Positions 1 to 64,000 of a DNA stretch of 64,000 nucleotides are shown here, piece after piece. The stretch lies in assembly GCF_036507355.1 (NCBI RefSeq), contig NZ_AP027877.1; one strand, written 5' to 3'. Both the position numbers and the translations under genes were made by a program. The notes under the pieces were generated by a model. That model was given only the letters and a program-made list of their open reading frames with translations. It searched no databases and was not told the DNA's origin. The stretch comes from Escherichia coli. Its GTDB lineage: Bacteria > Pseudomonadota > Gammaproteobacteria > Enterobacterales > Enterobacteriaceae. Every line of letters starts with the position of its first letter. Positions within the stretch are counted from its first letter, which is position 1.

Positions 1-656
1 GCTATTTATCATTACTCGATAATACCGGTGAAATGCTGGTTGCTATAAATGACATGAATATTAGCAACGCTATTACAGCTGAATATCTCGCACAGCACCG
101 TGAATTTATTCAGAGGGCAAAGGTCATTGTCGCGGACTGTAATATCAGTGAAGAGGCACTGGCATGGATTCTGGATAATGCTGCCAACGTACCCGTATTT
201 GTCGATCCGGTTTCAGCGTGGAAATGTGTCAAAGTGCGCGACCGTCTAAATCAGATCCACACTCTGAAGCCAAACCGCCTTGAAGCGGAAACACTGAGTG
301 GGATTGCGCTGTCAGGGCGTGAAGATGTGGCAAAAGTTGCTGCCTGGTTCCATCAACATGGCCTGAACCGACTGGTATTGAGCATGGGCGGCGATGGCGT
401 TTATTACAGCGATATCAGCGGTGAAAGTGGCTGGTCTGCGCCGATCAAAACCAATGTTATTAATGTTACCGGAGCGGGCGATGCCATGATGGCGGGACTT
501 GCTTCGTGTTGGGTAGACGGAATGCCGTTTGCCGAATCTGTTCGTTTCGCACAGGGATGTTCGTCAATGGCGCTCTCCTGTGAATACACCAATAACCCCG
601 ATTTATCGATTGCCAACGTTATATCGTTAGTGGAGAACGCAGAATGTCTGAATTAA
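1..656 (+). CDS. psuK: pseudouridine kinase, PfkB family (partial; 5' end lies outside the window)
   Basis: Frame of ORF 33..656 stays open back to window position 1; ribokinase/PfkB-type C-terminal motif VTGAGDAMMAGL; 13-nt overlap with the following glycosidase gene; synteny with psuG/psuT. Confidence 0.85.
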   Translation, partial: YLSLLDNTGEMLVAINDMNISNAITAEYLAQHREFIQRAKVIVADCNISEEALAWILDNAANVPVFVDPVSAWKCVKVRDRLNQIHTLKPNRLEAETLSGIALSGREDVAKVAAWFHQHGLNRLVLSMGGDGVYYSDISGESGWSAPIKTNVINVTGAGDAMMAGLASCWVDGMPFAESVRFAQGCSSMALSCEYTNNPDLSIANVISLVENAECLN

Positions 657-1582
657 AAATTTCCCCTGAATTATTACAAATTTCCCCGGAAGTGCAGGAC
701 GCTTTAAAAAACAAAAAACCGGTTGTGGCGCTGGAATCGACCATTATTTCTCACGGGATGCCGTTCCCACAAAATGCCCAGACCGCAATTGAAGTTGAAG
801 AAACTATTCGTAAACAGGGCGCAGTACCTGCCACTATCGCCATTATTGGTGGCGTGATGAAAGTGGGTTTAAGCAAAGATGAAATTGAATTACTGGGTCG
901 TGAAGGGCATAACGTGACCAAAGTTAGTCGTCGCGATTTACCTTTTGTTGTTGCCGCCGGAAAAAATGGCGCAACCACTGTGGCTTCAACGATGATTATT
1001 GCGGCGCTTGCCGGAATTAAAGTATTTGCCACCGGGGGAATTGGTGGTGTTCATCGCGGGGCGGAACATACCTTCGATATTTCTGCCGATTTGCAAGAAC
1101 TGGCAAATACTAATGTCACCGTTGTTTGTGCCGGGGCGAAATCTATTCTCGATTTAGGATTAACCACTGAGTATTTAGAAACCTTCGGTGTGCCGTTAAT
1201 TGGCTATCAGACTAAAGCGCTGCCTGCGTTTTTCTGCCGCACCAGCCCGTTTGACGTCAGCATTCGTCTCGACAGCGCCAGCGAAATTGCCCGTGCAATG
1301 GCGGTGAAATGGCAAAGCGGGCTGAACGGTGGCCTCGTGGTAGCGAACCCGATCCCGGAACAGTTTGCTATGCCGGAACACACTATCAATGCGGCGATCG
1401 ATCAGGCGGTAGCTGAAGCTGAAGCGCAGGGTGTTATTGGTAAAGAAAGTACGCCATTCCTGCTGGCGCGCGTTGCTGAGCTGACCGGCGGTGACAGCCT
1501 GAAATTCAACATCCAGCTGGTGTTCAACAACGCCATTCTGGCGAGCGAAATTGCCAAAGAATATCAGCGTCTCGCGGGTTAA
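644..1582 (+). CDS. psuG: pseudouridine-5'-phosphate glycosidase
   Basis: 312-aa ORF, length and sequence match recalled E. coli YeiN/PsuG; overlaps kinase gene upstream (operon). Confidence 0.9.
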   Translation: MSELKISPELLQISPEVQDALKNKKPVVALESTIISHGMPFPQNAQTAIEVEETIRKQGAVPATIAIIGGVMKVGLSKDEIELLGREGHNVTKVSRRDLPFVVAAGKNGATTVASTMIIAALAGIKVFATGGIGGVHRGAEHTFDISADLQELANTNVTVVCAGAKSILDLGLTTEYLETFGVPLIGYQTKALPAFFCRTSPFDVSIRLDSASEIARAMAVKWQSGLNGGLVVANPIPEQFAMPEHTINAAIDQAVAEAEAQGVIGKESTPFLLARVAELTGGDSLKFNIQLVFNNAILASEIAKEYQRLAG

Positions 1583-1675
1583 TTTCTGACGGGCAGAAAG
1601 CCGTCGCCCGTACTGATCATACATACCGAAACCTGGCGCTGACGCCGGGTTTACTGGCATGAAGGGAAAATCATT

Positions 1676-2926
1676 ATGGATATAATGAGAAGTGTTGTGG
1701 GGATGGTGGTGTTACTGGCAATAGCATTTCTGTTGTCGGTAAATAAAAAGAGCATCAGTTTGCGCACGGTTGGAGCCGCACTGCTGCTGCAAATCGCTAT
1801 TGGTGGCATCATGCTCTATTTTCCGCCGGGAAAATGGGCAGTAGAACAGGCGGCATTAGGCGTTCATAAAGTGATGTCTTACAGTGATGCCGGTAGCGCC
1901 TTCATTTTTGGTTCGCTGGTTGGGCCGAAAATGGATGTCCTCTTTGACGGTGCGGGTTTTATCTTCGCCTTTCGCGTACTTCCGGCGATTATCTTCGTCA
2001 CTGCGCTCATTAGTCTGCTGTACTACATTGGCGTGATGGGGCTGCTGATTCGCATCCTTGGCAGCATTTTCCAGAAAGCCCTCAACATCAGCAAAATCGA
2101 ATCTTTTGTCGCAGTCACCACTATTTTCCTCGGGCAAAATGAGATCCCGGCGATCGTTAAACCGTTTATCGATCGCATGAATCGAAACGAGTTGTTTACC
2201 GCAATTTGTAGCGGGATGGCGTCCATTGCTGGTTCGATGATGATTGGTTATGCCGGAATGGGCGTACCAATTGACTACCTGTTAGCGGCATCGCTGATGG
2301 CGATCCCCGGCGGTATTTTGTTTGCACGAATTCTTAGTCCAGCAACCGAGCTTTCGCAGGTCACGTTTGAAAATCTGTCGTTCAGCGAAACGCCGCCAAA
2401 AAGCTTTATCGAAGCAGCGGCGAGCGGTGCGATGACCGGGCTGAAAATCGCCGCCGGTGTGGCGACGGTGGTCATGGCGTTTGTCGCAATTATTGCGCTG
2501 ATTAATGGCATTATTGGCGGAATTGGCGGCTGGTTTGGTTTTGCCAATGCCTCTCTGGAAAGTATTTTTGGCTATGTGCTGGCACCGCTGGCGTGGATCA
2601 TGGGTGTGGACTGGAGTGATGCCAACCTTGCGGGTAGCCTGATTGGGCAGAAACTGGCGATTAACGAATTCGTCGCTTACCTGAGTTTCTCCCCATACCT
2701 GCAAACGGGCGGCACGCTGGAAGTGAAAACCATTGCGATTATCTCCTTTGCGCTTTGTGGTTTTGCTAACTTTGGTTCTATCGGTGTTGTCGTTGGGGCA
2801 TTTTCGGCTATTTCGCCAAAACGTGCTCCGGAAATCGCCCAGCTTGGTTTACGGGCGCTGGCAGCAGCAACGCTTTCCAACCTGATGAGCGCGACCATTG
2901 CCGGGTTCTTTATTGGTTTAGCTTGA
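1676..2926 (+). CDS. psuT: nucleoside (pseudouridine) transporter, NupC/CNT family
   Basis: 416-aa polytopic membrane ORF; paralogous to nupX in this window; operon position after psuK-psuG. Confidence 0.85.
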   Translation: MDIMRSVVGMVVLLAIAFLLSVNKKSISLRTVGAALLLQIAIGGIMLYFPPGKWAVEQAALGVHKVMSYSDAGSAFIFGSLVGPKMDVLFDGAGFIFAFRVLPAIIFVTALISLLYYIGVMGLLIRILGSIFQKALNISKIESFVAVTTIFLGQNEIPAIVKPFIDRMNRNELFTAICSGMASIAGSMMIGYAGMGVPIDYLLAASLMAIPGGILFARILSPATELSQVTFENLSFSETPPKSFIEAAASGAMTGLKIAAGVATVVMAFVAIIALINGIIGGIGGWFGFANASLESIFGYVLAPLAWIMGVDWSDANLAGSLIGQKLAINEFVAYLSFSPYLQTGGTLEVKTIAIISFALCGFANFGSIGVVVGAFSAISPKRAPEIAQLGLRALAAATLSNLMSATIAGFFIGLA

Positions 2927-2993
2927 GTTTCATTGCCGGATGTACTCGCTTATTAAGCGTTGCATCCGGCAATCGCGCTATTGCAAATAATTT

Positions 2994-3653
2994 TTACTGC
3001 ATCATCCCGGAGAATTTATTCTCCGGGTCCATCTCCAGCGCCAGTCCTGACAACTGCTTTCTGTTTTTAATGAGATATCCTTTCTTGCTTTTAATTAATA
3101 AACCGTCGTGAATGAATTGCGCGAGAACATATAAAAGATGTCGATAAGAAACGCCTAAATACTCTGCCGCTTGCGTATGCTTTTCGTGATAAAGATCACC
3201 TTCTTGTGAGAGTAATATAAATGCTGCCAGGCGATTCACTAACGGAAATGATTGATTCTGAGTTAAAGAAACAATATTACGATAATTTTTATGACTTAAG
3301 GTGACGCAAAGTTTTCGTAAAAATAGGGTGTCGTTTAATAACAGCGGACGGTAATGTTTCATAGGGAGCGCAAGGCACCAACACTCTTCAATCGCCTGTA
3401 CTGCACGTGGTTCATGGTCTTTATCGATTAACTCAATCTCGCCAATAAAACAGGGGGCGGCAAAGAAATCGATCAGCGACACGCAACCATTAGCTAGCGT
3501 GGCGTAAAGCCTGGCGCGGCCTCGCGTCAGGTAAAACAGCCAGGACGGCTGTTGCCCTTCCTGCACAATGTAGTCACGCGCTAAAAAATGAAACAGCCGC
3601 GTATCGGCTGAAACATCCGTTAAAAAGCAATCCTTAAACGCGGATTCACTCAT
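2994..3653 (-). CDS. yeiL: CRP/FNR-family transcriptional regulator
   Basis: ORF 2994..3692; start moved to internal Met ([10 protein letters not shown]...) giving 219 aa as recalled for YeiL; cNMP-binding-like N-terminus and C-terminal HTH. Confidence 0.8.
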
Positions 3654-3821
3654 CAATTGCTGCTTAAGATCATTATTGTGGATTTCTTTCACGATGTTTA
3701 TCCGCTATGAGATTTCTCATATTTAGCATACGTACGCTGTTGTTAAGATTCAATCATCGGCCCGGTCGAATTTTCTTTGCTGTAGAAAAAATAACGCAAC
3801 TGGAAACAGAGGAAATAAACA

Positions 3822-4763
3822 ATGGAAAAGAGAAAAATTATTCTGGATTGTGATCCGGGTCATGATGATGCTATTGCAATGATGATGGCAGCGAAACATC
3901 CGGCAATAGATTTATTAGGCATCACTATTGTAGCGGGTAATCAGACGCTTGATAAAACATTAATTAATGGCCTGAATGTTTGCCAGAAACTGGAGATTAA
4001 TGTTCCGGTTTATGCGGGGATGCCGCAACCCATTATGCGTCAACAAATCGTTGCCGATAATATTCACGGTGAAACCGGACTGGATGGCCCGGTATTCGAG
4101 CCGCTGACCCGCCAGGCAGAAAGTACCCACGCGGTGAAATACATCATTGATACCCTGATGGCAAGCGATGGCGATATCACTCTGGTGCCGGTTGGTCCGT
4201 TGTCAAATATCGCGGTGGCAATGCGTATGCAATCCGCAATCCTGCCCAAAATCCGTGAAATTGTGCTAATGGGCGGCGCTTACGGTACAGGCAACTTCAC
4301 GCCATCTGCCGAGTTCAACATCTTTGCTGACCCGGAAGCCGCACGCGTGGTGTTCACCTCCGGCGTTCCATTAGTGATGATGGGCCTCGATCTTACCAAC
4401 CAGACCGTTTGCACCCCGGACGTAATTGTTCGGATGGAAAGGGCAGGCGGCCCTGCCGGAGAGCTATTCAGCGACATCATGAACTTCACTCTCAAAACGC
4501 AGTTCGAAAACTACGGCCTGGCTGGCGGCCCGGTGCACGACGCCACCTGCATCGGTTATCTGATTAACCCTGATGGCATTAAAACCCAGGAGATGTACGT
4601 CGAAGTGGACGTCAACAGTGGCCCTTGCTATGGGCGTACCGTCTGCGACGAGCTGGGCGTTCTTGGCAAGCCCGCTAATACCAAAGTCGGCATCACTATT
4701 GATACCGACTGGTTCTGGGGCTTAGTCGAAGAGTGCGTGCGCGGCTACATCAAAACCCATTAA
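3822..4763 (+). CDS. rihB: pyrimidine-specific ribonucleoside hydrolase
   Basis: 313-aa ORF beginning [17 protein letters not shown] (nucleoside hydrolase DxDxxxDD aspartate motif). Confidence 0.9.
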
Positions 4764-4909
4764 GTGTTGATAACAAGCCGGGTCAGTATCGCAAAATGCA
4801 GGCCCGGCTATTTCTGAGGGGCAGAAAGCCGTCGCCCAATATGACATGAAGAGATAATAACTATGGATGTCATGAGAAGTGTTCTGGGAATGGTGGTATT
4901 GCTGACGAT

Positions 4910-4918
4910 TGCGTTTTT
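4910..4918. repeat. target-site duplication (left copy) TGCGTTTTT
   Basis: Identical 9-mer directly flanks both IS1 ends (4910..4918 and 5687..5695). Confidence 0.8.
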
Positions 4919-4973
4919 GGTGATGCTGCCAACTTACTGATTTAGTGTATGATGGTGTTTTTGAGGTGCTCCA

Positions 4974-5249
4974 GTGGCTTCTGTTTCTATCAGCTGTCCC
5001 TCCTGTTCAGCTACTGACGGGGTGGTGCGTAACGGCAAAAGCACCGCCGGACATCAGCGCTATCTCTGCTCTCACTGCCGTAAAACATGGCAACTGCAGT
5101 TCACTTACACCGCTTCTCAACCCGGTACGCACCAGAAAATCATTGATATGGCCATGAATGGCGTTGGATGCCGGGCAACAGCCCGCATTATGGGCGTTGG
5201 CCTCAACACGATTTTACGTCACTTAAAAAACTCAGGCCGCAGTCGGTAA
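4974..5249 (+). CDS. insA: IS1 InsA (transposition inhibitor / N-terminal part of InsAB' transposase)
   Basis: 91-aa [26 protein letters not shown]..., recognised IS1 InsA zinc-finger/HTH protein; GTG start. Confidence 0.9.
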
Positions 5250-5671
5250 CCTCGCGCATACAGCCGGGCAGTGACGTCATCGTCTGCGCGGAAATGGACG
5301 AACAGTGGGGCTATGTCGGGGCTAAATCGCGCCAGCGCTGGCTGTTTTACGCGTATGACAGGCTCCGGAAGACGGTTGTTGCGCACGTATTCGGTGAACG
5401 CACGATGGCGACGCTGGGGCGTCTTATGAGCCTGCTGTCACCCTTTGACGTGGTGATATGGATGACGGATGGCTGGCCGCTGTATGAATCCCGCCTGAAG
5501 GGAAAGCTGCACGTAATCAGCAAGCGATATACGCAGCGAATTGAGCGGCATAACCTGAATCTGAGGCAGCACCTGGCACGGCTGGGACGGAAGTCGCTGT
5601 CGTTCTCAAAATCGGTGGAGCTGCATGACAAAGTCATCGGGCATTATCTGAACATAAAACACTATCAATAA
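5168..5671 (+). CDS. insB: IS1 InsB reading frame (transposase catalytic part, expressed by -1 frameshift from insA)
   Basis: 167-aa ORF in -1 frame overlapping the insA 3' end, typical IS1 organisation. Confidence 0.85.
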
Positions 5672-5686
5672 GTTGGAGTCATTACC

Positions 5687-5695
5687 TGCGTTTTT
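5687..5695. repeat. target-site duplication (right copy) TGCGTTTTT
   Basis: See left copy. Confidence 0.8.
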
Positions 5696-6945
5696 ACTGT
5701 CAGTAAACAAGAAGAAGATCAGCCTGCGTACCGTTGGCGCGGCGTTAGTGTTACAGGTTGTGATTGGCGGGATTATGCTTTGGTTACCGCCAGGGCGTTG
5801 GGTCGCTGAAAAAGTCGCTTTTGGCGTGCATAAAGTGATGGCGTACAGCGATGCAGGTAGCGCATTTATCTTCGGTTCGCTGGTCGGGCCGAAAATGGAC
5901 ACGCTGTTTGATGGCGCAGGATTTATCTTTGGTTTCAGGGTGTTACCGGCAATTATCTTCGTCACCGCGCTGGTGAGTATTCTCTATTACATCGGTGTGA
6001 TGGGGATCTTAATTCGCATTCTCGGCGGTATATTCCAGAAAGCATTAAATATCAGCAAGATCGAGTCATTCGTCGCGGTCACTACCATTTTCCTCGGGCA
6101 AAACGAAATTCCGGCGATCGTCAAACCCTTTATCGATCGTCTGAATCGCAATGAATTATTTACAGCGATTTGTAGTGGCATGGCCTCGATTGCTGGTTCG
6201 ACAATGATTGGTTACGCCGCACTGGGCGTGCCTGTGGAATATTTGCTGGCGGCATCGTTAATGGCGATCCCAGGCGGGATCTTGTTTGCCCGCCTGCTAA
6301 GCCCGGCTATGGAATCTTCGCAGGTTTCTTTTAATAACCTCTCTTTCACCGAAACACCGCCAAAAAGCATTATTGAAGCTGCCGCGACAGAGGCAATGAC
6401 CGGGCTGAAAATCGCCGCAGGTGTGGCGACAGTAGTGATGGCATTTGTCGCCATCATTGCGTTAATTAACGGTATTATCGGCGGCGTTGGCGGCTGGTTT
6501 GGTTTTGAACATGCCTCGCTGGAATCCATTTTAGGTTACCTGCTGGCCCCACTGGCGTGGGTGATGGGTGTTGACTGGAGTGATGCGAATCTTGCCGGGA
6601 GTTTGATTGGTCAGAAACTGGCAATAAATGAATTTGTCGCTTATCTCAATTTCTCACCCTATCTGCAAACGGCTGACAAGCTGGATGCTAAAACCGTGGC
6701 GATTATTTCCTTCGCGTTGTGCGGTTTCGCTAACTTTGGTTCTATCGGGGTGGTGGTGGGGGCGTTTTCTGCGGTTGCGCCACACCGTGCGCCGGAAATC
6801 GCCCAACTTGGTTTACGCGCGCTGGCGGCGGCGACACTTTCTAATCTGATGAGTGCCACCATTGCCGGGTTCTTTATTGGTTTAGCGTAGTGTGCGATTT
6901 ATGAGCCGGATAATATGCGGTCAAGCGTCGAATCCGGCAACATTG

Positions 6946-8034
6946 TTACACCATTGGCATTAATGAAAGCGCGTTATCGGCAGACAAGGTAGGGTTATTT
7001 AAGCTGCCGCTGGCGCGTGAAATTGCCGCGCAGGCCATCGCAAAACGGGCGCTGTCACGGAAATTGTTTCCTTCCAGAAAGCTATATACCAGGCCCGCCA
7101 TAAAACCATCGTCAGCACCAAAACTGTCTACTGTCGTATGCGCTGGTGCGGTCAGCAAAAATTGTTCTCCATCCTTTTCGCTGCAATAAACTGACTCATC
7201 GGGCAAATAAACAAACAGTTGCTGAACACCTTGCTGATGCAACGCATTCACTGCAGCATTACGGTCAGCATCGCTGGTGATCGCCTGTCCCCATAAAATT
7301 TCCAGCTCCGGTAAAGTGGGTTTCAGGGTGTGAATATGCGCCAGCCAGTGTTTGATTTTGCCCGCTTTGAATTCTGAAACGGTATCGACAAACACCGGGA
7401 TCTCATCAGCGAGGGTAAAGACCCATTCCAGCGCCTCGGCTGTCAGGTTGCAATCAGCCAGTACCACGCCCGCATGACGAAGTAAATCGCGCGACCCGTT
7501 CAGTAGTTGCGGTGTCAACTGTTCCAGCAGATGGGTATCGTTAATCGCCAGCACGGTTTGATCGTCTCGATTGGCAATTGCCAGATACGTCGATGTGCTT
7601 TGACCATGCAAACGAACGCAGCCGGAGACATTCACGCCGGCACGGCGCGTTTCTTCCAGGAGCATTTCGCCATAAAAGTCATCGCCAATCACTGAAAGCA
7701 AATGGACGTCGCGGCCTAACAGCGCCAGATTGTGGGCGATATTGCGTCCAACGCCGCCTGCCGAGCAATGAATTGTACCGGGATGAGAAGCCGATTGCGG
7801 GTAACGGATATCCGCCATCCCGCGAATATCCATATTGATTGTCCCCACCACTACGCAGTATTCCTGCTCGGTGAGAATGTAACCTTTGCCTTTAATCCGG
7901 CCTTTGCGCATTAAATCCATAATATGCGCCGCAACGCGCGAACGGCTGATTTGCAGCATGTCCGCAATTTCGTTCTGCTGAATCAGCGGGTTACGCCGTA
8001 AAATTGCAAGGATCTCCTTTTCCCGGTTATTCAT
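6946..8034 (-). CDS. yeiI: PfkB-family sugar/nucleoside kinase with N-terminal HTH domain
   Basis: 362-aa ORF; N-terminal HTH (EILAILRRNPLIQQNEIADMLQISRSRV) fused to ribokinase-like domain (GADD motif). Confidence 0.85.
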   Translation of the reverse strand: MNNREKEILAILRRNPLIQQNEIADMLQISRSRVAAHIMDLMRKGRIKGKGYILTEQEYCVVVGTINMDIRGMADIRYPQSASHPGTIHCSAGGVGRNIAHNLALLGRDVHLLSVIGDDFYGEMLLEETRRAGVNVSGCVRLHGQSTSTYLAIANRDDQTVLAINDTHLLEQLTPQLLNGSRDLLRHAGVVLADCNLTAEALEWVFTLADEIPVFVDTVSEFKAGKIKHWLAHIHTLKPTLPELEILWGQAITSDADRNAAVNALHQQGVQQLFVYLPDESVYCSEKDGEQFLLTAPAHTTVDSFGADDGFMAGLVYSFLEGNNFRDSARFAMACAAISRASGSLNNPTLSADNALSLMPMV

Positions 8035-8036
8035 CT

Positions 8037-8894
8037 TCAGGCTACCGCTTTTTCAGTTTGTTGCGCTTTCAGCCAGGCGATCTCTTCTGCCCAGATATCC
8101 GGGTTGATGGTTTCGAGGATCAGCGGAATGCCGTCGAAACGGTCGTCCTGCATGATCCAGCGGAACGCATCATGACCGATATTGCCTTCACCGAGGCTAT
8201 GATGGCGGTCAACGCGGCTGCCAAAGGTGCTTTTCGCATCGTTAAGGTGCATCCCGCGCAGATACTTAAAGCCGACAATACGGGCAAAATCAGCGAACGT
8301 TTTCTCGCATTCGGCTGGAGTACGCAAATCATACCCGGCAGCGAAAGCATGGCAGGTATCAATGCAGACGCCGACACGGGATTTATCTTCCACGCCGTCG
8401 ATAATCGCCGCGAGATGTTCGAATTTAAACCCTAAGTTACTGCCCTGACCGGCGGTGTTTTCAATCACCGCGGTCACACCTTGAGTTTTATCCAGCGCAA
8501 TGTTGATGGATTCGGCAATACGCGCAAGGCAATCCTCTTCTGAAATCTGCATCAGATGGCTGCCAGGGTGGAAGTTGAGCAAAGAAAGCCCCAGCTGTTC
8601 GCAACGCTGCATTTCATCTATAAAGGCATCGCGCGATTTTTCCAGAGCTTCAGTGACCGGATGTCCGAGGTTAATCAGATAGCTGTCGTGGGGAAGAATT
8701 TGCGCCGATGTGTAGTGATATTTTTCACAGGCGGCTTTGAATTCATCGATGGTTTGCGTCGTGAGCGGTGCGGCACGCCACTGACGTTGGTTTTTGGTGA
8801 ACAAGGCAAACGCGGTTGCGTCGATTTCGGCGGCGCGAATTGCGGCATTTGCCAGACCGCCAGCAGCACTAACGTGCGCTCCAATGTATTTCAT
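8037..8894 (-). CDS. nfo: endonuclease IV (AP endonuclease)
   Basis: 285-aa [17 protein letters not shown]...; length and sequence as recalled for Nfo. Confidence 0.95.
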
Positions 8895-8967
8895 GCGAGG
8901 ACTCCTGTTAAACCCGCTGGAGGAAAACGGTAATGATAGCGGGTTAACAGGAGCAAGATGTAGTGGT

Positions 8968-10017
8968 TTATGCGATGACGCTTTGAATCACATAGTTAAT
9001 CGCACCACCACCAACAATCAGCCAGGCAAACAGTACCAGTGCCATCAGCAGAGGTTTCGCCCCGGCTTTTTTCAGCGCGCTGACGTGAGTGGTCAGACCC
9101 AGCGCCGCCATCGCCATTGCCAGCAGGAAGGTATCCAGCGTTACCAGCATGTTCACCACGCTCTGCGGTAACAGGTGGAACGAGTTAAAGATGGCAACTA
9201 CGATGAACAAGATGGCAAACCACGGAATAGTGATTTTGCTTTTCTCGCCGCTGTTCGCCCCAGACAGCTGTTTAACACGCGCCGCCAGCAGGATGAGGAA
9301 CGGAGCCAGCATCATCACGCGCAGCATTTTGGAAATAACTGCTGCGTTTTCCGCATCCGGGCTGATGGCATGACCTGCCGCCACCACCTGCGCCACTTCG
9401 TGCACAGTAGAACCAATGTAGATACCGAAAGTTTCCGGACTAAACCATTGAGACATCAGCGGATATATCGCCGGGTAGAGGAAAATCGCGACGGTCCCGA
9501 AGATAACAACGGTTGCAACAGCCACGGTTACTTTACTGGCTTCCGCTTTCACTACCGGCTCAGTCGCCAGTACCGCGGCAGCACCACAAATACTGCTACC
9601 GGCACCGATCAACCAGCTGGTGTGCTTATCCAGACCAAACACTTTCTGCCCCAGGAAGCAAGCCAGCAGGAAGGTACTGGACAGCGTCAGCACGTCAATG
9701 ATGATCCCACTGATACCGACATCGGCAATTTGCGAGAACGTCAGACGGAAGCCATAAAGAATGATACCCAGACGTAATAAATATTGCTTGGCAAACAGCA
9801 CACCACCGTCACAGCTTTTCCAGATGTGCGGATAGATGGTGTTGCCTAAAACCATCCCCAACAAGATTGCGAGGGTGAGGGCACTAAACCCGGCACCCGC
9901 AACCGCGGGAATGGAACCACCCCACAGGGCGACCCCGGTGATAACTGCACTCAGGGCTAACCCCGGAATAAAATGCCACAGTGTACGATGTTGTTTCTGT
10001 AAGGTGATATTCGTCAT
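8968..10017 (-). CDS. yeiH: UPF0324 family inner membrane protein
   Basis: 349-aa polytopic membrane ORF; divergent from the LysR regulator yeiE. Confidence 0.85.
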
Positions 10018-10115
10018 AACCCTCTCCTTTAACCGGGCATAAGGTTACGACTAACTGGTTTAAAAATAAAATTGATTATATATTTATAATTAATCTTTAT
10101 AAGTGGTAAGCGACT

Positions 10116-10997
10116 ATGCACATCACCCTCCGGCAGTTGGAAGTTTTTGCAGAAGTATTGAAAAGTGGATCAACCACCCAGGCGTCGGTGATGCTGGCGT
10201 TGTCGCAATCAGCAGTGAGCGCAGCCTTGACCGACCTGGAAGGGCAACTTGGCGTGCAACTGTTTGATCGCGTGGGGAAAAGACTGGTTGTTAATGAACA
10301 CGGGCGGCTGCTCTATCCGCGTGCGTTGGCATTGCTTGAACAGGCGGTTGAAATCGAACAACTGTTTCGCGAAGACAACGGCGCGATTCGTATCTATGCC
10401 AGTAGTACCATCGGTAACTACATTCTGCCTGCAGTTATCGCCCGTTATCGCCATGATTATCCGCAGTTGCCGATTGAACTTAGCGTTGGGAACAGCCAGG
10501 ACGTGATGCAAGCGGTGCTGGATTTCCGCGTTGATATTGGCTTTATTGAAGGACCGTGCCACAGCACTGAAATCATTTCTGAACCGTGGCTGGAAGACGA
10601 GCTGGTGGTTTTCGCCGCGCCGACTTCGCCGTTGGCCCGTGGTCCGGTCACCTTAGAACAGCTGGCCGCTGCGCCGTGGATCCTGCGTGAACGCGGCTCC
10701 GGCACGCGGGAGATTGTCGATTATCTGTTGCTGTCACATTTACCGAAGTTTGAGATGGCGATGGAATTAGGTAACTCCGAGGCAATCAAACATGCGGTGC
10801 GTCATGGGTTGGGAATTAGTTGCCTGTCGCGACGGGTGATTGAAGACCAATTGCAGGCAGGCACATTAAGTGAAGTTGCGGTCCCTCTGCCGCGCCTGAT
10901 GCGTACGTTGTGGCGTATACATCATCGGCAAAAACACCTTTCCAACGCGCTACGGCGCTTTCTGGACTATTGCGATCCCGCGAATGTACCGTGTTAA
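10116..10997 (+). CDS. yeiE: LysR-type transcriptional regulator
   Basis: 293-aa ORF with N-terminal LysR HTH ([24 protein letters not shown]...). Confidence 0.85.
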
Positions 10998-11201
10998 GTT
11001 GCTGTACAAGAACATGCTGGTGCTGTGTCGATTTCGTGACGCAGCGCCCTCAGCATGCATTCGCCAGAAAAGAGATTGGCTGCTTTACTTATAATCCCTG
11101 GGCGATCATGAAGGTGTCTTATAACCGTGTATTTCTGCCGGAAGGATTGCCAATCGTCTGCTACAATCGCGCCTCATTTTTTAGATGGATAGCATTTTTG
11201 T

Positions 11202-12671
11202 ATGGTTTCCGAAACTAAAACCACAGAAGCGCCGGGCTTACGCCGTGAATTAAAGGCGCGTCACCTGACGATGATTGCCATTGGCGGTTCCATCGGTACA
11301 GGTCTTTTTGTTGCCTCTGGCGCAACGATTTCTCAGGCAGGTCCGGGCGGGGCATTGCTCTCGTATATGCTGATTGGCCTGATGGTTTACTTCCTGATGA
11401 CCAGTCTCGGTGAACTGGCTGCATATATGCCGGTTTCCGGTTCGTTTGCCACTTACGGTCAGAACTATGTTGAAGAGGGCTTTGGCTTCGCGCTGGGCTG
11501 GAACTACTGGTACAACTGGGCGGTGACTATTGCCGTTGACCTGGTTGCAGCTCAGCTGGTCATGAGCTGGTGGTTCCCGGATACACCGGGCTGGATCTGG
11601 AGTGCGTTGTTCCTCGGCGTTATCTTCCTGCTGAACTACATCTCTGTTCGCGGCTTTGGTGAAGCGGAATACTGGTTCTCACTGATCAAAGTCACGACAG
11701 TTATTGTCTTTATCATCGTTGGCGTGCTGATGATTATCGGTATCTTCAAAGGCGCGCAGCCTGCGGGCTGGAGCAACTGGACAATCGGCGAAGCGCCGTT
11801 TGCTGGTGGTTTTGCGGCGATGATCGGCGTAGCTATGATTGTCGGCTTCTCTTTCCAGGGAACCGAGCTGATCGGTATTGCTGCAGGCGAGTCCGAAGAT
11901 CCGGCGAAAAACATTCCACGCGCGGTACGTCAGGTGTTCTGGCGAATCCTGTTGTTCTATGTGTTCGCGATCCTGATTATCAGCCTGATTATTCCGTACA
12001 CCGATCCGAGCCTGCTGCGTAACGATGTTAAAGACATCAGCGTTAGTCCGTTCACCCTGGTGTTCCAGCACGCGGGTCTGCTCTCTGCGGCGGCGGTGAT
12101 GAACGCAGTTATTCTGACGGCGGTGCTGTCAGCGGGTAACTCCGGTATGTATGCGTCTACTCGTATGCTGTATACCCTGGCGTGTGACGGTAAAGCGCCG
12201 CGCATTTTCGCTAAACTGTCGCGTGGTGGCGTGCCGCGTAATGCGCTGTATGCGACGACGGTGATTGCCGGTCTGTGCTTCCTGACCTCCATGTTTGGCA
12301 ACCAGACGGTATACCTGTGGCTGCTGAACACCTCCGGGATGACCGGTTTTATCGCCTGGCTGGGGATTGCCATTAGCCACTATCGCTTCCGTCGCGGTTA
12401 CGTATTGCAGGGACACGACATTAACGATCTGCCGTACCGTTCAGGTTTCTTCCCACTGGGTCCGATCTTCGCATTCATTCTGTGTCTGATTATCACTTTG
12501 GGCCAGAACTACGAAGCATTCCTGAAAGATACCATTGACTGGGGCGGCGTAGCGGCAACGTATATTGGTATCCCGCTGTTCCTGATTATTTGGTTCGGCT
12601 ACAAGCTGATTAAAGGAACCCACTTCGTACGCTACAGCGAAATGAAGTTCCCGCAGAACGATAAGAAATAA
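11202..12671 (+). CDS. lysP: lysine-specific permease (APC family)
   Basis: 489-aa ORF MVSETKTTEAPGLRRELKARHLTMIAIGG...; amino-acid permease signature. Confidence 0.95.
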   Translation: MVSETKTTEAPGLRRELKARHLTMIAIGGSIGTGLFVASGATISQAGPGGALLSYMLIGLMVYFLMTSLGELAAYMPVSGSFATYGQNYVEEGFGFALGWNYWYNWAVTIAVDLVAAQLVMSWWFPDTPGWIWSALFLGVIFLLNYISVRGFGEAEYWFSLIKVTTVIVFIIVGVLMIIGIFKGAQPAGWSNWTIGEAPFAGGFAAMIGVAMIVGFSFQGTELIGIAAGESEDPAKNIPRAVRQVFWRILLFYVFAILIISLIIPYTDPSLLRNDVKDISVSPFTLVFQHAGLLSAAAVMNAVILTAVLSAGNSGMYASTRMLYTLACDGKAPRIFAKLSRGGVPRNALYATTVIAGLCFLTSMFGNQTVYLWLLNTSGMTGFIAWLGIAISHYRFRRGYVLQGHDINDLPYRSGFFPLGPIFAFILCLIITLGQNYEAFLKDTIDWGGVAATYIGIPLFLIIWFGYKLIKGTHFVRYSEMKFPQNDKK

Positions 12672-12690
12672 GTTTCTCCCTTCCTTGCTA

Positions 12691-12716
12691 AGCCCTCTCA
12701 ACCGAGAGGGCTTATT
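12691..12716 (+). terminator. hairpin terminator downstream of lysP
   Basis: Inverted repeat AGCCCTCTC-aacc-GAGAGGGCT followed by T-containing tract. Confidence 0.5.
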
Positions 12717-12768
12717 CAATTCCATTTCCCTGACAAATCATGTGGATATAAAATTTAACATTTGGATT

Positions 12769-12794
12769 GATAATTGTTATCGTTTGCATTATCG
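12769..12794. promoter_or_regulatory. Fur-box-like sequence in cirA promoter
   Basis: GATAATTGTTATCGTTTGCATTATC resembles Fur consensus GATAATGATAATCATTATC; cirA is a classical iron-repressed gene. Confidence 0.45.
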
Positions 12795-12962
12795 TTACGC
12801 CGCAATCAAAAAAGGCTGACAAATCAGAGGCTGGTCCGGTTTTCTGGGATGATCACCTGCATACAAATAAGTCCACCGCGATGCTGCCGTACGCAAGGGG
12901 ACGTGAAGAAGATGTGAGCGATAACCCATTTTATTTTCGTAGTTACCTCATGGAGATATGGA

Positions 12963-14954
12963 ATGTTTAGGTTGAACCCTTTCGTACGGGTCGGGCTGTG
13001 TTTGTCCGCTATTTCTTGTGCATGGCCTGTGTTAGCGGTCGATGATGATGGCGAAACGATGGTTGTCACTGCATCTTCCGTTGAACAAAACCTTAAAGAT
13101 GCACCCGCCAGTATCAGCGTCATTACCCAGGAAGACCTGCAGCGAAAACCGGTACAGAATCTGAAGGATGTCCTCAAAGAAGTGCCTGGCGTACAACTGA
13201 CGAACGAAGGGGATAACCGTAAGGGCGTTAGTATTCGTGGTCTTGACAGCAGCTACACCCTGATTCTCGTCGACGGTAAACGCGTTAACTCCCGCAATGC
13301 CGTCTTCCGCCACAATGATTTCGATCTGAACTGGATCCCGGTCGATTCCATCGAACGTATTGAAGTGGTCCGTGGCCCGATGTCGTCGCTGTACGGTTCC
13401 GATGCGCTCGGCGGTGTAGTGAATATCATCACCAAAAAAATCGGTCAGAAATGGTCGGGTACCGTTACCGTCGATACCACCATTCAGGAACATCGCGATC
13501 GCGGTGATACCTATAACGGTCAGTTCTTTACCAGTGGACCATTAATTGATGGTGTGCTGGGAATGAAAGCTTACGGCAGCCTGGCAAAACGTGAAAAGGA
13601 TGACCCGCAAAACTCAACGACCACCGATACCGGAGAAACGCCGCGTATTGAAGGATTCTCCAGCCGCGACGGCAATATCGAATTTGCCTGGACACCGAAT
13701 CAAAATCACGATTTTACTGCCGGATACGGTTTCGACCGTCAGGATCGTGATTCCGACTCGTTGGACAAAAACCGCCTGGAACGCCAGAACTACTCCGTCA
13801 GCCATAATGGGCGTTGGGATTACGGCACCAGCGAACTGAAATACTACGGTGAGAAAGTCGAGAACAAAAACCCTGGCAACAGCAGCCCGATAACTTCCGA
13901 AAGCAATACGGTCGACGGCAAATACACCTTGCCGCTGACGGCGATTAATCAGTTTCTCACGGTTGGCGGTGAATGGCGTCACGACAAACTTAGCGATGCG
14001 GTGAACCTGACCGGGGGAACCAGCTCCAAAACGTCTGCCAGCCAGTACGCGCTGTTTGTGGAAGATGAATGGCGGATCTTCGAGCCGCTGGCGCTGACGA
14101 CCGGCGTACGTATGGACGATCATGAAACCTACGGTGAACACTGGAGTCCGCGTGCCTACCTGGTTTATAACGCCACCGACACCGTAACGGTGAAAGGGGG
14201 CTGGGCGACGGCATTTAAAGCACCTTCTCTGTTGCAACTTAGCCCTGACTGGACGAGCAATTCCTGCCGTGGCGCATGTAAGATTGTGGGTAGCCCGGAT
14301 CTGAAACCAGAAACCAGCGAAAGTTGGGAGCTGGGGCTGTACTACATGGGTGAAGAAGGCTGGCTGGAAGGGGTTGAATCCAGCGTTACCGTTTTCCGTA
14401 ACGATGTGAAAGATCGCATCAGCATCAGCCGTACGTCTGACGTCAATGCTGCACCGGGCTACCAAAACTTTGTCGGTTTTGAGACGGGCGCTAACGGACG
14501 GCGCATACCGGTATTTAGCTACTACAACGTTAACAAAGCTCGTATTCAGGGCGTGGAAACCGAACTGAAAATTCCGTTCAACGATGAATGGAAACTGTCA
14601 CTCAACTACACCTACAACGATGGTCGTGATGTCAGCAACGGCGAAAACAAACCGCTATCCGATCTGCCGTTCCATACCGCTAACGGTACGCTGGACTGGA
14701 AACCGCTGGCGCTGGAAGACTGGTCATTCTATGTTTCTGGTCACTATACCGGGCAGAAACGAGCCGACAGCGCGACGGCTAAAACACCGGGCGGTTATAC
14801 CATCTGGAATACCGGCGCGGCCTGGCAGGTGACTAAAGACGTCAAACTGCGCGCAGGCGTGCTGAACCTTGGCGACAAGGATCTCAGTCGTGACGACTAC
14901 AGCTATAACGAAGACGGACGTCGTTACTTTATGGCAGTGGATTATCGCTTCTGA
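12963..14954 (+). CDS. cirA: TonB-dependent outer-membrane receptor for catecholate siderophores / colicin I receptor
   Basis: 663-aa ORF with signal peptide, TonB box (ETMVVTAS) and C-terminal aromatic residue (...YRF). Confidence 0.95.
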
Positions 14955-14985
14955 TGAGAAGATGCCCGGCGAACCGGGCGGACTT

Positions 14986-15855
<870 letters not shown>

Positions 15856-16079
15856 TCATCATACCGTTTATTCAATGTGCTGTGAGTAACTTTCACTTCC
15901 GTATTTGCATAACGATGTTTTAACATCTGCTGATGAAAGGCAGCGGCAATTACAATAATTATCGCTGTGAATACTGGATTATGTGCGCCGCCTCACGCAC
16001 AATAATCAGGCTGTAAATCAGCTTAATAACTTTGCCCCCACGCAGGGCGGAGGCGTCACACCTGCAGGAGAAATCATAA

Positions 16080-16748
16080 ATGCCATCACTCAGTAAAGAA
16101 GCGGCCCTGGTTCATGAAGCGTTAGTTGCGCGAGGACTGGAAACACCGCTGCGCCCGCCCGTGCATGAAATGGATAACGAAACGCGCAAAAGCCTTATTG
16201 CTGGTCATATGACCGAAATCATGCAGCTGCTGAATCTCGACCTGGCTGATGACAGTTTGATGGAAACGCCGCATCGCATCGCTAAAATGTATGTCGATGA
16301 AATTTTCTCCGGTCTGGATTACGCCAACTTCCCGAAAATCACCCTCATTGAAAACAAAATGAAGGTCGATGAAATGGTCACCGTGCGCGATATCACTCTG
16401 ACCAGTACCTGTGAACACCATTTTGTTACCATCGATGGCAAAGCGACGGTGGCTTATATCCCGAAAGATTCGGTGATCGGTCTGTCAAAAATTAACCGTA
16501 TCGTGCAGTTCTTTGCCCAGCGTCCGCAGGTGCAGGAACGTCTGACGCAGCAAATTCTTATTGCGCTACAAACGCTGCTGGGCACCAATAACGTGGCTGT
16601 CTCGATCGACGCGGTGCATTACTGCGTGAAGGCGCGTGGCATCCGCGATGCAACCAGTGCCACGACAACGACCTCTCTTGGTGGATTGTTCAAATCCAGT
16701 CAGAATACGCGCCACGAGTTTCTGCGCGCTGTGCGTCATCACAACTGA
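16080..16748 (+). CDS. folE: GTP cyclohydrolase I
   Basis: 222-aa [27 protein letters not shown]...; recalled FolE. Confidence 0.95.
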
Positions 16749-16764
16749 TTAAAAGGCAGGAACC

Positions 16765-17922
16765 ATGGAGCGCAACGTCACGCTCGATTTTGTTCGCGGC
16801 GTCGCCATTCTGGGGATCCTGCTATTAAACATCAGCGCCTTTGGGCTACCAAAGGCGGCTTATCTTAATCCCGCCTGGTACGGCGCTATTACGCCGCAGG
16901 ATGCATGGACCTGGGCATTTCTCGATCTCATCGGCCAGGTGAAATTCCTCACGCTTTTTGCGCTGCTGTTTGGTGCTGGCCTGCAAATGTTGCTGCCCCG
17001 TGGCAGACGCTGGATCCAGTCGCGGTTAACGCTGTTAGTCTTGCTGGGCTTTATTCACGGTTTATTGTTCTGGGACGGCGATATTCTGCTGGCTTACGGG
17101 CTGGTGGGCTTAATCTGCTGGCGGCTGGTGCGCGATGCGCCATCGGTAAAAAGCCTGTTTAATACCGGCGTCATGCTTTATCTGGTGGGGCTTGGCGTTT
17201 TGCTGTTATTGGGGTTGATTTCCGACAGCCAGACCAGCCGCGCCTGGACGCCGGATGCATCGGCTATTTTGTATGAAAAATACTGGAAGCTTCACGGCGG
17301 CGTTGAAGCGATCAGTAATCGTGCCGATGGTGTTGGCAACAGTTTACTGGCACTGGGCGCACAGTATGGCTGGCAACTGGCTGGGATGATGCTCATTGGT
17401 GCCGCATTGATGCGCAGTGGCTGGCTGAAAGGGCAGTTCAGCTTACGTCACTATCGTCGTACTGGTTTTGTGCTGGTGGCGATTGGGGTGATCATTAACC
17501 TTCCTGCCATCGCCCTGCAATGGCGGCTGGACTGGGCATATCGCTGGTGCGCCTTCTTACTTCAGATGCCGCGGGAACTGAGTGCGCCGTTTCAGACGAT
17601 TGGCTATGCGTCGCTGTTTTATGGCTTCTGGCCGCAATTGAGCCGCTTTAAGCTGGTGCTTGCGATCGCCTGCGTCGGACGGATGGCGCTGACCAACTAT
17701 CTATTGCAAACGCTGATTTGTACCACGCTTTTTTACCACCTCGGTTTGTTTATGCATTTTGACCGCCTGGAGCTGCTGGCGTTTGTTATTCCGGTATGGC
17801 TGGCGAATATCCTCTTCTCTGTTATCTGGCTGCGTTACTTCCGCCAGGGGCCGGTGGAATGGCTCTGGCGTCAGTTAACTTTGCGTGCTGCCGGACCGGC
17901 AATATCTAAAACATCAAGATAA
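16765..17922 (+). CDS. yeiB: DUF418-family inner membrane protein
   Basis: 385-aa polytopic membrane ORF immediately downstream of folE. Confidence 0.85.
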   Translation: MERNVTLDFVRGVAILGILLLNISAFGLPKAAYLNPAWYGAITPQDAWTWAFLDLIGQVKFLTLFALLFGAGLQMLLPRGRRWIQSRLTLLVLLGFIHGLLFWDGDILLAYGLVGLICWRLVRDAPSVKSLFNTGVMLYLVGLGVLLLLGLISDSQTSRAWTPDASAILYEKYWKLHGGVEAISNRADGVGNSLLALGAQYGWQLAGMMLIGAALMRSGWLKGQFSLRHYRRTGFVLVAIGVIINLPAIALQWRLDWAYRWCAFLLQMPRELSAPFQTIGYASLFYGFWPQLSRFKLVLAIACVGRMALTNYLLQTLICTTLFYHLGLFMHFDRLELLAFVIPVWLANILFSVIWLRYFRQGPVEWLWRQLTLRAAGPAISKTSR

Positions 17923-17952
17923 CGATCTGGATCACATTCGTTAACAAAACGG

Positions 17953-17988
17953 CTGTAACCGTTTCCATTGCTGTGACTCGATTCACGA
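17953..17988. promoter_or_regulatory. galS promoter region: GalR/GalS operator-like site plus CRP-like site
   Basis: CTGTAACCGTTTCCAT resembles gal operator GTGTAAACGATTCCAC; adjacent TGTGA-N6-TCACG resembles CRP consensus. Coordinates approximate. Confidence 0.4.
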
Positions 17989-18063
17989 AGTCCTGTATTC
18001 AGTGCTGACAAAATAGCCGCCAGCAAGCAGTCATTTACTGCAATCTCATAACAGGTAGTGAAT

Positions 18064-19104
18064 ATGATCACCATTCGTGATGTAGCGCGTCAGGCTGGCG
18101 TCTCTGTGGCAACGGTTTCCCGGGTGCTCAATAACAGCACGCTGGTCAGTGCCGATACGCGTGAAGCAGTAATGAAAGCCGTGAGTGAGCTGGATTATCG
18201 GCCAAACGCCAATGCCCAGGCGCTGGCAACTCAGGTTAGCGACACCATTGGCGTGGTGGTGATGGACGTTTCTGATGCGTTTTTCGGCGCGCTGGTAAAA
18301 GCGGTGGATCTGGTCGCTCAGCAGCATCAGAAATACGTGCTAATCGGCAATAGCTATCATGAAGCGGAAAAAGAGCGTCACGCCATTGAGGTGTTAATTC
18401 GCCAGCGTTGTAATGCGTTGATTGTTCACTCAAAAGCATTGAGTGACGATGAACTGGCGCAATTTATGGATAACATTCCCGGTATGGTGTTAATCAACCG
18501 CGTTGTGCCGGGGTACGCCCATCGTTGCGTTTGCCTGGATAATCTCAGCGGTGCCCGAATGGCGACGCGCATGTTGCTGAATAACGGTCATCAACGTATT
18601 GGTTATCTTTCTTCCAGCCACGGCATTGAAGATGACGCCATGCGTAAAGCAGGCTGGATGAGTGCGTTGAAAGAGCAGGATATTATTCCGCCGGAAAGCT
18701 GGATTGGCACTGGTACGCCGGACATGCCGGGCGGTGAGGCGGCGATGGTTGAACTGCTGGGGCGCAATCTACAACTTACCGCTGTATTTGCTTATAACGA
18801 CAATATGGCTGCTGGCGCACTGACAGCATTAAAAGATAATGGCATTGCGATTCCGTTACATCTCTCAATCATCGGTTTCGATGATATTCCCATCGCCCGT
18901 TACACCGACCCGCAATTAACGACCGTGCGTTATCCCATTGCTTCAATGGCGAAATTAGCCACCGAACTGGCCTTGCAGGGGGCAGCAGGCAATATTGATC
19001 CTCGTGCCAGCCACTGTTTTATGCCGACGTTAGTGCGTCGCCATTCTGTCGCAACACGCCAGAATGCGGCGGCGATCACTAACTCAACAAATCAGGCGAT
19101 GTAA
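18064..19104 (+). CDS. galS: galactose/methyl-galactoside operon repressor (LacI/GalR family)
   Basis: ORF 18058..19104; start placed at [23 protein letters not shown] (LacI-type HTH), 346 aa. Confidence 0.9.
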
Positions 19105-19132
19105 CCGCTTTCAATCTGTGAGTGATTTCACA
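19099..19132. promoter_or_regulatory. mgl promoter control region: gal operator-like site and near-consensus CRP site
   Basis: TGTGAGTGATTTCACA (TGTGA-N6-TCACA, perfect CRP core) preceded by ATGTAACCGCTTTCAA operator-like sequence; ~250 nt upstream of mglB. Confidence 0.5.
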
Positions 19133-19384
19133 GTATCTTAACAATGTGATAGCTATGATTGCACCGTTTTAACGTTGTAACCCGTATGTAACAGTGAATA
19201 ATCACTTTCACCGAGGTAATAGCGTCATAACAACAATTAAAGCCGTTTTCTGGAGCGTTACCGGGCATGGAAGAACGAATTTTTAAAAAGTGAGCTTCGG
19301 CGTTCAGTAACACTTCATTAACTCTACTGCCCCGCCGAGCATTTATCTCAAGCACTACCCTGCATAAGAAAAACCGGAGATACC

Positions 19385-20383
19385 ATGAATAAGAAGGTGT
19401 TAACCCTGTCTGCTGTGATGGCCAGCATGTTATTCGGTGCCGCTGCACACGCTGCTGATACTCGCATTGGTGTAACAATCTATAAGTACGACGATAACTT
19501 TATGTCTGTAGTGCGCAAGGCAATTGAGCAAGATGCGAAAGCCGCGCCAGATGTTCAGCTGCTGATGAATGATTCTCAGAATGACCAGTCCAAGCAGAAC
19601 GATCAGATCGACGTATTGCTGGCGAAAGGGGTGAAGGCACTGGCAATCAACCTGGTTGACCCGGCAGCTGCGGGTACGGTGATTGAGAAAGCGCGTGGGC
19701 AAAACGTGCCAGTGGTTTTCTTCAACAAAGAACCGTCTCGTAAGGCGCTGGATAGCTACGACAAAGCCTACTACGTTGGCACTGACTCCAAAGAGTCCGG
19801 CATTATTCAAGGCGATTTGATTGCTAAACACTGGGCGGCGAATCAGGGTTGGGATCTGAATAAAGACGGTCAGATTCAATTCGTACTGCTGAAAGGTGAA
19901 CCGGGCCATCCGGATGCAGAAGCACGTACCACTTACGTGATTAAAGAGCTGAACGACAAAGGCATTAAAACTGAACAGTTACAGTTAGATACCGCTATGT
20001 GGGATACCGCTCAGGCGAAAGATAAGATGGACGCCTGGCTGTCTGGCCCGAACGCCAACAAAATCGAAGTGGTTATCGCCAACAACGATGCGATGGCAAT
20101 GGGCGCGGTTGAAGCGCTGAAAGCACACAACAAGTCCAGCATTCCGGTGTTTGGCGTCGATGCGCTGCCAGAAGCGCTGGCGCTGGTGAAATCCGGTGCA
20201 CTGGCGGGCACCGTACTGAACGATGCTAACAACCAGGCGAAAGCGACCTTTGATCTGGCGAAAAACCTGGCCGATGGCAAAGGTGCGGCTGATGGCACCA
20301 ACTGGAAAATCGACAACAAAGTGGTCCGCGTACCTTATGTTGGCGTAGATAAAGACAACCTGGCTGAATTCAGCAAGAAATAA
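19385..20383 (+). CDS. mglB: periplasmic D-galactose/D-glucose-binding protein
   Basis: 332-aa ORF with signal peptide [23 protein letters not shown]. Confidence 0.95.
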
Positions 20384-20443
20384 GACTGATTGGGCGCAGT
20401 CTATTACTGCGCCCTTATTGTATGGCCAACAAGGTAAAATTAT

Positions 20444-21964
20444 ATGGTCAGCTCAACGACTCCGTCTTCCGGGGAATACTTGTTGGAAATGAGCGGTATC
20501 AACAAGTCTTTTCCTGGTGTTAAGGCACTGGATAACGTTAATTTAAAAGTCCGGTCACATTCTATCCATGCATTAATGGGGGAAAACGGTGCAGGAAAAT
20601 CAACATTATTAAAATGCCTGTTTGGTATTTATCAAAAAGACTCCGGCACCATTTTATTCCAGGGTAAAGAGATCGATTTCCATTCTGCAAAAGAAGCCCT
20701 GGAAAATGGTATTTCGATGGTACACCAGGAGTTAAACCTGGTATTACAACGTTCGGTGATGGATAACATGTGGCTGGGGCGATATCCCACCAAAGGCATG
20801 TTTGTCGATCAGGACAAAATGTACCGCGAAACCAAAGCGATTTTTGATGAACTGGATATTGATATCGATCCGCGTGCGCGCGTCGGCACATTATCTGTTT
20901 CGCAAATGCAGATGATCGAAATCGCCAAAGCGTTTTCCTATAACGCGAAAATTGTGATTATGGATGAACCGACTTCTTCGTTAACCGAAAAAGAGGTCAA
21001 TCATCTGTTCACTATTATTCGTAAATTAAAAGAGCGCGGCTGCGGTATTGTTTATATCTCGCATAAAATGGAAGAAATCTTCCAGTTATGTGATGAAGTT
21101 ACCGTATTGCGCGACGGTCAGTGGATCGCCACCGAACCGCTGGCAGGGCTGACGATGGACAAGATTATCGCCATGATGGTTGGGCGTTCTCTTAACCAGC
21201 GTTTTCCTGACAAAGAAAACAAGCCGGGCGAAGTCATCCTCGAGGTGCGTAACCTGACGTCACTGCGCCAGCCGTCGATTCGCGATGTCTCGTTTGATCT
21301 GCATAAAGGGGAGATCCTCGGTATTGCCGGTCTGGTGGGGGCGAAACGTACCGATATTGTTGAGACGTTATTTGGTATTCGCGAGAAATCGGCTGGCACC
21401 ATTACGTTGCACGGCAAAAAGATCAATAACCATAATGCCAATGAAGCCATAAACCACGGATTTGCACTGGTAACTGAGGAGCGCCGCTCAACGGGAATTT
21501 ATGCCTATCTGGATATTGGTTTTAACTCGTTAATTTCCAATATTCGCAACTACAAAAATAAAGTTGGTTTACTGGATAACTCGCGGATGAAAAGCGATAC
21601 CCAGTGGGTGATTGATTCGATGCGGGTAAAAACACCGGGGCATCGGGCGCAAATTGGTTCGCTCTCAGGTGGTAATCAGCAAAAGGTGATTATTGGGCGC
21701 TGGCTACTAACGCAACCGGAAATATTAATGCTCGATGAACCGACGCGCGGTATTGATGTCGGGGCGAAGTTTGAGATCTATCAGTTAATTGCCGAACTGG
21801 CGAAGAAAGGCAAAGGGATTATTATTATCTCCTCTGAAATGCCTGAGTTGTTAGGGATAACAGACCGTATTCTGGTCATGAGCAATGGTCTCGTTTCCGG
21901 AATTGTCGACACAAAAACAACAACGCAAAACGAAATTCTGCGTCTTGCGTCTTTGCACCTTTAA
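20444..21964 (+). CDS. mglA: galactose/methyl-galactoside ABC transporter ATP-binding protein (duplicated ABC domain)
   Basis: 506-aa ORF with Walker [10 protein letters not shown] and a second ABC domain. Confidence 0.95.
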
Positions 21965-21979
21965 GATTAGGGGCTTCCC

Positions 21980-22990
21980 ATGAGTGCGTTAAATAAGAAA
22001 AGTTTTCTTACTTACCTGAAAGAGGGCGGTATTTACGTCGTTCTTTTAGTTTTGCTGGCGATTATTATTTTCCAGGACCCAACATTTTTAAGTCTGTTGA
22101 ACTTAAGTAATATTCTCACCCAGTCATCGGTGCGTATTATTATCGCGCTCGGCGTGGCAGGGTTAATTGTCACCCAGGGGACCGACCTTTCTGCAGGTCG
22201 CCAGGTGGGGCTGGCGGCAGTAGTAGCGGCGACGTTATTGCAGTCCATGGATAACGCCAACAAAGTGTTCCCGGAAATGGCGACGATGCCGATTGCGCTG
22301 GTTATTCTGATTGTCTGTGCCATTGGTGCGGTGATCGGTTTGATCAACGGTCTGATTATCGCTTATCTCAACGTTACGCCGTTCATTACCACGCTCGGCA
22401 CGATGATCATCGTCTATGGCATCAACTCGCTCTATTACGACTTTGTCGGGGCGTCGCCAATTTCTGGTTTTGACAGTGGCTTCTCTACCTTTGCTCAGGG
22501 CTTTGTCGCGCTGGGGAGTTTCCGTCTCTCTTACATCACCTTCTACGCGTTGATTGCGGTGGCGTTCGTCTGGGTGTTGTGGAACAAAACCCGCTTCGGT
22601 AAGAACATTTTTGCCATTGGCGGTAACCCGGAAGCGGCAAAAGTATCTGGTGTCAACGTCGGCCTGAACCTGCTGATGATCTACGCGTTGTCTGGTGTGT
22701 TCTATGCCTTCGGCGGGATGTTAGAAGCCGGACGTATCGGCTCTGCCACCAACAACCTCGGCTTTATGTATGAACTGGATGCTATCGCGGCGTGCGTGGT
22801 AGGCGGTGTATCGTTCAGCGGCGGTGTGGGGACGGTGATTGGCGTGGTGACCGGGGTAATTATTTTTACCGTCATCAACTATGGCCTGACGTACATCGGC
22901 GTAAACCCATACTGGCAGTACATCATCAAAGGGGCGATTATTATCTTCGCCGTGGCACTGGATTCACTGAAGTACGCGCGTAAGAAGTGA
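21980..22990 (+). CDS. mglC: galactose/methyl-galactoside ABC transporter permease
   Basis: 336-aa polytopic membrane ORF downstream of mglA. Confidence 0.95.
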   Translation: MSALNKKSFLTYLKEGGIYVVLLVLLAIIIFQDPTFLSLLNLSNILTQSSVRIIIALGVAGLIVTQGTDLSAGRQVGLAAVVAATLLQSMDNANKVFPEMATMPIALVILIVCAIGAVIGLINGLIIAYLNVTPFITTLGTMIIVYGINSLYYDFVGASPISGFDSGFSTFAQGFVALGSFRLSYITFYALIAVAFVWVLWNKTRFGKNIFAIGGNPEAAKVSGVNVGLNLLMIYALSGVFYAFGGMLEAGRIGSATNNLGFMYELDAIAACVVGGVSFSGGVGTVIGVVTGVIIFTVINYGLTYIGVNPYWQYIIKGAIIIFAVALDSLKYARKK

Positions 22991-23047
22991 TATGATTGTG
23001 GTCCGCATTCGGTCATAAACGCACATAACATCATGATCTGTGTGGTT

Positions 23048-23232
23048 TTGTAGGCCGGATAAGGCGTTCACGCCGCATCCGGCGACAGGAGCCAAATGCC
23101 GGATGCAACGCTGGCGCGTTTTATCCGGCCTACAATGAGCTCAACATACTGATTTGTATGGTTTTGTAGGCCGAATAAGGCGTTCAAGCCGCATCCGGCG
23201 ACAGGAACCAAATGCCGGATGCGTCTCTGGTT
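23048..23232. repeat. cluster of REP (repetitive extragenic palindromic) units / BIME
   Basis: Four units of GCCGGATAAGGCGTTCACGCCGCATCCGGC-type palindromes in alternating orientation between the convergent mglC and preA. Confidence 0.8.
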
Positions 23233-24468
23233 TTACAACGTTACCGGGTGTTCTTTCTCGCCTTTCTTAAACTTCACTTCCCCGAGCTCAATACAACCCA
23301 CCGGGCAGACGTGACCACAAAGCAGGCAACCAACACATTTCTCGGTATTACAATACGGTGTACGGGTTTTCTCGCTCCATTCCATCGCCTGGTGACCGCC
23401 GTCGTAACAGGAAATATAACAGCGTCCACAGCCAACACATTTATCAAGATTGATACGGGGATAGACAATATAACTGCGGTCTAAATCTTCCGCCGGGACA
23501 ATATTGTTATTCGCCAGACCTACCATCTCCTGCAACGAATCAAATCCCTGATCGGCGAGATAATGCGACAACCCGCTCGCCATATCTTCCACTATCCGAT
23601 AGCCGTACTGCATAATGCCGGTGGTGACCTGTAACGTTGCTGCGCCGAGCAATAAAAACTCCGCCGCATCCTCCCAGGTTTCAATGCCGCCGATACCGCT
23701 GATTGGGAAATCGCGCAGTTCTGGATGGGTGCGCATTTGCTGAATGAAGCGCAGGGCGATCGGTTTTACCGCTTTACCGGAATATCCGGAAATACTCGAT
23801 TTTCCGTTAACGATCGGCATACCGATTTTCTGATTAAGATCGATATTGGTGATGGATTTAACGGTGTTAATCGCCGCAATGCCATCTGCGCCGCCGCGCT
23901 TCGCCGCCAGCGCCACTTCGCACATATCACCGATATTCGGCGTCATCTTCGCCAGCATTGGCAGCGTGGAACCCCGTTTCACTGCCCGACAATATTTTTC
24001 TACTAGCTCCGGGCTTTGCCCGACATCGCTACCCATCGCATGAGAAGTCATTTGCGGACAGGAGAAGTTACACTCGATCATATCCGCGCCAGCTTCTTGC
24101 ACCAGGCGCGCCAGCTCCTCCCATTGCTGCTCATTTTCCCCCATGATCGAAGCGATCAATACTTTGTCCGGGTAATCTTCCTTCAGCCGACGCAGGGCGG
24201 CCAGATTCTCTTCCAACGGATGTTCAGCAATCTGCTCCATATTTTTGAAGCCGATAAAACCGGTATCTTCTTTCACCAGATGATCAAAACGCGGCGAGAC
24301 TTCGTTGGCGATAAAAAAGCCGATCGTTTTAAACACCACACCGCCCCAACCTGTGTCGTAGGCTTTGGCACACATCTCATAGCAGTTGCCTACCGGCGAA
24401 GAAGAGAGGCAGAATGGGTTGGGAAACTTCACGCCGCAAAAAGTAATCGAAAGATCTTTCGTTAACAT
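23233..24468 (-). CDS. preA: NAD-dependent dihydropyrimidine dehydrogenase subunit PreA (4Fe-4S, FMN)
   Basis: ORF 23233..24474 trimmed to [10 protein letters not shown]... (411 aa); C-terminal double ferredoxin CxxCxxCxxxCP motifs. Confidence 0.9.
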
Positions 24469-25700
24469 GAGCAAGCTCCCTCTAAATAGTAATGAATCGC
24501 CTCGGCGGCTTCTTTCCCGGTTTTCACGGCATAGACCACGGTTTTGTCACCCTCAACAATATCGCCAGCAGCAAAGACTTGCGGATCGCGGGTCTGATAA
24601 TTTTGTGTTTTGATGGTGTTACGCTGCGGCTCTAACTCCGCAAAGGCATCCAGTCTGGCATGCTGACCGACGGCGAGAATAATTTTATCTGCCACCATCG
24701 TCAGTTCGCCCGATAACCGTACATGCTTAAACGTGACTTTATTGCCTTCCACGGCTACTGGCGTGAATCCATCGATGATCGAAACGCCCAGCTCCCGGGC
24801 GCTGGCAAACTCTTTTTCGCTTGCCGGAAACTCATCTAACTCTTCACGCGCTACGCAAGTTACCGCCTGACAGCCGAGAACTTTCAGCGTGCTGGCTACG
24901 TCCATCGCGACATCACCGCCGCCGATAATTAATGCGCTTTGTGGAATGCTGATATCGCCTTGCACCTGTCGTGCACGTTGCAGGAAGTCCACGGCAATCT
25001 CAACGTCGCTATGCTCAAACAGCGGTAGCCCGGAACCGCTTGATAACCCCACGGTGACCAGTACCGCGCGGTTTTCCGCTTTCAGTTGCTCCAGGGTTAG
25101 TGTTTTACCGACTTCGTTGTTGCACTTAATGGTCACGCCCATTTTTTCAATACGGGCGATCTCTGCATCCAGTACTGATTGCGGTAACCGGAATTGCGGA
25201 ATGCCGTTACGCAACCAGCCACCGGGTTGTGCTTCTTTCTCATAGATCGTGACGTCATAACCCTGGTTTGTCAGTGTCACACTGGCCTGCAATCCGGCAG
25301 GACCTGCGCCAATAATCGCGACTTTGCCGAGCGTTTTAGTACCGGGCTGATAAATTTCCATCCCGGTTTGTTGTTCAAAATCAGTAACAAAACGCTGTAA
25401 GCGGCCGATATCAATGGGAGCATCAACACCGGCACGGGTACAACCGCTTTGGCATAATTTCTCCGTCGGGCACACTCTGGCACAAACGGCACCGAGGGCA
25501 TTATTTTCGCGAATTGTCTCGGCAGCGCCTTTAAAATTACGAAAGTAGATTGAGCGAATAAATTTCCCCGGATCGGTCTGTGCCGGGCAAGCCTGACTAC
25601 AGGGAGCGTCGTGACATAATAAACAGCGAGAGGCTTCTTTAATCGCCAGTAACGGCGTAAAAGCCGGAGTGAGTTCATCCAGATAATTTTGTTGCGGCAT
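24462..25700 (-). CDS. preT: NAD-dependent dihydropyrimidine dehydrogenase subunit PreT
   Basis: ORF 24462..25754 trimmed to [10 protein letters not shown]... (412 aa); FAD/NAD dinucleotide-binding GAGPAG motif; overlaps preA start. Confidence 0.9.
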
Positions 25701-25743
25701 GTGATCTTCCTTAATGCTATGAGTAATTAAGGCGAACGCTAAT

Positions 25744-25869
25744 ATACTCGTCATACTTCAAGTTGCATGTGCTGCGTCTGCGTTCGCTCACCCCAGTCAC
25801 TTACTTATGTAAGCTCCTGGGGACTCACTCACTTGTCGCCTTCCTGCAACTCGAATTATTTAGAGTATA
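25744..25869. repeat. ERIC / IRU intergenic repeat element (~126 bp)
   Basis: Contains the ERIC core in reverse orientation (CGCTCACCCCAGTCACTTACTTATGTAAGCTCCTGGGGA) flanked by TATACTCG...GAGTATA terminal inverted repeats. Confidence 0.8.
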
Positions 25870-26017
25870 AATATTGCGTGCTGATATTAAGGCTATGCGC
25901 GTGGGGAAATTTAAACTGTGAAAGGATTCACAAATAGCTGCGGTTCAGAATGTTATATCCGCAGCTTATTGAGTGAAGTAATAATTATTCTCAATAATTA
26001 ACAGAAAAGAGAAAATA

Positions 26018-28013
<1,996 letters not shown>

Positions 28014-28142
28014 GGCGTTGCCTCATAATCATGTAATGGGATAACAGTTTACGAACCCGTTATGGCTTTATATGTGATCTGAATCTCATTAATTATGCAA
28101 CGCGTGAAACTTACATCAAAAATGCGCGACGCATCGCAAATT

Positions 28143-29269
<1,127 letters not shown>

Positions 29270-29363
29270 TTAATTCGTAAAACGTGCTACCGATCACATT
29301 AAGAATTCTCAGCATAGTTGAATTTTAGGGAGGTAACCTCGGGCGAGCGCCCCGTTCAGCACA

Positions 29364-30272
29364 CTAATTCTGCTGTAAAAAGTGCAGAAACTGACTTAAA
29401 GCATAAGAAGGCGTTTCGTTATTGCGCCAGAACACACCGACGCTACCTTTCTGTTCTATCTTTGGCAGGTTGAGTATCACCAGTTGTCCCTGGCTGGCAT
29501 AACGTTGCGCCAGGCGTAATGACAAAATAGAGATCATATCGCTGCTTTGTAACAGGTTGGTACTGACGTTCATCGACGCCGACTCAATCGTGTTTTCTGG
29601 CAGCATTACGCCGTGGTCTACCAGCGCATTATCAATACTAATGCGAATGGGGGTACCCGTCGGCCAGACGATCCAGCGCCAGTTGGCAAGATCATTCCAG
29701 CTGAGGGTGGCGTATTTCGCCAGTGGGTGCTCAGGGCGGGCGACAAAGCATACTGGCTCGGTGTACAGCACCTGATAATTCAGTGGCAGCTGCAATGCGC
29801 GACCGCCAATTCGCCCAACGACCACATCGACAGAACCTGCCAATAGATCTTGCAGCAATGGGGTCATCACCTTCTCTTCGATATTCAGGTGTAGAGTTGG
29901 CATCTTCGTAAGCAAATGCAAAATCGCCTGGGATACGCAGTCAGTGGCGACGGGAGAACAGCCAATTTTCAGACTGCCGACCAGTCCACCTTGTTTAAAA
30001 CGGGCCAGTTCATGTTGCGATCGCTCCATGTCATTGATTAACCGTTGGGCATGTTGCAATAACAATTTGCCGCCTTCAGTCGGACGTAATCCTTTGCTGT
30101 GCCGCTCAAAAAGTGTGATTCCAATCTCATCTTCGAGTTGTGACAACCATTTCGAAAGCGCAGGTTGGGTGATATTCATCATTCGTGCGACATGGGTTAG
30201 ATTGCCCTGTTCACCCAGCGCCACCAGCATTTCAAGGTGATGTAGTTTTAATTTTTGCGCCCAGTTCGCCAT
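29364..30272 (-). CDS. mhbR: LysR-type transcriptional regulator of the gentisate cluster
   Basis: ORF 29364..30320 trimmed to MANWAQKLKLHHLEMLVALGEQGNLTHVARMMNITQPALS (LysR HTH); divergent from the catabolic operon. Symbol by analogy to the Klebsiella mhbRTDHIM cluster. Confidence 0.75.
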   Translation of the reverse strand: MANWAQKLKLHHLEMLVALGEQGNLTHVARMMNITQPALSKWLSQLEDEIGITLFERHSKGLRPTEGGKLLLQHAQRLINDMERSQHELARFKQGGLVGSLKIGCSPVATDCVSQAILHLLTKMPTLHLNIEEKVMTPLLQDLLAGSVDVVVGRIGGRALQLPLNYQVLYTEPVCFVARPEHPLAKYATLSWNDLANWRWIVWPTGTPIRISIDNALVDHGVMLPENTIESASMNVSTNLLQSSDMISILSLRLAQRYASQGQLVILNLPKIEQKGSVGVFWRNNETPSYALSQFLHFLQQN

Positions 30273-30398
30273 TTGCCATAACCTCCAGGTTATCTCTCTG
30301 CCCGAAATGCCATTGTACATCTCATCTCTTTAATCACAATATCGCAACATATACAAAACAAAAGAAACATCTACCTTACCTGCACTGAGGCATTTACT

Positions 30399-31757
30399 AT
30401 GACTCAACGACGTGATTTACAAGCACTTATCGATGCTGCTCCGGTCGGCAAGATGCAGTGGCGCGTTATCATCTGCTGTTTTCTGGTGGTAATGCTCGAT
30501 GGTTTTGACACCGCGGCTATCGGATTTATCGCCCCTGATATTCGCACTCACTGGCAACTCACCGCAGGCGATCTCGCCCCGCTTTTTGGCGCGGGTCTGC
30601 TAGGATTAACCGCAGGCGCACTGCTTTGTGGCCCGTTGTCCGATCGCTTTGGTCGCAAGCGGGTGATTGAGCTGTGCGTCTTTTTGTTTGGCGCGTTAAG
30701 CCTCGCCTCGGCTTTCTCACCGGATCTGCAAACGCTGGTCTTCCTGCGCTTTCTCACCGGCCTGGGTCTGGGCGGCGCGATGCCGAACACCATCACCATG
30801 ACCTCGGAGTATCTGCCTGCCCGCCGCCGCGGCGCGCTGGTGACGCTGATGTTTTGCGGCTTTACGCTGGGTTCGGCGTTTGGCGGGATTGTCAGTGCGC
30901 AGCTGGTGCCGGTGATTGGCTGGCACGGCATTCTGGTGTTGGGGGGCGTGTTACCGCTGATGCTGTTTGTCGCACTGCTGGTAGTTCTGCCGGAATCGCC
31001 ACGCTGGCAGGTGCGCCGCCAGCTACCGCAGGCGGTGATTGCGAAAACCGTCAGCGCCATCACCCGCGAGCGTTATGTCGATACCCACTTTTATCTCATT
31101 GAATCAGCCTCCGTTACAAAAGGCAGCATTCGTCAACTGTTTATGGGACGTCAGTTACCCATCACGTTGATGCTGTGGGTAGTGTTCTTTATGAGCCTGC
31201 TGATTATTTACCTGCTCTCAAGCTGGATGCCGACGCTACTGAACCATCGCGGCATCGACCTGCAACACGCGTCCTGGGTCACCGCCGCGTTCCAGATTGG
31301 TGGTACGTTAGGCGCGCTGGCGCTGGGTGTGCTGATGGATAAGTTCAATCCTTTCCGCGTGCTGGCGCTGAGCTATGCCATAGGCGCTATATGCATCGTG
31401 ATGATTGGCTTAAGCCAGGATGGATTATGGTTGATGGCGCTGGCGATTTTCGGCACTGGCATTGGCATTAGCGGATCGCAGGTGGGGCTGAATGCGCTGA
31501 CCGCAACACTTTATCCAACACAAAGTCGCGCCACGGGCGTGAGCTGGTCAAATGCTATCGGCCGCTGCGGCGCGATTGTTGGTTCGCTGTCTGGCGGCGT
31601 GATGATGGCGATGAATTTCTCTTTCGACACCCTGTTTTTCATTATCGCTGTGCCTGCGGCGATCAGTGCGGTGATGTTAACCCTGCTGATTACCGTGGTT
31701 CGCCAGTCGACCTCTGTCCCTGACTCACTGCCTCGCGCAGGCGTTGTGAACGAATAA
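30399..31757 (+). CDS. mhbT: MFS transporter (aromatic acid/H+ symporter family), probable 3-hydroxybenzoate/gentisate uptake
   Basis: 452-aa 12-TM ORF; first gene of the operon. Confidence 0.75.
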
Positions 31758-31768
31758 GGAGCATCCCA

Positions 31769-32797
31769 ATGACTGATAACAATCAAAATAGCCGCGAGCA
31801 ATTTTATCAGCATATTTCCGGGCAAAACCTGACCCCGCTGTGGGAGTCACTGCACCATCTGGTGCCGAAAACGCCCAACGCTAACTGTGCGCCAGCGTAC
31901 TGGAATTATCAGGAGATCCGCCCGCTGCTACTGGAGAGCGGCGGCCTGATTGGTGCGAAAGAGGCCGTGCGCCGCGTGCTGGTGCTGGAAAACCCGGCGC
32001 TGCGCGGGCAGTCTTCCATTACCGCGACTTTATATGCCGGTTTGCAACTGATCATGCCGGGCGAAGTGGCACCGAGTCATCGTCATAATCAGTCGGCGCT
32101 GCGTTTTATTGTTGAAGGCAAAGGGGCATTTACCGCCGTTGATGGCGAACGCACGCCAATGAATGAAGGCGATTTTATCCTGACCCCGCAGTGGCGCTGG
32201 CACGATCACGGTAACCCTGGCGACGAACCGGTTATCTGGCTCGATGGGCTGGATCTGCCATTAGTGAATATTCTGGGCTGCGGTTTTGCCGAAGATTATC
32301 CGGAAGAGCAACAACCGGTAACGCGTAAAGAGGGAGATTATCTGCCGCGTTACGCTGCCAATATGTTGCCGCTGCGGCATCAGACGGGGAACTCCTCGCC
32401 GATCTTTAACTATCGTTATGACCGCAGCCGCGAAGTGCTGCACGATTTAACCCGACTGGGCGATGCCGACGAGTGGGATGGCTACAAAATGCGCTACGTC
32501 AACCCGGTCACCGGCGGCTATCCGATGCCGTCGATGGGCGCTTTCCTGCAACTGCTGCCGAAAGGGTTTGCCTCACGCGTTGCGCGTACCACTGACAGCA
32601 CCATCTACCATGTGGTGGAAGGTAGCGGGCAGGTCATCATCGGCAATGAAACCTTCAGCTTTAGTGCAAAAGATATCTTCGTGGTGCCGACCTGGCATGG
32701 CGTGTCGTTCCAGACCACGCAAGATTCCGTTTTATTTAGTTTTTCGGACAGACCGGTACAAGAAGCCCTGGGGCTGTTCCGCGAAGCGCGTTATTAA
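31769..32797 (+). CDS. mhbD: gentisate 1,2-dioxygenase (bicupin)
   Basis: 342-aa ORF with cupin His motifs ([17 protein letters not shown]); typical gentisate dioxygenase length. Confidence 0.8.
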
Positions 32798-32811
32798 TTT
32801 AGGAGAGAAAA

Positions 32812-33513
32812 ATGACTCAATACGTATTCGAACCGCAAGCGCCCGTTACCGTACCGGTTGTTGGCAGTGATGAACAATTCCCCGTGCGCCGCGTTTACTG
32901 CGTCGGACGTAACTATGCCGCTCACGCCCGCGAAATGGGCTTTGATCCGGATCGTGAACCGCCATTCTTCTTCTGCAAACCGGCGGATGCCGTTGTTCCG
33001 GTTGCCGCTGGTGAAACGCTGGCGCTGCCGTATCCGGCACAGACCGATAACTACCATTACGAAATTGAACTGGTGGTGGCGATTGGTAAAAAAGGCAGCG
33101 ATATCCCGCTGGAACACGCCCATGAATATGTCTGGGGTTATGCCACGGGTCTTGATATGACTCGGCGTGACCGTCAAATGGAAATGCGCCAGATGGGCCG
33201 CCCGTGGGAAATCGGTAAAGCGTTTGATCTCTCAGCGCCCATCGCGCCGCTGCACAAAGCCCGCGATATCGGCGGTATTGATAATGCGCCAATCTGGTTA
33301 CAGGTTAACGGCGAAGATCATCAGCGCAGCGATATTCGCCATCTCATCTGGTCGGTGAATGAAACCATCAGCTATCTGTCAGGCTTCTTTGAGCTGCAAC
33401 CGGGCGATCTGATCTTCACCGGTACGCCGGAAGGGGTTGGCCCGGTAGTGAAAGGTGATGTGATCACAGGCAACGTCGAGGGCTTAACGCCTATCGCGGT
33501 GAAGATTGTCTGA
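32812..33513 (+). CDS. mhbH: fumarylpyruvate hydrolase (FAH family)
   Basis: 233-aa ORF with FAH-fold signatures ([14 protein letters not shown]; [10 protein letters not shown]). Confidence 0.75.
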
Positions 33514-33518
33514 GGTGC

Positions 33519-34166
33519 ATGATGAAGCTGTACAGTTTTTTTAATAGTTCAGCGTCGTACCGGGTACGCATTGCGCTGGCGCTGAAAGGCATTAATTACC
33601 AGACCGAAGGGGTGAATATCCGTATTGGTCAGCAAAATGAACTGGCCTATCGGCGGATGAATCCGGTCGGGCTGGTGCCGACGCTGCTGACTGACGAGGG
33701 CGAATCACTCGGACAATCGCTGGCGATTATTGACTGGCTGGAGAGGCACTACCCGCAAGTTCCGCTGGTGCCGCAGGAAGAGCCGGCCCGCAACAAGGTG
33801 CTGGAAATTGTCTATGCCATCGCTTGTGATATTCATCCATTGAATAACTTGCGCGTGCTGCGCTACCTGACCGAAGAACTGAACGTCAGTGAAGAAGAAA
33901 AAAAACGTTGGTATGCGCACTGGATCCAGCAAGGGTTAAGCGCGGTGGAACAACTGTTGCGCCAGAACCAGTCGGGGCAATTTTGTGTGGGCGAGACGCC
34001 GACGCTGGCAGATTGCTGCCTTGTCCCGCAGTGGGCGAACGCGCTACGCATGAACTGCGATTTGAGCGGGTATCCACGCTGCAAAGCGGTGTACGACGCC
34101 TGCACACAGCTGCCAGCGTTCATTGCCGCAGCGCCAGAAAATCAACAAGATAAAATTTCAGCCTGA
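33519..34166 (+). CDS. mhbI: maleylpyruvate isomerase (glutathione S-transferase zeta-like)
   Basis: 215-aa ORF with GST N-terminal fold (MKLYSFFNSSASYRVRIAL). Confidence 0.75.
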   Translation: MMKLYSFFNSSASYRVRIALALKGINYQTEGVNIRIGQQNELAYRRMNPVGLVPTLLTDEGESLGQSLAIIDWLERHYPQVPLVPQEEPARNKVLEIVYAIACDIHPLNNLRVLRYLTEELNVSEEEKKRWYAHWIQQGLSAVEQLLRQNQSGQFCVGETPTLADCCLVPQWANALRMNCDLSGYPRCKAVYDACTQLPAFIAAAPENQQDKISA

Positions 34167-34180
34167 CCAGGAGAACTATA

Positions 34181-35374
34181 ATGACGAAAGTGACACGCGC
34201 AGTAATTGTGGGAGGCGGGATCGGCGGTGCGGCAACTGCGCTGTCACTGGCCCGCCTGGGGATCAAAGTGGTGCTGCTGGAAAAGGCGCATGAGATCGGT
34301 GAGATTGGCGCGGGCATCCAGTTGGGGCCAAATGCGTTTTCGGCGCTGGACAGCCTCGGCGTCGGCGAAGTTGCCCGCCAGCGCGCGGTGTTTACCGATC
34401 ACATTACCATGATGGATGCGGTGAACGCCGAAGAAGTGGTGTGCATTGAAACCGGGCAGGCTTTTCGTGACCATTTCGGCGGCCCTTACGCGGTGATCCA
34501 CCGGGTTGATATTCACGCCTCGGTGTGGGAAGCGGTACTGACGCATCCGGACGTGGAATATCACACCTCCACCAACGTCGTGGATATTCGCGAGACGGAA
34601 GACGATGTCACCGTGTTTGACGATCGCGGCAATAGCTGGACCGGCGATATTCTGATTGGCTGTGACGGCGTGAAGTCAGTGGTGCGCCAGAGCTTATTGG
34701 GCGATGCGCCGCGTGTCACCGGACATGTTGTCTACCGTGCGGTTATCGATCGTGCCGATATGCCGGAAGATTTGCGCATTAACGCACCGGTACTGTGGGC
34801 GGGGCCGCATTGTCACTTGGTGCATTACCCTTTGCGCGGCGGCAAGCAGTATAACCTGGTGGTAACATTCCACAGCCGCCAGCAGGAAGAGTGGGGCGTG
34901 AAGGATGGTAGTAAAGAGGAAGTGCTCTCTTACTTTGAAGGGATTCACCCCCGTCCGCGCCAGATGTTGGATAAACCGACTTCATGGCGACGCTGGTCAA
35001 CCGCTGACCGTGAACCGGTGGCGAAGTGGGGAACGAAGCGCATAACGCTTGTGGGCGATTCGGCCCATCCGGTGGCGCAATATATGGCGCAGGGAGCCTG
35101 TATGGCGCTGGAAGATGCAGTAACGCTGGGTAAGGCGCTGGCGCAGTGTGAGGGTGATGCGGCGCAAGCCTTTGCGCTGTATGAGTCGGTACGAATTCCG
35201 CGCACCGCGCGCATCGTCTGGTCGACCCGTGAAATGGGGCGGGTTTACCACGCCGCAGGGGTAGAACGCCAGGTACGTAATCTGCTGTGGAAAGGGAAAT
35301 CGCAGGCAGAATTTTATCGCGGCATGGAGTGGTTGTACGGCTGGAAAGAAGATAACTGTTTGCAACCACGCTAA
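34181..35374 (+). CDS. mhbM: 3-hydroxybenzoate 6-hydroxylase (FAD-dependent monooxygenase)
   Basis: 397-aa ORF with N-terminal FAD-binding GxGxxG (VIVGGGIGGAATAL) and flavin monooxygenase core. Confidence 0.8.
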   Translation: MTKVTRAVIVGGGIGGAATALSLARLGIKVVLLEKAHEIGEIGAGIQLGPNAFSALDSLGVGEVARQRAVFTDHITMMDAVNAEEVVCIETGQAFRDHFGGPYAVIHRVDIHASVWEAVLTHPDVEYHTSTNVVDIRETEDDVTVFDDRGNSWTGDILIGCDGVKSVVRQSLLGDAPRVTGHVVYRAVIDRADMPEDLRINAPVLWAGPHCHLVHYPLRGGKQYNLVVTFHSRQQEEWGVKDGSKEEVLSYFEGIHPRPRQMLDKPTSWRRWSTADREPVAKWGTKRITLVGDSAHPVAQYMAQGACMALEDAVTLGKALAQCEGDAAQAFALYESVRIPRTARIVWSTREMGRVYHAAGVERQVRNLLWKGKSQAEFYRGMEWLYGWKEDNCLQPR

Positions 35375-35394
35375 GCACTTCTTCACCCAATCAG

Positions 35395-35450
35395 GCGCAC
35401 GGGCGGTCCCCTCGCCCCTTCGGGAGAGGGTTAGGGTGAGGGTAAAAATC
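35395..35450. repeat. GC-rich imperfect palindromic element at the gentisate-cluster/dusC junction
   Basis: GGCGCACGGGCGGTCCCCTCGCCCCTTCGGGAGAGGGTTAGGGTGAGGGT: CCCTCGCCCC/GGGAGAGGG imperfect inverted repeat. Confidence 0.4.
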
Positions 35451-35533
35451 TTGCCCGAATTAATCAGTAAGTCAGTTTGTCTGCAAACACAGGAGGCGCT
35501 AACATAGCGCCTCATTTTTTTGCGGGTGATGAT

Positions 35534-36484
35534 ATGCGTGTGTTACTGGCTCCGATGGAGGGAGTGCTTGACTCTCTGGTGCGTGAATTGCTGACCGAAG
35601 TTAACGACTACGATCTGTGCATCACCGAGTTCGTCCGCGTGGTGGATCAACTGCTGCCGGTGAAAGTCTTTCATCGCATTTGCCCTGAGCTACAAAACGC
35701 CAGCCGGACACCATCCGGTACGCTGGTGCGCGTGCAGTTGTTGGGTCAGTTCCCACAATGGCTGGCAGAGAACGCCGCCCGTGCGGTGGAATTAGGTTCC
35801 TGGGGCGTGGATCTCAATTGCGGCTGCCCGTCGAAAACGGTTAACGGTAGCGGTGGTGGGGCGACGTTACTCAAAGATCCTGAACTCATCTACCAGGGTG
35901 CAAAAGCGATGCGTGAAGCTGTACCGGCGCATTTGCCCGTCAGCGTGAAAGTGCGTCTGGGCTGGGACAGCGGTGAGAAGAAATTTGAAATCGCCGATGC
36001 GGTTCAACAGGCTGGTGCTACGGAGCTGGTGGTGCATGGACGGACAAAAGAGCAGGGTTACCGCGCGGAGCATATTGACTGGCAGGCGATTGGCGAGATT
36101 CGCCAGCGGCTGAATATTCCGGTGATTGCCAACGGCGAAATCTGGGACTGGCAGAGCGCGCAACAATGCATGGCGATCAGCGGCTGCGACTCAGTGATGA
36201 TTGGTCGCGGGGCGCTCAATATTCCCAACCTGAGCCGGGTAGTAAAATATAACGAACCGCGAATGCCGTGGCCGGAGGTGGTTGCTTTGCTGCAAAAATA
36301 TACCCGTCTGGAAAAGCAGGGCGATACCGGGTTATATCACGTAGCGCGGATTAAACAGTGGTTGAGTTATTTGCGTAAAGAATACGATGAAGCAACAGAA
36401 TTATTTCAGCATGTTCGTGTGTTGAATAATTCCCCTGATATTGCAAGGGCTATTCAGGCAATTGATATCGGTAAGCTGCGATAA
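35534..36484 (+). CDS. dusC: tRNA-dihydrouridine(16) synthase
   Basis: ORF 35477..36484 trimmed to [21 protein letters not shown]... (~316 aa); Dus-family TIM barrel. Confidence 0.9.
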
Positions 36485-36871
36485 TAGTGGAATCGCAGTT
36501 TATCAGAGACAATGAATCGCTTATTCAGCTTCATCATCTTGTTGCGCTCCTTTCATGAGCTAAGCCACATATTGCCACTGGCGCAAGGAGCGCGCAGGGG
36601 GAGGACAATCGCCTCCTCCCCCTGCACCCCCGGGCTCTGGCGAACAAAATCGCCGCTGCGCGGTACCTTCAGCTTATCCCCTTCGGCTACCGGGTCGGGC
36701 GCGAGGAAACGTCCTTGTAAGACGCGCCCTCAGCCCACATCCATGTGGGCTGCCCCGGCCTTCGGGGAACGCTTCAGCGATTTTGACGCCACCAACACCG
36801 GAGCTGTTTGCAAATCAAGTACACAAAATATCTAGTTCCTGACCTGACAACTTATATGTCATATCTGATTT

Positions 36872-36955
36872 TTAAAATATCATCTTAAATACGCCAGTCA
36901 CCACCAGTAGCCCAATCAGGAAAATAATCAATACAGCCCAGAGTATAATTTTCAT
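36872..36955 (-). CDS. yohP: small single-TM membrane protein (27 aa)
   Basis: Read from sequence: MKIILWAVLIIFLIGLLVVTGVFKMIF with RBS-like AAGGAACGCC upstream; below the 60-aa track cutoff; matches recalled YohP. Confidence 0.8.
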   Translation of the reverse strand: MKIILWAVLIIFLIGLLVVTGVFKMIF

Positions 36956-37178
36956 TGGCGTTCCTTTATTTGTGAGTGCTGAATAAGTATAGGAAAAAAC
37001 GAAGCCCTTTGCCGTTATCCATAAACGATTAAGATAAATCGGAAGATATCATTCACTTAGTGTATATTTTTCTGGATATGTCGTTTTATTGCTACTGATG
37101 TATTGCCACGCGAAACTAAAAAATATATCGCAACACACGGTAATCTCCGCGCACCTTTTCTTACCTGATTATTCCCCC

Positions 37179-38615
37179 ATGAATCGTGATTCCTTTTATC
37201 CAGCCATCGCCTGTTTTCCGCTGTTACTGATGCTGGCCGGGTGTGCGCCTATGCATGAAACCCGCCAGGCGTTAAGCCAGCAAACGCCCGCTGCACAAGT
37301 TGACACCGCATTACCCACGGCGCTGAAAAATGGTTGGCCAGACAGCCAATGGTGGCTGGAGTATCACGATAATCAACTCACTTCCTTAATTAACAATGCA
37401 CTACAGAACGCACCGGATATGCAGGTGGCTGAACAGCGCATTCAGTTAGCTGAAGCCCAGGCGAAGGCAGTTGCTACTCAGGATGGTCCGCAGATCGACT
37501 TTTCTGCGGATATGGAGCGGCAAAAAATGTCGGCAGAAGGGCTAATGGGGCCGTTTGCTCTGAACGATCCGGCCGCAGGTACGACCGGTCCGTGGTACAC
37601 CAACGGAACTTTTGGCTTAACGGCGGGCTGGCATCTCGATATCTGGGGAAAGAATCGGGCGGAGGTTACTGCCCGCCTGGGTACGGTTAAAGCACGGGCG
37701 GCGGAACGCGAGCAAACCCGCCAATTGCTGGCTGGCAGCGTAGCCCGCCTGTACTGGGAGTGGCAAACCCAGGCGGCGTTAAACACGGTCTTGCAGCAAA
37801 TCGAAAAAGAGCAGAACACCATTATCGCGACCGATCGCCAGCTATATCAGAACGGGATTACTTCTTCAGTTGAAGGTGTGGAAACCGATATTAATGCCAG
37901 CAAAACCCGGCAGCAGCTCAACGATGTCGCGGGGAAAATGAAAATTATTGAGGCACGGTTAAGCGCACTTACAAATCACCAGACAAAGTCATTGAAGCTT
38001 AAACCGGTCGCGTTGCCGAAAGTGGCAAGCCAGCTTCCTGATGAACTGGGGTACTCCTTACTGGCCCGGCGGGCAGATTTGCAGGCGGCGCACTGGTACG
38101 TTGAGTCATCGCTAAGCACCATTGATGCGGCAAAAGCGGCATTTTATCCTGACATCAACCTGATGGCCTTCCTGCAACAGGATGCGTTGCACTTAAGCGA
38201 TCTGTTCCGTCATTCCGCGCAGCAAATGGGCGTTACGGCAGGCCTGACGCTACCCATTTTCGATAGTGGTCGTCTTAACGCCAATCTCGATATCGCAAAA
38301 GCTGAAAGCAACTTGTCTATCGCCAGCTACAACAAAGCGGTGGTTGAAGCGGTGAATGACGTGGCGCGGACAGCCAGTCAGGTTCAGACACTTGCGGAGA
38401 AAAACCAGCATCAGGCGCAAATTGAGCGCGATGCCTTGCGTGTGGTAGGTCTTGCGCAGGCGCGCTTTAACGCGGGCATCATTGCTGGTTCCCGCGTCAG
38501 CGAAGCCAGAATCCCCGCGTTGCGTGAGCGGGCCAATGGCCTGTTATTGCAAGGGCAGTGGCTGGATGCCTCCATTCAACTCACTGGTGCGTTGGGCGGG
38601 GGTTACAAACGCTGA
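37179..38615 (+). CDS. mdtQ: outer-membrane efflux lipoprotein (OMF/NodT family), apparently intact
   Basis: ORF 37089..38615 trimmed to MNRDSFYPAIACFPLLLMLAGC (lipoprotein signal, LAGC lipobox), 478 aa, uninterrupted. Confidence 0.8.
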   Translation: MNRDSFYPAIACFPLLLMLAGCAPMHETRQALSQQTPAAQVDTALPTALKNGWPDSQWWLEYHDNQLTSLINNALQNAPDMQVAEQRIQLAEAQAKAVATQDGPQIDFSADMERQKMSAEGLMGPFALNDPAAGTTGPWYTNGTFGLTAGWHLDIWGKNRAEVTARLGTVKARAAEREQTRQLLAGSVARLYWEWQTQAALNTVLQQIEKEQNTIIATDRQLYQNGITSSVEGVETDINASKTRQQLNDVAGKMKIIEARLSALTNHQTKSLKLKPVALPKVASQLPDELGYSLLARRADLQAAHWYVESSLSTIDAAKAAFYPDINLMAFLQQDALHLSDLFRHSAQQMGVTAGLTLPIFDSGRLNANLDIAKAESNLSIASYNKAVVEAVNDVARTASQVQTLAEKNQHQAQIERDALRVVGLAQARFNAGIIAGSRVSEARIPALRERANGLLLQGQWLDASIQLTGALGGGYKR

Positions 38616-38667
38616 TGATATGCGCCTTCTATACTTAACGTTTATTCAGCGTTAAGTGGAGAACTCG

Positions 38668-39429
38668 ATGGCACAGGTTGCGATAATTACCGCCTCCGAT
38701 TCGGGGATCGGCAAAGAGTGCGCATTATTACTGGCGCAGCAGGGGTTTGATATTGGCATTACCTGGCACTCTGATGAAGAAGGGGCAAAAGACACCGCGC
38801 GTGAGGTGGTTAGCCACGGCGTACGTGCGGAGATCGTGCAACTGGATCTCGGCAATCTGCCAGAAGGTGCGCAGGCGCTGGAGAAACTCATTCAACGGCT
38901 GGGGCGTATTGATGTGCTGGTGAATAATGCGGGCGCAATGACCAAAGCGCCGTTTCTTGATATGGCTTTCGATGAGTGGCGCAAGATTTTTACCGTTGAT
39001 GTCGATGGTGCATTTTTATGTTCGCAAATTGCTGCCCGCCAGATGGTGAAACAAGGGCAGGGTGGTCGCATCATCAACATTACGTCGGTACATGAACATA
39101 CGCCGCTGCCGGATGCCAGCGCCTACACAGCCGCTAAACATGCGCTCGGCGGGTTAACCAAAGCAATGGCGCTGGAGTTGGTCAGGCATAAGATTTTGGT
39201 GAACGCAGTCGCACCTGGGGCGATCGCTACGCCAATGAACGGCATGGATGATAGCGACGTGAAGCCCGACGCGGAGCCTTCGATTCCTCTGCGGCGTTTT
39301 GGCGCAACGCATGAGATTGCCAGCCTGGTGGCGTGGCTTTGTTCGGAGGGTGCAAATTACACCACCGGGCAGTCGTTGATAGTGGATGGCGGCTTTATGT
39401 TGGCGAATCCGCAGTTCAACCCAGAATAG
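38668..39429 (+). CDS. yohF: short-chain dehydrogenase/reductase (SDR)
   Basis: ORF trimmed to MAQVAIITASDSGIGKECA (Rossmann TGxxxGxG-like), 253 aa; catalytic YxxxK (YTAAK). Confidence 0.85.
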   Translation: MAQVAIITASDSGIGKECALLLAQQGFDIGITWHSDEEGAKDTAREVVSHGVRAEIVQLDLGNLPEGAQALEKLIQRLGRIDVLVNNAGAMTKAPFLDMAFDEWRKIFTVDVDGAFLCSQIAARQMVKQGQGGRIINITSVHEHTPLPDASAYTAAKHALGGLTKAMALELVRHKILVNAVAPGAIATPMNGMDDSDVKPDAEPSIPLRRFGATHEIASLVAWLCSEGANYTTGQSLIVDGGFMLANPQFNPE

Positions 39430-39460
39430 CGCAGTGAGGTGCGTAGTTATTTCAATGGGT

Positions 39461-39540
39461 TAGGCCAGATAAGACACGCCAGCGTCGCATCAGGCATGGA
39501 ACACCCGGCGCCGGATGTGGCGTGAATGCTTATCTGTGGC
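39461..39540. repeat. REP elements (pair)
   Basis: TAGGCCAGATAAGACACGCCAGCGTCGCATCAGGC and inverted partner CGGCGCCGGATGTGGCGTGAATGCTTATCTG between the convergent yohF and yohD. Confidence 0.65.
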
Positions 39541-39547
39541 AACTGCT

Positions 39548-40126
39548 TTACGCCTGATTATCCGGCTTTTTCTTCCCGCGTCGTTTCAGCCACCAGCGCA
39601 CGCCTACCACCAGAACCACGACCAGAATCAACCAGACCCAGTGCTTCAAATGCTGGTCGAGATTGTGCAACCACGGCGCAATCACCTGACCACCAGCGTA
39701 ACCGATAGTGGTAAAAATCAACGCCCAGGCAAATGCGCCGAGAATATTCAGCGGCAGAAAGATTTTCGGCGGCAGCTGGCTGGCACCAATCAGCGTCGGG
39801 CCAATCACCCGAAAGCCATACATAAAACGCGTACCAATGACAAACAGATACGGATGGCGTTGGATCAGTTTCTGCGCCCGCTCAATTTTATCCTGATGTT
39901 TCGAGAAACGGCGTAACAGCTTGCCGCCAAACCGCCGCCCGCACAGATAAAGCACCTGGTCGCCAATCATGCCGCCAAGCGCTACAGAAAGTACCACCAG
40001 CGGGAACTTTAATAGCCCCTGATGTGCCGCAACGCCTCCCAGCAAAGTCACGGTTTCACCTTCCGCCAGGCTACCGATCACCAGCGCGGCATAACCATAT
40101 TGTGAGATGAGTGTATTGAGATCCAT
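39548..40126 (-). CDS. yohD: DedA-family inner membrane protein
   Basis: ORF 39548..40162 trimmed to MDLNTLISQYGYAALVIGSLAEGE (192 aa); DedA signature. Confidence 0.85.
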   Translation of the reverse strand: MDLNTLISQYGYAALVIGSLAEGETVTLLGGVAAHQGLLKFPLVVLSVALGGMIGDQVLYLCGRRFGGKLLRRFSKHQDKIERAQKLIQRHPYLFVIGTRFMYGFRVIGPTLIGASQLPPKIFLPLNILGAFAWALIFTTIGYAGGQVIAPWLHNLDQHLKHWVWLILVVVLVVGVRWWLKRRGKKKPDNQA

Positions 40127-40295
40127 AGGCCAGTCTGTCTCCCTTTGGTTGCCTGTAAGCATACACCCTGTAAATCATTCACGCTGAAAAAGGACATACA
40201 TAAGACGGTGCAAATCACATGAGCGAACAAAAAATAATCACAAGCTGACTTATACTTGAACTGTCAGGTTCATGAACTCACAACAAGGGGGCGGT

Positions 40296-40883
40296 ATGAG
40301 CCATGTCTGGGGACTGTTTTCCCATCCCGATCGTGAAATGCAGGTGATTAATCGCGAAAACGAAACGATTTCTCACCATTACACCCACCACGTTTTGCTG
40401 ATGGCGGCGATTCCGGTGATTTGCGCCTTCATTGGCACTACACAGATTGGCTGGAATTTTGGCGATGGCACTATCCTGAAGTTATCCTGGTTTACCGGAC
40501 TGGCGCTGGCTGTCCTGTTTTATGGCGTTATGCTCGCTGGGGTCGCGGTGATGGGGCGGGTCATCTGGTGGATGGCGCGTAATTATCCGCAGCGTCCGTC
40601 ACTTGCGCACTGCATGGTCTTCGCGGGCTACGTTGCAACTCCGCTGTTTTTAAGCGGTCTGGTGGCGCTTTATCCGCTGGTCTGGTTGTGTGCGCTGGTC
40701 GGCACGGTGGCGCTGTTTTACACCGGCTACCTGCTTTATCTCGGTATTCCGAGCTTCCTGAATATCAACAAAGAGGAAGGCCTTAGCTTCTCCAGTTCGA
40801 CGCTGGCGATTGGCGTGCTGGTACTGGAAGTGCTGCTCGCCCTAACCGTTATACTATGGGGCTACGGTTATCGTTTGTTCTAG
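40296..40883 (+). CDS. yohC: Yip1-family inner membrane protein
   Basis: ORF 40272..40883 trimmed to MSHVWGLFSHPDRE... (195 aa). Confidence 0.85.
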   Translation: MSHVWGLFSHPDREMQVINRENETISHHYTHHVLLMAAIPVICAFIGTTQIGWNFGDGTILKLSWFTGLALAVLFYGVMLAGVAVMGRVIWWMARNYPQRPSLAHCMVFAGYVATPLFLSGLVALYPLVWLCALVGTVALFYTGYLLYLGIPSFLNINKEEGLSFSSSTLAIGVLVLEVLLALTVILWGYGYRLF

Positions 40884-40899
40884 AAAGTTCTTTGACGTT

Positions 40900-40927
40900 G
40901 CATTGCTGGCGTAAATGTCAGCAATGC
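40900..40927 (+). terminator. hairpin downstream of yohC
   Basis: GCATTGCTG-N10-CAGCAATGC 9-bp stem. Confidence 0.4.
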
Positions 40928-41056
40928 AGCATTTCCTCACGATTCTCCTTTGACGATCGCACTTTTTGCTCGTTATGATGGCGTCGCTAGCCTCAGTAAA
41001 TCCTTACTCCGGCGGTGCGCAACCCGTGCGCGTGAACCACTATCTGAATGCTCATC

Positions 41057-41989
41057 ATGCCGAAATTTCGAGTTTCTTTATTTAGCCTGGCCCTGATGCT
41101 GGCTGTGCCTTTGGCACCGCAGGCCGTTGCGAAAACGGCAGCCGCTACCACCGCTTCACAACCGGAAATTGCCTCCGGTAGCGCGATGATTGTTGATCTG
41201 AATACCAACAAAGTGATCTATTCGAACCACCCGGATCTGGTGCGTCCGATTGCGTCTATCAGCAAATTAATGACCGCGATGGTTGTGCTGGATGCACGAC
41301 TGCCGCTGGATGAAAAACTAAAAGTGGATATCAGCCAGACGCCGGAGATGAAAGGGGTCTATTCGCGCGTACGACTGAACAGCGAAATCAGCCGTAAAGA
41401 TATGCTGTTGCTGGCGTTGATGTCTTCAGAAAACCGCGCGGCGGCAAGCCTTGCGCACCATTATCCCGGTGGTTACAAAGCCTTTATTAAGGCGATGAAT
41501 GCGAAAGCGAAATCGCTCGGAATGAACAACACGCGCTTTGTTGAACCGACCGGATTGTCGGTGCATAACGTTTCAACCGCCCGTGACTTAACCAAACTGC
41601 TCATTGCCAGCAAACAATATCCGTTGATCGGGCAGTTAAGTACTACCCGGGAAGATATGGCAACCTTCTCTAACCCGACGTATACGCTGCCGTTCCGCAA
41701 TACTAATCATCTGGTGTATCGCGATAACTGGAATATTCAGTTAACCAAAACCGGCTTTACCAATGCGGCGGGCCATTGTCTGGTGATGCGTACGGTTATC
41801 AATAATAAACCGGTGGCGCTGGTAGTGATGGATGCGTTTGGCAAATATACCCATTTTGCCGATGCCAGCCGCCTGCGTACCTGGATTGAAACCGGTAAAG
41901 TGATGCCTGTTCCGGCAGCAGCGTTGAGCTATAAAAAACAAAAAGCCGCCCAAATGGCGGCGGCGGGGCAGACGGCACAGAACGATTAA
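41057..41989 (+). CDS. pbpG: D-alanyl-D-alanine endopeptidase (PBP7)
   Basis: ORF trimmed to [25 protein letters not shown] signal peptide (310 aa); SxxK (SISK), SEN and KTG motifs. Confidence 0.9.
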
Positions 41990-42027
41990 GTGAATTACGG
42001 ATGGCGATACTCTGCCATCCGTCATTT

Positions 42028-43743
42028 TTACTCCACTTCCTGCCAGTTTTTCCGCTTACTGGTTTTACCGATCCCCGGATTCATACTGTTGGTCGGATCG
42101 TTCTCGCGATAAAACTTCTGCAACGTCTCCGGTGCTTTATACAAATGACCGACGTTATGTTCGGCAGGATATTGCGCGCCACGCTGCTGCAGCAGTTCCA
42201 GCATCTGTTCTTTCAACGCATGCACATCCACGCCTTTTTTAACGATGTAATCCTGATGGAAGACATAGCACATAAAATGGCCGTAATAGAGCTTGTGCAC
42301 CAGCTGGCTGTCGATCTCCGGCGGTAAATGCTCATACCACTCGGTGTCGTTACGCCGCAGAGCGATATCCAGCGCCAGAATGTCTTCGACTTCATCGGAA
42401 TGCACCGCCTGATAACGAATTGCTGCGCCCGCAGCGGCGAAACGGTGTAAAAACGCTTTGCTGCCTTCCTCCGGCGTACAGACAAAGAAATCGCCTTCGG
42501 CCTGTTTGAAATAATCCACCAGCCACGATTTGGCTTCGCCCACGCCATCGCCCGCCATTTTTAACAGCAGATGATGCTCGTATTTATCGCGCCAGTTTTT
42601 CATGCGCGGCGGTAAATGGCTGGGGAACAGGTGACCGAATTTTTGCATCGCACGGTCAGTAAAATGCGGACGGAAGAATTTCACTTTCTCCAGCATCGCA
42701 TCGGTGCGTCCCTTGAGATTAAAGAAGAACGGCATCTTGTCGGTGCCTAACTTATCAATCATCAGGAAGGTGTCTTTGCCGTATTTTTCCGCAATATCGT
42801 AGATATCCCGGTGCATATATTCCCCGGCAACCGGCAGATTTTCGAAGTTAGCCAGAATATGACGGCGGATTTCGGTCAGCACTTCCGGCTGGTTGGTGCC
42901 GATATAAAACACCTGCTGATTTTTTTCCGCTTCGAAGGTATCAAGACGTACTGCAAAGACGGCCAGCTTCCCGGCGCAACCAGAAGATTCAAATAACCGA
43001 TCCGGATCGGCGTTATAACGTGCGGGCGTGTCGGCTTCAATATCACGAACGCGGTGGACATAGTCATAATCGTGGGCGTGACGACCATCGTGACGCACAT
43101 CGTCATCTTTGATGCGATCGTCATCCAGCTTGCTAAGGATCTGCTCCGGCGTTTCGCCCAGATCAATCCCGAGATGGTTCACCAGCGTCAGCTTGCCATC
43201 TTCATTTATACGCGCGAATAACGACATTTCGGTATACGCCGGGCCACGTTGCACCAGCGAGCCGCCGGAGTTGTTACAAATACCGCCGATGACCGATGCG
43301 CCAATGCACGATGAACCAATCACCGAGTGCGGTTCGCGTCCCAGCGGTTTGAGGGCTTTTTCCAGCGAATAAAGCGTGGTGCCCGGATAGGCCAGCACCT
43401 GTTCGCCCTTGCCGAGAACGTGCAGCTTGTCGAGACGCAGGGTGCTGATGATCACGATATCGCGATCATAGTCGTTACCGTTTGGCGTCGATCCTTCGGT
43501 CAGGCCTGTATTGGCAGCCTGCATCAGAATAATTTTGTCGGCGGTGACGCAGGCTTTCAGCACCCGCCACAATTCCAGTAGTGAGCCAGGGAAAACGACA
43601 GCCAGCGCGTCGCCCTGACCAGAACGGAAGCCCTTGCGATAGCGGGCCGTTTTTGCGGGATCGGTGAGCAGGTGTGAATGACCGACCAGACGGGCAAGTT
43701 CATTCAAAAAGGCTTTATTATCAGTTGTTGTCATGGAAGACAT
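42028..43743 (-). CDS. dld: FAD-dependent D-lactate dehydrogenase (membrane-associated)
   Basis: ORF 42028..43776 trimmed to MSSMTTTDNKAFLNELARLVG... (571 aa). Confidence 0.95.
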   Translation of the reverse strand: MSSMTTTDNKAFLNELARLVGHSHLLTDPAKTARYRKGFRSGQGDALAVVFPGSLLELWRVLKACVTADKIILMQAANTGLTEGSTPNGNDYDRDIVIISTLRLDKLHVLGKGEQVLAYPGTTLYSLEKALKPLGREPHSVIGSSCIGASVIGGICNNSGGSLVQRGPAYTEMSLFARINEDGKLTLVNHLGIDLGETPEQILSKLDDDRIKDDDVRHDGRHAHDYDYVHRVRDIEADTPARYNADPDRLFESSGCAGKLAVFAVRLDTFEAEKNQQVFYIGTNQPEVLTEIRRHILANFENLPVAGEYMHRDIYDIAEKYGKDTFLMIDKLGTDKMPFFFNLKGRTDAMLEKVKFFRPHFTDRAMQKFGHLFPSHLPPRMKNWRDKYEHHLLLKMAGDGVGEAKSWLVDYFKQAEGDFFVCTPEEGSKAFLHRFAAAGAAIRYQAVHSDEVEDILALDIALRRNDTEWYEHLPPEIDSQLVHKLYYGHFMCYVFHQDYIVKKGVDVHALKEQMLELLQQRGAQYPAEHNVGHLYKAPETLQKFYRENDPTNSMNPGIGKTSKRKNWQEVE

Positions 43744-43938
43744 TTTCCACTCCTTGTGGTGGCGAAAAAATATCACAAACTAGAATAGCGCCTTGTATGA
43801 CAATTCAGCGAGTGAATATTTTGAAAATTCAGACAATAAACTGAGCATTCTTTTTCTCTCTCCATCATGCTTATGGCAAACTACGGTTTTTGCACCATTT
43901 TCGCTGCCACGTCGGGCAACAAAGGAAGAAAAATCCAT

Positions 43939-46236
43939 ATGAAATGGCTATGTTCAGTAGGAATCGCGGTGAGTCTGGCCCTGCAGCCAGCACTGGCGGA
44001 TGATTTATTCGGTAACCATCCATTAACGCCTGAAGCGCGGGATGCGTTCGTCACCGAACTGCTTAAGAAAATGACAGTTGATGAGAAAATTGGTCAGCTG
44101 CGCTTAATCAGCGTCGGCCCGGATAACCCGAAAGAGGCGATCCGCGAGATGATCAAAGACGGTCAGGTTGGGGCGATTTTCAACACCGTAACCCGTCAGG
44201 ATATCCGCGCCATGCAAGATCAGGTGATGGAATTAAGCCGCCTGAAAATTCCTCTTTTCTTTGCTTACGACGTGCTGCACGGTCAGCGCACGGTGTTCCC
44301 GATTAGCCTCGGTCTGGCCTCGTCTTTTAACCTCGATGCAGTGAAAACGGTCGGACGTGTCTCTGCTTATGAAGCGGCAGATGATGGCCTGAATATGACC
44401 TGGGCACCGATGGTCGATGTCTCGCGCGATCCGCGCTGGGGACGTGCTTCCGAAGGTTTTGGCGAAGATACGTATCTCACCTCAATAATGGGTAAAACCA
44501 TGGTGGAAGCGATGCAGGGAAAAAGCCCGGCAGATCGCTACTCGGTGATGACCAGCGTCAAACACTTTGCCGCATACGGTGCGGTAGAAGGCGGTAAAGA
44601 GTACAACACCGTCGATATGAGTCCGCAGCGCCTGTTTAATGATTATATGCCGCCGTACAAAGCGGGGCTGGACGCAGGCAGCGGCGCGGTGATGGTGGCG
44701 CTGAACTCGCTGAACGGCACGCCAGCCACCTCCGATTCCTGGCTGCTGAAAGATGTTCTGCGCGATCAGTGGGGTTTTAAAGGCATCACCGTTTCCGATC
44801 ACGGTGCAATCAAAGAACTGATTAAACATGGCACGGCGGCAGACCCGGAAGATGCGGTGCGCGTGGCGCTGAAATCCGGAATCAACATGAGCATGAGCGA
44901 CGAGTACTACTCGAAGTATCTGCCTGGGTTGATCAAATCCGGCAAAGTGACGATGGCAGAGCTGGACGATGCTGCCCGCCATGTACTGAACGTTAAATAT
45001 GATATGGGGTTGTTTAACGACCCATACAGCCATTTGGGGCCGAAAGAGTCTGACCCGGTGGATACCAATGCCGAAAGCCGCCTGCACCGTAAAGAAGCGC
45101 GTGAAGTGGCGCGCGAAAGCCTGGTGTTGCTGAAAAACCGTCTCGAAACGTTACCGCTGAAAAAATCCGCAACCATTGCGGTGGTTGGCCCGCTGGCAGA
45201 CAGCAAGCGTGACGTGATGGGAAGCTGGTCGGCGGCAGGTGTTGCCGATCAATCCGTGACCGTGCTGACCGGGATTAAAAATGCCGTCGGTGAAAACGGT
45301 AAAGTGCTGTATGCCAAAGGGGCGAACGTTACCAGTGACAAAGGCATTATCGATTTCCTGAATCAGTATGAAGAAGCGGTCAAAGTCGATCCGCGTTCGC
45401 CGCAAGAGATGATTGATGAAGCGGTGCAGACGGCGAAACAATCTGATGTGGTGGTGGCTGTAGTCGGTGAAGCACAGGGGATGGCGCACGAGGCCTCCAG
45501 CCGTACCGATATTACTATTCCGCAAAGTCAACGTGACTTGATTGCGGCGCTGAAAGCCACCGGTAAACCGCTGGTGCTGGTGCTGATGAACGGGCGTCCG
45601 CTGGCGCTGGTGAAAGAAGATCAGCAGGCTGATGCGATTCTGGAAACCTGGTTTGCGGGGACTGAAGGCGGTAATGCAATTGCCGATGTATTGTTTGGCG
45701 ATTACAACCCGTCCGGCAAGCTGCCGATGTCCTTCCCGCGTTCTGTCGGGCAGATCCCGGTGTACTACAGCCATCTGAACACCGGTCGTCCGTATAATGC
45801 CGACAAGCCGAACAAATACACTTCGCGTTATTTTGATGAAGCTAACGGGGCGCTTTATCCGTTCGGCTATGGTCTGAGCTATACCACTTTCACCGTCTCT
45901 GATGTGAAACTTTCTGCGCCGACCATGAAGCGTGACGGCAAAGTGACGGCCAGCGTGCAGGTGACGAACACCGGTAAACGCGAAGGGGCCACGGTAGTGC
46001 AGATGTACTTGCAGGATGTGACGGCTTCCATGAGCCGTCCAGTGAAGCAGCTGAAAGGCTTTGAGAAAATCACCCTGAAGCCGGGCGAAACTCAGACCGT
46101 CAGCTTCCCGATTGATATCGAGGCGCTGAAGTTCTGGAATCAACAGATGAAATATGACGCCGAGCCTGGCAAGTTCAATGTCTTTATCGGCACTGATTCC
46201 GCACGCGTTAAGAAAGGCGAGTTTGAGTTGCTGTAA
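43939..46236 (+). CDS. bglX: periplasmic beta-glucosidase (GH3)
   Basis: ORF 43867..46236 trimmed to MKWLCSVGIAVSLALQPALA signal peptide (765 aa); GH3 domains. Confidence 0.9.
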   Translation: MKWLCSVGIAVSLALQPALADDLFGNHPLTPEARDAFVTELLKKMTVDEKIGQLRLISVGPDNPKEAIREMIKDGQVGAIFNTVTRQDIRAMQDQVMELSRLKIPLFFAYDVLHGQRTVFPISLGLASSFNLDAVKTVGRVSAYEAADDGLNMTWAPMVDVSRDPRWGRASEGFGEDTYLTSIMGKTMVEAMQGKSPADRYSVMTSVKHFAAYGAVEGGKEYNTVDMSPQRLFNDYMPPYKAGLDAGSGAVMVALNSLNGTPATSDSWLLKDVLRDQWGFKGITVSDHGAIKELIKHGTAADPEDAVRVALKSGINMSMSDEYYSKYLPGLIKSGKVTMAELDDAARHVLNVKYDMGLFNDPYSHLGPKESDPVDTNAESRLHRKEAREVARESLVLLKNRLETLPLKKSATIAVVGPLADSKRDVMGSWSAAGVADQSVTVLTGIKNAVGENGKVLYAKGANVTSDKGIIDFLNQYEEAVKVDPRSPQEMIDEAVQTAKQSDVVVAVVGEAQGMAHEASSRTDITIPQSQRDLIAALKATGKPLVLVLMNGRPLALVKEDQQADAILETWFAGTEGGNAIADVLFGDYNPSGKLPMSFPRSVGQIPVYYSHLNTGRPYNADKPNKYTSRYFDEANGALYPFGYGLSYTTFTVSDVKLSAPTMKRDGKVTASVQVTNTGKREGATVVQMYLQDVTASMSRPVKQLKGFEKITLKPGETQTVSFPIDIEALKFWNQQMKYDAEPGKFNVFIGTDSARVKKGEFELL

Positions 46237-46246
46237 TGCTTTAGTA

Positions 46247-46270
46247 AGGGCGCGACGTTTGCGCCCTTTG
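46247..46270 (+). terminator. rho-independent terminator downstream of bglX
   Basis: GGGCGCGACGTTTGCGCCC hairpin followed by TTTG. Confidence 0.5.
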
Positions 46271-46310
46271 CCTGATGTTCATATCTTAATTTGCTGAATT
46301 TTCGCCCTTT

Positions 46311-46360
46311 GTAGGCCGGATAAGGCGCTTGCGCCGCATCCGGCAGGAAACGCCGGACCG
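46311..46360. repeat. REP element
   Basis: TGTAGGCCGGATAAGGCGCTTGCGCCGCATCCGGCAGG. Confidence 0.7.
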
Positions 46361-46487
46361 AATATGCCTCTTAAGTATTTATCTGATTCTGCAACTGAAT
46401 CCGTCCGCTCAGGCTAATCCCGCCATTATCAACTATGCTTTTCTCTTAATTCGCTGAAAACAACAGTAAAAGAATGAGGAAAGCATC

Positions 46488-47405
46488 ATGCCACTCTCAA
46501 AGGTCTGGGCAGGTTCACTGGTTTTGTTGGCAGCCGTGAGCCTGCCGCTGCACGCGGCTTCCCCCGTTAAAGTCGGTTCAAAAATCGATACCGAAGGCGC
46601 GCTGCTCGGCAATATCATTTTGCAAGTACTGGAAAGCCACGGCGTACCGACGGTCAATAAAGTGCAACTCGGAACGACTCCTGTGGTGCGCGGGGCGATT
46701 ACTTCCGGTGAACTGGATATCTATCCGGAATATACCGGCAATGGCGCGTTTTTCTTTAAAGATGAAAACGATGCAGCGTGGAAAAACGCGCAGCAAGGTT
46801 ACGAGAAAGTCAAAAAACTCGATGCAGAGCAAAACAAGTTAATCTGGCTGACGCCCGCACCTGCAAATAACACCTGGACCATCGCCGTGCGTCAGGATGT
46901 GGCAGAGAAAAACAAACTCACTTCGCTTGCTGACCTGAGTCGTTATCTGAAAGAGGGCGGCACCTTCAAACTGGCAGCCTCGGCAGAGTTTATCGAACGC
47001 GCCGATGCGTTACCCGCGTTTGAAAAAGCCTACGACTTTAAACTCGATCAGGATCAGTTACTGTCACTGGCTGGCGGCGACACGGCGGTAACGATTAAAG
47101 CCGCTGCCCAGCAAACTTCTGGCGTTAATGCCGCAATGGCTTACGGCACTGACGGTCCGGTCGCGGCGCTGGGGCTGCAAACCTTAAGCGATCCGCAAGG
47201 CGTGCAACCTATCTACGCGCCTGCACCAGTGGTGCGTGAGTCGGTGTTGAAAGAGTATCCGCAAATGGCACAGTGGCTACAGCCAGTCTTCGCCAGCCTC
47301 GATGCAAAAACATTGCAGCAACTGAATGCCAGCATTGCAGTGGAAGGACTGGATGCCAAAAAAGTGGCTGCCGACTACCTGAAACAAAAAGGGTGGACGA
47401 AGTAA
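46488..47405 (+). CDS. osmF: periplasmic glycine betaine-binding protein of the YehZYXW ABC transporter
   Basis: 305-aa ORF with signal peptide; first gene of a four-gene ABC transporter operon. Confidence 0.9.
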   Translation: MPLSKVWAGSLVLLAAVSLPLHAASPVKVGSKIDTEGALLGNIILQVLESHGVPTVNKVQLGTTPVVRGAITSGELDIYPEYTGNGAFFFKDENDAAWKNAQQGYEKVKKLDAEQNKLIWLTPAPANNTWTIAVRQDVAEKNKLTSLADLSRYLKEGGTFKLAASAEFIERADALPAFEKAYDFKLDQDQLLSLAGGDTAVTIKAAAQQTSGVNAAMAYGTDGPVAALGLQTLSDPQGVQPIYAPAPVVRESVLKEYPQMAQWLQPVFASLDAKTLQQLNASIAVEGLDAKKVAADYLKQKGWTK

Positions 47406-47411
47406 TTTCCC

Positions 47412-48569
47412 GTGACTTATCTACGTATTAATCCTGTTCTGGCGCTGCTGCTGTTGCTGACGGCAATCGCAGCAGCGCTGCCGTTTATCAGCTACGCGCC
47501 TAATCGTTTAGTCTCGGGTGAAGGGCGACATCTCTGGCAGCTGTGGCCGCAAACGATTTGGATGCTGGTGGGCGTTGGTTGCGCCTGGCTGACAGCCTGT
47601 TTTATTCCCGCTAAAAAAGGCAGCATTTTTGCACTCATTCTGGCGCAATTCGTCTTCGTATTGCTGGTGTGGGGAGCAGGAAAGGCGGCGACCCAACTGG
47701 CGCAAAATGGCAGTGCGCTGGCGCGTACCAGCCTCGGCAGTGGTTTCTGGCTGGCCGCGGCGCTGGCATTGCTGGCCTGTAGTGATGCCATCCGCCGAAT
47801 CTCCACGCATCCGCTGTGGCGCTGGTTGTTGCATATGCAGATTGCCATTATACCGCTGTGGTTGCTGTACTCCGGCACGCTTAACGATCTCTCACTAATG
47901 AAAGAATACGCCAACCGTCAGGATGTGTTTGACGACGCACTGGCACAACATCTGACGTTGCTGTTTGGTGCGGTGCTGCCTGCGTTAGTGATTGGTGTGC
48001 CGTTGGGCATCTGGTGCTACTTTTCCACCGCGCGGCAGGGGGCGATTTTTTCTCTGCTCAATGTCATTCAGACCGTGCCTTCGGTGGCGCTCTTTGGCCT
48101 GCTGATTGCGCCGCTTGCCGGACTGGTTACGGCCTTTCCGTGGCTGGGGAAGTTCGGCATAGCAGGAACCGGAATGACACCCGCACTGATTGCGCTGGTG
48201 CTCTATGCCTTGCTGCCGCTGGTGCGCGGCGTGGTAGTAGGCTTGAACCAGATCCCGCGCGATGTGCTGGAGAGCGCCAGAGCGATGGGGATGAGCGGGG
48301 CGCAGCGATTCCTGCATGTTCAGTTACCGCTGGCGTTACCGGTATTTCTGCGCAGCCTGCGGGTGGTGATGGTGCAAACTGTAGGCATGGCGGTGATTGC
48401 GGCGTTAATCGGCGCAGGCGGTTTTGGTGCGCTGGTTTTCCAGGGGCTGCTAAGCAGCGCCATTGATTTAGTGTTGCTGGGGGTGATCCCGGTAATTGTT
48501 CTGGCGGTGCTGATCGATGCGCTGTTCGATTTACTTATCGCACTGCTGAAGGTGAAACGTAATGATTGA
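47412..48569 (+). CDS. yehY: ABC transporter permease
   Basis: 385-aa membrane ORF; GTG start; overlaps yehX. Confidence 0.9.
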
Positions 48570-49488
48570 ATTTAGCCATGTCAGCAAACTGTTCGGCGCA
48601 CAAAAAGCCGTTAACGATCTCAATCTCAATTTTCAGGAAGGGAGTTTTTCGGTGCTGATTGGCACATCTGGCTCCGGTAAATCCACCACCCTGAAAATGA
48701 TTAACCGCCTGGTGGAGCATGACAGCGGAGAGATCCGCTTTGCCGGAGAAGAAATTCGCTCGCTGCCAGTACTGGAGTTGCGCCGCCGGATGGGCTATGC
48801 CATTCAATCTATTGGCCTGTTCCCCCACTGGAGCGTGGCGCAAAATATCGCTACCGTGCCGCAATTACAAAAATGGTCGCGGGCGCGGATTGACGATCGT
48901 ATCGACGAATTAATGGCGCTACTGGGGCTGGAGGCGAATTTGCGTGAGCGTTATCCGCATCAGCTTTCCGGCGGTCAGCAGCAACGTGTGGGAGTGGCAC
49001 GCGCACTGGCTGCCGATCCGCAAGTCTTACTGATGGATGAACCCTTTGGCGCGCTGGACCCGGTAACGCGTGGCGCGTTGCAACAAGAGATGACGCGCAT
49101 TCACCGTTTGCTGGGGCGTACCATTGTGCTGGTCACTCATGATATTGATGAGGCGCTACGGCTGGCAGAACATCTGGTATTGATGGATCACGGTGAAGTG
49201 GTGCAGCAGGGGAATCCGCTGACGATGCTGACTCGTCCGGCGAATGATTTTGTCCGCCAGTTTTTTGGACGTAGTGAACTGGGTGTGCGCCTGCTTTCGT
49301 TACGTAGTGTGGCGGATTACGTGCGTCGCGAAGAACGGGCAGAAGGTGAGGCACTGGCAGAAGAGATGACGCTGCGCGATGCGCTCTCCCTGTTTGTCGC
49401 GCGGGGATGCGAGGTGCTGCCGGTGGTGAACACGCAGGGCCAGCCTAGCGGCACGCTGCATTTTCAGGATCTGCTGGTGGAGGCGTAA
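48562..49488 (+). CDS. yehX: ABC transporter ATP-binding protein with C-terminal CBS-like domain
   Basis: 308-aa ORF, Walker [13 protein letters not shown] signature LSGGQQQRV. Confidence 0.9.
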
Positions 49489-49492
49489 GCGT

Positions 49493-50224
49493 ATGAAGAT
49501 GTTGCGCGATCCGCTGTTCTGGCTCATTGCTCTTTTTGTGGCGCTGATTTTCTGGCTACCTTACAGCCAGCCGCTTTTTGCTGCCTTGTTCCCACAACTG
49601 CCACGACCCGTTTATCAGCAAGAAAGTTTTGCCGCTCTGGCACTGGCTCATTTCTGGCTGGTGGGAATTTCGAGTTTGTTTGCGGTGATCATTGGTACTG
49701 GTGCCGGAATTGCAGTCACTCGCCCGTGGGGCGCGGAATTTCGCCCACTGGTGGAAACTATTGCTGCCGTTGGACAGACTTTTCCGCCCGTCGCGGTGCT
49801 GGCGATCGCCGTTCCGGTGATCGGGTTTGGTCTGCAACCAGCGATTATCGCCTTGATCCTTTACGGTGTGCTGCCCGTCCTGCAGGCGACACTTGCCGGG
49901 CTGGGAGCGATTGATGCCAGCGTGACAGAAGTTGCGAAAGGTATGGGAATGAGTCGAGGTCAGCGACTGCGTAAGGTCGAGCTACCGCTGGCGGCTCCGG
50001 TGATTCTGGCGGGCGTGCGAACTTCGGTGATTATCAACATTGGTACGGCGACGATCGCCTCAACGGTAGGGGCCAGCACGCTGGGTACGCCCATCATCAT
50101 CGGGCTTAGCGGATTTAATACCGCGTATGTGATCCAGGGGGCGTTACTGGTGGCACTGGCGGCGATCATCGCAGACCGCCTGTTTGAAAGGCTGGTGCAG
50201 GCGCTTAGCCAGCACGCAAAATAA
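49493..50224 (+). CDS. yehW: ABC transporter permease
   Basis: 243-aa membrane ORF. Confidence 0.9.
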
Positions 50225-50312
50225 AGGTATAACCTGCGAGCATGACGCCACCAATTCCGCCTAACGCCATAAACAGGAACAGGGCGATGACCCCAATTTT
50301 AGCTATGCGCAT
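50205..50312 (-). CDS. yohO: small membrane protein (35 aa)
   Basis: Read from sequence: [35 protein letters not shown]; below track cutoff; 3' end overlaps the yehW 3' end by ~20 nt (convergent). Confidence 0.75.
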
Positions 50313-50371
50313 AATGCACTCCTTATGTTAACGAAAGGATTGTACAGTAAAGCGCATTTGTTAACGAATCA

Positions 50372-51103
50372 TTAAATGTCGAGTGGGAAAATATCATGGC
50401 CTTGTTCTTGCCAACTGGTGAGTTGCTGCTGTTGGGCGGAGGTTCGATTTTCACCGCACCACACCAGCAATGTACGGCCTTCGAATAGTTCAGGGCGTAG
50501 TTGATTGAGCGAATGGGCGAGGACATCAATGCGCCATCCTTGTTGACTGGCAATCCAGCCCTCCAGCCACAGACGGATGGTATCCTGAATATTCCAGCCA
50601 ACCACCAGCGCATCTTTACCCTGTTTTTTACGTGCCGAAGCCAGACAAATGGCGATGTAGTTGATCAGTACGCCGTCGAGGATCGCCAGCAGCGCCTGGA
50701 GAGTCGGTTGTTGGCACTGAAGCCGTCGGCGCAGAGGAATAAACAGATGTGTGGTGAGCGTCTGGGCGGGGTAATCCTGACCGCGCTCTTTGATCCACGT
50801 TCGCAGGCTATGCAGATTGCCGCTTTGCAGGTAGGTCAGTAATGTTTCTTGCTGATCGCGCCAGCCGTTCTGCACATCAACATTTTCATTACTGAGCAGC
50901 ATTTTAACTTTGCTGACCTGCACGCCGTTGTCGATCCAGCGTTTGATCTCGCGGATACGGTCAATATCGGCATCGTTGAACAGCCGATGACCGCCGTCTG
51001 TCCGTTGCGATTTCAGCAATCCGTAACGCCTCTGCCACGCGCGTAACGTGACAGGGTTAATATCACAAAGCAACGCCACTTCACCAATTGTGTAAAGCGC
51101 CAT
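50372..51103 (-). CDS. mlrA: MerR-family transcriptional regulator (curli/csgD activator)
   Basis: 243-aa ORF with N-terminal MerR HTH (MALYTIGEVALLCDINPVTLRAWQRRYGLL). Confidence 0.9.
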   Translation of the reverse strand: MALYTIGEVALLCDINPVTLRAWQRRYGLLKSQRTDGGHRLFNDADIDRIREIKRWIDNGVQVSKVKMLLSNENVDVQNGWRDQQETLLTYLQSGNLHSLRTWIKERGQDYPAQTLTTHLFIPLRRRLQCQQPTLQALLAILDGVLINYIAICLASARKKQGKDALVVGWNIQDTIRLWLEGWIASQQGWRIDVLAHSLNQLRPELFEGRTLLVWCGENRTSAQQQQLTSWQEQGHDIFPLDI

Positions 51104-51324
51104 CGTCTCACCCTTGCTCGCGAGGTCCCAGTTTAACTTTAGACGCAGTTTTGCGAACCAGGTAGTTTTGCCCGTTTTTTGTGCATTTATAGGGTGATTT
51201 TATTTTTGCCAGGCGATTTTGAGTGATCGTACTCACGAATTCTCATTTTTCTGCAAGAGTTCAAAGAAAGTTAAACGCAGGCAATGTATGTTACGCGTTT
51301 TAAAGGGAAGTGTGGTTTGCGGGT

Positions 51325-53010
51325 ATGTACGATTTTAATCTGGTGTTGCTGCTGCTTCAGCAGATGTGCGTTTTTTTAGTCATTGCGTGGTTAATGAGTA
51401 AAACGCCATTATTCATACCGTTAATGCAGGTCACGGTTCGTCTGCCGCATAAATTTCTCTGCTACATCGTCTTTTCCATCTTCTGCATCATGGGCACCTG
51501 GTTTGGGTTGCACATTGACGATTCTATTGCCAATACCCGTGCGATAGGCGCGGTAATGGGCGGCTTACTCGGCGGTCCGGTCGTCGGTGGGCTGGTTGGC
51601 CTAACCGGCGGGTTACATCGATATTCGATGGGGGGCATGACCGCGCTAAGTTGCATGATCTCGACCATCGTTGAAGGATTGCTCGGCGGCCTGGTACACA
51701 GCATCCTGATCCGTCGCGGGCGCACTGATAAAGTCTTTAACCCCATTACCGCCGGTGCCGTCACGTTCGTCGCTGAAATGGTGCAAATGTTGATCATCCT
51801 GGCGATCGCCCGACCTTATGAAGATGCGGTGCGTCTGGTGAGTAATATTGCTGCGCCAATGATGGTCACCAATACCGTCGGCGCGGCGCTGTTTATGCGT
51901 ATATTGCTCGATAAACGCGCGATGTTTGAAAAATACACTTCAGCTTTTTCTGCCACTGCGCTGAAAGTGGCGGCCTCGACGGAAGGCATTTTGCGCCAGG
52001 GGTTTAACGAAGTGAACAGCATGAAAGTGGCACAGGTGCTGTATCAGGAGCTGGATATTGGTGCAGTCGCGATTACCGATCGAGAGAAATTGCTGGCCTT
52101 TACCGGAATTGGTGACGACCACCATTTACCCGGCAAACCGATTTCTTCGACTTACACCTTAAAAGCGATTGAAACCGGTGAAGTGGTCTACGCTGATGGC
52201 AACGAAGTACCTTATCGTTGCTCTTTGCATCCGCAATGCAAATTGGGGTCGACGCTGGTAATTCCGTTGCGTGGTGAAAATCAGCGGGTGATGGGCACCA
52301 TCAAATTGTATGAAGCCAAAAACCGTTTATTCAGTTCAATCAACCGCACGTTGGGTGAGGGGATTGCGCAATTGCTTTCGGCGCAGATCCTTGCCGGGCA
52401 ATATGAGCGGCAAAAAGCGATGCTCACCCAGTCAGAGATCAAACTGCTTCACGCCCAGGTGAATCCCCATTTTTTGTTTAATGCGCTTAACACCATTAAA
52501 GCGGTGATCCGCCGCGACAGCGAACAGGCCAGCCAGCTGGTGCAGTATCTTTCCACTTTTTTCCGCAAAAACTTAAAGCGGCCTTCGGAGTTTGTTACTC
52601 TCGCCGACGAAATTGAACATGTGAACGCTTATCTGCAAATTGAAAAGGCGCGCTTCCAGTCGCGGTTGCAGGTCAACATTGCTATTCCGCAAGAATTATC
52701 CCAGCAGCAATTGCCCGCGTTTACCCTGCAACCGATAGTGGAAAACGCCATTAAACATGGGACATCACAACTGCTGGATACAGGGCGAGTGGCAATCAGC
52801 GCCCGACGTGAGGGGCAACATTTAATGCTGGAGATCGAAGACAATGCCGGTTTGTATCAACCGGTAACCAATGCCAGTGGGCTGGGGATGAATCTGGTGG
52901 ATAAGCGTTTACGTGAACGGTTTGGCGATGACTATGGGATAAGCGTCGCCTGTGAGCCTGATAGTTACACCCGAATAACGTTACGACTACCATGGAGGGA
53001 CGAGGCATGA
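51325..53010 (+). CDS. btsS: LytS-type sensor histidine kinase (pyruvate-responsive)
   Basis: ORF 51310..53010 trimmed to [11 protein letters not shown]... (561 aa); 5TM-LytS N-terminus, GAF and His-kinase domains. Confidence 0.85.
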
Positions 53011-53726
53011 TTAAAGTCTTAATTGTCGATGATGAACCGTTAGCACGGGAGAACCTGCGCGTATTTTTGCAGGAGCAGAGCGATATTGAAATCGTTGGAG
53101 AGTGTTCAAACGCCGTGGAAGGGATCGGCGCGGTGCATAAACTGCGCCCGGATGTGCTGTTTCTCGATATCCAGATGCCGCGCATCAGTGGTCTGGAAAT
53201 GGTGGGGATGCTTGACCCGGAACATCGCCCGTATATCGTTTTTCTCACCGCGTTTGACGAATACGCTATTAAAGCCTTTGAAGAACATGCCTTTGATTAT
53301 CTGCTGAAGCCAATTGATGAAGCGCGACTGGAGAAAACGCTGGCGCGATTGCGTCAGGAGCGCAGCAAGCAGGATGTTTCGTTGTTACCGGAAAATCAAC
53401 AGGCGCTGAAATTTATCCCTTGTACGGGGCATAGTCGGATTTATTTGCTGCAAATGAAAGATGTGGCATTTGTCAGCAGTCGGATGAGCGGTGTCTACGT
53501 TACCAGCCACGAAGGGAAAGAGGGCTTTACCGAATTGACATTACGTACCCTGGAAAGTCGTACACCACTACTGCGCTGCCATCGTCAGTATCTGGTTAAC
53601 CTCGCGCATTTACAGGAGATTCGTCTGGAAGATAACGGCCAGGCCGAGTTGATTTTGCGTAATGGCTTAACCGTGCCGGTCAGCCGCCGTTATCTGAAAA
53701 GCTTAAAAGAGGCGATTGGCCTGTAA
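53007..53726 (+). CDS. btsR: LytTR-family response regulator
   Basis: ORF 52992..53726 trimmed to [16 protein letters not shown] (239 aa); ATGA overlap with btsS stop. Confidence 0.85.
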
Positions 53727-53772
53727 AAGACTGCTAAAATGGCTTTTTGCCTCATCAACACCTGAAGGCCTC

Positions 53773-54243
53773 ATGCTAAGTAACGATATTCTGCGCAGCG
53801 TGCGCTACATTTTGAAAGCCAATAATAATGACCTGGTGCGTATTCTGGCGCTGGGTAATGTCGAAGCCACCGCGGAACAGATCGCCGTCTGGCTACGTAA
53901 AGAAGACGAAGAGGGTTTTCAACGTTGTCCGGACATTGTTTTGTCGTCATTCCTCAATGGCCTGATTTATGAAAAACGCGGCAAGGATGAGTCTGCTCCG
54001 GCACTGGAGCCGGAACGTCGCATTAATAACAACATCGTGCTGAAAAAATTACGCATCGCGTTTTCGCTGAAAACCGATGACATTCTGGCAATCCTCACCG
54101 AACAGCAGTTCCGCGTTTCGATGCCGGAAATTACAGCGATGATGCGTGCACCGGATCATAAAAACTTCCGCGAATGCGGCGATCAATTTTTACGTTATTT
54201 TCTGCGTGGACTGGCAGCGCGCCAGCATGTGAAGAAAAGCTAA
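53773..54243 (+). CDS. yehS: DUF1456-family protein
   Basis: ORF 53716..54243 trimmed to MLSNDILRSVRYILK... (156 aa). Confidence 0.8.
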   Translation: MLSNDILRSVRYILKANNNDLVRILALGNVEATAEQIAVWLRKEDEEGFQRCPDIVLSSFLNGLIYEKRGKDESAPALEPERRINNNIVLKKLRIAFSLKTDDILAILTEQQFRVSMPEITAMMRAPDHKNFRECGDQFLRYFLRGLAARQHVKKS

Positions 54244-54251
54244 GACGGGTA

Positions 54252-54278
54252 TGGCGGCCATGCGAAACATGGCCGCCG
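54252..54278. terminator. bidirectional hairpin between the convergent yehS and yehR
   Basis: TGGCGGCCATG-cgaaa-CATGGCCGCCA 11-bp perfect stem. Confidence 0.5.
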
Positions 54279-54283
54279 ACAGA

Positions 54284-54745
54284 TTATTTCACTTCTTTAA
54301 AACCAGCGGCTTTCATCACCAGTTCCATTTGCGCCATAGTGATACCTTTTTTTGCATCTTCAGCAGAAACGTTGATTCCTGAAATACCCTGCAGGGCTTT
54401 AAAATCCACTTTTTCCATATCGATAGTCACGTTTTCCTGCGCGTAGGTATCGGTATAGGTTAATTTTTCTTCAACACCCGGGATGTTTTTGTATTTGGCG
54501 CTTAACGGCTCAAGTGTCTTGGCAGCATCTTCTTTGGTGGTTGCACCAATGGAGGCAAATTGAATTTTGGTTTCAGAAGATTGCTTAAGCACCTTGTCAC
54601 CTTTGTAGACATAGGTAATGGCAATTTCAGTGCCGTTCAGATTGGCGCTGAATTTCTTCGATTCTTCTTTGTCACCGCAGCCAGCAAGAGAGAAAACCAG
54701 AACAGATGCAACAACAAGGGAAAACAGCTTATTGAAAGCCTTCAT
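54284..54745 (-). CDS. yehR: lipoprotein (DUF1307)
   Basis: ORF trimmed to MKAFNKLFSLVVASVLVFSLAGC (lipobox LAGC), 153 aa. Confidence 0.8.
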   Translation of the reverse strand: MKAFNKLFSLVVASVLVFSLAGCGDKEESKKFSANLNGTEIAITYVYKGDKVLKQSSETKIQFASIGATTKEDAAKTLEPLSAKYKNIPGVEEKLTYTDTYAQENVTIDMEKVDFKALQGISGINVSAEDAKKGITMAQMELVMKAAGFKEVK

Positions 54746-54869
54746 GTAAAACTCCATTTTATTTAATCAAGGAACTGGTGACTCTCACCAGGGGCTATAT
54801 AGGATATGCCTAATACCGTGGCGTGAGCAGTCCGGAACTGGAGTAGAACTCTTAGTAAAAAGCACTATT

Positions 54870-56870
54870 TCATCCTTGTTGCTGAAGCATGGGGAATAAT
54901 TGTTCGCAAAGCAAAACACCGTTATTCATTGCTTCTACCCGTGCCCCGCTTTCTGTATTACGAAATTGTCCCAACACATGTGCCAGCCGATAAAAACCCA
55001 CCGCGGTGAGGTCATTCGCCAGCAATTCTGCCTGACTAATAGCGCTCTGTTCCTGATAGCGCCAGCCGTTATGGAGCAGCTGAATAAGTAACGCCTGGCA
55101 GCGTATCAGCAACTGATGAGCAGTAGACTGCACAGGCAAAACGCTGGCAGAAGGTAGCGGTGCCACAGGCGTAGTTTCTGCGTCCAGCGCCCAGGCACGA
55201 GTCTTTGTCATCATTACCTGTGGTTCCAGTGTCAATTGCCCATCAACAAAACTGACAAAGCCAGAAACCAGACACACGGGGTCGTCTGTTTGTTGCAAAA
55301 GCGCCGCCATGCGTTCAACGGCATAAGGCGCGCTGGCTGAGGCTGGCAGTGATAACGTCAGCAGATTATCTTCACCTTCGCCGCTGATTACCTGCGCATC
55401 CAGCGTCTGGCGGCTGCTATCCCAACCGAGCGAAATACACTCAGCGACCGGCAGAATAAATAAGTTATCGACCTGATTAAGAGGCCGTATGCAGGCGGGG
55501 GGACGCTGGCGTAAATATTCCCGCAAAGCCACAATGCCCGGCTGGCGTAACGGCGCGCTCAACATTCGCCAGGCATCAGGCGACAGCGGCACAACGCTGC
55601 TTAAGCGGTTGCGGGTAGCTAACAGCAGCTCGCCATCGGCACTGCGTTTTGCTGCTTGTGAAACAATTTGCCCACCCGCCAGTGCGCCAGCCTGAAAACT
55701 AAACAGCCGACGCGTAGCTGCCGGTGAGTTTTCCTGTTCACTTCGCGGCCAACTGCGCGAAAGGTGCAAAATACTGCCGGTGTCGGGATCGGTAAACCAG
55801 ATGCGTAAACCATAATGCTCAATATCCTGCCAGCAACGCATACCTAAAGACACCAGCCGCAGATGATCAAGCTTTGCTTCTCCGGCAATGCCAGAGCCAA
55901 CGACCGTGCGCCACGGCACAGGAGGAACTTCACCAACACTGTCGCGCCGGGCCATCTCTTGTGCGCAATTTAATCGACTGTTTAATGCCGCAAGCTGACG
56001 TAAGCATTCTCCGGCATGATAGTGGCTGGCGCGAGTGTGGAAGGCATCAACGCTTGCCCGTAGCTGTCGTAGTGATTCACTCACCCATCGCCAGTTGCAG
56101 CGTTCCGCTGCTTGCTGCGCGCGGCTGAAAGCGGCCTCGTAGTGAATAAGCGGCTGGCTGATGCCGCCAAACCATAATGCCTGGCTTAATTGCTGAACAT
56201 ATTGACGACACGTTTGGCCTTCTTCGCTGGCAAACGGGTCGTCAGATGATGTGACGTGTTCGCTGCGCATCTGCCAGATTAAATGAGTAAATTCCGCTTG
56301 CTGAGTTTTGGCCTCGACGAAGGCCTGCACAGCCAGTACGACATGTTCGCAAAGTGTGCCTTCAATACAATCACAACGGGCGAAACGAATGCTGCTACGG
56401 GAATAAAAACGCACATCGCTCATCGGTAAGCGGGCAGAGGGAATTTCGCCCGGCGTACAGAACAACTCAATGGTGATGCCTTTAGCGACCAGCGCCTGCG
56501 CGCGTTTGCGGGTGGCATCGGGCAGGGTAGCCAGTTCTTCCAGCCAGATTGCCGGATCCCACTCTTCTTCTTTTTCTGTGGGCTGGACGGTGGCACAAAG
56601 TCGTTGATAACTTAACACCAGCATCACGCGATGACGGCACATGCCGCTGGCCCCGCAGCTGCACTGAGCCTCTTTCAGTGCCTGGCCGTTCGCCAGCTGG
56701 GTACGGACACCGTCACTGAAGGTGGCGATTAAAGCGCCGTTCTCATGGCTGATCTCCGGGACGTTGCCATTTTCCAGTTCCTTAAGACTGCGCTTAACAA
56801 AACCGGCATTGCTTAACGCTGTCAGGGCCTGCGGTGTCAGTTCTAATAATTCCGGACGTAGTGAATTCAT
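54870..56870 (-). CDS. yehQ: SWIM zinc-finger domain protein, last gene of the yehLMPQ operon
   Basis: ORF 54870..56894; start placed at Met9 where ATG overlaps the yehP stop (ATGA); two CxC-Xn-CxH motifs (CSCGASGMCRH; CDCIEGTLCEH). Start uncertain. Confidence 0.75.
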   Translation of the reverse strand: MNSLRPELLELTPQALTALSNAGFVKRSLKELENGNVPEISHENGALIATFSDGVRTQLANGQALKEAQCSCGASGMCRHRVMLVLSYQRLCATVQPTEKEEEWDPAIWLEELATLPDATRKRAQALVAKGITIELFCTPGEIPSARLPMSDVRFYSRSSIRFARCDCIEGTLCEHVVLAVQAFVEAKTQQAEFTHLIWQMRSEHVTSSDDPFASEEGQTCRQYVQQLSQALWFGGISQPLIHYEAAFSRAQQAAERCNWRWVSESLRQLRASVDAFHTRASHYHAGECLRQLAALNSRLNCAQEMARRDSVGEVPPVPWRTVVGSGIAGEAKLDHLRLVSLGMRCWQDIEHYGLRIWFTDPDTGSILHLSRSWPRSEQENSPAATRRLFSFQAGALAGGQIVSQAAKRSADGELLLATRNRLSSVVPLSPDAWRMLSAPLRQPGIVALREYLRQRPPACIRPLNQVDNLFILPVAECISLGWDSSRQTLDAQVISGEGEDNLLTLSLPASASAPYAVERMAALLQQTDDPVCLVSGFVSFVDGQLTLEPQVMMTKTRAWALDAETTPVAPLPSASVLPVQSTAHQLLIRCQALLIQLLHNGWRYQEQSAISQAELLANDLTAVGFYRLAHVLGQFRNTESGARVEAMNNGVLLCEQLFPMLQQQG

Positions 56871-58003
56871 GACTGAAGATTCTCCGCAAGCCATGATGCC
56901 AGCTCGCCCGGTGTCATGGCGGCTATTTGTGCGCCGACATTTACCAGCGCCTGGGCCGTATCGTGGTCATAGCAAGGTGTTGCGGTGCTATCGAGCGCCG
57001 CCAGTCCCAGCACTTTGATGCCGCTCTGGACACACTTTTTCACCTGATGCGTCAGTAATGATGATGAACCCCCTTCGTAAAAATCGCTCACGAGGATAAT
57101 GACGCTTTTCGCTGGTTGTTCAATAAGTTGCCGACCATACTCCACGGCACTGGCGATATTGGTTCCGCCGCCTAATTGCACTTTCATTAATAACTCTACC
57201 GAATCGGCAACGTCTGCCGTGAGATCAACCACACTGGTGTCAAAAGCGACCAGATGGGTACGAATGCCGGGTAACTGCCATAAACAGGCCGCCATCACCG
57301 CAGAGTGGATCACCGAATCGACCATCGAGCCGCTTTGATCAACCAGTAAGACCAGTTGCCATTGTTCGCTTTGGCGTTTAATGCGGCTGTTAAAGCGGGG
57401 GGATTCGATATACAACTTGCCGTGTTGTGGGTGCCAGTGTTGCAGGTTGGCGCGCAGAGTACTTTTGAAATCAAAGTTTCGCGCCAGTGGAATAAATGAG
57501 CGGCGACGGCGATCGCGGACACCAGAAAAAGCCTGACGAACTTCCTTTGCCAGTCGAGCCATAATTTCTTCAACAACCTGGCGCACTATCCGGCGGGCGG
57601 CAGCCAGTACTTCGGGATTCATCAGATGTTTGGTGTGCAAAACGGCGCGTAGCAGGCTTTCAGACGGTTGCATACGTTCCAGCACGTCGAGATTCGTCAC
57701 CACATCTTCAATGCCATAGCGCAGTACGGCATCGCTTTCCAGCCGCTCAATCACCTGTTGCGGAAACAGCGTGTGAATACTGTTGATCCACTCAGGGGTG
57801 GTGAGATTTGAGCCACCTAATCCACCAGAGCGTTCACCACGCTGGAGCCGTTCAGGATCGCGCCCATACAGCCACTCCAGCGCGTGGTCTATCTGCCGGG
57901 CGTTGTCATCCAGCCCACAAAGCGTCGTTTCTGCCGCTTCGCCAAGAATTAATCGCCAGCGTTGTAGCTCACGGGTGGTCAGAAGATCGTTCAGTTCAGA
58001 CAT
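56867..58003 (-). CDS. yehP: von Willebrand factor A (VWA) domain protein
   Basis: ORF 56867..58231 trimmed to MSELNDLLTTRELQ... (378 aa); MIDAS motif DQSGSM in a hydrophobic beta-strand context (LVLLVDQSGSMVDS); start overlaps yehM 3' end by 8 nt. Confidence 0.8.
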   Translation of the reverse strand: MSELNDLLTTRELQRWRLILGEAAETTLCGLDDNARQIDHALEWLYGRDPERLQRGERSGGLGGSNLTTPEWINSIHTLFPQQVIERLESDAVLRYGIEDVVTNLDVLERMQPSESLLRAVLHTKHLMNPEVLAAARRIVRQVVEEIMARLAKEVRQAFSGVRDRRRRSFIPLARNFDFKSTLRANLQHWHPQHGKLYIESPRFNSRIKRQSEQWQLVLLVDQSGSMVDSVIHSAVMAACLWQLPGIRTHLVAFDTSVVDLTADVADSVELLMKVQLGGGTNIASAVEYGRQLIEQPAKSVIILVSDFYEGGSSSLLTHQVKKCVQSGIKVLGLAALDSTATPCYDHDTAQALVNVGAQIAAMTPGELASWLAENLQS

Positions 58004-60275
58004 GGAAAACTCCCCAGTTTTGCAGCGATGCCAGTGCCTGCTGTTCGAGTTGTTGATGATGTGCAATGGCTTGTGGTGGGCAATGCAACGGCATTTGCAG
58101 CGCCGAAACGGGAAGTTGCGCCAGTTGATAATGTTCAAGCACCTGATGCGCCAGCGTCCCGCGTTCTCGTGGTGGTAGCCAGGCCATCGCCGCGCGTAAA
58201 TCGGGCAGGGCATTGATAAAATCGGCATCACTTAGTTGATTTAAATGACTGCTGAAACCGGCGATAAATGCCGGCTGACAGGCCAGTTGATGGCGGGCCA
58301 GCGCCAGCAAACCGTGCAGCGCTTCGCTGGATTGTGCCGGGGATAACTGCGCCAGCATCGTCAGCGCCGCTTCGGCACTAGCGTTGGGATGTTCCAGACG
58401 CATCAGTGCGCCAAGAGCCGCGCCGCGATCCAGCGCCGGGGCATGATTCGCATGACTGCGGCGCTCCAGTAAGGCTACCGCCGCAGAAAGCGAAACGCCG
58501 GATAAATTAACGCCGCTATGTAGATCGCGCAGAATATGGCAAAGCGCTTGCCAGCTATGCAGGTGAGCGTGAAACTCCTTTTCATCCGGTCTGCCGTTAG
58601 ATTCACACAGCCACAGCGTGCGATCGATAGCCGCGCATAACGTCGTCTGTAATATCTGCGCGCCTTGCATACCGCTGATTTCATCCAGCCGCCATAAGGC
58701 ATATAGCACTTCCAGCGCCTGGCCCATTTCGGCAAATTGATTTTCCTGGGCTATTAATAATGTGAGTTGTTCCAGTAATTGTTGACTGAAGGACGCCAGA
58801 CCCGCTAACGCTGCCTGGCTAAGACATGTGGTGATACTGCCGATTCCACCCGCGTCCAGCATATCGGCTTCTAATTTATGGCGTGCGGCTTCCTGGAGTG
58901 TGGCACCAAAGCAGGCGGCCTCAATCAATGCCGCATGCTGGCTAAGCGGGCGGGTTAATTTCCAGCGTTCTTCACCATTGCCTGCAAGTGTCAGTGTACT
59001 TCCCTGCTGGCGTACAATCCCTGGGATCTCCAGTATTGCCAGCCGATGTAACACCTGACTTTGCGCTAGTCCATTGGGGTTAAAGCGATTTAAGGTAAGC
59101 TCCGCCGGAAGAGAGATTGTGGTACGTTCCAGTTCGCAGGTGACATCTTTTGGCAGAGGCGGTTGTGGCGTGGAGGGGGCAAGTTTACCGAATCCGTCAC
59201 CCGCTAATGTGTCTATCAACGTTAGCAGAATCGGATCGGTGTCGGGATGAATAACTCCGCGATAACTCCACGGCAACGGCGCATTCAGGGCTTCTTTAAT
59301 CAGCGAGCCTGCTATGGCATCCAGCCAGTCAGTGCGTAACGGTAGTTTATGTCCGCGCAACTGTGCCAGCGCCATCGCATGCAGATGAGCGGCAGCCATA
59401 TCCGCGGTCGAAGCAGGCAAGTGGTGTTGGCGCAAACGGGTAAGAACCGTTTTTAGCAGTTGTTCTCCCGCCTGCTGTAAGCCCCACTGCCAGCACCAGC
59501 TTTGCCAGACCGGGGCAGGCATTCCGGAAAGGTATCCTGCCAGCACATCAAGGCGCTTTTCACTGTAGGGTGTGAGATAACAACCTGTAACGGCATCTGC
59601 CAGCGACGGCAATTCTGGCGTGTTAATTTCCTGCGGACATTCGCGCCACATTTTTGCCAGTGCCGGAGCGTGCCAGCCACCGCAGACAACTAACACGTCG
59701 CCATTATTTTGCTGCATCGCCCATCCAATCCAGCGGGCCATAAAGGCTTCGCGCTGACGATTGAGTGCATCTCCGGGGGAGTCGCCCCGCAGTTGGGCAA
59801 AATAGTGCGCCAGCGCAGAGGGTAATGCAGTTTGCTGGCTTTCATCTTCGAACAAGTGATCCCACAGGGTATCGCTGTTATCCATGCGGGTGGCACGCAG
59901 CAGTAAGGCCTGGCTTTCATCTTGCGTATCAGGCGAATCGTCCTCTTCTTCACTCTGTGCCCAGCAAGGCAAATCGATGAAGTAAGTTTGTGCCTGAATA
60001 CGACGTGCGGCTTGTAGCGCCTGCCACTCCGGCGAAAATTCAGCAAATGGCGTCCAGGCACCGCGCCCGGGGGCCGTACCGTCCTGATACTGGCAATAAC
60101 TGTAAATAGCTACCGGAAGCTGGTGGGCTAAAAACAGTTCGTCTACCAGGTCATTAAAATCAGCCGGGCCTTCAATCAACACGTATCGTGGCCGCTGGCT
60201 TTCGATTAACGATTTCACCAGCCGGGCGCAGGCCGGGCTATGATGCCGGATGCCGACAATTAACGGCTCGCTCAT
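57996..60275 (-). CDS. yehM: large protein of unknown function (DUF5682-like)
   Basis: ORF 57996..60449 trimmed to MSEPLIVGIRHHSPACARLV... (759 aa); no catalytic motif recognised by eye. Confidence 0.8.
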   Translation of the reverse strand: MSEPLIVGIRHHSPACARLVKSLIESQRPRYVLIEGPADFNDLVDELFLAHQLPVAIYSYCQYQDGTAPGRGAWTPFAEFSPEWQALQAARRIQAQTYFIDLPCWAQSEEEDDSPDTQDESQALLLRATRMDNSDTLWDHLFEDESQQTALPSALAHYFAQLRGDSPGDALNRQREAFMARWIGWAMQQNNGDVLVVCGGWHAPALAKMWRECPQEINTPELPSLADAVTGCYLTPYSEKRLDVLAGYLSGMPAPVWQSWCWQWGLQQAGEQLLKTVLTRLRQHHLPASTADMAAAHLHAMALAQLRGHKLPLRTDWLDAIAGSLIKEALNAPLPWSYRGVIHPDTDPILLTLIDTLAGDGFGKLAPSTPQPPLPKDVTCELERTTISLPAELTLNRFNPNGLAQSQVLHRLAILEIPGIVRQQGSTLTLAGNGEERWKLTRPLSQHAALIEAACFGATLQEAARHKLEADMLDAGGIGSITTCLSQAALAGLASFSQQLLEQLTLLIAQENQFAEMGQALEVLYALWRLDEISGMQGAQILQTTLCAAIDRTLWLCESNGRPDEKEFHAHLHSWQALCHILRDLHSGVNLSGVSLSAAVALLERRSHANHAPALDRGAALGALMRLEHPNASAEAALTMLAQLSPAQSSEALHGLLALARHQLACQPAFIAGFSSHLNQLSDADFINALPDLRAAMAWLPPRERGTLAHQVLEHYQLAQLPVSALQMPLHCPPQAIAHHQQLEQQALASLQNWGVFHV

Positions 60276-60285
60276 GCATCTTTCC

Positions 60286-61374
60286 TCACGGCAGGCGGTG
60301 ACGGGCTTGATAATAAGCCTGCCAGTGAGCTTCTTTATGTGTGGCGACACGCTGTTCGAAGTAACGGCGCAGACGAGCGCGATCTTCTTCGTTATCTTTG
60401 ACGATGGTTCCGGCAATACAGTCCACCAGGTCGGCAGGCTCCCCCGCACGATTCGCTAAAAACCAGGCGCGGACGCCCACAGCGTGAGCCACATTCACGG
60501 CTTCAGCGGTGGACATAATTGCCGTCAGTGTATCCATTGACGTTTTCTTTTCGCCGTTGGCACGCAGATCGCGGAAGGTGCGGACCAGTAACTCCAGTAC
60601 CGCGTCAGGCACTTTATGCGGAATACCGCTATGGGCCAGCAAACGCGCCGAAGCACTGGCGACAAGCTCCAGCTCCTGGGCGAAATCCATAATCGGAAAG
60701 ACAGTTTCAAAATCGAAGCGACGCTTTAGCGCAGCACTCATTTCATTGACGCCGCGATCGCGGGTATTGTCAGTGGCAATAATATTAAAGCCTTCTCGCG
60801 CATAGAGCTGACTGGCTTCACCAGTGAGTTCCGGCACCGTCATCACCCTGTCAGAAAGCATACCTAACAGACAGTCTTGCACTTCCAGCGGTGTACGCGT
60901 TATCTCTTCAAAACGGACGATTTTGCCGTCGCGCATTCCCTGGTAAAGCGGGGCTGGGACCAGCGCTTCCGTTGATGGACCATGATTGATAAGCAGGGCG
61001 TAGTTCCAGCCGTACTTGATTTGATCTTCGGTAGTAGATGCGCCGTCCTGGATGGTTAACCCGGCATCGCCGCTAATAGCGGTTGCCAGTAATTCAGACA
61101 GGAGAGATTTTGCGGTGCCAGATTCCCCCACCAACATCAAACCGCGTCCGGTGGCAAGAGTGACTAACATACGTTCGACAGCGGAGGGACTAATCACCAC
61201 TTTACGGCTAATATTTTGCGCGCTATCGCCAAGGATAAAAGCACGGGCCGCAGGCAAACTTAACTGCCAACCGGGCGGGCAAGGTGCGTTATCATTTTGT
61301 TTTAATTTTGCCAGTTCATCGGCGTATAACACAGCAGCAGGCGGACGCTGCAGATGATTATTCTGCGGTGACAT
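60286..61374 (-). CDS. yehL: MoxR-like AAA+ ATPase
   Basis: ORF 60286..61440 trimmed to MSPQNNHLQRPPAAVLYADE... (362 aa); Walker A GESGTAKS at nt 61105..61128; AAA+ core. Confidence 0.85.
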   Translation of the reverse strand: MSPQNNHLQRPPAAVLYADELAKLKQNDNAPCPPGWQLSLPAARAFILGDSAQNISRKVVISPSAVERMLVTLATGRGLMLVGESGTAKSLLSELLATAISGDAGLTIQDGASTTEDQIKYGWNYALLINHGPSTEALVPAPLYQGMRDGKIVRFEEITRTPLEVQDCLLGMLSDRVMTVPELTGEASQLYAREGFNIIATDNTRDRGVNEMSAALKRRFDFETVFPIMDFAQELELVASASARLLAHSGIPHKVPDAVLELLVRTFRDLRANGEKKTSMDTLTAIMSTAEAVNVAHAVGVRAWFLANRAGEPADLVDCIAGTIVKDNEEDRARLRRYFEQRVATHKEAHWQAYYQARHRLP

Positions 61375-61484
61375 ATATTCATCCCTGAAATGTATTAATG
61401 AAATAAACGATATTTTACGTGCAATAAATGTTTGGCGCATTAGTTGTTTGAGCGAAAAATATCTGGAAAGCAGATCACAGTAAA

Positions 61485-61568
61485 TAAAAAAACCTGCTGG
61501 TGAGGCAGGTTCTTTTATTTACTATTTTCAGGCCTAACACCACAGCCTGTGCAACATCGTGTTCCAAC
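61485..61568 (-). ncRNA. orzO: candidate OrzO-like antitoxin sRNA of the zor/orz type I TA locus
   Basis: Minus-strand sigma70 promoter (-35 TTGCAA 61603..61598, 17-nt spacer, -10 TATAAT 61580..61575) precedes a region whose transcript would be complementary to the zorO 5' UTR (direct DNA repeat 61549..61573 vs 61715..61739), ending at a minus-strand hairpin plus U-tract (stem 61492..61510, A-run 61485..61491 on plus strand). Boundaries approximate. Confidence 0.45.
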
Positions 61569-61574
61569 GAACGA

Positions 61575-61625
61575 ATTATAACCACGGCTGGACCCCGTTG
61601 CAATTAAGATAATGAGATTTATAAT
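61575..61625. promoter_or_regulatory. back-to-back divergent promoters for zorO (+) and orzO (-) sharing one palindromic -35 hexamer
   Basis: Plus strand: TTGCAA (61598..61603), 16-nt spacer, TATAAT (61620..61625). Minus strand: the same self-complementary TTGCAA, 17-nt spacer, TATAAT (61580..61575). Predicted zorO TSS gives a ~174-nt 5' UTR. Confidence 0.45.
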
Positions 61626-61806
61626 CCAGACCGTTGGGACGTTGCGCCGGATCGGACCAATTTTAAGTCCTGGCTACCGGACGGGTGGTGCTGCAGGTGG
61701 TGCCCTGATCCGGAGTGCAACATCGTGGTCCAACATACGTAAACCAGTATCGACAGGCAGTGTAAGGGTAAGGTGCTGGTGTTGCGCTCCTTAATAAGGA
61801 GAGCGG

Positions 61807-61896
61807 ATGGACACGCTGACACAAAAGTTAACCGTGCTCATTGCTGTACTGGAGCTATTAGTAGCTCTGTTACGGTTGATTGATTTGTTGAAGTAA
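61807..61896 (+). CDS. zorO: type I toxin ZorO (29-aa hydrophobic membrane peptide)
   Basis: Read from sequence: AAGGAG RBS then ATG...MDTLTQKLTVLIAVLELLVALLRLIDLLK; matches recalled ZorO of enterohaemorrhagic E. coli; below track cutoff. Confidence 0.8.
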   Translation: MDTLTQKLTVLIAVLELLVALLRLIDLLK

Positions 61897-61919
61897 CGGG
61901 CAAATTGAAACGCATCTAA

Positions 61920-61942
61920 GGGGGAAAACCGCTTCCCCCTTT
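61920..61942 (+). terminator. rho-independent terminator of zorO
   Basis: GGGGGAA-aaccgc-TTCCCCC hairpin followed by TTT. Confidence 0.5.
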
Positions 61943-61950
61943 AATAAAGC

Positions 61951-62005
61951 TATACTCGTCATATTTCAAGTTGCATGTGCTGCGACTTGAATTATCTAGA
62001 GTATA
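61951..62005. repeat. short ERIC-like element (terminal arms only)
   Basis: TATACTCGTCATATTTCAAGTTGCATGTGCTGCG...GAATTATCTAGAGTATA matches the outer arms of the full ERIC at 25744..25869 but lacks the central core. Confidence 0.5.
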
Positions 62006-62323
62006 TTATTCTATTTCTTGGTTGAATATATTCTGTAGTTCACGATTAAAAATTGCTATTACAGTTTCAGGTGATTCACCTCGTAATTTCCGCTCATCAA
62101 TACACTCATCTCTTATATAAATCAACGCATCATTTATTAGCGGGTCAGCATCTTCTCGATCACGTTGATGAAATGTTGGATGTAGCCGGAATCGCTCCAG
62201 TCGATAGACGGAACCTGTAAATAATTCAGAGCATTTATGGATCTCAAGTCTGAAGGAAAACGGATCTTCAGGTACAGGGACCTCATAATCGTAAATAGCA
62301 ACTAGCTCTTTTTGCACGATCAT
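62006..62323 (-). CDS. yehK: small protein of unknown function
   Basis: 105-aa ORF MIVQKELVAIYDYEVPVPEDPFSF...; sits between yehI and the zorO insertion. Confidence 0.8.
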   Translation of the reverse strand: MIVQKELVAIYDYEVPVPEDPFSFRLEIHKCSELFTGSVYRLERFRLHPTFHQRDREDADPLINDALIYIRDECIDERKLRGESPETVIAIFNRELQNIFNQEIE

Positions 62324-62383
62324 CGCTTTCCCCGCTGGTAAGTCGTGTAGATAACGGGCAGTCGCATCACTGCCCGCTGTGTT

Positions 62384-64000
62384 TTAATGGAAAATGACGT
62401 CAGGTGCGCTTAACGCCTCACTCAAATCAAACACATCAAGTTCGGCAAAAGTGACGGATTTATTGTCACGGTACACTCGAAGAGAACGGAAGCTCATTAA
62501 CGCTTTGCTATCAACATTGTAGTGGTTAAAACCGGGTGAAAACTTAAGGACCAGCCGGTACTCGCCCAGGTCATAGACAAATGCGTCCTCATAGCCTGAC
62601 TCCCAGCCTTTGTATCGCATTCCCATAAGTTGCCCAACGGTAGCGGATTTACCTTCCCAGCGAGTCAGGCTGTTACTGGTTGACTCGTCAGGTGTGAGCA
62701 GCACCGTGCGGCGCGACAACTGGCGAAAAGGCGGCATAATTTCGTAATCGGCAAAAAGCTGTGCAAATTCACTGCGCATTTCTGCTGTCATTTCTAACGG
62801 GTGGGCAATGCCAATCAGAGCGTCCGCAGGCAGGTCAATTGGCTCATCTTGCGCATTGCAGAACTCCCCCTCTGCGGCCACACGAAAGGCGTTGAGTAAA
62901 CAACGCGGTTCATTTGCCGGATAAACCCCCCATATTAATCGCTGGGTAACCAGACGGGTAAAGGGATGATTAACAAACAGAGAATGAAAATCTGCCAGCG
63001 ACCAGCGTCGGGTGGTACGTAGGGCAGCTTCAAGACGCGGGAGCAGGTTTTTGCTCACCTGAGTAGCATCTTTTTTTAGCCCTTTTAGTCGGGCCAGTGC
63101 CTCGGGCGCTTTCAGTTGATCGTCATCGGCGCGCAACCGGGGAACGCTTTTCTGGTGAACGTTTTGCTGATCAAAGATAACCGGGTTGAGGTTTTCATCG
63201 AAGCGAACGGTAAACTGCCGGGGACCAAAATCAAAACTCAACGCCTGCGGATCATCAAGGCCCAGGGTTGGGACTAATCTGTCCGCTAGCTCTTCCTGGC
63301 TTAGCCCGCGATTTTCTGCGACCACCTGAAGAAATTCCGCCGCGTTATCACGTAAGGGGCGGGATTTAGCCCGTTGCGATATATGATGCAGCTGTATCAG
63401 CGCCATATCATTATTCATCAGGGTAAGGATGTTCAGGCCGCTGACAGCACGGGCAGATTTGCCTTCTTGTGGCCAGGCGAGGATCTGTGTCGTCAGATCC
63501 CGTGCCGTGCTTTCGTCACCAAAGAGACTTAACGCCAGAAATGCCCAGTTGTCTTTTGCGGGGGCACCAGCTTGTTGCCACGCAGTGAAGAGATCCCAGG
63601 CAAAAGCTGCCAGCGTTTGTGGCTGGCAGAACGTTTTCAGTTGTTCCAGCCCGCTATAAAAACGTCCCCCCTGGGTAAAGCGCAGCATTTCGCCGATAAT
63701 TTCCAGAGCGTCATCGGTAACAGTTTGATTATTAGTGATAAGGCGCGGCCTGGACCACATTTGCGGATGCCAGAAATCAGGGGCTTTTGGAATGCGTGCC
63801 GGGTAAATCTCTATTGGACTCTGTTTAAGTAATTGTTCCAGGGCAGGCCATAGATCTGTACGCTGCCAACGATTGGCTACAGTTTGTAGCAATTCGCCAT
63901 GCCCATGTTCGTAAAGTAAACGCAGGGCAAGTAATGCATCTTCGCTTTTATCGCTAGATTTGGTGAAGACAAGAGGGATAAGTGCAGTAGCCGTATGTTC
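62384..64000 (-). CDS. yehI: DUF4132-family large protein (partial; N-terminal part lies beyond the window end)
   Basis: Track ORF 62384..63892 (502 aa) is an internal-Met artefact; the frame remains open to the window end. Confidence 0.8.
   Translation of the reverse strand, partial: EHTATALIPLVFTKSSDKSEDALLALRLLYEHGHGELLQTVANRWQRTDLWPALEQLLKQSPIEIYPARIPKAPDFWHPQMWSRPRLITNNQTVTDDALEIIGEMLRFTQGGRFYSGLEQLKTFCQPQTLAAFAWDLFTAWQQAGAPAKDNWAFLALSLFGDESTARDLTTQILAWPQEGKSARAVSGLNILTLMNNDMALIQLHHISQRAKSRPLRDNAAEFLQVVAENRGLSQEELADRLVPTLGLDDPQALSFDFGPRQFTVRFDENLNPVIFDQQNVHQKSVPRLRADDDQLKAPEALARLKGLKKDATQVSKNLLPRLEAALRTTRRWSLADFHSLFVNHPFTRLVTQRLIWGVYPANEPRCLLNAFRVAAEGEFCNAQDEPIDLPADALIGIAHPLEMTAEMRSEFAQLFADYEIMPPFRQLSRRTVLLTPDESTSNSLTRWEGKSATVGQLMGMRYKGWESGYEDAFVYDLGEYRLVLKFSPGFNHYNVDSKALMSFRSLRVYRDNKSVTFAELDVFDLSEALSAPDVIFH

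Follow-up and report, generated by a model that had tools for sequence, protein, structure and literature searches.

The yei nucleoside-salvage locus of Escherichia coli K-12 consists of psuK (yeiC), psuG (yeiN) and psuT (yeiM), followed by yeiL, rihB (yeiK), nupX (yeiJ) and yeiI. YeiJ and YeiM were previously described as CNT paralogues of NupC (PMC3368855, PMC11241209); NupX transports uridine and cytidine weakly, and PsuT does not transport uridine, cytidine or xanthosine (PMC11241209). The stretch of 64,000 nucleotides analysed here (the window) begins within this locus, which is the standard one of E. coli and Escherichia and ordinary in content: from position 1 to 6890 it holds psuK (cut at the window edge), psuG, psuT, yeiL, rihB and nupX, with the order and orientation of K-12, as in the RefSeq annotation of syntenic E. 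coli records (Table 1). The psuK-rihB segment is carried by approximately 5,383 of 5,426 complete E. coli genomes, but none of the 5,426 matches the version in the window at more than 99.0% identity. The relevant unit reaches beyond position 6890 and takes in yeiI (6946-8034). The product of this gene, which was left out of the initial annotation, keeps the pseudouridine-contact residues of PsuK.

Table 1. Genes and sequence elements of the locus, in window coordinates
Feature	Positions	Strand	Evidence
psuK (pseudouridine kinase), 3' two-thirds; 5' end outside the window	1..656	+	NF007355, 467 bits on 207 aa, profile positions 107-313; tblastn 100% identity to annotated PsuK
psuG (pseudouridine-5'-phosphate glycosidase), intact, 312 aa	644..1582	+	Pfam PF04227 Indigoidine_A, 439 bits; same name in syntenic E. 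coli records
psuT leader hairpin H1, ACGGGC-AGAAAGCCGTC-GCCCGT	1589..1611	+	stem predicted independently by RNAalifold; outer pairs covary
psuT-type leader hairpin H2, AAACCTGGCG-CTGA-CGCCGGGTTT	1629..1652	+	10-bp stem on folding; 91% paired across sequences
psuT (CNT-family transporter, pseudouridine-operon type), intact, 416 aa	1676..2926	+	TIGR00804, 514 bits, cut-off 442; T-type residues V56, I112, M188, M195
yeiL (CRP/FNR-family regulator), intact, 232 aa	2994..3692	-	NF007707, 415 bits, cut-off 180; Pfam cNMP_binding and HTH_Crp_2
Perfect palindrome TATGAGATTTCTCATA with TGA-N6-TCA core, candidate YeiL operator	3706..3721	.	14-nt core ATGAGATTTCTCAT identical in 21 of 22 yeiL-rihB spacers
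Extended -10-like element TGTTAAGAT, putative rihB promoter	3741..3749	+	TA-N3-T kept by almost every cassette
rihB (pyrimidine ribonucleoside hydrolase), intact, 313 aa	3822..4763	+	NF007417, 722 bits, cut-off 459; Pfam IU_nuc_hydro
Strong terminator-like hairpin 3' of rihB	4776..4809	+	predicted fold; hairpin of variable sequence at the same place in most rihB-linked cassettes
nupX leader hairpin H1, core identical to the psuT copy	4819..4837	+	flanking U-A pair broken by T-to-G at 4818
nupX 5' fragment, 18 codons plus 2 nt	4863..4918	+	aligns colinearly with the unbroken nupX of E. coli 23CRST042
IS1, 768 bp, same orientation as nupX	4919..5686	+	terminal inverted repeats read from sequence; NF033558 on both ORFs
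nupX 3' part, codons 19-416	5696..6890	+	TIGR00804, 484 bits on IS1-fused ORF 5673-6890; X-type residues A56, V112, T188, L195
yeiI (winged-HTH plus PfkB domain), psuK paralogue, belongs with the psu module	6946..8034	-	39% identity to PsuK

Comparison of 59 genomes resolves the locus into two separately inherited modules in three architectures. Module P (psuK, psuG and psuT in one direction plus convergent yeiI) is predicted to take up and degrade pseudouridine, and module R (yeiL divergent from rihB-nupX) to take up and hydrolyze pyrimidine ribonucleosides; in Escherichia, psuT and yeiI of module P enclose module R. The initial annotation had pictured sister modules flanking a shared regulator, but yeiL accompanies rihB-nupX in all 22 cassettes and is absent from approximately 27 loci that have psuKGT only. 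Every psuKGT locus has yeiI, and none of the four loci with only yeiL-rihB-transporter at the fruBKA...nfo site does. Within Enterobacteriaceae all three architectures are found in the fruBKA...nfo interval, which is compatible with a local origin; Citrobacter has all three, and Buttiauxella, Phytobacter and Escherichia have two each. In other families the R cassette stands alone elsewhere; its unrelated sites are those of Pantoea, Izhakiella, Ewingella, Hafnia and Superficieibacter, and K. spallanzanii has it across fruBKA. Common descent links modules P and R only through the CNT-family transporter gene and its short leader, which includes hairpin H1. The best explanation of the whole, to which we assign a probability of about 0.7, is that of two modules with an old duplication of the transporter only, separate regulation, and a nupX gene split by IS1.

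PsuT and the reconstructed NupX have 87.3% protein identity and 78.3% DNA identity without gaps over 416 codons, a similarity far beyond chance that bears out their earlier designation as paralogues; identity at third codon positions is 52%. The duplication had also been called ancient, and this agrees with the synonymous third-position identity of E. coli psuT and nupX (56%, inside the 45-58% that is the background between genera), with the presence of both types in many genera, and with four residues (V56/A56, I112/V112, M188/T188 and M195/L195 in types T/X) that perfectly separate 34 T from 22 X sequences. The split is old: synonymous substitutions have reached saturation, and the two types differ by four fixed residues. 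In the transporter phylogeny that the initial annotation had proposed, made by neighbour-joining throughout, the T and X types separate with moderate bootstrap support of 0.67-0.83 on full-length sequences (0.83 for the whole protein) and 0.93 on amino acids 1-200, and E. coli PsuT and NupX group as sisters at only 0.03 in both the protein tree and the tree of codon positions 1 and 2. With outgroups included, support for a monophyletic T is 0.79 and for a monophyletic X 0.03; the CNTNW outgroup has the T state, not the X state, at diagnostic position 195. The psuT gene appears to be the derived copy and the rihB-linked copy to be in the older context, because the yeiL-rihB-transporter cassette also stands alone at unrelated loci (those of Pantoea, Izhakiella, Ewingella and Hafnia). 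A single transporter gene with its leader was probably duplicated before the radiation of Enterobacteriaceae, and the psuT copy recruited behind psuG. The polarity and age are not secure, as conversion between co-resident copies could pull the X sequences of Enterobacteriaceae towards T and mimic a nesting of T within X, and homologues were sampled by two peptide patterns, by which psuT-type genes outside Enterobacteriaceae could be missed.

Gene conversion is evident from identical tracts between co-resident copies of 137 nt in E. coli SCPM-O-B-8794 and 116 nt in C. amalonaticus S646, against a background with a median of 23 and a maximum of 73. The longest identical run of the pair in the window is 29, and none exceeds the background maximum. 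Amino acids 201-416 do not support the T|X split (bootstrap 0.04), and the last 100 nt or so are the most similar part of psuT and nupX (88-91%). In some genomes, this one not among them, conversion between the 3' halves of the two copies continues. The copies are not homogenised, because the 5' half keeps the four fixed differences. The N-terminal halves of the neighbouring genes have diverged, and conversion occasionally homogenises their 3' halves.

The initial annotation proposed instead a tandem duplication, around yeiL, of an ancestral unit of enzyme and transporter, and for this to hold one enzyme must later have been replaced or have diverged beyond recognition. Both units do consist of an enzyme gene followed after approximately 95-100 nt by a transporter gene on the same strand, H1 is common to both leaders, and psuK and yeiI are a second pair of paralogues within the locus, but PsuG (IndA-like) and RihB (an IU-nucleoside hydrolase) belong to different, unrelated Pfam families and have no similarity (BLASTP E = 5.6), so no unit of transporter plus enzyme was duplicated. 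The DNA homology of psuT and nupX begins only about 50-95 nt 5' of each ATG, short of the upstream gene; PsuK and YeiI are 39% identical, versus 87% for the transporters, so that the two pairs go back to separate events, and yeiI is on the opposite strand. Each module is also found alone in many genomes, and such a unit duplication is very improbable. Still less credible is a recent duplication or concerted evolution specific to Escherichia, by which 87% identity would signify youth rather than constraint. It could draw on the 137-nt tract in one Escherichia genome and on the neighbour-joining tree of all nucleotides, which joins Escherichia T with Escherichia X (0.69), a grouping that we attribute to saturated third positions and a shared GC3 of 0.56, old conversion in the Escherichia stem being another possible source. 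The saturated synonymous sites of the E. coli pair, the near-absent support for sister grouping, the residues fixed across 56 sequences and the lack of a long identical run in the window all contradict it.

A more serious competitor, though still an unlikely one, is independent acquisition, in which the yeiL-rihB-nupX cassette had its evolutionary origin elsewhere and was brought horizontally into a psuKGT-yeiI locus through transporter homology, and the adjacency of the two genes is not the site of duplication; for example, a circular intermediate could have integrated by a single crossover near the 3' end, and repeated excision and integration could have produced the patchy distribution. The cassette is self-contained, occurs at unrelated loci in several genera and across fruBKA in K. 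spallanzanii, and varies in presence within Citrobacter, Buttiauxella, Phytobacter and Escherichia. Its position exactly between psuT and yeiI, with nupX now beside yeiI, is the order expected from a crossover in the transporter genes, their 3' ends are the most alike, and, relative to its flank, the E. coli segment is hyperpolymorphic. However, there are no signatures of hybrid junctions: psuT of E. albertii, from a locus without the cassette, is psuT-like almost throughout, and its apparent nupX-like sites are common to psuT of Citrobacter. Nor is synonymous identity between rihB-linked transporters of different genera exceptionally high, as it would be after recent transfer, and repeated deletion between direct repeats would give the same patchiness. 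Even with such an acquisition, psuT and nupX would still derive from one duplication.

The duplicated leader contains H1, which has no match in Rfam and of which the core GGGCAGnnnGCnGTCGCCC precedes almost all transporter genes linked to psuG or rihB; at the pair broken in the window, other Escherichia nupX leaders all read GATGGGC. H1 is conserved and covaries in both transporter leaders, where it may have a role. Almost every psuT-type leader has H2 (in degenerate form in Entomohabitans), compared with only one of the 22 rihB-linked leaders.

The separate regulation of the two modules is suggested by the yeiL-rihB spacer. The core ATGAGATTTCTCAT is conserved from Escherichia to Pantoea and Hafnia, and neither the window nor any of the 61 loci searched has it outside such spacers. 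The TA-N3-T of the putative promoter is absent from the Pluralibacter spacer and displaced by an insertion in Salmonella arizonae. The extended -10 element implies a start approximately 42 bp downstream of the palindrome centre, which is the geometry of a class II activator, and YeiL may bind to the palindrome to activate rihB. The initial annotation had raised the question of whether yeiL regulates both units; since the candidate operator is found only before rihB, YeiL is unlikely to control the psu genes. Motifs of the psuK promoter differ from the rihB-side palindrome, and the psu operon has a CRP-like site of its own and operator-like boxes that YeiI may serve.

The statement that one copy is disabled by IS1 agrees with the anatomy of the insertion, which interrupts nupX after codon 18 (in codon 19), carries intact insA (4974-5249) and insB' (5168-5671), and is flanked by a 9-bp target duplication (TGCGTTTTT at 4910-4918 and 5687-5695). 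This junction was not found in the 5,426 complete E. coli genomes searched; in other strains IS1 is found at three other positions of the yei locus, in yeiI, psuG and the fruA-psuK spacer. Transposition into codon 19 would remove most of the first transmembrane helix, and IS1 polarity would cut transcription from the rihB promoter into nupX; for these reasons nupX is probably a pseudogene that has lost its function and may now be gathering damaging substitutions. Its 3' part has four private substitutions, and T224M and G251E alter positions that vary little or not at all among 55 relatives. An in-frame TTG at 5673 in the end of IS1 opens a 405-aa ORF, from which residual expression of a truncated NupX is possible.

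Gene conversion can drive the concerted evolution of paralogues, whether neighbouring or dispersed, as in tufA and tufB of enterobacteria. The long identical tracts between co-resident psuT and nupX, and the raised synonymous identity in some genomes, resemble this system, but conversion of psuT and nupX is partial and mainly in the 3' half. Insertional inactivation by IS1 with polarity is classical from gal and lac mutations, and a 768-bp IS1 with a 9-bp duplication in the second gene of an operon is in no way unusual by comparison. Class II promoters of the CRP/FNR family have sites such as TGTGA-N6-TCACA and TTGAT-N4-ATCAA; the palindrome TATGA-N6-TCATA has the TGA-N6-TCA core of the family at the corresponding distance from the implied start, but the half-site of this candidate YeiL operator is unlike the CRP and FNR consensus. 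YeiL is reported to be only about 20% similar to other members of the family (PMC3590769). The transporters align over their full length with vcCNT (3TIJ) and CNTNW (5L26) with E = 1e-125 to 1e-131 and approximately 53% identity, and keep the HP1 motif G153-Q154-x-E156 and the ribose-contact region, but they have Asn rather than Thr at position 155, and Thr rather than Asn at sodium-site residue 149, as read from the alignment and residue list. Position 188 is Met in PsuT and Thr in NupX, and aligns to Val188 of vcCNT, a base contact (bioRxiv 10.1101/2023.02.03.527023). This divergence is consistent with a PsuT that may be specialised for pseudouridine and a NupX that may be specialised for uridine and cytidine.

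The gene content of window positions 1-8900 was determined from an open reading frame listing, NCBIfam and Pfam scans and annotated E. coli chromosomes, all of which were concordant, and the locus is the yei region of E. coli K-12 in reversed orientation. The gene for pseudouridine kinase, psuK, is clipped by the window edge and scores 467 bits over 207 amino acids with NF007355 (cut-off 540); the encoded protein is 99-100% identical to annotated PsuK. Both CNT family transporters, PsuT (514 bits) and the remainder of NupX (484 bits), exceed the curated cut-off of TIGR00804 (442 bits), and each possesses the Nucleos_tra2_N, Gate and Nucleos_tra2_C domains. The regulator YeiL (NF007707, 415 bits, cut-off 180) joins a cNMP-binding-like domain (PF00027) to a Crp-type HTH (PF13545), PsuG is IndA-like (PF04227), RihB is an inosine-uridine-type nucleoside hydrolase (PF01156), and YeiI combines a winged HTH with a PfkB domain that is 39% identical to PsuK. 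The yei locus, the YeiJ/YeiM paralogy and knock-outs by IS1 are already known and belong to textbook E. coli genomics.

Positions of genes and sequence elements in the window
Feature	Position	Strand	Remark
psuK	window edge to 656	+	3' two-thirds only
psuG	644-1582	+	intact
psuT	1676-2926	+	intact
yeiL	2994-3692	−	intact
rihB	3822-4763	+	intact
nupX	4863-6890	+	split by IS1; reconstructed from 4863-4918 and 5696-6890
yeiI	6946-8034	−	intact
nfo	8037-8894	−	intact
yeiH	8968-10017	−	intact
IS1	4919-5686		768 bp
IS1 target duplication	4910-4918; 5687-5695		9 bp, TGCGTTTTT
Shared leader block	1582-1609; 4810-4837		27 of 28 nt identical
Hairpin H1	1589-1611; 4819-4837		psuT and nupX leaders
Hairpin H2	1629-1652		10 bp, followed by UUU; psuT leader
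Terminator-like hairpin	4776-4809		directly 3' of rihB
REP-type palindromic repeats	2935-2975; 6900-6940		3' of the psuT and nupX stop codons
Palindrome TATGAGATTTCTCATA	3706-3721		yeiL-rihB spacer
Extended -10-like element TGTTAAGAT	3741-3749		19 nt after the palindrome

The initial annotation explained this arrangement as a tandem duplication of a unit comprising a transporter and a catabolic enzyme on either side of yeiL, and only the transporter part of that proposal stands. PsuT and the reconstructed NupX are indeed paralogous, with 87.3% identity of protein and 78.3% of DNA over a gapless alignment, 92% identity at first and second codon positions and 52% at third positions, and their genes are adjacent direct repeats on the same strand, with start codons that were 3,187 bp apart before IS1 inserted; the duplication was possibly local. 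The enzymes are unrelated, PsuG and RihB having no similarity by BLASTP (E = 5.6) and belonging to different Pfam families, and DNA homology between the two units starts only in the transporter leader, with the shared block and the ribosome-binding region; the leaders are therefore homologous but the enzyme genes upstream of them are not. The genes of the proposed pairs had been named correctly, but a second pair of paralogs, psuK and yeiI, had been overlooked; its much lower identity and opposite orientation show that the two pairs of paralogs arose separately. Reading the gene order as a duplicated module is thus an easy over-reading, to be corrected to nested independent modules that have only the transporter in common. 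A 3' boundary of the duplication was sought in the likeness that continues past both stop codons and was rejected, as this likeness is due to REP-type repeats found in many Escherichia flanks and is no evidence for a boundary. In some Escherichia genomes the REP repeats overlap and change the last two transporter codons (GCG TAG versus GCT TGA), which mimics an exchange between the paralogs.

The natural units of the locus emerge from 59 comparison loci, for which one genome per species was scanned and annotation was by tblastn with E. coli proteins. In Enterobacteriaceae, the interval from fruBKA to nfo-yeiH-yeiE is filled in three ways: with psuK-psuG-psuT-yeiI (type A, approximately 27 loci, including most Citrobacter, Enterobacter, Klebsiella, Kosakonia, Buttiauxella and Kluyvera, as well as E. 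albertii), with both modules (type B, in E. coli, E. whittamii, the cryptic Escherichia clades, C. amalonaticus S646, Entomohabitans and Phytobacter diazotrophicus), or with yeiL-rihB-transporter only (type C, in Citrobacter sp. 18056, Salmonella enterica arizonae, Buttiauxella sp. B2 and Pluralibacter). The yeiL-rihB-transporter cassette also stands alone at other loci in Pantoea, Izhakiella, Ewingella, Hafnia and Superficieibacter, and in K. spallanzanii (L015 and L044, on the same contig) it is located 1.5 kb upstream of fruB, across fruBKA from psuKGT. Because yeiL accompanies rihB and a transporter in all 22 cassettes and never occurs at loci with psuKGT only, and yeiI always accompanies psuKGT and is absent from all four type C loci, this strict co-occurrence defines two units, a pseudouridine module (psuK-psuG-psuT plus yeiI) and the yeiL/rihB-nupX cassette, the second of which is nested inside the first in Escherichia.

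The age of the transporter duplication was examined with trees of 56 transporters labelled by the gene upstream (34 linked to psuG, 22 linked to rihB). The split between the two groups has a bootstrap value of 0.83 for the whole protein, 0.67 for codon positions 1+2, 0.93 for residues 1-200 and 0.04 for residues 201-416, and four diagnostic residues distinguish them perfectly: V56, I112, M188 and M195 in all 34 psuG-linked sequences, among them window psuT directly 3' of psuG, versus A56, V112, T188 and L195 in all 22 rihB-linked sequences, among them the reconstructed window nupX directly 3' of rihB. A recent duplication within Escherichia would make PsuT and NupX of that genus sisters, and a neighbor-joining tree of all nucleotides does group them so with a bootstrap value of 0.69, but the grouping has a value of 0.03 in trees of the protein and of codon positions 1+2. 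The identity of E. coli psuT and nupX at synonymous third positions, 56%, lies at the saturated background between genera (45-58%), and GC3 is 0.56 in both genes, so the all-nucleotide grouping is read as a compositional effect and the recent duplication was rejected; the phylogeny thus agrees with the initial annotation that the duplication is old. To root the tree, CNTNW (a CNT transporter with a solved structure, 53% identical) and a bacteriovorax homolog were used as outgroups; a protein database search for an outgroup with PsuT gave, among the 120 matches listed, only near-identical Enterobacteriaceae proteins. In the rooted tree, monophyly of the psuG-linked transporters has a value of 0.79 and monophyly of the rihB-linked transporters 0.03, which places the psuT-type genes inside rihB-linked diversity. 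The psuG-linked proteins are 90-94% identical to the rihB-linked proteins of Enterobacteriaceae, and either group is approximately 80% identical to those of Pantoea. The simplest account of these sequences is a copying event in the stem of Enterobacteriaceae that put a rihB-linked transporter, leader included, downstream of psuG.

A caveat to this derivation of psuT is gene conversion between the copies, which would skew the trees towards that very result and which appears to have occurred in several lineages. Synonymous identity of co-resident pairs is raised above the background of 45-58% in C. amalonaticus S646 (74%), Entomohabitans (68%) and Phytobacter diazotrophicus (67%). The two copies in C. 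amalonaticus S646 (L016) are 88.5% identical in DNA overall and share an identical tract of 116 nt, and those of E. coli SCPM-O-B-8794 (L005; psuT at 6800-8047, nupX at 10001-11248) share one of 137 nt (nt 1078-1214), compared to a median of 23 nt and a maximum of 73 nt for the longest identical tract of pairs that are not co-resident; the 137-nt tract is a clear case of gene conversion within Escherichia. In E. coli SCPM-O-B-8794 and C. amalonaticus the long tracts occupy the 3' half, as does the raised identity of Phytobacter, in agreement with the lack of fixed differences between the two groups past residue 195, and the raised identity of Entomohabitans is nearer the 5' end. The window pair has no identical run above background, its longest being 29 nt. 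A chimera of psuT and nupX left by deletion between the repeats was considered for E. albertii and rejected, since the nupX-like states at 3' sites of supposedly fixed difference also occur in Citrobacter psuT and are therefore ancestral psuT states. The psuT/nupX pair is thus a small, clean example in which the specificity-bearing half is kept distinct and the other half is under gene conversion.

The disabling of one copy by IS1, as claimed in the initial annotation, is real. The element has typical terminal inverted repeats (of the GGTGATGCTGCC.../...GGAGTCATTACC type) and intact insA and insB' (NF033558 on both open reading frames), and it interrupts the nupX frame after 18 codons and 2 nt, inside codon 19, making nupX a pseudogene in this strain; removal of IS1 and one copy of the target duplication restores a frame of 416 codons that is colinear with intact nupX. 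The insertion is predicted to remove residues 1-18, which comprise most of the first transmembrane helix. Insertions of IS1 are polar, so that transcription from the rihB promoter should be blocked, but expression of a truncated NupX is possible because a TTG at 5673 in the end of IS1 opens a fusion frame of 405 amino acids. The remaining nupX frame has four private amino-acid changes, including T224M and G251E at sites that are invariant or nearly so (T in 54 of 55 relatives, G in 55 of 55), and a T-to-G substitution at 4818, shared by no other Escherichia, abolishes a U-A pair that flanks hairpin H1 of the nupX leader; in PsuT the sole private change is at a hypervariable site. The private changes of NupX and the broken hairpin pair are signs of decay after inactivation. 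The junction of IS1 with nupX is absent from all 5,426 complete E. coli genomes, among which the best match over window positions 1-4900 is 99.0%, and hence the window comes from an E. coli or Shigella-type lineage that these genomes do not include; the insertion is an ordinary strain-specific lesion. IS1 was observed at four places in four strains, in yeiI (L001, 8151-8848), the fruA-psuK spacer (L002, 1556-2253), psuG (L182, 4750-5447) and, in the window, nupX.

Lesions independent of that in window nupX were found in Escherichia sp. MOD1-EC7003 (L004, 6900-8130), which has lost psuK and psuT by deletion and retains a truncated psuG, and in a metagenome contig (L108, 8835-9957), where most of nupX is gone between rihB and yeiI and the psuT match is in two pieces. 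The psu and yeiI matches of C. koseri NCTC10786 (L048) are fragmented, which may reflect sequence quality or decay. Across the 5,426 E. coli genomes, the psuK-rihB segment (window 1-4900) is far more polymorphic than the adjoining nfo-lysP segment (window 8037-12936): identity of the former to the window is at least 99% in 1 record, 95-99% in 2,833, 90-95% in 2,540 and 80-90% in 57, and identity of the latter is at least 99% in 3,786 and 95-99% in 1,639. Such high polymorphism points to haplotypes of deep origin, or to alleles imported into the locus.

In almost every cassette, yeiL and rihB are separated by a spacer of 127-137 bp. It contains the perfect palindrome TATGAGATTTCTCATA, the 14-nt core of which is invariant in 21 of 22 spacers from Escherichia to Pantoea and Hafnia, occurs once per cassette, and was not found elsewhere in the window or in loci L001-L061. 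The TGA-N6-TCA of the core has the geometry of CRP/FNR-family sites, the TA-N3-T of the -10-like element TGTTAAGAT is conserved in nearly all cassettes, and the center of the palindrome lies approximately 42 bp upstream of the implied rihB start, as for a class II activator. Relative to yeiL, the whole palindrome covers the stretch 14-29 nt before the start codon. From these positions we infer that TATGAGATTTCTCATA is a candidate YeiL operator for activation of rihB-nupX and autoregulation of yeiL; the role proposed for YeiL is that of a regulator under nitrogen starvation in the post-exponential phase (Anjum et al. 2000, cited through PMC3590769). Whether yeiL regulates both units was examined computationally, and no shared operator was found, the palindrome never occurring upstream of psuK or psuT in 61 loci. 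Upstream of psuK, outside the window (approximately 60-180 nt; L003, L011, L016 and others), are a CRP-like TGTGA-N6-TCATA, a TTTACTTT block and two ACATGT-centered operator-like boxes. Nearly every genus examined has these elements, Entomohabitans (L021) lacks them, and they are unrelated to the yeiL palindrome. With the palindrome only before rihB and different elements before psuK, YeiL probably does not regulate both units, a conclusion that is provisional.

A different candidate may serve the pseudouridine module. YeiI is called uncharacterized in the literature. The residues of E. coli PsuK that contact pseudouridine are N14, D16, S30, Y97, N112, N143, K170, K185 and D256 (PMC9061257), and all nine are kept in 34 YeiI orthologs from L001-L050, as are the catalytic residues; two changes from PsuK are fixed, M114T and G255D (GAGD to GADD). 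Given the contact residues, the HTH domain and the strict linkage to psuKGT, the psu module has in YeiI a candidate for its sensor, pseudouridine-responsive regulator or kinase. Selection in mouse-gut E. coli is reported to have hit the psuK/fruA spacer repeatedly, and the psu region recurs as a target in E. coli that colonize the gut (PMC9509342), so that its wiring is of some practical interest.

The transporter leaders contain further conserved elements. Hairpin H1 is present in nearly every psuG-linked and rihB-linked leader across Enterobacterales (L002-L052), about 30-70 nt before the transporter ATG, with a GGGC/GCCC core, one to three covarying outer pairs (CG 32, UA 14 and UG 3 at columns 80/100; AU 19 and GC 11 at columns 79/101) and an 11-nt loop, AGnnnGCnGUC, with conserved positions; RNAalifold predicts the stem independently, and Hafnia and Izhakiella have a hairpin of different sequence at the same place. 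Each transporter is accompanied by a single exact copy of the core, and approximately 1 Mb of compared sequence and the window contain no others. The covariance models of Rfam 15 matched zero families at 1583-1675 and 4764-4862, even with E up to 1. A metagenome scan with the H1 pattern gave at least 120 stretches, and among the matches listed two were yei loci and the others GC-rich contigs (median 65.5% GC); matches in ten low-GC contigs and L098 looked like chance. H1 persists where yeiL is missing and likewise where yeiI is missing, and thus depends on neither. It ends up anywhere between about 26 and 66 nt from the start codon and is therefore no simple mask of the ribosome-binding site. 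Hairpin H2 belongs to psuT-type leaders and occurs among rihB-linked leaders only in K. spallanzanii; in the rihB-linked leaders, rihB is followed directly by a strong, terminator-like hairpin that varies among them. A scan for sigma-70 and terminator consensus sequences found no promoter-like site before psuT or nupX, and fewer sites overall than in shuffled sequences. A pseudoknot between the H1 loop and an A-rich tail was considered and discarded, since the triplet that would pair lacks conservation. The best guess is that H1 acts on the mRNA to set expression of the transporter versus the upstream enzyme, via processing or stability or a protein- or ligand-dependent switch. The broader proposal, that H1 was inherited with the transporter through the duplication as an undescribed cis-regulatory RNA of this CNT clade, for instance a protein- or ligand-responsive one, independent of the transcription factor of the operon and elaborated with H2 in the psuT type, seems rather unlikely. 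Regulatory hypotheses are thereby available for three poorly characterized E. coli components: the YeiL operator TATGAGATTTCTCATA, YeiI and H1.

Comparison with vcCNT, a CNT transporter of solved structure, places one of the diagnostic residues in a functional context. The numbering of PsuT equals that of vcCNT through the first half, G153-Q154-N155-E156 of PsuT aligning with G153-Q154-T155-E156 of vcCNT, and Val188 of vcCNT contacts the nucleobase (bioRxiv 10.1101/2023.02.03.527023), so that the fixed difference of Met in PsuT and Thr in NupX at position 188 falls in the base pocket. In transport assays, NupX had weak uptake of uridine and cytidine, and PsuT had none of uridine, cytidine or xanthosine (PMC11241209), results that are compatible with specialization of PsuT for pseudouridine. 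The Met/Thr swap at position 188 therefore provides a testable hypothesis for selectivity between pseudouridine and uridine/cytidine in CNT transporters.

Follow-up and report, generated by a model that had tools for sequence, protein, structure and literature searches.

Protein-binding operator hairpins such as the MS2/Q-beta coat-protein operator, lambda boxB-N, the PyrR loop, and the RAT sites of BglG/LicT are about 20–25 nt long, with a G+C stem containing a lone unpaired purine, a few invariant loop bases, and a position upstream of the regulated cistron. The malE-malF REP, Rhodobacter puf, and pap hairpins are stable structures without a U tract, located at junctions between genes for soluble and membrane proteins, with an A/U/C-rich single-stranded stretch downstream. 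Very small riboswitch classes also exist, and the preQ1-I, guanidine-II (mini-ykkC), and HMP-PP (thiS) elements combine small size with conserved unpaired bases and an association with transporter genes.

The stem-loop described here (hairpin 1) lies in the leaders of two paralogous Escherichia coli genes, psuT and nupX. It has all of the operator features listed above, but its sequence resembles none of these operators, it overlaps no Shine-Dalgarno (SD) sequence, start codon, or antiterminator, and nothing found points to a PyrR- or BglG-type partner. It is like the malE-malF, puf, and pap hairpins in its stable stem, gene junction, and neighboring single-stranded stretch, but it is not dispersed, its loop is conserved, and it is inherited with the downstream rather than the upstream gene. 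Minimal riboswitches are comparable in size, conserved unpaired bases, and transporter association; hairpin 1 differs from them in having no Rfam match, no competing platform, and a very narrow taxonomic range. As for Rho-independent attenuators, a second hairpin in the psuT leader (hairpin 2, 1629–1652) resembles a weak terminator between psuG and psuT, but has only three U residues, and hairpin 1 has neither a U tract nor an alternative pairing with hairpin 2.

Gene setting

The window, a stretch of 64,000 nt of E. coli DNA, begins inside psuK, followed by psuG (644–1582), psuT (1676–2926), yeiL (2994–3692, − strand), rihB (3822–4763), nupX (starting at 4863 and split by an IS1), and yeiI (6946–8034, − strand). 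The order agrees with that known for E. coli, fruBKA-psuK-psuG-psuT/yeiL/rihB-nupX/yeiI-nfo. In most genera a convergent yeiI comes directly after psuK-psuG-psuT, and yeiL-rihB-nupX is a separate module with varied neighborhoods; in E. coli this module separates psuT from yeiI as an insertion. Both PsuT and NupX belong to the CNT family of nucleoside transporters. NupX carries uridine and cytidine weakly (PMC11241209). The substrate of PsuT is inferred only. YeiL is of the CRP/FNR type. YeiI joins an HTH_24 winged-helix domain, at its N terminus, to a PfkB kinase close to PsuK, an architecture that recalls enzyme-repressor fusions. The function of YeiI is uncharacterized (PMC9061257).

In the window, nupX is broken behind codon 18 by an IS1 at 4919–5686, flanked by a 9-bp target duplication (TGCGTTTTT, 4910–4918 and 5687–5695). 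The junction is absent from all 5,426 complete E. coli genomes, so that the DNA may derive from a relative rich in IS1, for example Shigella. Escherichia sp. MOD1-EC7003 has an internal psuT deletion (locus L028, about 340–400), a metagenomic Escherichia contig a large nupX deletion (L076, about 8990), and strain 13C1065T a truncated rihB (L183, 1–104); in the last strain, hairpin 1 bears a stem-breaking C-to-A change. Judging from such cases, psuT, nupX, and rihB decay repeatedly in Escherichia. A REP-like imperfect palindrome, TTGCCGGATG...CATCCGGCAA, is found at 2929–2972, between the convergent psuT and yeiL.

The repeated 28-mer

A sequence-only reading of the window had pointed to a 28-nt motif shared by the psuT and nupX leaders, and both copies are where it placed them:

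1582–1609, + strand: 28-mer copy 1, in the psuG-psuT intergenic region (exact match)
4810–4837, + strand: 28-mer copy 2, in the rihB-nupX intergenic region (exact match)

The copies have the form ATTTCTGA(C/G)GGGCAGAAAGCCGTCGCCC and are identical at 27 of 28 bases, the sole difference being C1590/G4818. Copy 1 begins on the last base of the psuG stop codon (1582), with the psuT ATG (1676) 94 nt downstream; copy 2 is downstream of rihB, with the nupX ATG (4863) 53 nt further on. The ribosome-binding regions are also alike, as had been claimed, with SD regions CATGAAGGGAAAATCATTATGG (psuT) and CATGAAGAGATAATAACTATGG (nupX). No match to the 28-mer was found in 100 dinucleotide-preserving shuffles with up to three mismatches tolerated, and nearly all of the 5,426 complete E. 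coli genomes have two copies (median 2, maximum 3).

The further claim that the coding sequences are far more diverged than the motif holds only in part. The psuT and nupX coding sequences are 78.8% identical (88% for the proteins), but they include 32 windows of 28 nt in which 27 or more bases match, as well as an exact run of 38, so a 27/28 match is unexceptional by that standard. At third codon positions, taken as a neutral standard, the two genes are just 52.5% identical, however, which makes the match exceptional for non-coding DNA.

The conserved core

Conservation in the upstream regions of other species, the check proposed for the motif, was examined by scanning one genome per species in the Enterobacterales. 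This yielded 33 psuG-psuT and 15 rihB-nupX loci, from genera including Escherichia, Citrobacter, Klebsiella, Enterobacter, Kosakonia, Buttiauxella, Salmonella, Pantoea, Ewingella, and Hafnia. A core, GGGCAGnnnGCnGTCGCCC, is found upstream of the transporter in these 33 and 15 loci, from Escherichia to Pantoea and Ewingella; these 48 orthologous leaders represent about 20 genera. The unit conserved in the 48 leaders is nnGGGCAGnnnGCnGTCGCCCn'n' (window 1589–1611 and 4817–4839) and not the 28-mer, which does not hold up as a functional unit: the core corresponds to its 3' two-thirds and runs 2 nt past its end, and its first 8 nt (ATTTCTGA) are common to Escherichia only. Overall, hairpin 1 spans the whole of the Enterobacteriaceae and extends into the Erwiniaceae and Yersiniaceae. 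Its distance from the ATG in nupX leaders ranges from 44 to 87 nt.

Mean pairwise identity at the 15 fixed core positions is 92.8%, compared to 92.4% for transporter codon positions 1 and 2. It is 40.7% at the four free loop positions, 32.4% over the 6 nt upstream of the core, and 52% at codon position 3, all of them near neutral. Because the fixed positions match codon positions 1 and 2 beside near-neutral loop positions and flanks, the comparison indicates purifying selection on the core in orthologous leaders. Five unpaired bases (A14, G19, C20, G22, and U23, in columns of alignment A2) are nearly invariant from Escherichia to Pantoea, while adjoining loop positions are randomized. In Hafnia, Izhakiella, and Pluralibacter the hairpin is kept with a different loop sequence.

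Hairpin 1

The core forms the following structure in the two leaders:

1589–1611, + strand: hairpin 1, psuT copy (covariance model R1, 37.1 bits, E 2e-7; covariation; isolated fold −11.1 kcal/mol)
4817–4839, + strand: hairpin 1, nupX copy (R1, 30.4 bits, E 1.2e-5; fold −7.3 kcal/mol)

In the psuT copy, the 5' arm ACGGGC (1589–1594) is followed by the unpaired A1595 and by G1596, which pairs with C1605; the loop is AAAGCCGT (1597–1604) and the 3' arm GCCCGT (1606–1611). The nupX copy holds GGGCAGAAAGCCGTCGCCC at 4819–4837. The general shape is two variable outer pairs, GGGC/GCCC, and then a G-C pair (G15-C24) across the unpaired A, closing a loop with fixed G19, C20, G22, and U23 and four free positions. 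Three registers were compared for the inner part; all are compatible with the data and none is decisive.

In the alignment of 48 leaders, 90.6–90.8% of cells are paired in hairpin 1, compared to 32–54% in slid controls, and none of 500 shuffles reached the observed values. The GGGC/GCCC stem was also predicted independently by RNAalifold. Five of the seven pairs are altered on both sides (C-G/U-A, A-U/G-C, G-C/U-A, and G-C/A-U); the change from G-C to U-A is seen in Enterobacter sichuanensis, and Hafnia has A-U in place of G-C. Covariation in the core reflects few independent events. The GACGG/CCGTC stem that had been suggested for the psuT copy fares differently, pairing in 65% of cells against 69% for the same partners slid by three columns. 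The position that differs between the copies, C1590/G4818, is a stem position of another helix (pair 9-29), not part of a loop. A TTTCTG/CAGAAA stem was also rejected; it is limited to Escherichia, and its 46% of paired cells equals slid controls.

In K-12, the outer pair corresponding to C1590/G4818 is C-G upstream of psuT but T-A upstream of nupX, a difference expected of base pairing and not of a half-site read by one protein. In the window, this pair of the nupX copy (4818.4838) is a G.A mismatch; the G4818 allele is found in 442 of 5,430 matching E. coli records. For the two outer pairs of the psuT copy, the haplotypes are A-U/C-G (4,014 records), G.U/C-G (about 355–376), and G.U/U.G (1,040). 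These transitions stay paired, as G.U, in the sense-strand (+) RNA only.

Model R1 (matching 1586–1612 and 4814–4840) has just two matches in the window, with the next best at 14.7 bits, and both are on the + strand. In the other fetched loci its matches are confined to leaders, again always on the + strand. Conserved structure with compensatory changes on the transcribed strand, as looked for in a structured cis-regulatory RNA, is what was found, and these comparisons identify the core as an RNA stem-loop in the sense transcript. Of what had been proposed for the motif, a functional cis-element, possibly an RNA structure, is supported: the core is under purifying selection in the leaders of many genera and its stem covaries.

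The rest of the psuT and nupX leaders

The remaining features of the two leaders are:

1612–1628, + strand: C/A-rich single-stranded linker, counterpart of the ATATCAGACATACCAAAA block (alignment A2, columns 31–50)
1629–1652, + strand: hairpin 2, AAACCTGGCG / loop CTGA / CGCCGGGTTT (folds)
1662–1688, + strand: psuT translation initiation region, with SD GAAGGGA at 1662–1668 and ATG at 1676–1678
4776–4809, + strand: rihB-proximal hairpin, AGCCGGGTC...GGCCCGGCT (fold; spacers of other genera)
4840–4874, + strand: nupX translation initiation region (fold; gap relative to psuT)

The ATATCAGACATACCAAAA linker block is widely conserved in other genera, in psuT leaders and many nupX leaders. Hairpin 2 is absent from many nupX leaders; 93% of its cells are paired, and the commonest pair at columns 56-69 is a U.G wobble (29 sequences). 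It is terminator-like, yet its G+C stem is followed by only three U. In the E. coli nupX leader both linker and hairpin 2 are deleted, leaving a 44-column gap relative to psuT, although one E. coli strain (L002) retains part of the region. Taken with the SD region and ATCATTATGGAT, which is almost invariant in alignment A2 in the psuT initiation region, the alignments indicate that the entire leader (hairpin 1, C/A-rich linker, hairpin 2, SD region, and ATCATTATGGAT) is homologous between the paralogs.

Both initiation regions have folding potential. A weak A/U hairpin, TCATTAT / GGAT / ATAATGA (1671–1688), surrounds the psuT start codon in the predicted fold. The ATCATT before the start is nearly invariant across genera and can pair with codons 3–5 (ATAATGA), enclosing the AUG; this pairing is uncertain because codon 3 changes are uncompensated. 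In nupX, TATGACAT (4840–4847) pairs with ATGTCATG (4867–4874), enclosing the SD GAAGAGA (4848–4854) and the ATG (4863–4865). In several nupX leaders (CCAUAA), GCCC and its flank could pair perfectly with UUAUGG of the start region; psuT leaders do not conserve this pairing.

Most rihB-nupX spacers have a hairpin in the rihB-proximal position, with a sequence that varies by species; in the window, its tail ATTTCT is the start of 28-mer copy 2. In nupX-type leaders, hairpin 1 starts with an AUG formed by the outer pairs (window 4817–4819), and psuT leaders have none. This AUG opens short upstream frames, for example MGRKPSPNMT* in K-12, and in Buttiauxella sp. B2 (L031, 2444–3751) its frame runs in phase into nupX.

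Searches and candidate identities

A cmscan of window positions 1–8000 against Rfam 15 (E ≤ 10) gave four weak matches, none of them at 1582–1690 or 4763–4880, and a scan for sigma-70 promoters and terminators found nothing at either spacer. Several known types of element were considered and rejected. Hairpin 1 runs into GTACTG or AATATG without a U tract, unlike an intrinsic terminator, and with two places in the 64-kb window and the low copy number per E. coli genome given above it is not a REP/BIME or other dispersed repeat. An attenuator, another function proposed for the motif, is not favored in its classical form: the terminator scan was negative, and in constrained folds antiterminator pairing of the 3' arm of hairpin 1 with the 5' arm of hairpin 2 amounts to 4–5 bp only and never competes. 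No conserved complement of the loop bases that survives in E. coli nupX was found by eye in the linker or SD region, as would be needed for a pseudoknot.

The RfaH ops element, GGCGGTAGCGTG, is carried by the non-template strand of leaders in long, RfaH-dependent operons. By eye, AGCGGTCGCCCG matches it at 8 of 12 positions in most genera; the E. coli copies have GCCGTC, and the gene context is wrong. A small ORF or leader peptide on either strand was dismissed on several counts: G12, G15, and C27, which would be wobble positions, do not vary; no in-frame start is present in the psuT copies; and indels of 1, 2, and 11 nt follow hairpin 1. The SECIS GGUC loop, lambda boxB, PyrR loop, TruB T-arm, CRP-S site, and RybB/GcvB/OmrA targets were dismissed on sequence or context.

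No real further copies of the core were found in the window, the fetched loci, the E. coli genomes, or among the metagenome matches listed. The metagenome scan, which used the degenerate core YGGGCAGNNNGCNGTCGCCCR, gave at least 122 matches. Among the 122 listed, 115 have no CNT gene downstream, and those adjoining one are in Escherichia-like contigs only. The non-CNT matches listed are in contigs of 49–80% G+C, mostly G+C-rich ones; the 10 lowest in G+C were examined, share only the pattern, and look like chance. A protein search for distant transporter homologs returned close relatives only. No description of hairpin 1 and no reporter or transcript data were found in the literature, and among the E. 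coli 5' and 3' ends of a published data set none lies near the psuT or nupX leaders, probably because the genes are barely expressed.

Possible roles of hairpin 1

The evidence shows that hairpin 1 is real and under purifying selection, that its arms pair on the + strand, and that it goes with no other leaders than these two. It most probably lies inside polycistronic messages. The proposal preferred here, to which we give about an even chance, is that it is an inherited post-transcriptional leader element, read by a specific partner, that tunes the transporter cistron. It would belong to the 5' leader or intercistronic spacer of the CNT transporter cistron, and would have been present before the transporter gene and leader were duplicated into psuG-psuT and rihB-nupX. 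An association with the transporter cistron, rather than with an operon regulator, is indicated because the transporter is the only other component common to both modules. Hairpin 1 would be recognized sequence-specifically by a trans-acting partner, most likely a protein but possibly an RNA, and recognition would set the translation or stability of the transporter cistron apart from the upstream enzyme gene. From the comparative pattern we infer post-transcriptional action, a specific partner, and a direction of effect; the partner is suggested by the covarying stem together with unpaired bases conserved to the level of the codon positions that determine amino acids.

Reading by a partner has weak points. 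Because hairpin 1 overlaps neither the SD sequence nor the start codon and has no pairing that is mutually exclusive with hairpin 2, no route from binding to a change in expression is visible. The loop drift in Hafnia, Izhakiella, and Pluralibacter and the variable distance to the nupX ATG also appear to tell against it, and a loop that changes while the hairpin is kept fits a purely structural role. Such a role is the best of the alternatives, possible though on the unlikely side: a passive intercistronic stem-loop without a partner, acting as a 3'-exonuclease barrier that stabilizes the upstream enzyme message once the C/A-rich linker has been cut, or insulating the transporter ribosome-binding region from pairing with coding sequence upstream, and in both cases giving a fixed enzyme:transporter ratio. 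In both operons hairpin 1 lies between an enzyme gene and a membrane-transporter gene; its G+C-rich stem is stable and lacks a U tract, and a search for alternative pairing with the rest of the leader found none. A passive barrier would not, however, need the near-invariant A14, G19, C20, G22, and U23, and the separate hairpin directly after rihB in rihB-nupX spacers would make hairpin 1 redundant as a 3' stabilizer.

A more far-reaching version of partner reading seems decidedly unlikely. Here hairpin 1, alone or with the C/A-rich linker, would be the sensor of a new class of very small regulatory RNA, binding a pyrimidine nucleoside, a pseudouridine catabolite, or a dedicated RNA-binding protein (for example YeiI) and giving substrate-responsive control independent of the operon transcription factors. 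A small riboswitch in the strict sense, with hairpin 1 and perhaps the linker binding pseudouridine, uridine, cytidine, or a breakdown product, is very unlikely. It would account for a short hairpin with fixed unpaired bases before transporter genes in two operons with different predicted transcription factors. It is at odds with the lack of an Rfam match even at E ≤ 10, the small number of conserved unpaired bases, the narrow distribution, and the retention of hairpin 1 in E. coli nupX despite the loss of linker and hairpin 2. There is also no expression platform that competes with hairpin 1: when its 5' arm was forced to be single-stranded, hairpin 2 and the start-region fold were unchanged.

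A regulator-binding site in DNA had been among the functions proposed for the motif, and candidate operators of other kinds are found near both modules. In the yeiL-rihB spacer there is a palindrome at 3706–3721, TATGAGATTTCTCATA (ATGAG-N4-CTCAT), which is nearly invariant from Escherichia to Pantoea and Hafnia, with its core GAGATTTCTCAT identical in all 16 aligned spacers; it is a likely operator of the CRP/FNR-type regulator YeiL. The psuK promoter region (the fruA-psuK spacer, upstream of the window; in K-12, L001 about 3950–4137) has four features conserved across genera: a pair of CRP-like boxes of the TGTG-N8-CACA type; a promoter-like pair, TTTACTTT / TACTAT; immediately downstream of it, two GAACAnnTGTTC palindromes in tandem; and a covarying hairpin (TGGCA...TGCCA) that abuts the SD sequence. 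The GAACAnnTGTTC palindromes are possibly operators for a repressor, with YeiI among the candidates.

Hairpin 1 as a double-stranded operator would be a GGGC-N11-GCCC site bound by YeiI, YeiL, or a global regulator, controlling an internal promoter or blocking elongation. The site is an inverted repeat, and putative DNA-binding proteins are encoded nearby, namely YeiL and YeiI, with yeiI convergent to psuT in most genera. Even so, this reading is very improbable. Neither spacer has a promoter-like site, and dyad symmetry is confined to the outer GGGC/GCCC, without extending to the inner bases that are conserved. The outer positions change on both sides so as to keep complementarity and differ between the copies of one genome, and the population variants, G.U-compatible as RNA, would be C/A mismatches in a palindrome comparison. 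The hairpin 1 core, moreover, resembles neither GAACAnnTGTTC, present twice upstream of psuK, nor TATGAGATTTCTCATA.

Finally, hairpin 1 might have no function and be a remnant of the duplication, its E. coli copies homogenized by gene conversion from one paralogous leader to the other; this is extremely improbable. Both Escherichia copies have the same bases at the free loop positions (AAA, C) and the same 8-nt 5' flank, all of which vary between genera. Gene conversion can, however, explain neither the same 15 positions kept in about 20 genera beside near-neutral flanks nor the compensatory changes. By this comparison a lack of function is contradicted for the core and could hold just for the 8 nt at the 5' end that are specific to Escherichia. 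Gene conversion or concerted evolution nonetheless probably accounts for some of the near-identity between the E. coli copies, suspected because both have a C at free loop position 1602/4830 (column 21) that is found in Escherichia only, and share the TTTCTGA flank; the simplest account would be a short conversion tract between the two leaders.

Implications

The intergenic regions of E. coli K-12 have been searched repeatedly for structured RNAs. Hairpin 1, with 23 nt, belongs to no Rfam family, and no mention of it was found in the searchable literature; on the comparative evidence it is a previously undescribed conserved cis-acting mRNA leader structure. If it is only a structural spacer, it would be an ordinary feature. 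If it is a regulatory switch, it would explain uncoupled transporter and enzyme levels in the pseudouridine and ribonucleoside-hydrolase operons, and would be relevant to pseudouridine production strains in which psuG, psuK, and psuT are manipulated.

Follow-up and report, generated by a model that had tools for sequence, protein, structure and literature searches.

A complete, intact IS1 element interrupts the nupX gene in the 64-kb stretch of Escherichia coli DNA analysed here (the window), and the insertion occurs in a single genome. The explanation that we favour, and hold to be very probable, is that IS1 entered the 5' end of chromosomal nupX in one lineage, that functional NupX was most likely lost, and that this loss is probably tolerated. 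In that lineage, an active IS1 copy would have inserted itself there by transposition and generated the usual 9-bp target duplication. The insertion would thereby cut off the nupX promoter, the ribosome-binding site and the first 18 codons, which make up most of helix 1, from the other 398 codons. As these parts are separated from the gene body, the strain is most likely without functional NupX. We infer the loss of NupX function and also the neutrality of the insertion.

The IS1 element and the interrupted gene

The element covers 768 bp (4919..5686, +; checked by script on the window sequence) and lies in the same orientation as nupX, with its left inverted repeat upstream. It starts with GGTGATGCTGCCAACTTACTGAT and ends with ATCAATAAGTTGGAGTCATTACC. 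The terminal inverted repeats are imperfect, with GGTGATGCTGCCAACTTACTGAT and GGTAATGACTCCAACTTATTGAT agreeing at 18 of 23 positions. On both sides the element is bordered by a perfect copy of the 9-bp target-site duplication TGCGTTTTT (left copy 4910..4918, right copy 5687..5695). As the adjoining bases differ on either side, the repeat is exactly 9 bp long, and the chance of a random 9-bp match at one given position pair is 3.8e-6.

Within the element, insA (4974..5249, +) begins with GTG and encodes 91 amino acids with a Zn-ribbon and an HTH region. The programmed -1 frameshift motif AAAAAAC (A6C; 5225..5231, +) leads from insA into the insB' reading frame (5168..5671, +), which holds the DDE_Tnp_IS1 domain. 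A -1 shift at this motif results in a 232-aa InsAB' fusion without interruption, and the fusion matches Zn_ribbon_InsA, HTH_Tnp_IS1 and DDE_Tnp_IS1 (PF03811, PF12759 and PF03400; E-values 8e-21 to 3.5e-78). A consensus promoter scan placed a promoter-like site at the left end, facing inward (CTGCCA-16-TATGAT; 4926..4953, +), which we take to be the position of IS1's own insA promoter. Thousands of plasmid-borne copies with an IS1A-family annotation show 100% identity to this copy, and 2 nt separate it from K-12 IS1A; all its coding and end sequences are intact. Length, inverted repeats, insA and insB' with the A6C motif, the 9-bp duplication and the near-identity to the reference all agree with the IS1 family. 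An earlier note on this DNA had described a complete 768-bp IS1 with intact insA/insB and intact 9-bp direct repeats, and both descriptions hold. A second IS1 copy was sought throughout the 64-kb window and none was found; a composite transposon was rejected on this ground.

The surrounding gene order, psuK-psuG-psuT-yeiL-rihB-nupX-yeiI-nfo-yeiH, is the one annotated in RefSeq for E. coli O145 RM9872. The nupX gene starts with an ATG at 4863. Its 5' fragment (4863..4918, +) comprises 18 codons plus 2 nt ahead of IS1, so the element sits inside codon 19. The earlier note had the transporter split after codon 19; the split itself stands, but its position is within that codon. The reading frame of the 5' fragment continues into IS1 as far as TGA 4938..4940; the resulting peptide, MDVMRSVLGMVVLLTIAFLVMLPTY, has 25 aa. 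The 3' fragment (5696..6890, +) begins with the final base of codon 19 and extends to the stop codon, with no stop or frameshift within it. Removal of IS1 and one repeat copy in silico yields an in-frame 416-aa ORF (...TIAFLLSVNKKK...), so that the gene halves are co-linear, as had been stated before.

The restored 416-aa protein has all three CNT Pfam domains: Nucleos_tra2_N (PF01773, residues 8-81), Gate (PF07670, 99-195) and Nucleos_tra2_C (PF07662, 201-410). Compared with solved transporters, it gives E = 1e-128 for CNTNW (5L26) and 4e-123 for vcCNT. It is 99% identical to the annotated NupX of O145 RM9872 versus 87% to PsuT, and together with the rihB-nupX-yeiI synteny this identifies the gene as the nupX orthologue. 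The 9-bp duplication and the restored CNT-family ORF hence support the earlier proposal that IS1 transposed into nupX.

With Nucleos_tra2_N spanning residues 8-81, the IS1 break falls within this domain. A functional CNT has an uninterrupted gene, its own start codon and the first transmembrane helix, a combination that is not present at this locus. Since the insertion in codon 19 splits helix 1, we regard the locus as a disrupted nupX and not as a working member of the family.

Loss of NupX is probably tolerated, as the protein carries pyrimidine nucleosides with low efficiency and a paralogue is present. Over-expressed NupX mediates uptake of uridine and cytidine at low efficiency, and it is NupC and NupG that carry nucleosides efficiently in E. 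coli K-12 (PMC11241209). The paralogue PsuT, 87% identical to NupX, is encoded 2 kb upstream within the window. NupC and NupG are assumed from the species to be encoded in this strain, outside the window. The insertion shows that at least one natural isolate can do without nupX, in line with a weak and redundant transport activity.

Distribution of the insertion and private changes in the same genome

The left junction was searched in 5,426 complete E. coli genomes, and none carries it; 4,431 complete E. coli genomes match at least 80% of a reconstructed 400-nt query for the empty site. Exact junction strings gave no match in 241 million metagenome records and none in the GTDB species representative genomes. 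The 405-aa chimeric ORF that spans the right junction (see below) was found on one contig among about 15 billion proteins, namely a 4,643,937-bp E. coli chromosome.

The closest complete genome is E. coli O145 RM9872, and no complete E. coli genome exceeds 99.2% identity. This ceiling had raised the suspicion of a Shigella genome, which was rejected because the exact proteins lead to the E. coli chromosome just named (BED217xx, locus tags VEE46_) and to E. coli relatives. Near-identical relatives were reached via rare alleles of PsuG, YeiB, MdtQ and YehQ. The 452-aa MFS protein of an island between yohJ and dusC was too common for this purpose and gave relatives at about 99% identity only. The near-identical relatives L003 and L020 differ by 0-3 SNPs per 10 kb (3 SNPs in 8.5 kb for L003 and 2 SNPs in 11.6 kb for L020), and in each of them the site is empty, with one copy of TGCGTTTTT. 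All other contigs read at the nupX locus have an intact 416-aa nupX. As the relatives have the empty site and the junction is absent from the collections searched, the insertion is private to one genome and belongs on its terminal branch. The earlier suggestion that it is strain-specific is thus confirmed. Its probable recency, also proposed before, is supported in relative terms only: judged from the sequence comparison, the insertion arose after this genome had parted from relatives at a distance of about 1 SNP per 10 kb.

Presence in one deposited genome only would also fit an artefact, either a mis-assembly around a repeated IS or a jump of IS1 in the laboratory culture that was sequenced. 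Movement of IS1 is known from stored and cultured strains. A mis-assembly, however, would not yield a perfect 9-bp duplication with both junctions precise, and the contig that bears the insertion is a 4.64-Mb chromosome. Had IS1 jumped in culture, the insertion would be just as real and of the same kind, and its age alone would differ. We therefore consider an artefact very improbable.

For the terminal branch, the whole window was compared with the near-identical relatives L020-L024, and the differences were polarised with outgroups. This genome has 7 derived SNPs in 63 kb. Two of them lie close to the insertion. One is a C-to-T substitution at 4429 (+), which results in A203V in RihB, encoded directly upstream of nupX. 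The other is a G-to-A substitution at 6391 (+), which results in G251E in NupX. The remaining five are found at 23174 (intergenic, no effect), 50379 (mlrA, G242D), 51130 (intergenic, no effect), 60770 (yehL, A202D) and 61046 (yehL, G110D).

G251E: Gly251 is a conserved residue, shared by every relative that was examined, by the paralogue PsuT and by the solved CNTNW and vcCNT. No complete E. coli genome contains the 61-mer with the G251E allele. The earlier note had called the downstream frame undecayed; this is right in that the frame has no stop or frameshift, but it now contains a private change at a conserved glycine. nupX may already have been impaired before IS1 arrived.

Branch pattern: All 7 SNPs are at G:C pairs (6 GC>AT and 1 GC>TA), and all five in coding regions are nonsynonymous. 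The private SNPs of the relatives comprise 4 synonymous and 2 nonsynonymous changes, so the nonsynonymous excess on this branch is modest and marginal (Fisher P = 0.06). We read the terminal branch as carrying recent, unpurged mutations, of which the IS1 insertion is one. The pattern could mean relaxed selection, a recent bottleneck or a mutagenic history.

The same data bear on a selective explanation, in which loss or alteration of rihB-nupX was favoured in this lineage and IS1 was one of several adaptive hits instead of a neutral accident. RihB A203V, NupX G251E and IS1 are three independent private changes within 2.3 kb, and 2 of the 7 branch SNPs fall into the rihB-nupX span, which is 3.6% of the sequence (binomial P = 0.024, in a post hoc test). 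In addition, nupX acquired four mutations, 3 nonsynonymous and 1 synonymous, during 1,200 days of stationary-phase evolution (PMC7858067). Against this, yehL also has two private missense changes and mlrA has one; the clustering in rihB-nupX is therefore weakly significant as well as post hoc. As all five coding SNPs are nonsynonymous, the pattern resembles genome-wide unpurged mutation, not targeting of nupX. Furthermore, no other genome with an insertion at the nupX site was found among complete E. coli genomes, metagenomes and GTDB representatives. Targeted decay or selection of rihB-nupX was hence set aside, since mlrA and yehL (twice) are hit on the same branch. As nupX was repeatedly mutated in stationary-phase culture (PMC7858067), we nevertheless keep a small probability for selection.

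Several further features were observed in the window. An Rfam scan gave no RNA element in or near the IS1/nupX region. Elsewhere it gave an OrzO-P antitoxin RNA match at 61486..61561 (-; 99.9 bits), between yehL and the next ORF, which suggests a type I toxin-antitoxin locus of the zorO-orzO type. It also gave naRNA4, a REP-derived nucleoid-associated RNA, at 23053..23130 (+) between mglC and preA, and a Peptidase-S11 leader motif at 40972..41052 (+) upstream of pbpG. A repeat of about 120 bp at 25747..25866, directly upstream of preT, is lacking in O145 RM9872 and at ten other E. coli loci and is present in the near-identical relative L021; we take it to be an ERIC-type palindromic repeat from its likeness to the ERIC/IRU consensus.

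The island between yohJ and dusC is a 6.2-kb block (29309..35493) with genes for a LysR regulator, an MFS transporter, a cupin dioxygenase, an FAA-family hydrolase, a GST-type isomerase and an FAD mono-oxygenase. It looks like a gentisate/3-hydroxybenzoate pathway, is missing in O145 RM9872 and is found in many other E. coli genomes. The 272-bp intergenic stretch between dusC and yohP (36524..36795) is inverted relative to O145 RM9872, with 88.6% identity; one weak 16-nt inverted repeat was considered in explanation. mlrA (50372..51103) is intact in the window; in O145 RM9872 (L007, 20031..20480) an IS3-family element and a prophage cut it short.

Possible expression of the 3' fragment and the chimeric reading frame

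The right end of IS1 provides a TTG at 5673 that is in frame with nupX and stands 1 nt past the insB stop codon. From it, a chimeric ORF of 405 aa (5673..6890, +) extends to the nupX stop. Its TTG and first five codons belong to IS1; two codons derived from the target duplication follow, and the rest is nupX codons 19-416. The ORF is deposited as BED21752.1 / WP_338388253.1, 'NupC/NupG family nucleoside CNT transporter', without a pseudogene flag, and automatic annotation treats it as a normal protein in both DDBJ and RefSeq.

These features favour the idea that 3' nupX is still expressed, from a hybrid promoter or by read-through from insB, and translated from the IS1-borne TTG (5673) or an internal start codon into a truncated or remodelled transporter with some activity. 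The chimeric ORF has 97% of the full length and was accepted by two annotation pipelines. The earlier note had likewise suggested that the 3' fragment might be expressed from an outward IS1 promoter. We examined this idea at the level of transcription, translation and protein.

Transcription: In IS1, the outward -35 box sits in the inverted repeat, and a hybrid promoter arises only when a -10 box is present at the right distance (PMC8764528, PMC9330008). In this copy, the outward -35 box is TTGGAG at the right end (5673..5678), facing the nupX fragment. A good -10 box at 16-18 bp was looked for in the flank, and the best partner of TTGGAG is TACTGT at 16 bp. The pair has 6/12 matches, which is under the threshold of the consensus scan. 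Accordingly, the scan showed no outward promoter at the IS1 right end and only the inward site at the left end. Where IS1 inserts without a well-placed -10 box, the neighbouring gene stays unactivated (PMC8764528). A transcript from the hybrid promoter would, moreover, begin downstream of TTG 5673.

Translation: A Shine-Dalgarno motif was sought before the in-frame start codons (TTG 5673, GTG 5748 and 5760, ATG 5775 and others), and none of them is preceded by one.

Protein: The chimeric N-terminus, MESLPAFLLSV..., is without the hydrophobic helix-1 segment. The best 19-residue hydropathy value is 0.71 for the chimeric ORF compared with 2.18 for native NupX. Part of Nucleos_tra2_N is missing together with helix 1, and the product would also carry G251E at the conserved glycine.

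The suggestion of expression from an outward IS1 promoter is hence not sustained, and we regard an expressed 3' fragment with residual activity as improbable. As there is no outward promoter and no Shine-Dalgarno motif, helix 1 is lost and Nucleos_tra2_N is broken, loss of function is the most likely outcome.

A related but far-fetched variant would treat the IS1 right end as a portable start codon, with a helix-1-less NupX carrying G251E that is altered rather than dead. Because the TTG is 1 nt past the insB stop, ribosomes that finish insB could re-initiate at 5673, and a weak hybrid promoter might add transcripts. Such a protein would keep the native topology in its remaining part, as the lysine-rich loop that follows helix 1 would be expected to be cytoplasmic under the positive-inside rule. 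If this were true, the altered transporter would perhaps have been selected together with RihB A203V. This variant seems to us very doubtful.

Under the preferred reading, namely loss of functional NupX, the entry WP_338388253.1 is an annotation artefact, which the IS1 end can create in one orientation and frame. Since the IS1 right end can supply an in-frame TTG, a disrupted gene is reported as a near-full-length protein. Pseudogene counts and pan-genome presence/absence tables would overlook such IS1-TTG chimeric ORFs. The insertion itself is a clean, datable marker of one lineage and means little beyond strain bookkeeping. What goes beyond routine is the listing of the chimeric ORF as an ordinary transporter and the modest excess of private missense changes on the branch.

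Comparison with known systems

The locus is a textbook case of inactivation by IS1 insertion. Events of this kind are known, and the genome is already publicly deposited. The element corresponds to the IS1A/IS1R-type 768-bp element of Enterobacteriaceae, with the same length, imperfect inverted repeats of about 23 bp, insA, A6C, insB', 9-bp duplication and A/T-rich target. There is no structural difference, and the insertion site alone is new.

The gene corresponds to NupX (YeiJ, UniProt P33021), an E. coli CNT of the NupC family, with the same rihB/yeiI locus and the same domains. It differs from P33021 in that it is broken inside codon 19 and carries the private G251E.

In cases of IS1 hybrid-promoter activation (blaTEM, acrEF, afaA), the same outward TTGGAG -35 box faces a downstream gene, as it faces the gene fragment here. 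In contrast to those cases, a suitably spaced -10 box is absent, and IS1 lies within the coding region, not upstream of it.

Further parallels are the classical polar IS1 mutations in gal and lac and the pseudogenisation in Shigella and other IS-rich lineages, which likewise involve a hit in the 5' coding part. With these it shares the uncoupling of the gene body from promoter and start codon as well as an intact duplication. It differs from them as a single isolated event: the 64-kb window has no other IS1 and thus gives no hint of an IS expansion.

Follow-up and report, generated by a model that had tools for sequence, protein, structure and literature searches.

This locus raises the question of what an ERIC repeat does when it lies directly ahead of preT. 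The window, by which we mean the whole stretch of 64,000 nucleotides of Escherichia coli DNA that was analysed, contains the gene order cdd-sanA-yeiS-preT-preA, all on the minus strand, and the gene names were confirmed from the RefSeq annotation of matching loci. The last two genes form preTA, a uracil and 5-fluorouracil reductase operon. The earlier note on this DNA had proposed that a full-length ERIC copy occupies positions 25744-25869, between yeiS and the preT start and inside the likely preTA promoter or 5' untranslated region, and that its stable hairpin could affect mRNA stability or translation. We consider that the element is probably a passenger repeat that is transcribed together with preTA and changes its expression modestly at most, and we give this reading a probability of about 0.6.

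The region 25743-25869 is a complete ERIC/IRU element of 127 bp, including a TA dinucleotide at each end. The body of 123 bp (25745-25867, minus strand) is supported by primer sites, paralogue identity and a sub-threshold match to the V_AS5 model. On the preT-proximal side it is bordered by a duplicated TA at 25743-25744, which was placed by the comparison of filled with empty alleles and by paralogue alignment, and on the yeiS-proximal side by a duplicated TA at 25868-25869, which was placed by the comparison of filled with empty alleles; the coordinates proposed earlier were thus right to within 1 nt. The two terminal inverted repeat arms, each of 25 nt (25743-25767 and 25845-25869), are 80% complementary to each other. 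Between them, a conserved central core (25785-25828; like the arms and the TAs, listed without a strand) holds the ERIC2 and ERIC1R primer sites and an inner inverted repeat at 25791-25822 with arms of 14 nt. The ERIC-PCR primer sequences (Versalovic et al. 1991) identify the core of the element. ERIC2 has a single match at 25785-25806 with no mismatch and ERIC1R has a single match at 25807-25828 with one mismatch, and neither gave any match in 100 shuffles. The canonical published orientation of the ERIC runs along the minus strand here, which is the preT sense. In this sense the RNA of the element folds at -53.5 kcal/mol (z = -7.8), compared with -39.7 kcal/mol (z = -5.4) for the plus strand, and none of 200 shuffles was as good in either case. 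The predicted structure is one long imperfect hairpin whose ends meet at the base, and its longest unbroken helix is 11 bp.

ERIC, IRU or RU-1 elements are a family of repeats that lie between genes in enterobacteria (Sharples & Lloyd 1990; Hulton et al. 1991; reviews: PMC2229807, PMC3184786), and TA target duplication has been described for them (PMC2229807 Table 1; PMC3184786). In every structural feature that could be tested, the element at 25743-25869 agrees with this family. Like other members it is 127 bp long, forms an imperfect palindrome bounded by terminal repeats, ends in TA on either side with duplication of the target, has the conserved core and a stable RNA hairpin, exists in many dispersed copies and lies between genes, where it is probably transcribed. 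The element is a canonical ERIC (IRU/RU-1) miniature inverted-repeat element without coding capacity, and its length, inverted repeats, primer sites, TA duplication and paralogues confirm that the copy is complete. There is no structural difference from the family, and the only additions are its position, at about +14 of a putative CRP-dependent promoter, and its presence/absence polymorphism. In itself, the element is of an already known kind, belongs to a textbook repeat family and adds nothing new.

Of 5426 complete E. coli genomes, all but one contain copies of the family (5425), at 2 to 20 places each with a median of 11. The closest K-12 paralogue found lies in the pgk-fbaA spacer and is 98.4% identical over 126 of 127 nt, with the same orientation relative to transcription, and in O157 and ST131 a paralogue lies in the ybhJ-ybhI spacer. 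The paralogues in these two spacers are 96-98.4% identical to the window copy end to end (127 nt), and the similarity ends at the terminal TA. The pgk-fbaA copy resembles the yeiS-preT copy in that it lies between co-oriented genes. However, it is intercistronic, between two genes of one operon, whereas the yeiS-preT copy lies in a putative 5' leader, preceded by a terminator-like hairpin and by what is probably a promoter of its own operon.

A chance palindrome or a repeat of the REP/BIME type, instead of an ERIC, is ruled out for practical purposes by the primer-site matches, for which the chance expectation is zero, and by the end-to-end identity of 96-98% to dispersed copies in the 5425 genomes. 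The sole REP-type Rfam match in the window, naRNA4, is elsewhere, at 23053-23130, and among the features of the element we found none that favours a non-ERIC identity. Rfam contains no ERIC family, and at gathering thresholds no Rfam family matched at the ERIC locus. Under permissive thresholds the only match at the locus was to RF02818 V_AS5 (Vibrio antisense RNA AS5), which scored 46.7 bits against a gathering score of 96. The full length of this covariance model (positions 1-129) was aligned to 25747-25870 on the minus strand with E = 2e-9 to 4e-9. The hairpin architecture and the core sequence are common to both, but the score is far under the gathering score, which points to family-level homology of ERIC with a Vibrio relative and not to membership. 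ERIC relatives have been reported in vibrios, and the V_AS5 match is consistent with that.

As the earlier note had suggested, the preT 5' region was compared across strains with and without the element, using the spacer alleles of 5426 complete E. coli genomes other than the window's own. Empty alleles read GCTAAA-TA-AATATTGCG, and filled alleles have TA on both sides of a 123-bp insert and are 125 bp longer. Read on the opposite strand, the empty allele is AATATT-TA-TTTAGCG and the filled allele is AATATT-TA-(123 bp)-TA-TTTAGCG. In the empty strains O157:H7 Xuzhou21 and ST131 EC958, the flanks are 99.5-100% identical to those in the window. Because filled and empty alleles have identical flanks, we concluded that the ERIC entered the yeiS-preT spacer by a TA-duplicating insertion. 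The comparison revealed a polymorphic locus, at which the ERIC is present in 2197 of the 5426 genomes (~40%). Among these filled alleles, 232 have a known type of internal insert, of 78 bp here, and one has an unrelated 109-bp MITE 5 bp away. About 1470 of the 5426 genomes are empty with a K-12-type spacer that is ~10% diverged. The element is absent at this locus in K-12, O157:H7 and ST131, and the site is also empty in the best 24-kb matches of the window, which are 99.1-99.3% identical and include O55:H7 and O157:H7. Wilson and Sharp reportedly gave 14 non-K-12 ERIC sites in 2006, and the site may be listed there; in the searchable literature we found no mention of an ERIC at yeiS-preT. One further sequence hypothesis, which predicts GCAATATTTAGCG, was rejected, the observed sequence being GCAATATTTATTTAGCG.

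The length variants known for the ERIC family include an internal insert of ~70 bp at a fixed site and internal deletions. Both kinds of length variant are seen at this locus, as the 78-bp internal insert and as internal deletions. In total, the states of the locus comprise the empty site, the 127-bp element, the form with the 78-bp insert, and centrally deleted, degenerate and truncated forms. This range of tolerated states argues against a strong constraint on the insert at this locus.

In terms of gene context, the preT coding sequence (24462-25700, minus strand, start ATG at 25698-25700, according to the RefSeq annotation of matching loci) is separated by a spacer of 317 bp from the upstream gene yeiS (26018-26257, minus strand, stop at 26018). 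The ERIC lies 43 nt upstream of the preT ATG (25700), on the preT sense strand. In the preT sense, the order is the yeiS stop, a terminator-like hairpin, a CRP site, TAGCCT, AATATT, the ERIC, a hairpin at the Shine-Dalgarno (SD) sequence and the preT ATG. The terminator-like hairpin after yeiS (25936-25966, minus strand) has an 8-bp GC-rich stem and a 15-nt loop, and a simple terminator scan left it uncalled because its loop is longer than 8 nt. Together with a second small hairpin over the CRP site, it lies in a 61-nt segment (25915-25975, minus strand) that folds at -19.5 kcal/mol with z = -4.8. In E. albertii, its stem has undergone a two-sided compensatory change from GCUGCGG/CCGCAGC to GCUGUGG/CCACAGC. 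The small hairpin overlapping the preT SD (CCUUAAU-N10-AUUAAGG, 25709-25732, minus strand) has arms that are invariant across genera.

The CRP site, TGTGAATCCTTTCACA, at 25917-25932 on the minus strand (centre 25924.5), is a perfect TGTGA-N6-TCACA, and it is supported by its sequence, by a published record (PMC3105977) and by conservation. In the study of Shimada 2011, genomic SELEX recovered yeiT as one of the CRP targets already known, and the site is listed as an activator of yeiTA (PMC3105977 Tables S3/S4). Scanning species-representative genomes with YeiS gave 19 loci, from Escherichia, Citrobacter, a Raoultella-labelled MAG and S. arizonae, and the CRP site is perfect in 19 of the 19. 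Empty alleles were aligned from 16 of these 19 loci together with two empty E. coli alleles. A candidate -10 hexamer, TAGCCT (25890-25895, minus strand), keeps its sequence and its exact distance from the CRP site in all aligned loci, with TAGGCT in S. arizonae, and the stretch from this box to the SD hairpin varies between genera in sequence and in length, up to ~25 nt. An alternative -10-like hexamer, AATATT (25870-25875, minus strand), abuts the insertion point and fits a CRP position of -57.5; its spacing from the CRP site is not kept in Citrobacter.

Because TAGCCT stands at an invariant distance from the CRP site, and exactly at -12 to -7 if CRP is centred at -41.5, we favour a class II CRP-dependent promoter for preTA, with a start that we infer to be near 25881-25883. 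A RegulonDB-derived position of -57.5 is given for the yeiTA CRP site (PMC3105977 Table S4), and it disagrees with the -41.5 architecture. A consensus promoter and terminator scan of 25600-26400 found no minus-strand promoter and no terminator at the element, and thus the promoter model depends on the CRP site on record and on what is conserved between genera. The sole start that a genome-wide study assigned to yeiT, in the empty-allele strain K-12, is weak, with 2 reads, and lies inside yeiS (Kim 2012, PMC3415461 Table S1). The supplementary data of Cappable-seq and SMRT-Cappable-seq, as available here, contain no entry near preT.

The element was inserted 55 bp downstream of the CRP-site centre, in a part of the leader that differs in length between genera. 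The insertion disrupts neither the CRP site nor the candidate -10 box nor the conserved SD hairpin. The ERIC would begin at about +14 by the favoured start, or at +1, on the duplicated TA, by the RegulonDB-derived -57.5. Because it is downstream of both the CRP site and TAGCCT, which are conserved in sequence and spacing, the element is almost certainly part of the preTA 5' leader, as judged from sequence. Its location between yeiS and preT agrees with the gene coordinates and with the RefSeq annotation of matching loci. That it lies inside the preTA promoter or leader region also held up, considering that it follows the CRP site of PMC3105977 and a TAGCCT box whose position is conserved in three genera; on the sequence evidence, it does not lie upstream of the promoter.

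Considering this position, the ERIC would be transcribed with preTA and would lengthen the leader from ~58 to ~182 nt, and its RNA would fold autonomously into a long imperfect hairpin. Such a hairpin would alter the ribosome-binding site little, and would probably alter RNase E access little. By partition function, we folded the leaders of the different alleles, each beginning at the favoured start and including the first 33 nt of preT. The same self-contained ERIC hairpin was predicted in the 127-bp and the long-form leaders, and all alleles, filled or empty, were predicted to form the SD hairpin (25709-25732). The preT SD has a mean unpaired probability of 0.35 in the filled allele and 0.36 in the empty allele; the value is 0.35-0.36 across the filled, long-form and O157-type empty leaders and 0.32 in the K-12-type leader. 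For the preT AUG, the corresponding value is 0.47 in the filled, long-form and O157-type empty leaders, and 0.54 in the K-12-type leader. Occlusion of the preT ribosome-binding site by the hairpin was rejected on this basis, the predicted accessibility being identical with and without the element. The earlier suggestion of an effect on translation is thus not supported as far as a direct effect is concerned.

A different route to an effect on translation is through an AUG carried by the ERIC itself (25752-25754, minus strand), which is in frame with preT in the window and would add 18 codons. The window has a 1-nt deletion just past the element, reading TTAGCG where other alleles have TTTAGCG, and because this deletion puts the AUG in frame with preT, an ORF of 430 aa (24462-25754) is open. 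The same AUG begins a uORF of 12 codons in the other filled alleles examined, where the frame is closed by a UAG 17 nt upstream of the preT AUG. If the AUG at 25754 were used, PreT would have an N-terminal extension of 18 residues in the window, and elsewhere the uORF would modulate preT translation. This is very unlikely. The AUG is part of the hairpin stem and lacks an SD at a suitable distance, and in all matching loci RefSeq annotates the conserved preT start. In addition, the in-frame state needs a 1-nt deletion that few filled alleles have: of 13 single-piece filled loci that were sampled, not one is identical to the window. We consider that the ERIC-borne AUG is probably not used. An altered promoter is likewise improbable, though less so. 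The insertion would then replace the initially transcribed sequence, or add -10-like hexamers that shift the start or add new ones. The architecture that suits this explanation has a RegulonDB-type start, CRP at -57.5 to -61.5 and AATATT as the -10 box, so that the element would lie between the -10 box and +1. In its favour, the tabulated -57.5 puts +1 on the duplicated TA (PMC3105977 Table S4), AATATT (25875-25870) abuts the insertion, and the junctions create TATACT (25869-25864) and, facing preT, TATATT (25746-25741), each a 5/6 match on the minus strand. However, the spacing of the AATATT-like box from CRP is unconserved across genera while that of TAGCCT, at -12 to -7 in the -41.5 architecture, is conserved. 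The consensus promoter scan gave no minus-strand site in the region, and on inspection the new hexamers are without usable -35 partners and out of helical phase with CRP.

A change in mRNA decay is an alternative that we regard as possible but doubtful. In this explanation the transcribed ERIC hairpin measurably changes the decay of preTA mRNA, so that filled and empty strains differ in PreTA level. The effect could be stabilising, as a structured 5'-proximal element, or destabilising, through an RNase E site in the terminal repeat or as a substrate of a double-strand-specific nuclease. On the one hand, the stability of the hairpin in the mRNA sense (-53.5 kcal/mol), the pairing kept between the diverged E. 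coli and E. albertii copies, and the placement of the closest K-12 paralogue, in the same orientation, inside the co-transcribed pgk-fbaA spacer are all in keeping with such an effect. The best precedent comes from Yersinia, where, as related in reviews of the work, ERICs change flanking transcript levels in an orientation-dependent manner that is attributed to RNase E (De Gregorio 2005 J Bacteriol 187:7945, via PMC2229807 and PMC10969869). The Yersinia elements are of the same family, with TA duplication and a hairpin that is co-transcribed, as its position would imply for the yeiS-preT copy as well. On the other hand, the mechanism as these reviews give it has the element adjoining or overlapping a stop codon, where ribosomes unmask an RNase E site (De Gregorio 2005, via PMC2229807, PMC10969869 and PMC3184786), and the model site lies in the right-hand repeat and needs the responsive orientation. 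The Yersinia ERICs so described sit near stop codons, whereas ribosomes would not reach the yeiS-preT copy: it begins 149 nt past the yeiS stop, beyond the terminator-like hairpin, and is untranslated. Blocking of RNase E scanning is weakened as a candidate, since scanning RNase E readily bypasses a simple or orthogonal stem-loop (PMC9943677), and the strong protection of the mRNA that the earlier note's suggestion on stability would imply is not expected. A protective 5'-terminal stem-loop is also unlikely, since ~13 unpaired nucleotides precede the hairpin under the favoured start, and with a longest uninterrupted helix of 11 bp the hairpin would be a poor substrate for RNase III. The Correia/NEMIS elements of Neisseria (PMC10969869) offer a further comparison. 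These are also small TA-flanked inverted-repeat MITEs that are polymorphic upstream of genes and transcribed as hairpins, and they alter, for example, mtrCDE expression. However, RNase III acts on Correia elements, which also contain IHF sites and working promoters, whereas the helices of the ERIC are short and interrupted here and no DNA motif is known for ERIC (PMC2229807 Table 1).

The passenger reading is favoured because SD and AUG accessibility are unchanged, RNase E bypasses simple stem-loops, no intrinsic-terminator pattern was found after the ERIC hairpin in the scan of the minus strand, the Yersinia mechanism fits poorly and the locus tolerates a range of variants. The pairing conservation in E. 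albertii, the Yersinia precedent, the new -10-like hexamers at the junctions, the disagreement between -57.5 and -41.5 and the weak K-12 start inside yeiS speak against it.

The pairing conservation became apparent from other lineages. An ERIC is present at the same site and in the same orientation in E. albertii NBRC 107761, in the divergent strain E69 and in Escherichia sp. MOD1-EC7003; in E69 only a remnant of ~70 bp is kept, and the MOD1-EC7003 copy is of the E. coli-type long form and is centrally deleted. The site is empty in Citrobacter, Salmonella and several Escherichia species, and therefore empty is the state ancestral among enterobacteria. Identity to the window is only 77-79% for the E. 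albertii copy, compared with 88.6% for the flanks, and this copy has four derived changes in common with the E69 remnant. The consensus-like E. coli copy is either orthologous to this old copy of E. albertii and E69 or a second insertion at the same TA. Of the 127 positions, 28 differ in E. albertii (22% divergence), and yet none of the 41 predicted pairs of the window hairpin is broken: 31 are unchanged, 7 are changed on one side and 3 are compensatory. With 28 changes placed at random, 10.6 ± 2.2 pairs are broken, and in none of 20000 trials was every pair spared. Judging by these sequence comparisons, something preserves the pairing of the ERIC hairpin at this site, and this could mean function rather than neutrality. 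Candidates are selection for RNA or DNA structure, the requirements of mobile master copies if the insertions were independent, and arm-to-arm correction.

The practical value of the finding is in the location of the element, in the putative leader of an operon that inactivates 5-fluorouracil. The product of preTA is the bacterial dihydropyrimidine dehydrogenase, and a link has been reported between the gut abundance of preTA and the efficacy and toxicity of fluoropyrimidines (bioRxiv 10.1101/820084; PMC11185696). The 5-fluorouracil studies of preTA used K-12, which has the empty allele (bioRxiv 10.1101/820084; PMC11185696). In about 40% of sequenced E. coli the preTA leader would be longer by 125 to 203 structured nucleotides, which follow closely on the putative CRP-dependent promoter. 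The insertion could thus be a polymorphism, of natural origin, that regulates preTA in cis, such that the carriers, the ~40% with the element and among them the 232 with the long form, express the operon at another level than strains of the K-12 type, O157 and ST131. It is also conceivable that selection in Escherichia favours a structured element at this leader position, to which the much more diverged ERIC that E. albertii and E69 have at this site and the complete pairing despite 22% divergence point. We hold these two possibilities together to be unlikely, and put them forward tentatively. If expression were changed, the capacity of a strain to inactivate the drug would be misjudged from gene presence alone. 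The role of an ERIC hairpin in a 5' leader has been little tested in E. coli so far, and the natural allelic series at this locus, with the empty site, the 127-bp element, the long form, the deleted forms and one allele with a second MITE, is suited to this and permits a direct test.

In the T-run adjoining the ERIC element upstream of preT (window 25741-25742 region), we found one T/A fewer than in all other filled alleles examined, that is, yeiS-preT spacers carrying ERIC. Because the flank of the window lacks this T/A, an ERIC-borne AUG at 25754 is placed in frame with preT. The shortened flank appears to be rare, since none of the 13 sampled filled loci present in a single piece was identical to the window. 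For the surrounding 24 kb (window 20000-44000), no match of more than 99.3% identity was found among the complete E. coli genomes of the collection, and the nearest matches include O55:H7 and O157:H7. The lineage of the window may lie outside this collection, for example filed under Shigella.

The yeiS-preT spacer of E. coli itself exists in two deeply diverged versions, which are about 10% apart (window flanks 25870-25900 and 25701-25742, compared with L003, L012, and L015, the corresponding loci of other genomes). The differences are concentrated immediately 3' of the conserved TAGCCT box. The K-12 type spacer, found in approximately 1470 genomes, is almost the same as that in Escherichia sp. 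E1V33 and E. whittamii, and ERIC was observed only on the other version, the O157/ST131-type background.

ERIC copies also occupy the same TA-rich site in E. albertii (L014 1898-2020), strain E69 (L016 1891-1959), and Escherichia sp. MOD1-EC7003 (L011 1889-2061), and these copies differ widely in age. E. albertii and E69 carry degenerate or truncated copies with derived changes in common, and the copy of MOD1-EC7003 is of the E. coli type, with the 78-bp insert and a central deletion. On the one hand, the copies may descend from a single old insertion that was followed by losses. On the other hand, they may have arisen by repeated insertion, in which case the TA-rich site would be a hot spot.

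In the locus of E. coli HCP30S3_I2 (L004, approximately 1604-1716), we also observed a 109-bp MITE, absent from the window, that lies 5 bp from ERIC on the preT side. It has 17-bp terminal repeats (GGAAGGTGCGAATAAGT), which we take to be IS5-like, and a CTAA duplication. This MITE was found in just 33 of the 5426 genomes. As many as 31 copies of at least 99% identity occur within one genome. Copies lie on both chromosomes and plasmids, and the element looks recently active.

In the Rfam comparison, V_AS5 (RF02818), described by Rfam as a Vibrio antisense RNA, aligned over its full length to ERIC (window 25747-25870, minus strand) at 46.7 bits, below the gathering score of 96. This alignment suggests that V_AS5 was built on a Vibrio ERIC-like repeat. 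Elsewhere in the window, three matches exceeded the gathering score, namely naRNA4, a REP-derived nucleoid-associated RNA, just beyond preA (23053-23130, plus strand), the Peptidase-S11 leader motif (40972-41052, plus strand), and OrzO-P, which acts as the RNA antitoxin in a type I toxin-antitoxin pair (61486-61561, minus strand).

Two hairpins lie on the minus strand of the yeiS-preT spacer. A terminator-like hairpin with an 8-bp stem and a 15-nt loop lies 3' of yeiS (25936-25966) and adjoins the CRP site; a simple terminator scan made no call for it, and in E. albertii a compensatory change is found on both sides of the stem. The smaller hairpin, CCUUAAU-N10-AUUAAGG (25709-25732), lies over the Shine-Dalgarno sequence of preT, and its two arms are invariant across Escherichia, Citrobacter, and S. 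arizonae. The motif GCCTTAA is found again at the -10 box. The hairpin and this repeat could act in translational control or as a repeat bound by a protein.

Follow-up and report, generated by a model that had tools for sequence, protein, structure and literature searches.

Between the core genes yohJ and dusC, the stretch of Escherichia coli DNA analysed here (64,000 nucleotides of contig NZ_AP027877.1, referred to as the window) carries six genes that very probably constitute the mhbR/mhbTDHIM regulon for the aerobic catabolism of 3-hydroxybenzoate and gentisate, an old resident of this site that has been inherited mostly vertically and lost repeatedly. Both compounds are plant-derived aromatics, and the mhb operon is a textbook example of aromatic catabolism. 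The operon is already known: it is annotated in RefSeq, the dioxygenase from this lineage has been crystallised, and the pathway features in metabolic models of EHEC. Absence from K-12 and a slightly raised GC content do not by themselves make a gene block an acquired island, and at this junction it is K-12 that appears to hold the derived state.

The sequence of the locus is 100% identical to that of E. coli O55:H7 and 99.9% identical to that of O157:H7. The left flanking core gene, yohJ, belongs to the CidA/LrgA family and lies on the minus strand (28835-29233; NF002494, 218.8 bits, cut-off 124; 399 nt in RefSeq), while the right flanking core gene, dusC, lies on the plus strand (35534-36484; NF007838, 695 bits, cut-off 395, in agreement with RefSeq). 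The open reading frame map shows the gap between them filled by six intact genes, all full length, with mhbR divergent from mhbT-mhbD(gtdA)-mhbH-mhbI(maiA)-mhbM, and the RefSeq annotation of the O157:H7 locus contains the same six. A preliminary description of this DNA named the genes, their order and their likely functions in agreement with this map and with RefSeq, NCBIfam and the PDB matches. The left limit that it gave to the region, 29270, is the end of an over-extended yohJ reading frame opening with TTG, and the right limit, 35533, is the base preceding the dusC ATG. A scan of positions 28800-37200 against Rfam at E <= 0.1 matched no RNA families.

The pathway predicted from these genes would begin with the import of 3-hydroxybenzoate by MhbT (30399-31757, plus strand), an MFS aromatic-acid/H+ symporter that bears this name in RefSeq and is 88% identical to its K. 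oxytoca orthologue; its matches to PcaK (NF053517, E = 5.6e-128, 428 bits) and to the AAHS family (TIGR00895, 380 bits) lie below the respective cut-offs of 770 and 418.6. The FAD/NADH monooxygenase MhbM (34181-35374, plus strand) would then hydroxylate 3-hydroxybenzoate at C6, yielding gentisate. MhbM passes the equivalog cut-off of NF006021 (3-hydroxybenzoate 6-monooxygenase; 756.4 bits, cut-off 459) and matches the Rhodococcus structures 4BJY and 4BJZ at E = 3e-77. Ring opening of gentisate to maleylpyruvate would fall to MhbD/GtdA (31769-32797, plus strand), an Fe2+ bicupin gentisate 1,2-dioxygenase that passes the NCBIfam equivalog TIGR02272 (597.6 bits, cut-off 442.1) and matches the O157:H7 enzyme of PDB 2D40 over residues 1-342 at E = 2.8e-241. 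The two are essentially the same protein across all 342 residues, the PDB chain having an extra N-terminal extension of 12 residues and otherwise no difference of substance. Activity has been demonstrated for the O157:H7 enzyme, which was characterised by Adams et al. in 2006 (cited in PMC4585797).

Isomerisation of maleylpyruvate to fumarylpyruvate would be performed by MhbI/MaiA (33522-34166, plus strand), a glutathione-dependent zeta-class GST with an SSASYRVRIAL motif close to its N-terminus, which passes the equivalog TIGR01262 (309.2 bits, cut-off 171). Since this family is named for maleylacetoacetate, the maleylpyruvate substrate is suggested by the gene context together with the match to the maleylpyruvate isomerase structures 2V6K and 2JL4 (E = 3e-48). 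Finally, MhbH (32812-33513, plus strand) would hydrolyse fumarylpyruvate to fumarate and pyruvate. Its FAH fold is clear, with matches to PDB 6J5Y (E = 7e-113) and to 4MAQ, titled 'putative fumarylpyruvate hydrolase' (E = 3e-72), and it passed no NCBIfam equivalog cut-off in the profile search.

Growth on 3-hydroxybenzoate and gentisate is predicted from this gene set, and no report of E. coli growing on either compound was found in the searchable literature. Older annotations and models name MhbM a salicylate hydroxylase; EHEC metabolic models list 'salicylate hydroxylase' beside gentisate 1,2-dioxygenase (PMC3229490), and the PDB structure closest to MhbM is titled 'probable salicylate monooxygenase'. 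These observations, along with the missing growth reports, would fit a cluster that is a cryptic remnant or that acts on another substrate such as salicylate, a reading that we regard as extremely improbable. Against the salicylate 1-monooxygenase profile TIGR03219 MhbM scores only 138 bits, with a cut-off of 446, and on the NCBIfam scores we reject its designation as a salicylate hydroxylase. Furthermore, the six open reading frames are intact and conserved across genera, the dioxygenase is active in the work attributed to Adams et al., and GtdA protein has been detected in the bovine rumen, among the O157 proteins up-regulated there in vivo (PMC9135228).

The regulator gene mhbR (29364-30272, minus strand) corresponds to a 909-nt LysR gene in RefSeq, and its product has 84% amino-acid identity to the K. 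oxytoca orthologue. The best NCBIfam match of MhbR is to PcaQ (TIGR02424, E = 2.8e-55), at 187 bits against a cut-off of 304; because this score is far below the equivalog cut-off, MhbR is better described as a relative of the PcaQ-type LysR regulators than as PcaQ, from which it also differs in controlling another operon. Within the mhbR-mhbT control region (30273-30398), an alignment of the intergenic sequences of 19 taxa reveals a nearly invariant inverted repeat, ATAACC-N4-GGTTAT (30278-30293), located 6 nt from the mhbR start codon. This box resembles the published PcaQ site, ATAACC-N4-GGTTAA, and is a candidate binding site for MhbR, which, positioned beside its own start codon, would probably activate the operon when the substrate is present.

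At the opposite end of the operon, a terminator scan identified, 14 nt ahead of the dusC ATG, a hairpin and T-run resembling an intrinsic terminator (35493-35520, plus strand); ATTTTTTT follows its 9-bp stem, in which 6 of the pairs are G-C. The hairpin is conserved in K-12, Salmonella, K. pneumoniae and E. hormaechei, all of which are without the operon at this position, and in the window it probably marks the transcript end of the mhb operon. The mhbM-dusC spacer of the window also contains, outside the operon proper, an inserted copy of a dispersed palindromic repeat of about 108 nt (35381-35488). This copy is absent from E. coli MB53, the divergent Escherichia lineage E69, E. albertii and Citrobacter, where the spacer measures 61-65 nt, and the 121-nt stretch that contains it has a median of 16 matches per E. 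coli genome.

The same six genes, in the same order and with a divergent LysR regulator, make up the mhbRTDHIM cluster of Klebsiella 'pneumoniae' M5a1 (Jones & Cooper 1990, Robson et al. 1996, Lin et al. 2010 and Xu et al. 2012, as cited in PMC3572157 and PMC11603403). The correspondence with Klebsiella drawn in the preliminary description is borne out when genomes of the K. oxytoca group are taken as a stand-in for the M5a1 sequence: the K. oxytoca and K. michiganensis orthologues have 84-92% amino-acid identity, and they keep the same order and the same yohJ-dusC position. The copy described here differs from that of M5a1 in its host and in the dispersed-repeat insertion after mhbM, while the one genome of K. 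pneumoniae sensu stricto that was compared is without the cluster at yohJ-dusC. The nagIKL genes of Ralstonia sp. U2 and the gentisate genes of P. aeruginosa and Burkholderia have the three ring-cleavage pathway steps in common with mhb, but their gene order, regulators and upstream feeding pathways are unlike it; the gentisate genes of Burkholderia xenovorans, for instance, have a MarR regulator (PMC3572157).

The arrangement yohJ-mhbRTDHIM-dusC is present in about 30 species representatives belonging to more than 12 genera, with the site occupied in E. albertii, E69, Citrobacter, the Klebsiella oxytoca group, Raoultella, Kluyvera, Pluralibacter, Shimwellia and others, and empty in one genome each of Salmonella enterica, K. 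pneumoniae and E. hormaechei. Gentisate genes have been reported for Salmonella Typhimurium. Per-gene nucleotide identity to the window is much the same for the cluster as for its flanks, at approximately 90 versus 90% in E. albertii, 82 versus 81% in Citrobacter and 79.5 versus 78.5% in K. oxytoca. Over all pairs of 30 loci, cluster divergence follows flank divergence with a Mantel r of 0.95 and a slope of 0.95, a value reached by none of 2000 permutations, and cluster GC follows host GC. An exception is Pluralibacter, in which the distance to Pseudocitrobacter is 0.12 for the cluster against 0.20 for the flank and GC is 55% in the cluster against 62% in the flank, which shows that the cluster allele was replaced there at the yohJ-dusC site. 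On grounds of parsimony and co-divergence, the operon is best read as an old resident of this site in the Enterobacteriaceae rather than as an insertion in the lineage of the window.

The opposing account, in which an accessory island was inserted horizontally at yohJ-dusC in the O157/O55 lineage and K-12 retains the original empty site, is highly improbable. It would accommodate the restriction of the cluster to 611 of the 5426 complete E. coli genomes, its GC content of 55.0% against 52.4% in the flanks, and the demonstrable mobility of the operon elsewhere, on IS-flanked islands and plasmids. However, the site is occupied in the genera named above by clusters that have diverged as their flanks have, and a similar GC offset of 1-3 points is found in nearly all hosts. 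The ORF map and annotation reveal no integrase, IS, transposase or tRNA/att target at the borders of the cluster, where flanking direct and inverted repeats were also sought and none found. The term accessory island, used in the preliminary description, thus stands as far as variability within E. coli is concerned, while its implication of insertion is at odds with the outgroup synteny, the Mantel correlation and the lack of mobility signatures. Of the signs of insertion to which that description had looked, the GC profile gives a margin like that of nearly every other host, and comparison of the junction finds the same arrangement in so many genera that the K-12 state must be considered derived. 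It had also named in advance, as evidence against insertion, the occurrence of the cluster at this site in K-12-like strains, and MB53 is such a case: its SanA, Cdd, YohK and YohJ are identical to those of K-12 DH1 (the same WP accessions), and it carries the cluster at yohJ-dusC.

The statement that yohJ and dusC are adjacent in K-12 was correct, the two genes being 238 bp apart in DH1 with none of the six genes between them. Identity between K-12 and the window ends at 29308, or possibly at 29313 if a small indel is allowed for, and restarts at 35494; when cluster-bearing alleles without the dispersed repeat are used instead, the K-12 match starts at the equivalent of window position 35378. 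The yohJ-proximal spacer common to K-12 (29234-29308), delimited by pairwise alignment with the DH1 intergenic region, is conserved whether or not a taxon carries the cluster. A single empty-site allele accounts for 4918 of the 5426 complete E. coli genomes. The segment missing from this allele begins about 55 nt beyond the mhbR stop codon and runs to 3 nt beyond that of mhbM; 105 nt of unrelated sequence take its place. This filler is single-copy in E. coli; a blastn-short search against all fetched loci gave no match other than the 16-nt ancestral spacer, located at the right edge of the filler, and Smith-Waterman alignment to six clusters on both strands gave a score of 14, under the shuffled mean of 15. 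With clusters at this site in more than 12 genera, cluster and flanks that have diverged alike, no mobile-element signatures and a GC margin like that of nearly every other host, the K-12 state is best explained by deletion. K-12 and around 90% of E. coli would accordingly share one common deletion allele, the product of loss and not of gain.

Among the cluster-bearing E. coli, alleles at the native site differ by 4-5% in the cluster and by 1-3.5% in the flanks, and MB53 is 96.0% identical to the window in the cluster and 99.0% in the flanks. This higher divergence of the cluster points to recombinational replacement or re-acquisition of the operon at this site in some lineages. The same could be imagined for the window, where an operon lost from its ancestral locus would have been regained, or its allele replaced, through recombination in the yohJ and dusC flanks with another Escherichia donor. 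In keeping with this are MB53, whose flank proteins are identical to those of K-12 and whose cluster differs by 4% from that of the window, the operon copies on islands, which are mosaic relative to the window with per-gene identities from 95.7% to 99.6%, and the allele replacement at the same site in Pluralibacter. We nevertheless consider it improbable, as identity between the window and E. albertii is 90.0% in the cluster and 89.5% in the flanks, which indicates an allele of E. coli age and not a foreign one; long separate persistence of a few carrier lineages could equally yield the higher cluster diversity. Mostly vertical residence is the reading that we prefer for the window.

Beyond the native site, copies of the operon are found on IS-flanked islands in O145, O103 and other strains and on about 26 virulence plasmids (ehxA/sta1). 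The presence of the operon on STEC islands and virulence plasmids, together with the expression of GtdA in the rumen, hints at the modest idea that phenolic-acid catabolism may matter in a bovine or plant-fibre niche. A bolder scenario, which we put forward tentatively and think rather unlikely, is that the empty site represents a single deletion allele, ancient and almost surgically precise, which then spread in E. coli, and that the operon was independently re-captured on the IS-flanked islands and the ehxA/sta1 plasmids. Were this so, 3-hydroxybenzoate/gentisate catabolism would seem to have been selected as a niche determinant in pathogenic lineages associated with ruminants, and excision and capture might be linked mechanistically. 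The island copies start at window position 29312, no more than about 5 nt from the breakpoint of the K-12 deletion.

Six uninterrupted open reading frames separate yohJ (28835-29233, minus strand) from dusC (35534-36484, plus strand): a LysR regulator (mhbR, 29364-30272, minus strand) and, on the plus strand with spacings of 8-17 nt, an MFS transporter (mhbT, 30399-31757), a bicupin dioxygenase (mhbD/gtdA, 31769-32797), an FAH-family hydrolase (mhbH, 32812-33513), a zeta-class GST (mhbI/maiA, 33522-34166) and an FAD monooxygenase (mhbM, 34181-35374). The stretch shares 100% identity with E. coli O55:H7 DEC5B and 99.9% with O157:H7 genomes, where RefSeq names the same six genes (LysR regulator, mhbT, gtdA, FAH-family protein, maiA, 3-hydroxybenzoate 6-monooxygenase), confirming the gene content first described. 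It is an already known, RefSeq-annotated member of the mhbRTDHIM cluster kind, the same kind as that of Klebsiella M5a1, for which a gentisate pathway is described (summarised in a passage of PMC3572157).

Proteins were assigned using NCBIfam models with curated equivalog cut-offs, together with PDB structure matches. The predicted functions are upheld by three enzymes that exceed these cut-offs, MhbD as gentisate 1,2-dioxygenase (597.6 bits, cut-off 442.1), MhbI as maleylacetoacetate/maleylpyruvate isomerase (309.2, cut-off 171) and MhbM as 3-hydroxybenzoate 6-monooxygenase (756.4, cut-off 459), and by the match of MhbD to 2D40 (E = 2.8e-241), the crystal structure of the O157:H7 gentisate dioxygenase, whose biochemical characterisation a passage of PMC4585797 credits to Adams et al. 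2006. Salicylate 1-monooxygenase was rejected for MhbM (138 bits against a cut-off of 446). For MhbI the matching structures are those of the maleylpyruvate isomerases 2V6K and 2JL4, and MhbH matches FAH structures, one a putative fumarylpyruvate hydrolase. MhbT and MhbR fall under the curated cut-offs, with PcaK/AAHS and PcaQ as respective top matches; their K. oxytoca orthologues, in the same gene order, are 88% and 84% identical.

Gene identities and dioxygenase activity are the demonstrated parts of the mechanism, and the other steps follow from the established gentisate pathway. MhbT would take up 3-hydroxybenzoate, MhbM would hydroxylate it at C6 to gentisate, MhbD would cleave the ring to maleylpyruvate, MhbI would isomerise this with glutathione to fumarylpyruvate, and MhbH would hydrolyse the latter to fumarate and pyruvate. 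In the rumen of cattle fed a high-fibre diet, GtdA is one of the proteins that O157 up-regulates in vivo (PMC9135228), and the operon is therefore expressed in a natural habitat; EHEC metabolic models have used the cluster as an EHEC-specific reaction set (PMC3229490).

The preliminary description regarded the cluster as an accessory island inserted at a junction that is empty in K-12. The absence is borne out, as only 238 bp separate yohJ from dusC in K-12 DH1, with identity to the window up to 29308 and again from 35494, but the insertion is not. When one genome per species was scanned, the dioxygenase was found in about 50 Enterobacterales loci, about 30 of which have the window's order sanA-cdd-yohK-yohJ-mhbR-mhbTDHIM-dusC, including E. 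albertii, a divergent Escherichia lineage (E69), many Citrobacter, K. oxytoca, K. michiganensis, K. grimontii, K. spallanzanii, Raoultella, Kluyvera, Pseudocitrobacter, Pseudenterobacter, Pluralibacter, Shimwellia and Entomohabitans. Cluster and flanks diverge from the window in step, with nucleotide identities of 90.0% and 89.5% in E. albertii, 82.1% and 81.3% in C. portucalensis, 79.5% and 78.5% in K. oxytoca, and 75.3% and 74.6% in Shimwellia. Across all 435 pairs of 30 native-site loci, regression of cluster distance on flank distance gave a slope of 0.95 and an intercept of 0.009 (Mantel r = 0.95; 0 of 2000 permutations as high). The GC comparison proposed as a check gave 55.0% for the cluster against 52.4% for its flanks; since the cluster exceeds its flanks by 1-3 points in nearly every host, and tracks host GC over a range of 54% (E. 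albertii) to 62% (Raoultella), this mild excess is a property of the genes rather than a sign of recent import. The ORF map, annotation and a repeat search revealed no integrase, IS, tRNA or flanking repeat at the window cluster. Judged from these sequence comparisons, the difference is a loss in K-12 and not a gain in the window. The native site is also empty in the one genome each of Salmonella enterica, K. pneumoniae and E. hormaechei, with differing middle spacers, a pattern that fits repeated independent losses.

The mhbM-dusC spacer is only 61-65 nt in E. coli MB53, E69, E. albertii and Citrobacter alleles, and K-12 retains all of it, starting CTTTAATCCGCTGACC 3-4 nt past the mhbM stop, so that the K-12 deletion begins about 55 nt beyond the mhbR stop and ends about 3 nt beyond that of mhbM. 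In its place is a 105-nt filler that shows no detectable resemblance to either the cluster or the flanks of the island copies. This filler (3040-3144 of the DH1 locus) is single-copy and carries an 11-bp-stem hairpin (AGAGGGATTGC...GCAATCCCTCT); a short motif, AGCATAGAGA, is seen again in the spacers of the empty K. pneumoniae and E. hormaechei sites, and also close to the Citrobacter yohJ-mhbR spacer. The window has, between mhbM and the terminator, a palindromic repeat of about 108 nt (35381-35488, core CCCCTTCGGGAGAGGGTTAGGGTGAGGG) that is missing from the short-spacer cluster alleles just named; a 121-nt stretch containing it has a median of 16 matching places per E. coli genome, and it presumably resembles the "box C" class of intergenic repeats.

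Among 5426 complete E. coli genomes, 611 carry the cluster and 4918 have the K-12-type empty junction, filler included, at 97.5% identity or more, and therefore share one empty-site allele. Native-site carriers include the O157/O55 lineage (at least 99.9% identical to the window), MB53-type strains (95.9%) and two further diverged backgrounds (94.8% and 95.3%), in one of which an IS200/IS605 insertion follows mhbM. MB53-type strains and K-12 have the same SanA, Cdd, YohK and YohJ protein sequences, and these strains are the K-12-like carriers that the preliminary description had held to be incompatible with its reading. Recombination at the locus is likely, because these alleles diverge more than their own flanks and gene-by-gene identities to the window form a mosaic; the window lineage's copy may itself have been restored or replaced in this way.

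We consider the locus only mildly interesting, for its single species-wide deletion allele and for recapture of the operon on STEC islands and virulence plasmids. Strains of O145, O103 and others carry an island-borne copy of window 29312-35429, 97-98% identical (at 4913-11029 of the loci from O145 RM8988-C1, AUSMDU00014361 and NS-NP030), adjoining ISEc60/IS66/IS3 remnants and CP4-type island genes. On its left, the copy begins no more than about 5 nt from the K-12 deletion's left breakpoint, and on its right it stops mid-way in the post-mhbM repeat; because half of this repeat is included, the copy was taken from an O157-type allele. NCTC9100 has only a 240-bp remnant of the island copy. About 26 plasmid-borne copies occur among complete E. 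coli genomes; in the one plasmid examined, pOkiPb01704_1 (225 kb), the operon (8001-13953) has IS91/IS3 remnants on one side and IS1414 on the other, with the genes for heat-stable enterotoxin (sta1) and enterohaemolysin (ehxCA) close by.

The 126-nt mhbR-mhbT control region contains an inverted repeat, ATAACC-TCCA-GGTTAT (30278-30293), almost invariant over 19 taxa from Escherichia to Leminorella and a candidate MhbR site. A promoter-like match on the minus strand (30339-30312) would place it inside the mhbR leader, as expected under LysR autoregulation. A hairpin with a 9-bp stem ahead of a T-run (35493-35520; about 3162-3190 in the DH1 locus), 14 nt 5' of the dusC ATG, looks like an operon terminator. 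It is kept in K-12, Salmonella, K. pneumoniae and E. hormaechei, all without a co-directional upstream gene, where it is either an mhb terminator left without its operon or an element that serves dusC expression in its own right.

The native-site cluster of Pluralibacter gergoviae has 55% GC against 62% in its flanks, and its distance to Pseudocitrobacter is 0.12-0.13 against 0.20-0.21 for the flanks, which looks like allele replacement via homologous recombination. Serratia (four loci, 84-93% amino-acid identity) and Trabulsiella (three loci, 83-93%) carry the cluster outside yohJ-dusC; identity higher than vertical descent predicts suggests horizontal transfer from Enterobacteriaceae to Serratia (Yersiniaceae). 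A 9162-nt contig (L047) in a MAG labelled Collinsella sp. encodes MhbR and MhbT that are 100%, and MhbM that is 98%, identical in amino acids to the E. coli proteins, and lacks full-length matches to mhbH and mhbI. The most likely explanation is mis-binning of an E. coli contig, bearing an internal deletion or assembly error, into an actinobacterial MAG. Beyond dusC, mdtQ (37179-38615) is intact at 478 aa, as in O157:H7 RefSeq, and is annotated as a frameshifted pseudogene in K-12 DH1.

Follow-up and report, generated by a model that had tools for sequence, protein, structure and literature searches.

A GC-rich palindrome between mhbM and dusC of Escherichia coli O157 is very probably a copy of the BoxC interspersed repeat

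The GC-rich palindromic element between mhbM and dusC in the window, that is, the whole 64,000-nt stretch of E. coli O157:H7 DNA analysed, is very probably a member of the enterobacterial family of BoxC interspersed repeats (PIT/TMECO/HPG1), a non-coding sequence with no locus-specific role. The names BoxC (Bergler, 1992; Bachellier, 1999), PIT element (Hoyne et al., 2000; Hoyne and Maher, 2002), and TMECO (Holder et al., 2015, PMC4666352) denote the same repeat, the family having been reported in 1992 and described anew in 2000, 2015, and 2016, and the present copy is itself already known. As a catalogued copy of a known repeat family the element matters little, and the finding is an ordinary one; the analysis of its surroundings corrected three tempting annotations, namely the identity of the mhb terminator, the status of the gentisate cluster, which is ancestral rather than an acquired island, and the age of the BoxC copy, which is a later, lineage-specific addition.

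On the plus strand of the window sequence, the palindrome reads CCCTCGCCC-CTTC-GGGAGAGGG-TTA-GGGTGAGGG (35409-35442), and the wider plus-strand read from the mhbM stop to the dusC ATG runs ...GCGCACGGGCGGTC CCCTCGCCC CTTC GGGAGAGGG TTA GGGTGAGGG TAAAA.... The first-pass annotation had reported a GC-rich palindrome (GGTCCCCTCGCCCCTTCGGGAGAGGGTTAGGGTGAGGGT) between the mhbM stop and the dusC start, and this was confirmed in the sequence: the element is intergenic between the stop codon TAA (35372-35374) and the dusC ATG (35534), its hairpin starting 35 nt past the former and the element lying 92 nt upstream of the latter. The span originally assigned to it (35395-35450) roughly coincided with the repeat unit delimited herein by blastn (35393-35447) or by a profile search (35388-35449). 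The hairpin pattern CCCTCNCCC-N4-GGGNGAGGG occurred once in the 64 kb as against 0.02 expected from shuffles, the G-rich 21-mer GGGAGAGGGTTAGGGTGAGGG occurred once in the window and not at all in 100 shuffles even with three mismatches allowed, and the full three-block pattern was found once, at 35409-35442 on the plus strand, as against 0.00 expected. Folded as RNA, the hairpin comprised nine pairs and one central G.A mismatch, with a stability of -14.3 kcal/mol. The features of the locus are collected in Table 1.

Table 1. Positions in the window of the repeat unit, its blocks, and the neighbouring features
Feature	Position	Strand	Basis and remarks
BoxC/PIT/TMECO (type A, one mismatch)/HPG1 unit, ~55-62 nt	35388..35449	+	Profile and blastn; takes in the 5' flank GCGCACGGGCGGTC and the 3' AAAA
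Block 1, C-rich arm CCCTCGCCC	35409..35417	+	Exact TMECO consensus match; pairs with block 2, central G.A mismatch
Block 2 GGGAGAGGG	35422..35430	+	Forms Watson-Crick pairs with block 1; supplies G-tracts one and two of the G-quadruplex motif
Block 3 GGGTGAGGG, after the TTA loop	35434..35442	+	Proposed triplex third strand; last two HPG1 G-tracts
Lineage-specific 111-nt block: BoxC unit plus single-copy tail, in place of the 13-nt TAATCCGCTGACC	35381..35491	+	Allele comparison
Probable real mhb terminator, outside the repeat	35493..35521	+	Terminator scan, RNA fold, conservation across genera
mhbM (3-hydroxybenzoate 6-monooxygenase), last gentisate operon gene	34181..35374	+	RefSeq annotation of identical O157 genomes
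dusC (tRNA dihydrouridine(16) synthase), downstream gene	35534..36484	+	RefSeq annotation

Of the three origins that had been proposed for the palindrome, membership in a repeat family proved to be the right one. The element fits exactly the TMECO consensus CCCTCNCCC-N3-6-GGGNGAGGG-N3-GGGNGAGGG (Holder et al., 2015, PMC4666352), in which its TTA second loop places it in type A and its central G.A mismatch in the commonest K-12 subtype. A profile HMM (nhmmer) built from 11 other E. coli copies (nine K-12 loci, the pstA-pstB copy, and the EC31 argE-ppc copy) returned a sole significant match in the 64-kb window, at 35388-35449 (51.5 bits, E = 3.3e-15), and this match took in the family-specific 5' flank and the 3' AAAA, the flanks being alignable among copies. 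Likewise, blastn aligned the region 35393-35447 to copies at other loci with approximately 91% identity over 55 nt, in good agreement with the 56 bp of the classical BoxC unit. A larger unit of approximately 95 nt, considered on the grounds of a 95-nt alignment (82%) with the EC31 argE-ppc copy, was rejected: the tail at 35443-35492 occurred once per genome and in only 365 of the 5426 complete E. coli genomes searched, and the repeated unit is thus the ~55-nt BoxC. An outer palindrome in the flanks (GCACGG/CCGTGC) was also discarded, as it was inconsistent between copies.

The genome-wide motif search proposed by the first-pass annotation was run, and copies elsewhere turned out to be abundant. 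A 51-nt query over the element matched 5424 of the 5426 complete E. coli genomes; the per-genome median was 19 BoxC places, O157 PV15-279 had 15, and the places in this set numbered 93,464 on chromosomes versus 67 on plasmids. The copy under study had also been listed before: Supplementary Table S8 of Holder et al. (2015) gives an identical 35-mer, CCCTCGCCCCTTCGGGAGAGGGTTAGGGTGAGGGT, as Sakai TMECO no. 28 (NC_002695, 2959442-2959408), and in NC_002695.2 the sole match in the region was located at 2959543-2959577 within the dusC-mhbM gap, which together established that the mhbM-dusC copy was already catalogued. Furthermore, the G-rich 21-mer of the element was identical to the HPG1 G-quadruplex motif GGGAGAGGGTTAGGGTGAGGG (Kaplan et al., 2016, PMC5100583). 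Our literature searches found no functional work on BoxC/PIT/TMECO/HPG1 beyond Holder et al. (2015) and Kaplan et al. (2016).

With the BoxC/PIT/TMECO repeats the window copy shares, besides the exact consensus, the type A loop, and the G.A mismatch, the 5' flank GCGCACGG.CGGTC, the 3' AAAA, the unit length of ~56 bp, and an intergenic, chromosomal location. It differs from the K-12 type A consensus in lacking one G where block 2 begins (CTTC-GGGAGAGGG versus CTTTGGGGAGAGGG), so that its stem has 9 pairs instead of 10, and in ending in T rather than G; moreover, it stands alone, without the inverted partner seen in the type A plus type B pairs. With HPG1 (Kaplan et al., 2016, PMC5100583) it shares the identical 21-mer preceded by a conserved C-rich region, and no difference exists at the sequence level, HPG1 being another name for the same repeats and the regulatory role being the proposal of Kaplan et al. 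The REP/BIME (PU) elements resemble BoxC in being short, GC-rich, palindromic, intergenic, multicopy, and often placed past the last gene of an operon, whereas their sequence is unrelated and the third G-rich block is found only in BoxC. To our knowledge, no mobilising enzyme of the RAYT type is known for BoxC. Read directly, the element bore no resemblance to the GCCGGATAAGGCG-type REPs in the Citrobacter amalonaticus spacer.

Three alleles were distinguished at mhbM-dusC, namely one without BoxC, one with BoxC, and one with a degenerate BoxC. The BoxC allele was found in approximately 366 of the 504 E. coli genomes that carry mhbM beside dusC. The rest of the 504, for instance E. coli 200177 and E. 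coli E69, carry the short allele, which has an intergenic region of 61 nt in these strains and in E. albertii and of approximately 61 nt in five Citrobacter loci, contains no BoxC, and reads TGA-GCACTT-TAATCCGCTGACC-GGAGGCGC.... In comparison with 200177, E69, E. albertii, and other genera, 111 nt of O157 (35381-35491) stand in for the 13 nt TAATCCGCTGACC, and the short form of the outgroups marks the BoxC allele as derived. REP/BIME-like repeats have arrived independently in the spacer between mhbM and the terminator in Citrobacter amalonaticus and Klebsiella, and as a tandem array in Pseudenterobacter timonensis, while Kluyvera carries insertions of 1.5-2.1 kb in the same spacer (loci L009, L010, L015, L018, L024, L019, L026, and L039 in all); the spacer is therefore a permissive landing site. 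The mhbM-dusC locus thus offers a well-defined BoxC allele series, a rare case of before and after, which is usable for studying the function and spread of the family, and its clean insertion junctions could help to show how the family spreads.

Based on these comparisons, we propose that, on the line leading to O157:H7, a 111-nt BoxC-bearing block would have displaced 13 nt between the mhbM stop and the conserved terminator, leaving BoxC in what is presumably the 3' UTR of the mhb operon, co-transcribed upstream of the true terminator. In the RNA, BoxC would form a GC-rich hairpin only, and termination would be brought about by the downstream hairpin and its T7 run. In the DNA, the G-rich single strand might adopt an intrastrand purine-motif triplex or a G-quadruplex, by analogy with consensus oligonucleotides in vitro. 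TMECO consensus oligonucleotides do form an intrastrand triplex in vitro with block 3 as the third strand (Holder et al., 2015, PMC4666352), and the HPG family changes in vitro from hairpin to G-quadruplex and back according to the K+ and Mg2+ present; the CD and NMR data on both structures come from consensus oligonucleotides only, the stem of which is one pair longer than that of the window copy. Since no triplex was seen by DMS footprinting in vivo (Holder et al., 2015, PMC4666352), the DNA-structure step is a conjecture for the present locus. Rather than regulating mhb or dusC, the element would most plausibly cause occasional trouble in replication or repair, making its surroundings prone to illegitimate recombination and indels.

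The neighbourhoods of TMECO elements are unusually variable in statistical terms (Holder et al., 2015, PMC4666352), and one rearrangement broke within the element itself. A second mhb cluster was found in 88 complete E. coli genomes and in contig L007, in a context rich in IS3, IS66, ISEc60, and IS5. This second copy (L087, E. coli DLI.6n, 3032-9148; L007, 2501-3760) showed 96.9% identity with the window across 6,119 bp (29312-35429), and the right end of the homology, at 35429, falls within block 2 of a degenerate BoxC (TCTCCTTGCCC-TTCG-GAGAGG), beyond which lies unrelated AT-rich DNA. The breakpoint inside the element fits the variability statistics of Holder et al., as a single case of anecdotal weight. 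That BoxC itself caused both the 111-nt replacement and the capture of the mhb cluster, through structure-induced breaks or template switching, appears rather unlikely; each end of the captured segment falls in a short gap between genes, where breaks would be tolerated by selection anyway. If true, the locus would be direct natural evidence of BoxC-driven illegitimate recombination and gene-cluster capture. The left end of the second copy lies at most 7 nt from the K-12 deletion junction (29305/29306). As for contig L007 (JAIJJM010000061.1), labelled 'MAG: Collinsella sp.', its mhbM was 99.6% identical to that of an E. coli chromosome and its sequence was typical of Escherichia, and the contig almost certainly represents enterobacterial DNA wrongly assigned to an actinobacterial MAG during binning.

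A cis-regulatory function, in which the element would act as a hairpin/G-quadruplex switch in RNA or DNA and tune dusC or mhb through mRNA 3'-end stability or read-through into dusC, is improbable. It would suit the location within the mhb 3' UTR, with the dusC ATG 92 nt further on, the in vitro switching of the family with K+ and Mg2+, and the greater folding stability of the whole mhb 3' UTR relative to shuffled sequences (z = -3.3). However, most species and approximately 138 E. coli genomes run mhbM and dusC without the element, the family shows no positional or functional bias relative to genes (Holder et al., 2015, PMC4666352), the downstream terminator hairpin already gives 3'-end protection, and an Rfam scan of 33000-38000 at E ≤ 10 returned no match at the element. 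A G-quadruplex in the transcript was also considered and rejected, as ViennaRNA with its G-quadruplex option preferred the hairpin for the 55-mer RNA (-24 versus -12.6 kcal/mol).

The palindrome had also been taken as a possible operon terminator, a suggestion that found no support. Like a Rho-independent terminator, BoxC places a GC-rich stem-loop past a stop codon, but no U-rich tract was present directly 3' of the stem, where the next sequence is TTAGGGTG, or TAAAAATC after block 3, and the terminator scan did not flag the element, reporting at this place only 35493-35513. The latter is the real terminator candidate, a 9-bp stem GAGGCGCTA-ACA-TAGCGCCTC followed by A and T7; the hairpin 35493-35521 folded with -15.9 kcal/mol (z = -7.4) and ends 12 nt before the dusC ATG. 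The same hairpin and T-run were also found between mhbM and dusC in Citrobacter (at least six loci), Salmonella diarizonae, Klebsiella, Raoultella, Enterobacter, Pseudocitrobacter, Pluralibacter, Shimwellia, and E. albertii, with BoxC absent from the mhbM-dusC gap in all of these non-E. coli loci, and the hairpin is retained in K-12 as well. The mhb terminator is thus probably this conserved hairpin and not the GC palindrome, as judged from scan, fold, and conservation, and we infer that no mhb 3' ends fall at the element. That the element nonetheless serves as an intrinsic or structure-based terminator, its GC hairpin or a G-quadruplex on the non-template strand halting RNA polymerase after mhbM, seems very improbable. 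In its favour are the stability of the hairpin (-14.3 kcal/mol) 35 nt past the mhbM stop and the speculation of Kaplan et al. (2016, PMC5100583) on a terminator role of HPG motifs inside operons; yet the stem runs on without a U tract into UUAGGGUG, and block 3 into UAAAAAUC, a textbook terminator lies only ~50 nt downstream and is kept in all genera, including those without BoxC, and the pst operon has a BoxC copy of its own within it, in the pstA-pstB gap. In addition, PIT elements showed neither promoter nor terminator activity and no effect on RNA polymerase in the assays of Hoyne and Maher (2002), as far as these are related by Holder et al. (PMC4666352).

In every enterobacterial genus examined, the hairpin with its T7-8 run ended approximately 12-25 nt before the dusC ATG, and the only sequence upstream of dusC common to all alleles was the 40-nt hairpin stretch. 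K-12 keeps the hairpin (L002, 2391-2420, minus strand) without a co-directional gene upstream. The loop (TAACAT/TACCAT/TATGAT) resembles a -10 box, and dusC could be transcribed either from a promoter that overlaps the hairpin or as a result of read-through.

The remaining proposal, that the palindrome marks the junction scar of an island insertion, was not borne out by gene order. The region 34900-36000 of the window was 100% identical to many O157 chromosomes, in which RefSeq gives the order yohK, yohJ, LysR regulator, mhbT, gtdA, FAH-family hydrolase, maiA, mhbM, dusC, yohP, mdtQ, and Citrobacter werkmanii and Salmonella enterica diarizonae, which keep yohK-yohJ-mhbR...mhbM-dusC-mdtQ in synteny, were collinear with O157 over preT-yeiS-sanA-cdd-yohK-yohJ-LysR-mhbT-gtdA-FAH-maiA-mhbM-dusC-...-mdtQ-...-yohD-yohC-pbpG-dld-bglX (yohP and yohF being called in Salmonella only). 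This conserved synteny, together with the adjacency of mhbM and dusC in more than 10 genera, indicated that the cluster is ancestral between yohJ and dusC and that K-12 has a deletion; O157 retains the ancestral arrangement, and K-12 and approximately 90% of E. coli have lost the cluster. The comparison with the empty site in K-12, likewise proposed in the first-pass annotation, placed the break elsewhere: K-12 homology stops at window position 29305 and restarts at 35494, with 126 private K-12 nt between (K-12 L002, 2387-2624), so that homology resumes ~50 nt beyond the element and not at it, and the element lies ~50-85 nt inside the O157-specific DNA rather than at its junction. No repeats linking 29306 to 35380-35495 were present among the 20 largest direct-repeat families and the 25 longest inverted pairs listed. 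We therefore give very little credence to the element being a junction scar or attachment-site remnant of a gentisate island inserted beside dusC, for although the K-12-absent segment (29306-35493) includes it near the right end and the 6.1-kb segment shared with the IS-flanked second copy ends inside it, the yohJ-dusC flanks are syntenic in Citrobacter and Salmonella and mhbM-dusC adjacency extends to more than 10 genera, the cluster occupies this site but the element is missing in E. albertii and approximately 138 E. coli genomes, the element belongs to a multicopy family at many unrelated loci, and no direct or inverted repeats link the cluster ends among those listed.

Within the 126 nt private to K-12, a palindrome with an 11-bp stem, AGAGGGATTGC-agtttgca-GCAATCCCTCT, was noted. 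The possibility that these 126 nt represent a decayed BoxC or a cluster remnant was rejected, as neither the window nor the extended EC31 copy showed significant similarity to them by blastn-short.

The mhbM alleles within E. coli differed by 4-8% at the nucleotide level in mosaic blocks (loci L032, L003, and L008), O157 being 92.5% identical to E69 and 94.5% to 200177. This divergence, which may exceed the within-species expectation, suggests that the alleles arose by recombination or from several origins.

The strict three-block core of the repeat was also observed in more than 120 viral or proviral contigs (IMG/VR, L088-L207) with GC contents of 0.32-0.74 and unrelated flanks. In these cores, the centres of blocks 1 and 2 covaried (T-A to C-G), the variant with the G.A mismatch recurred, and the centre of block 3 was nearly always T or A. 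Overall, the three-block core was found across many phyla, again with unrelated flanks.
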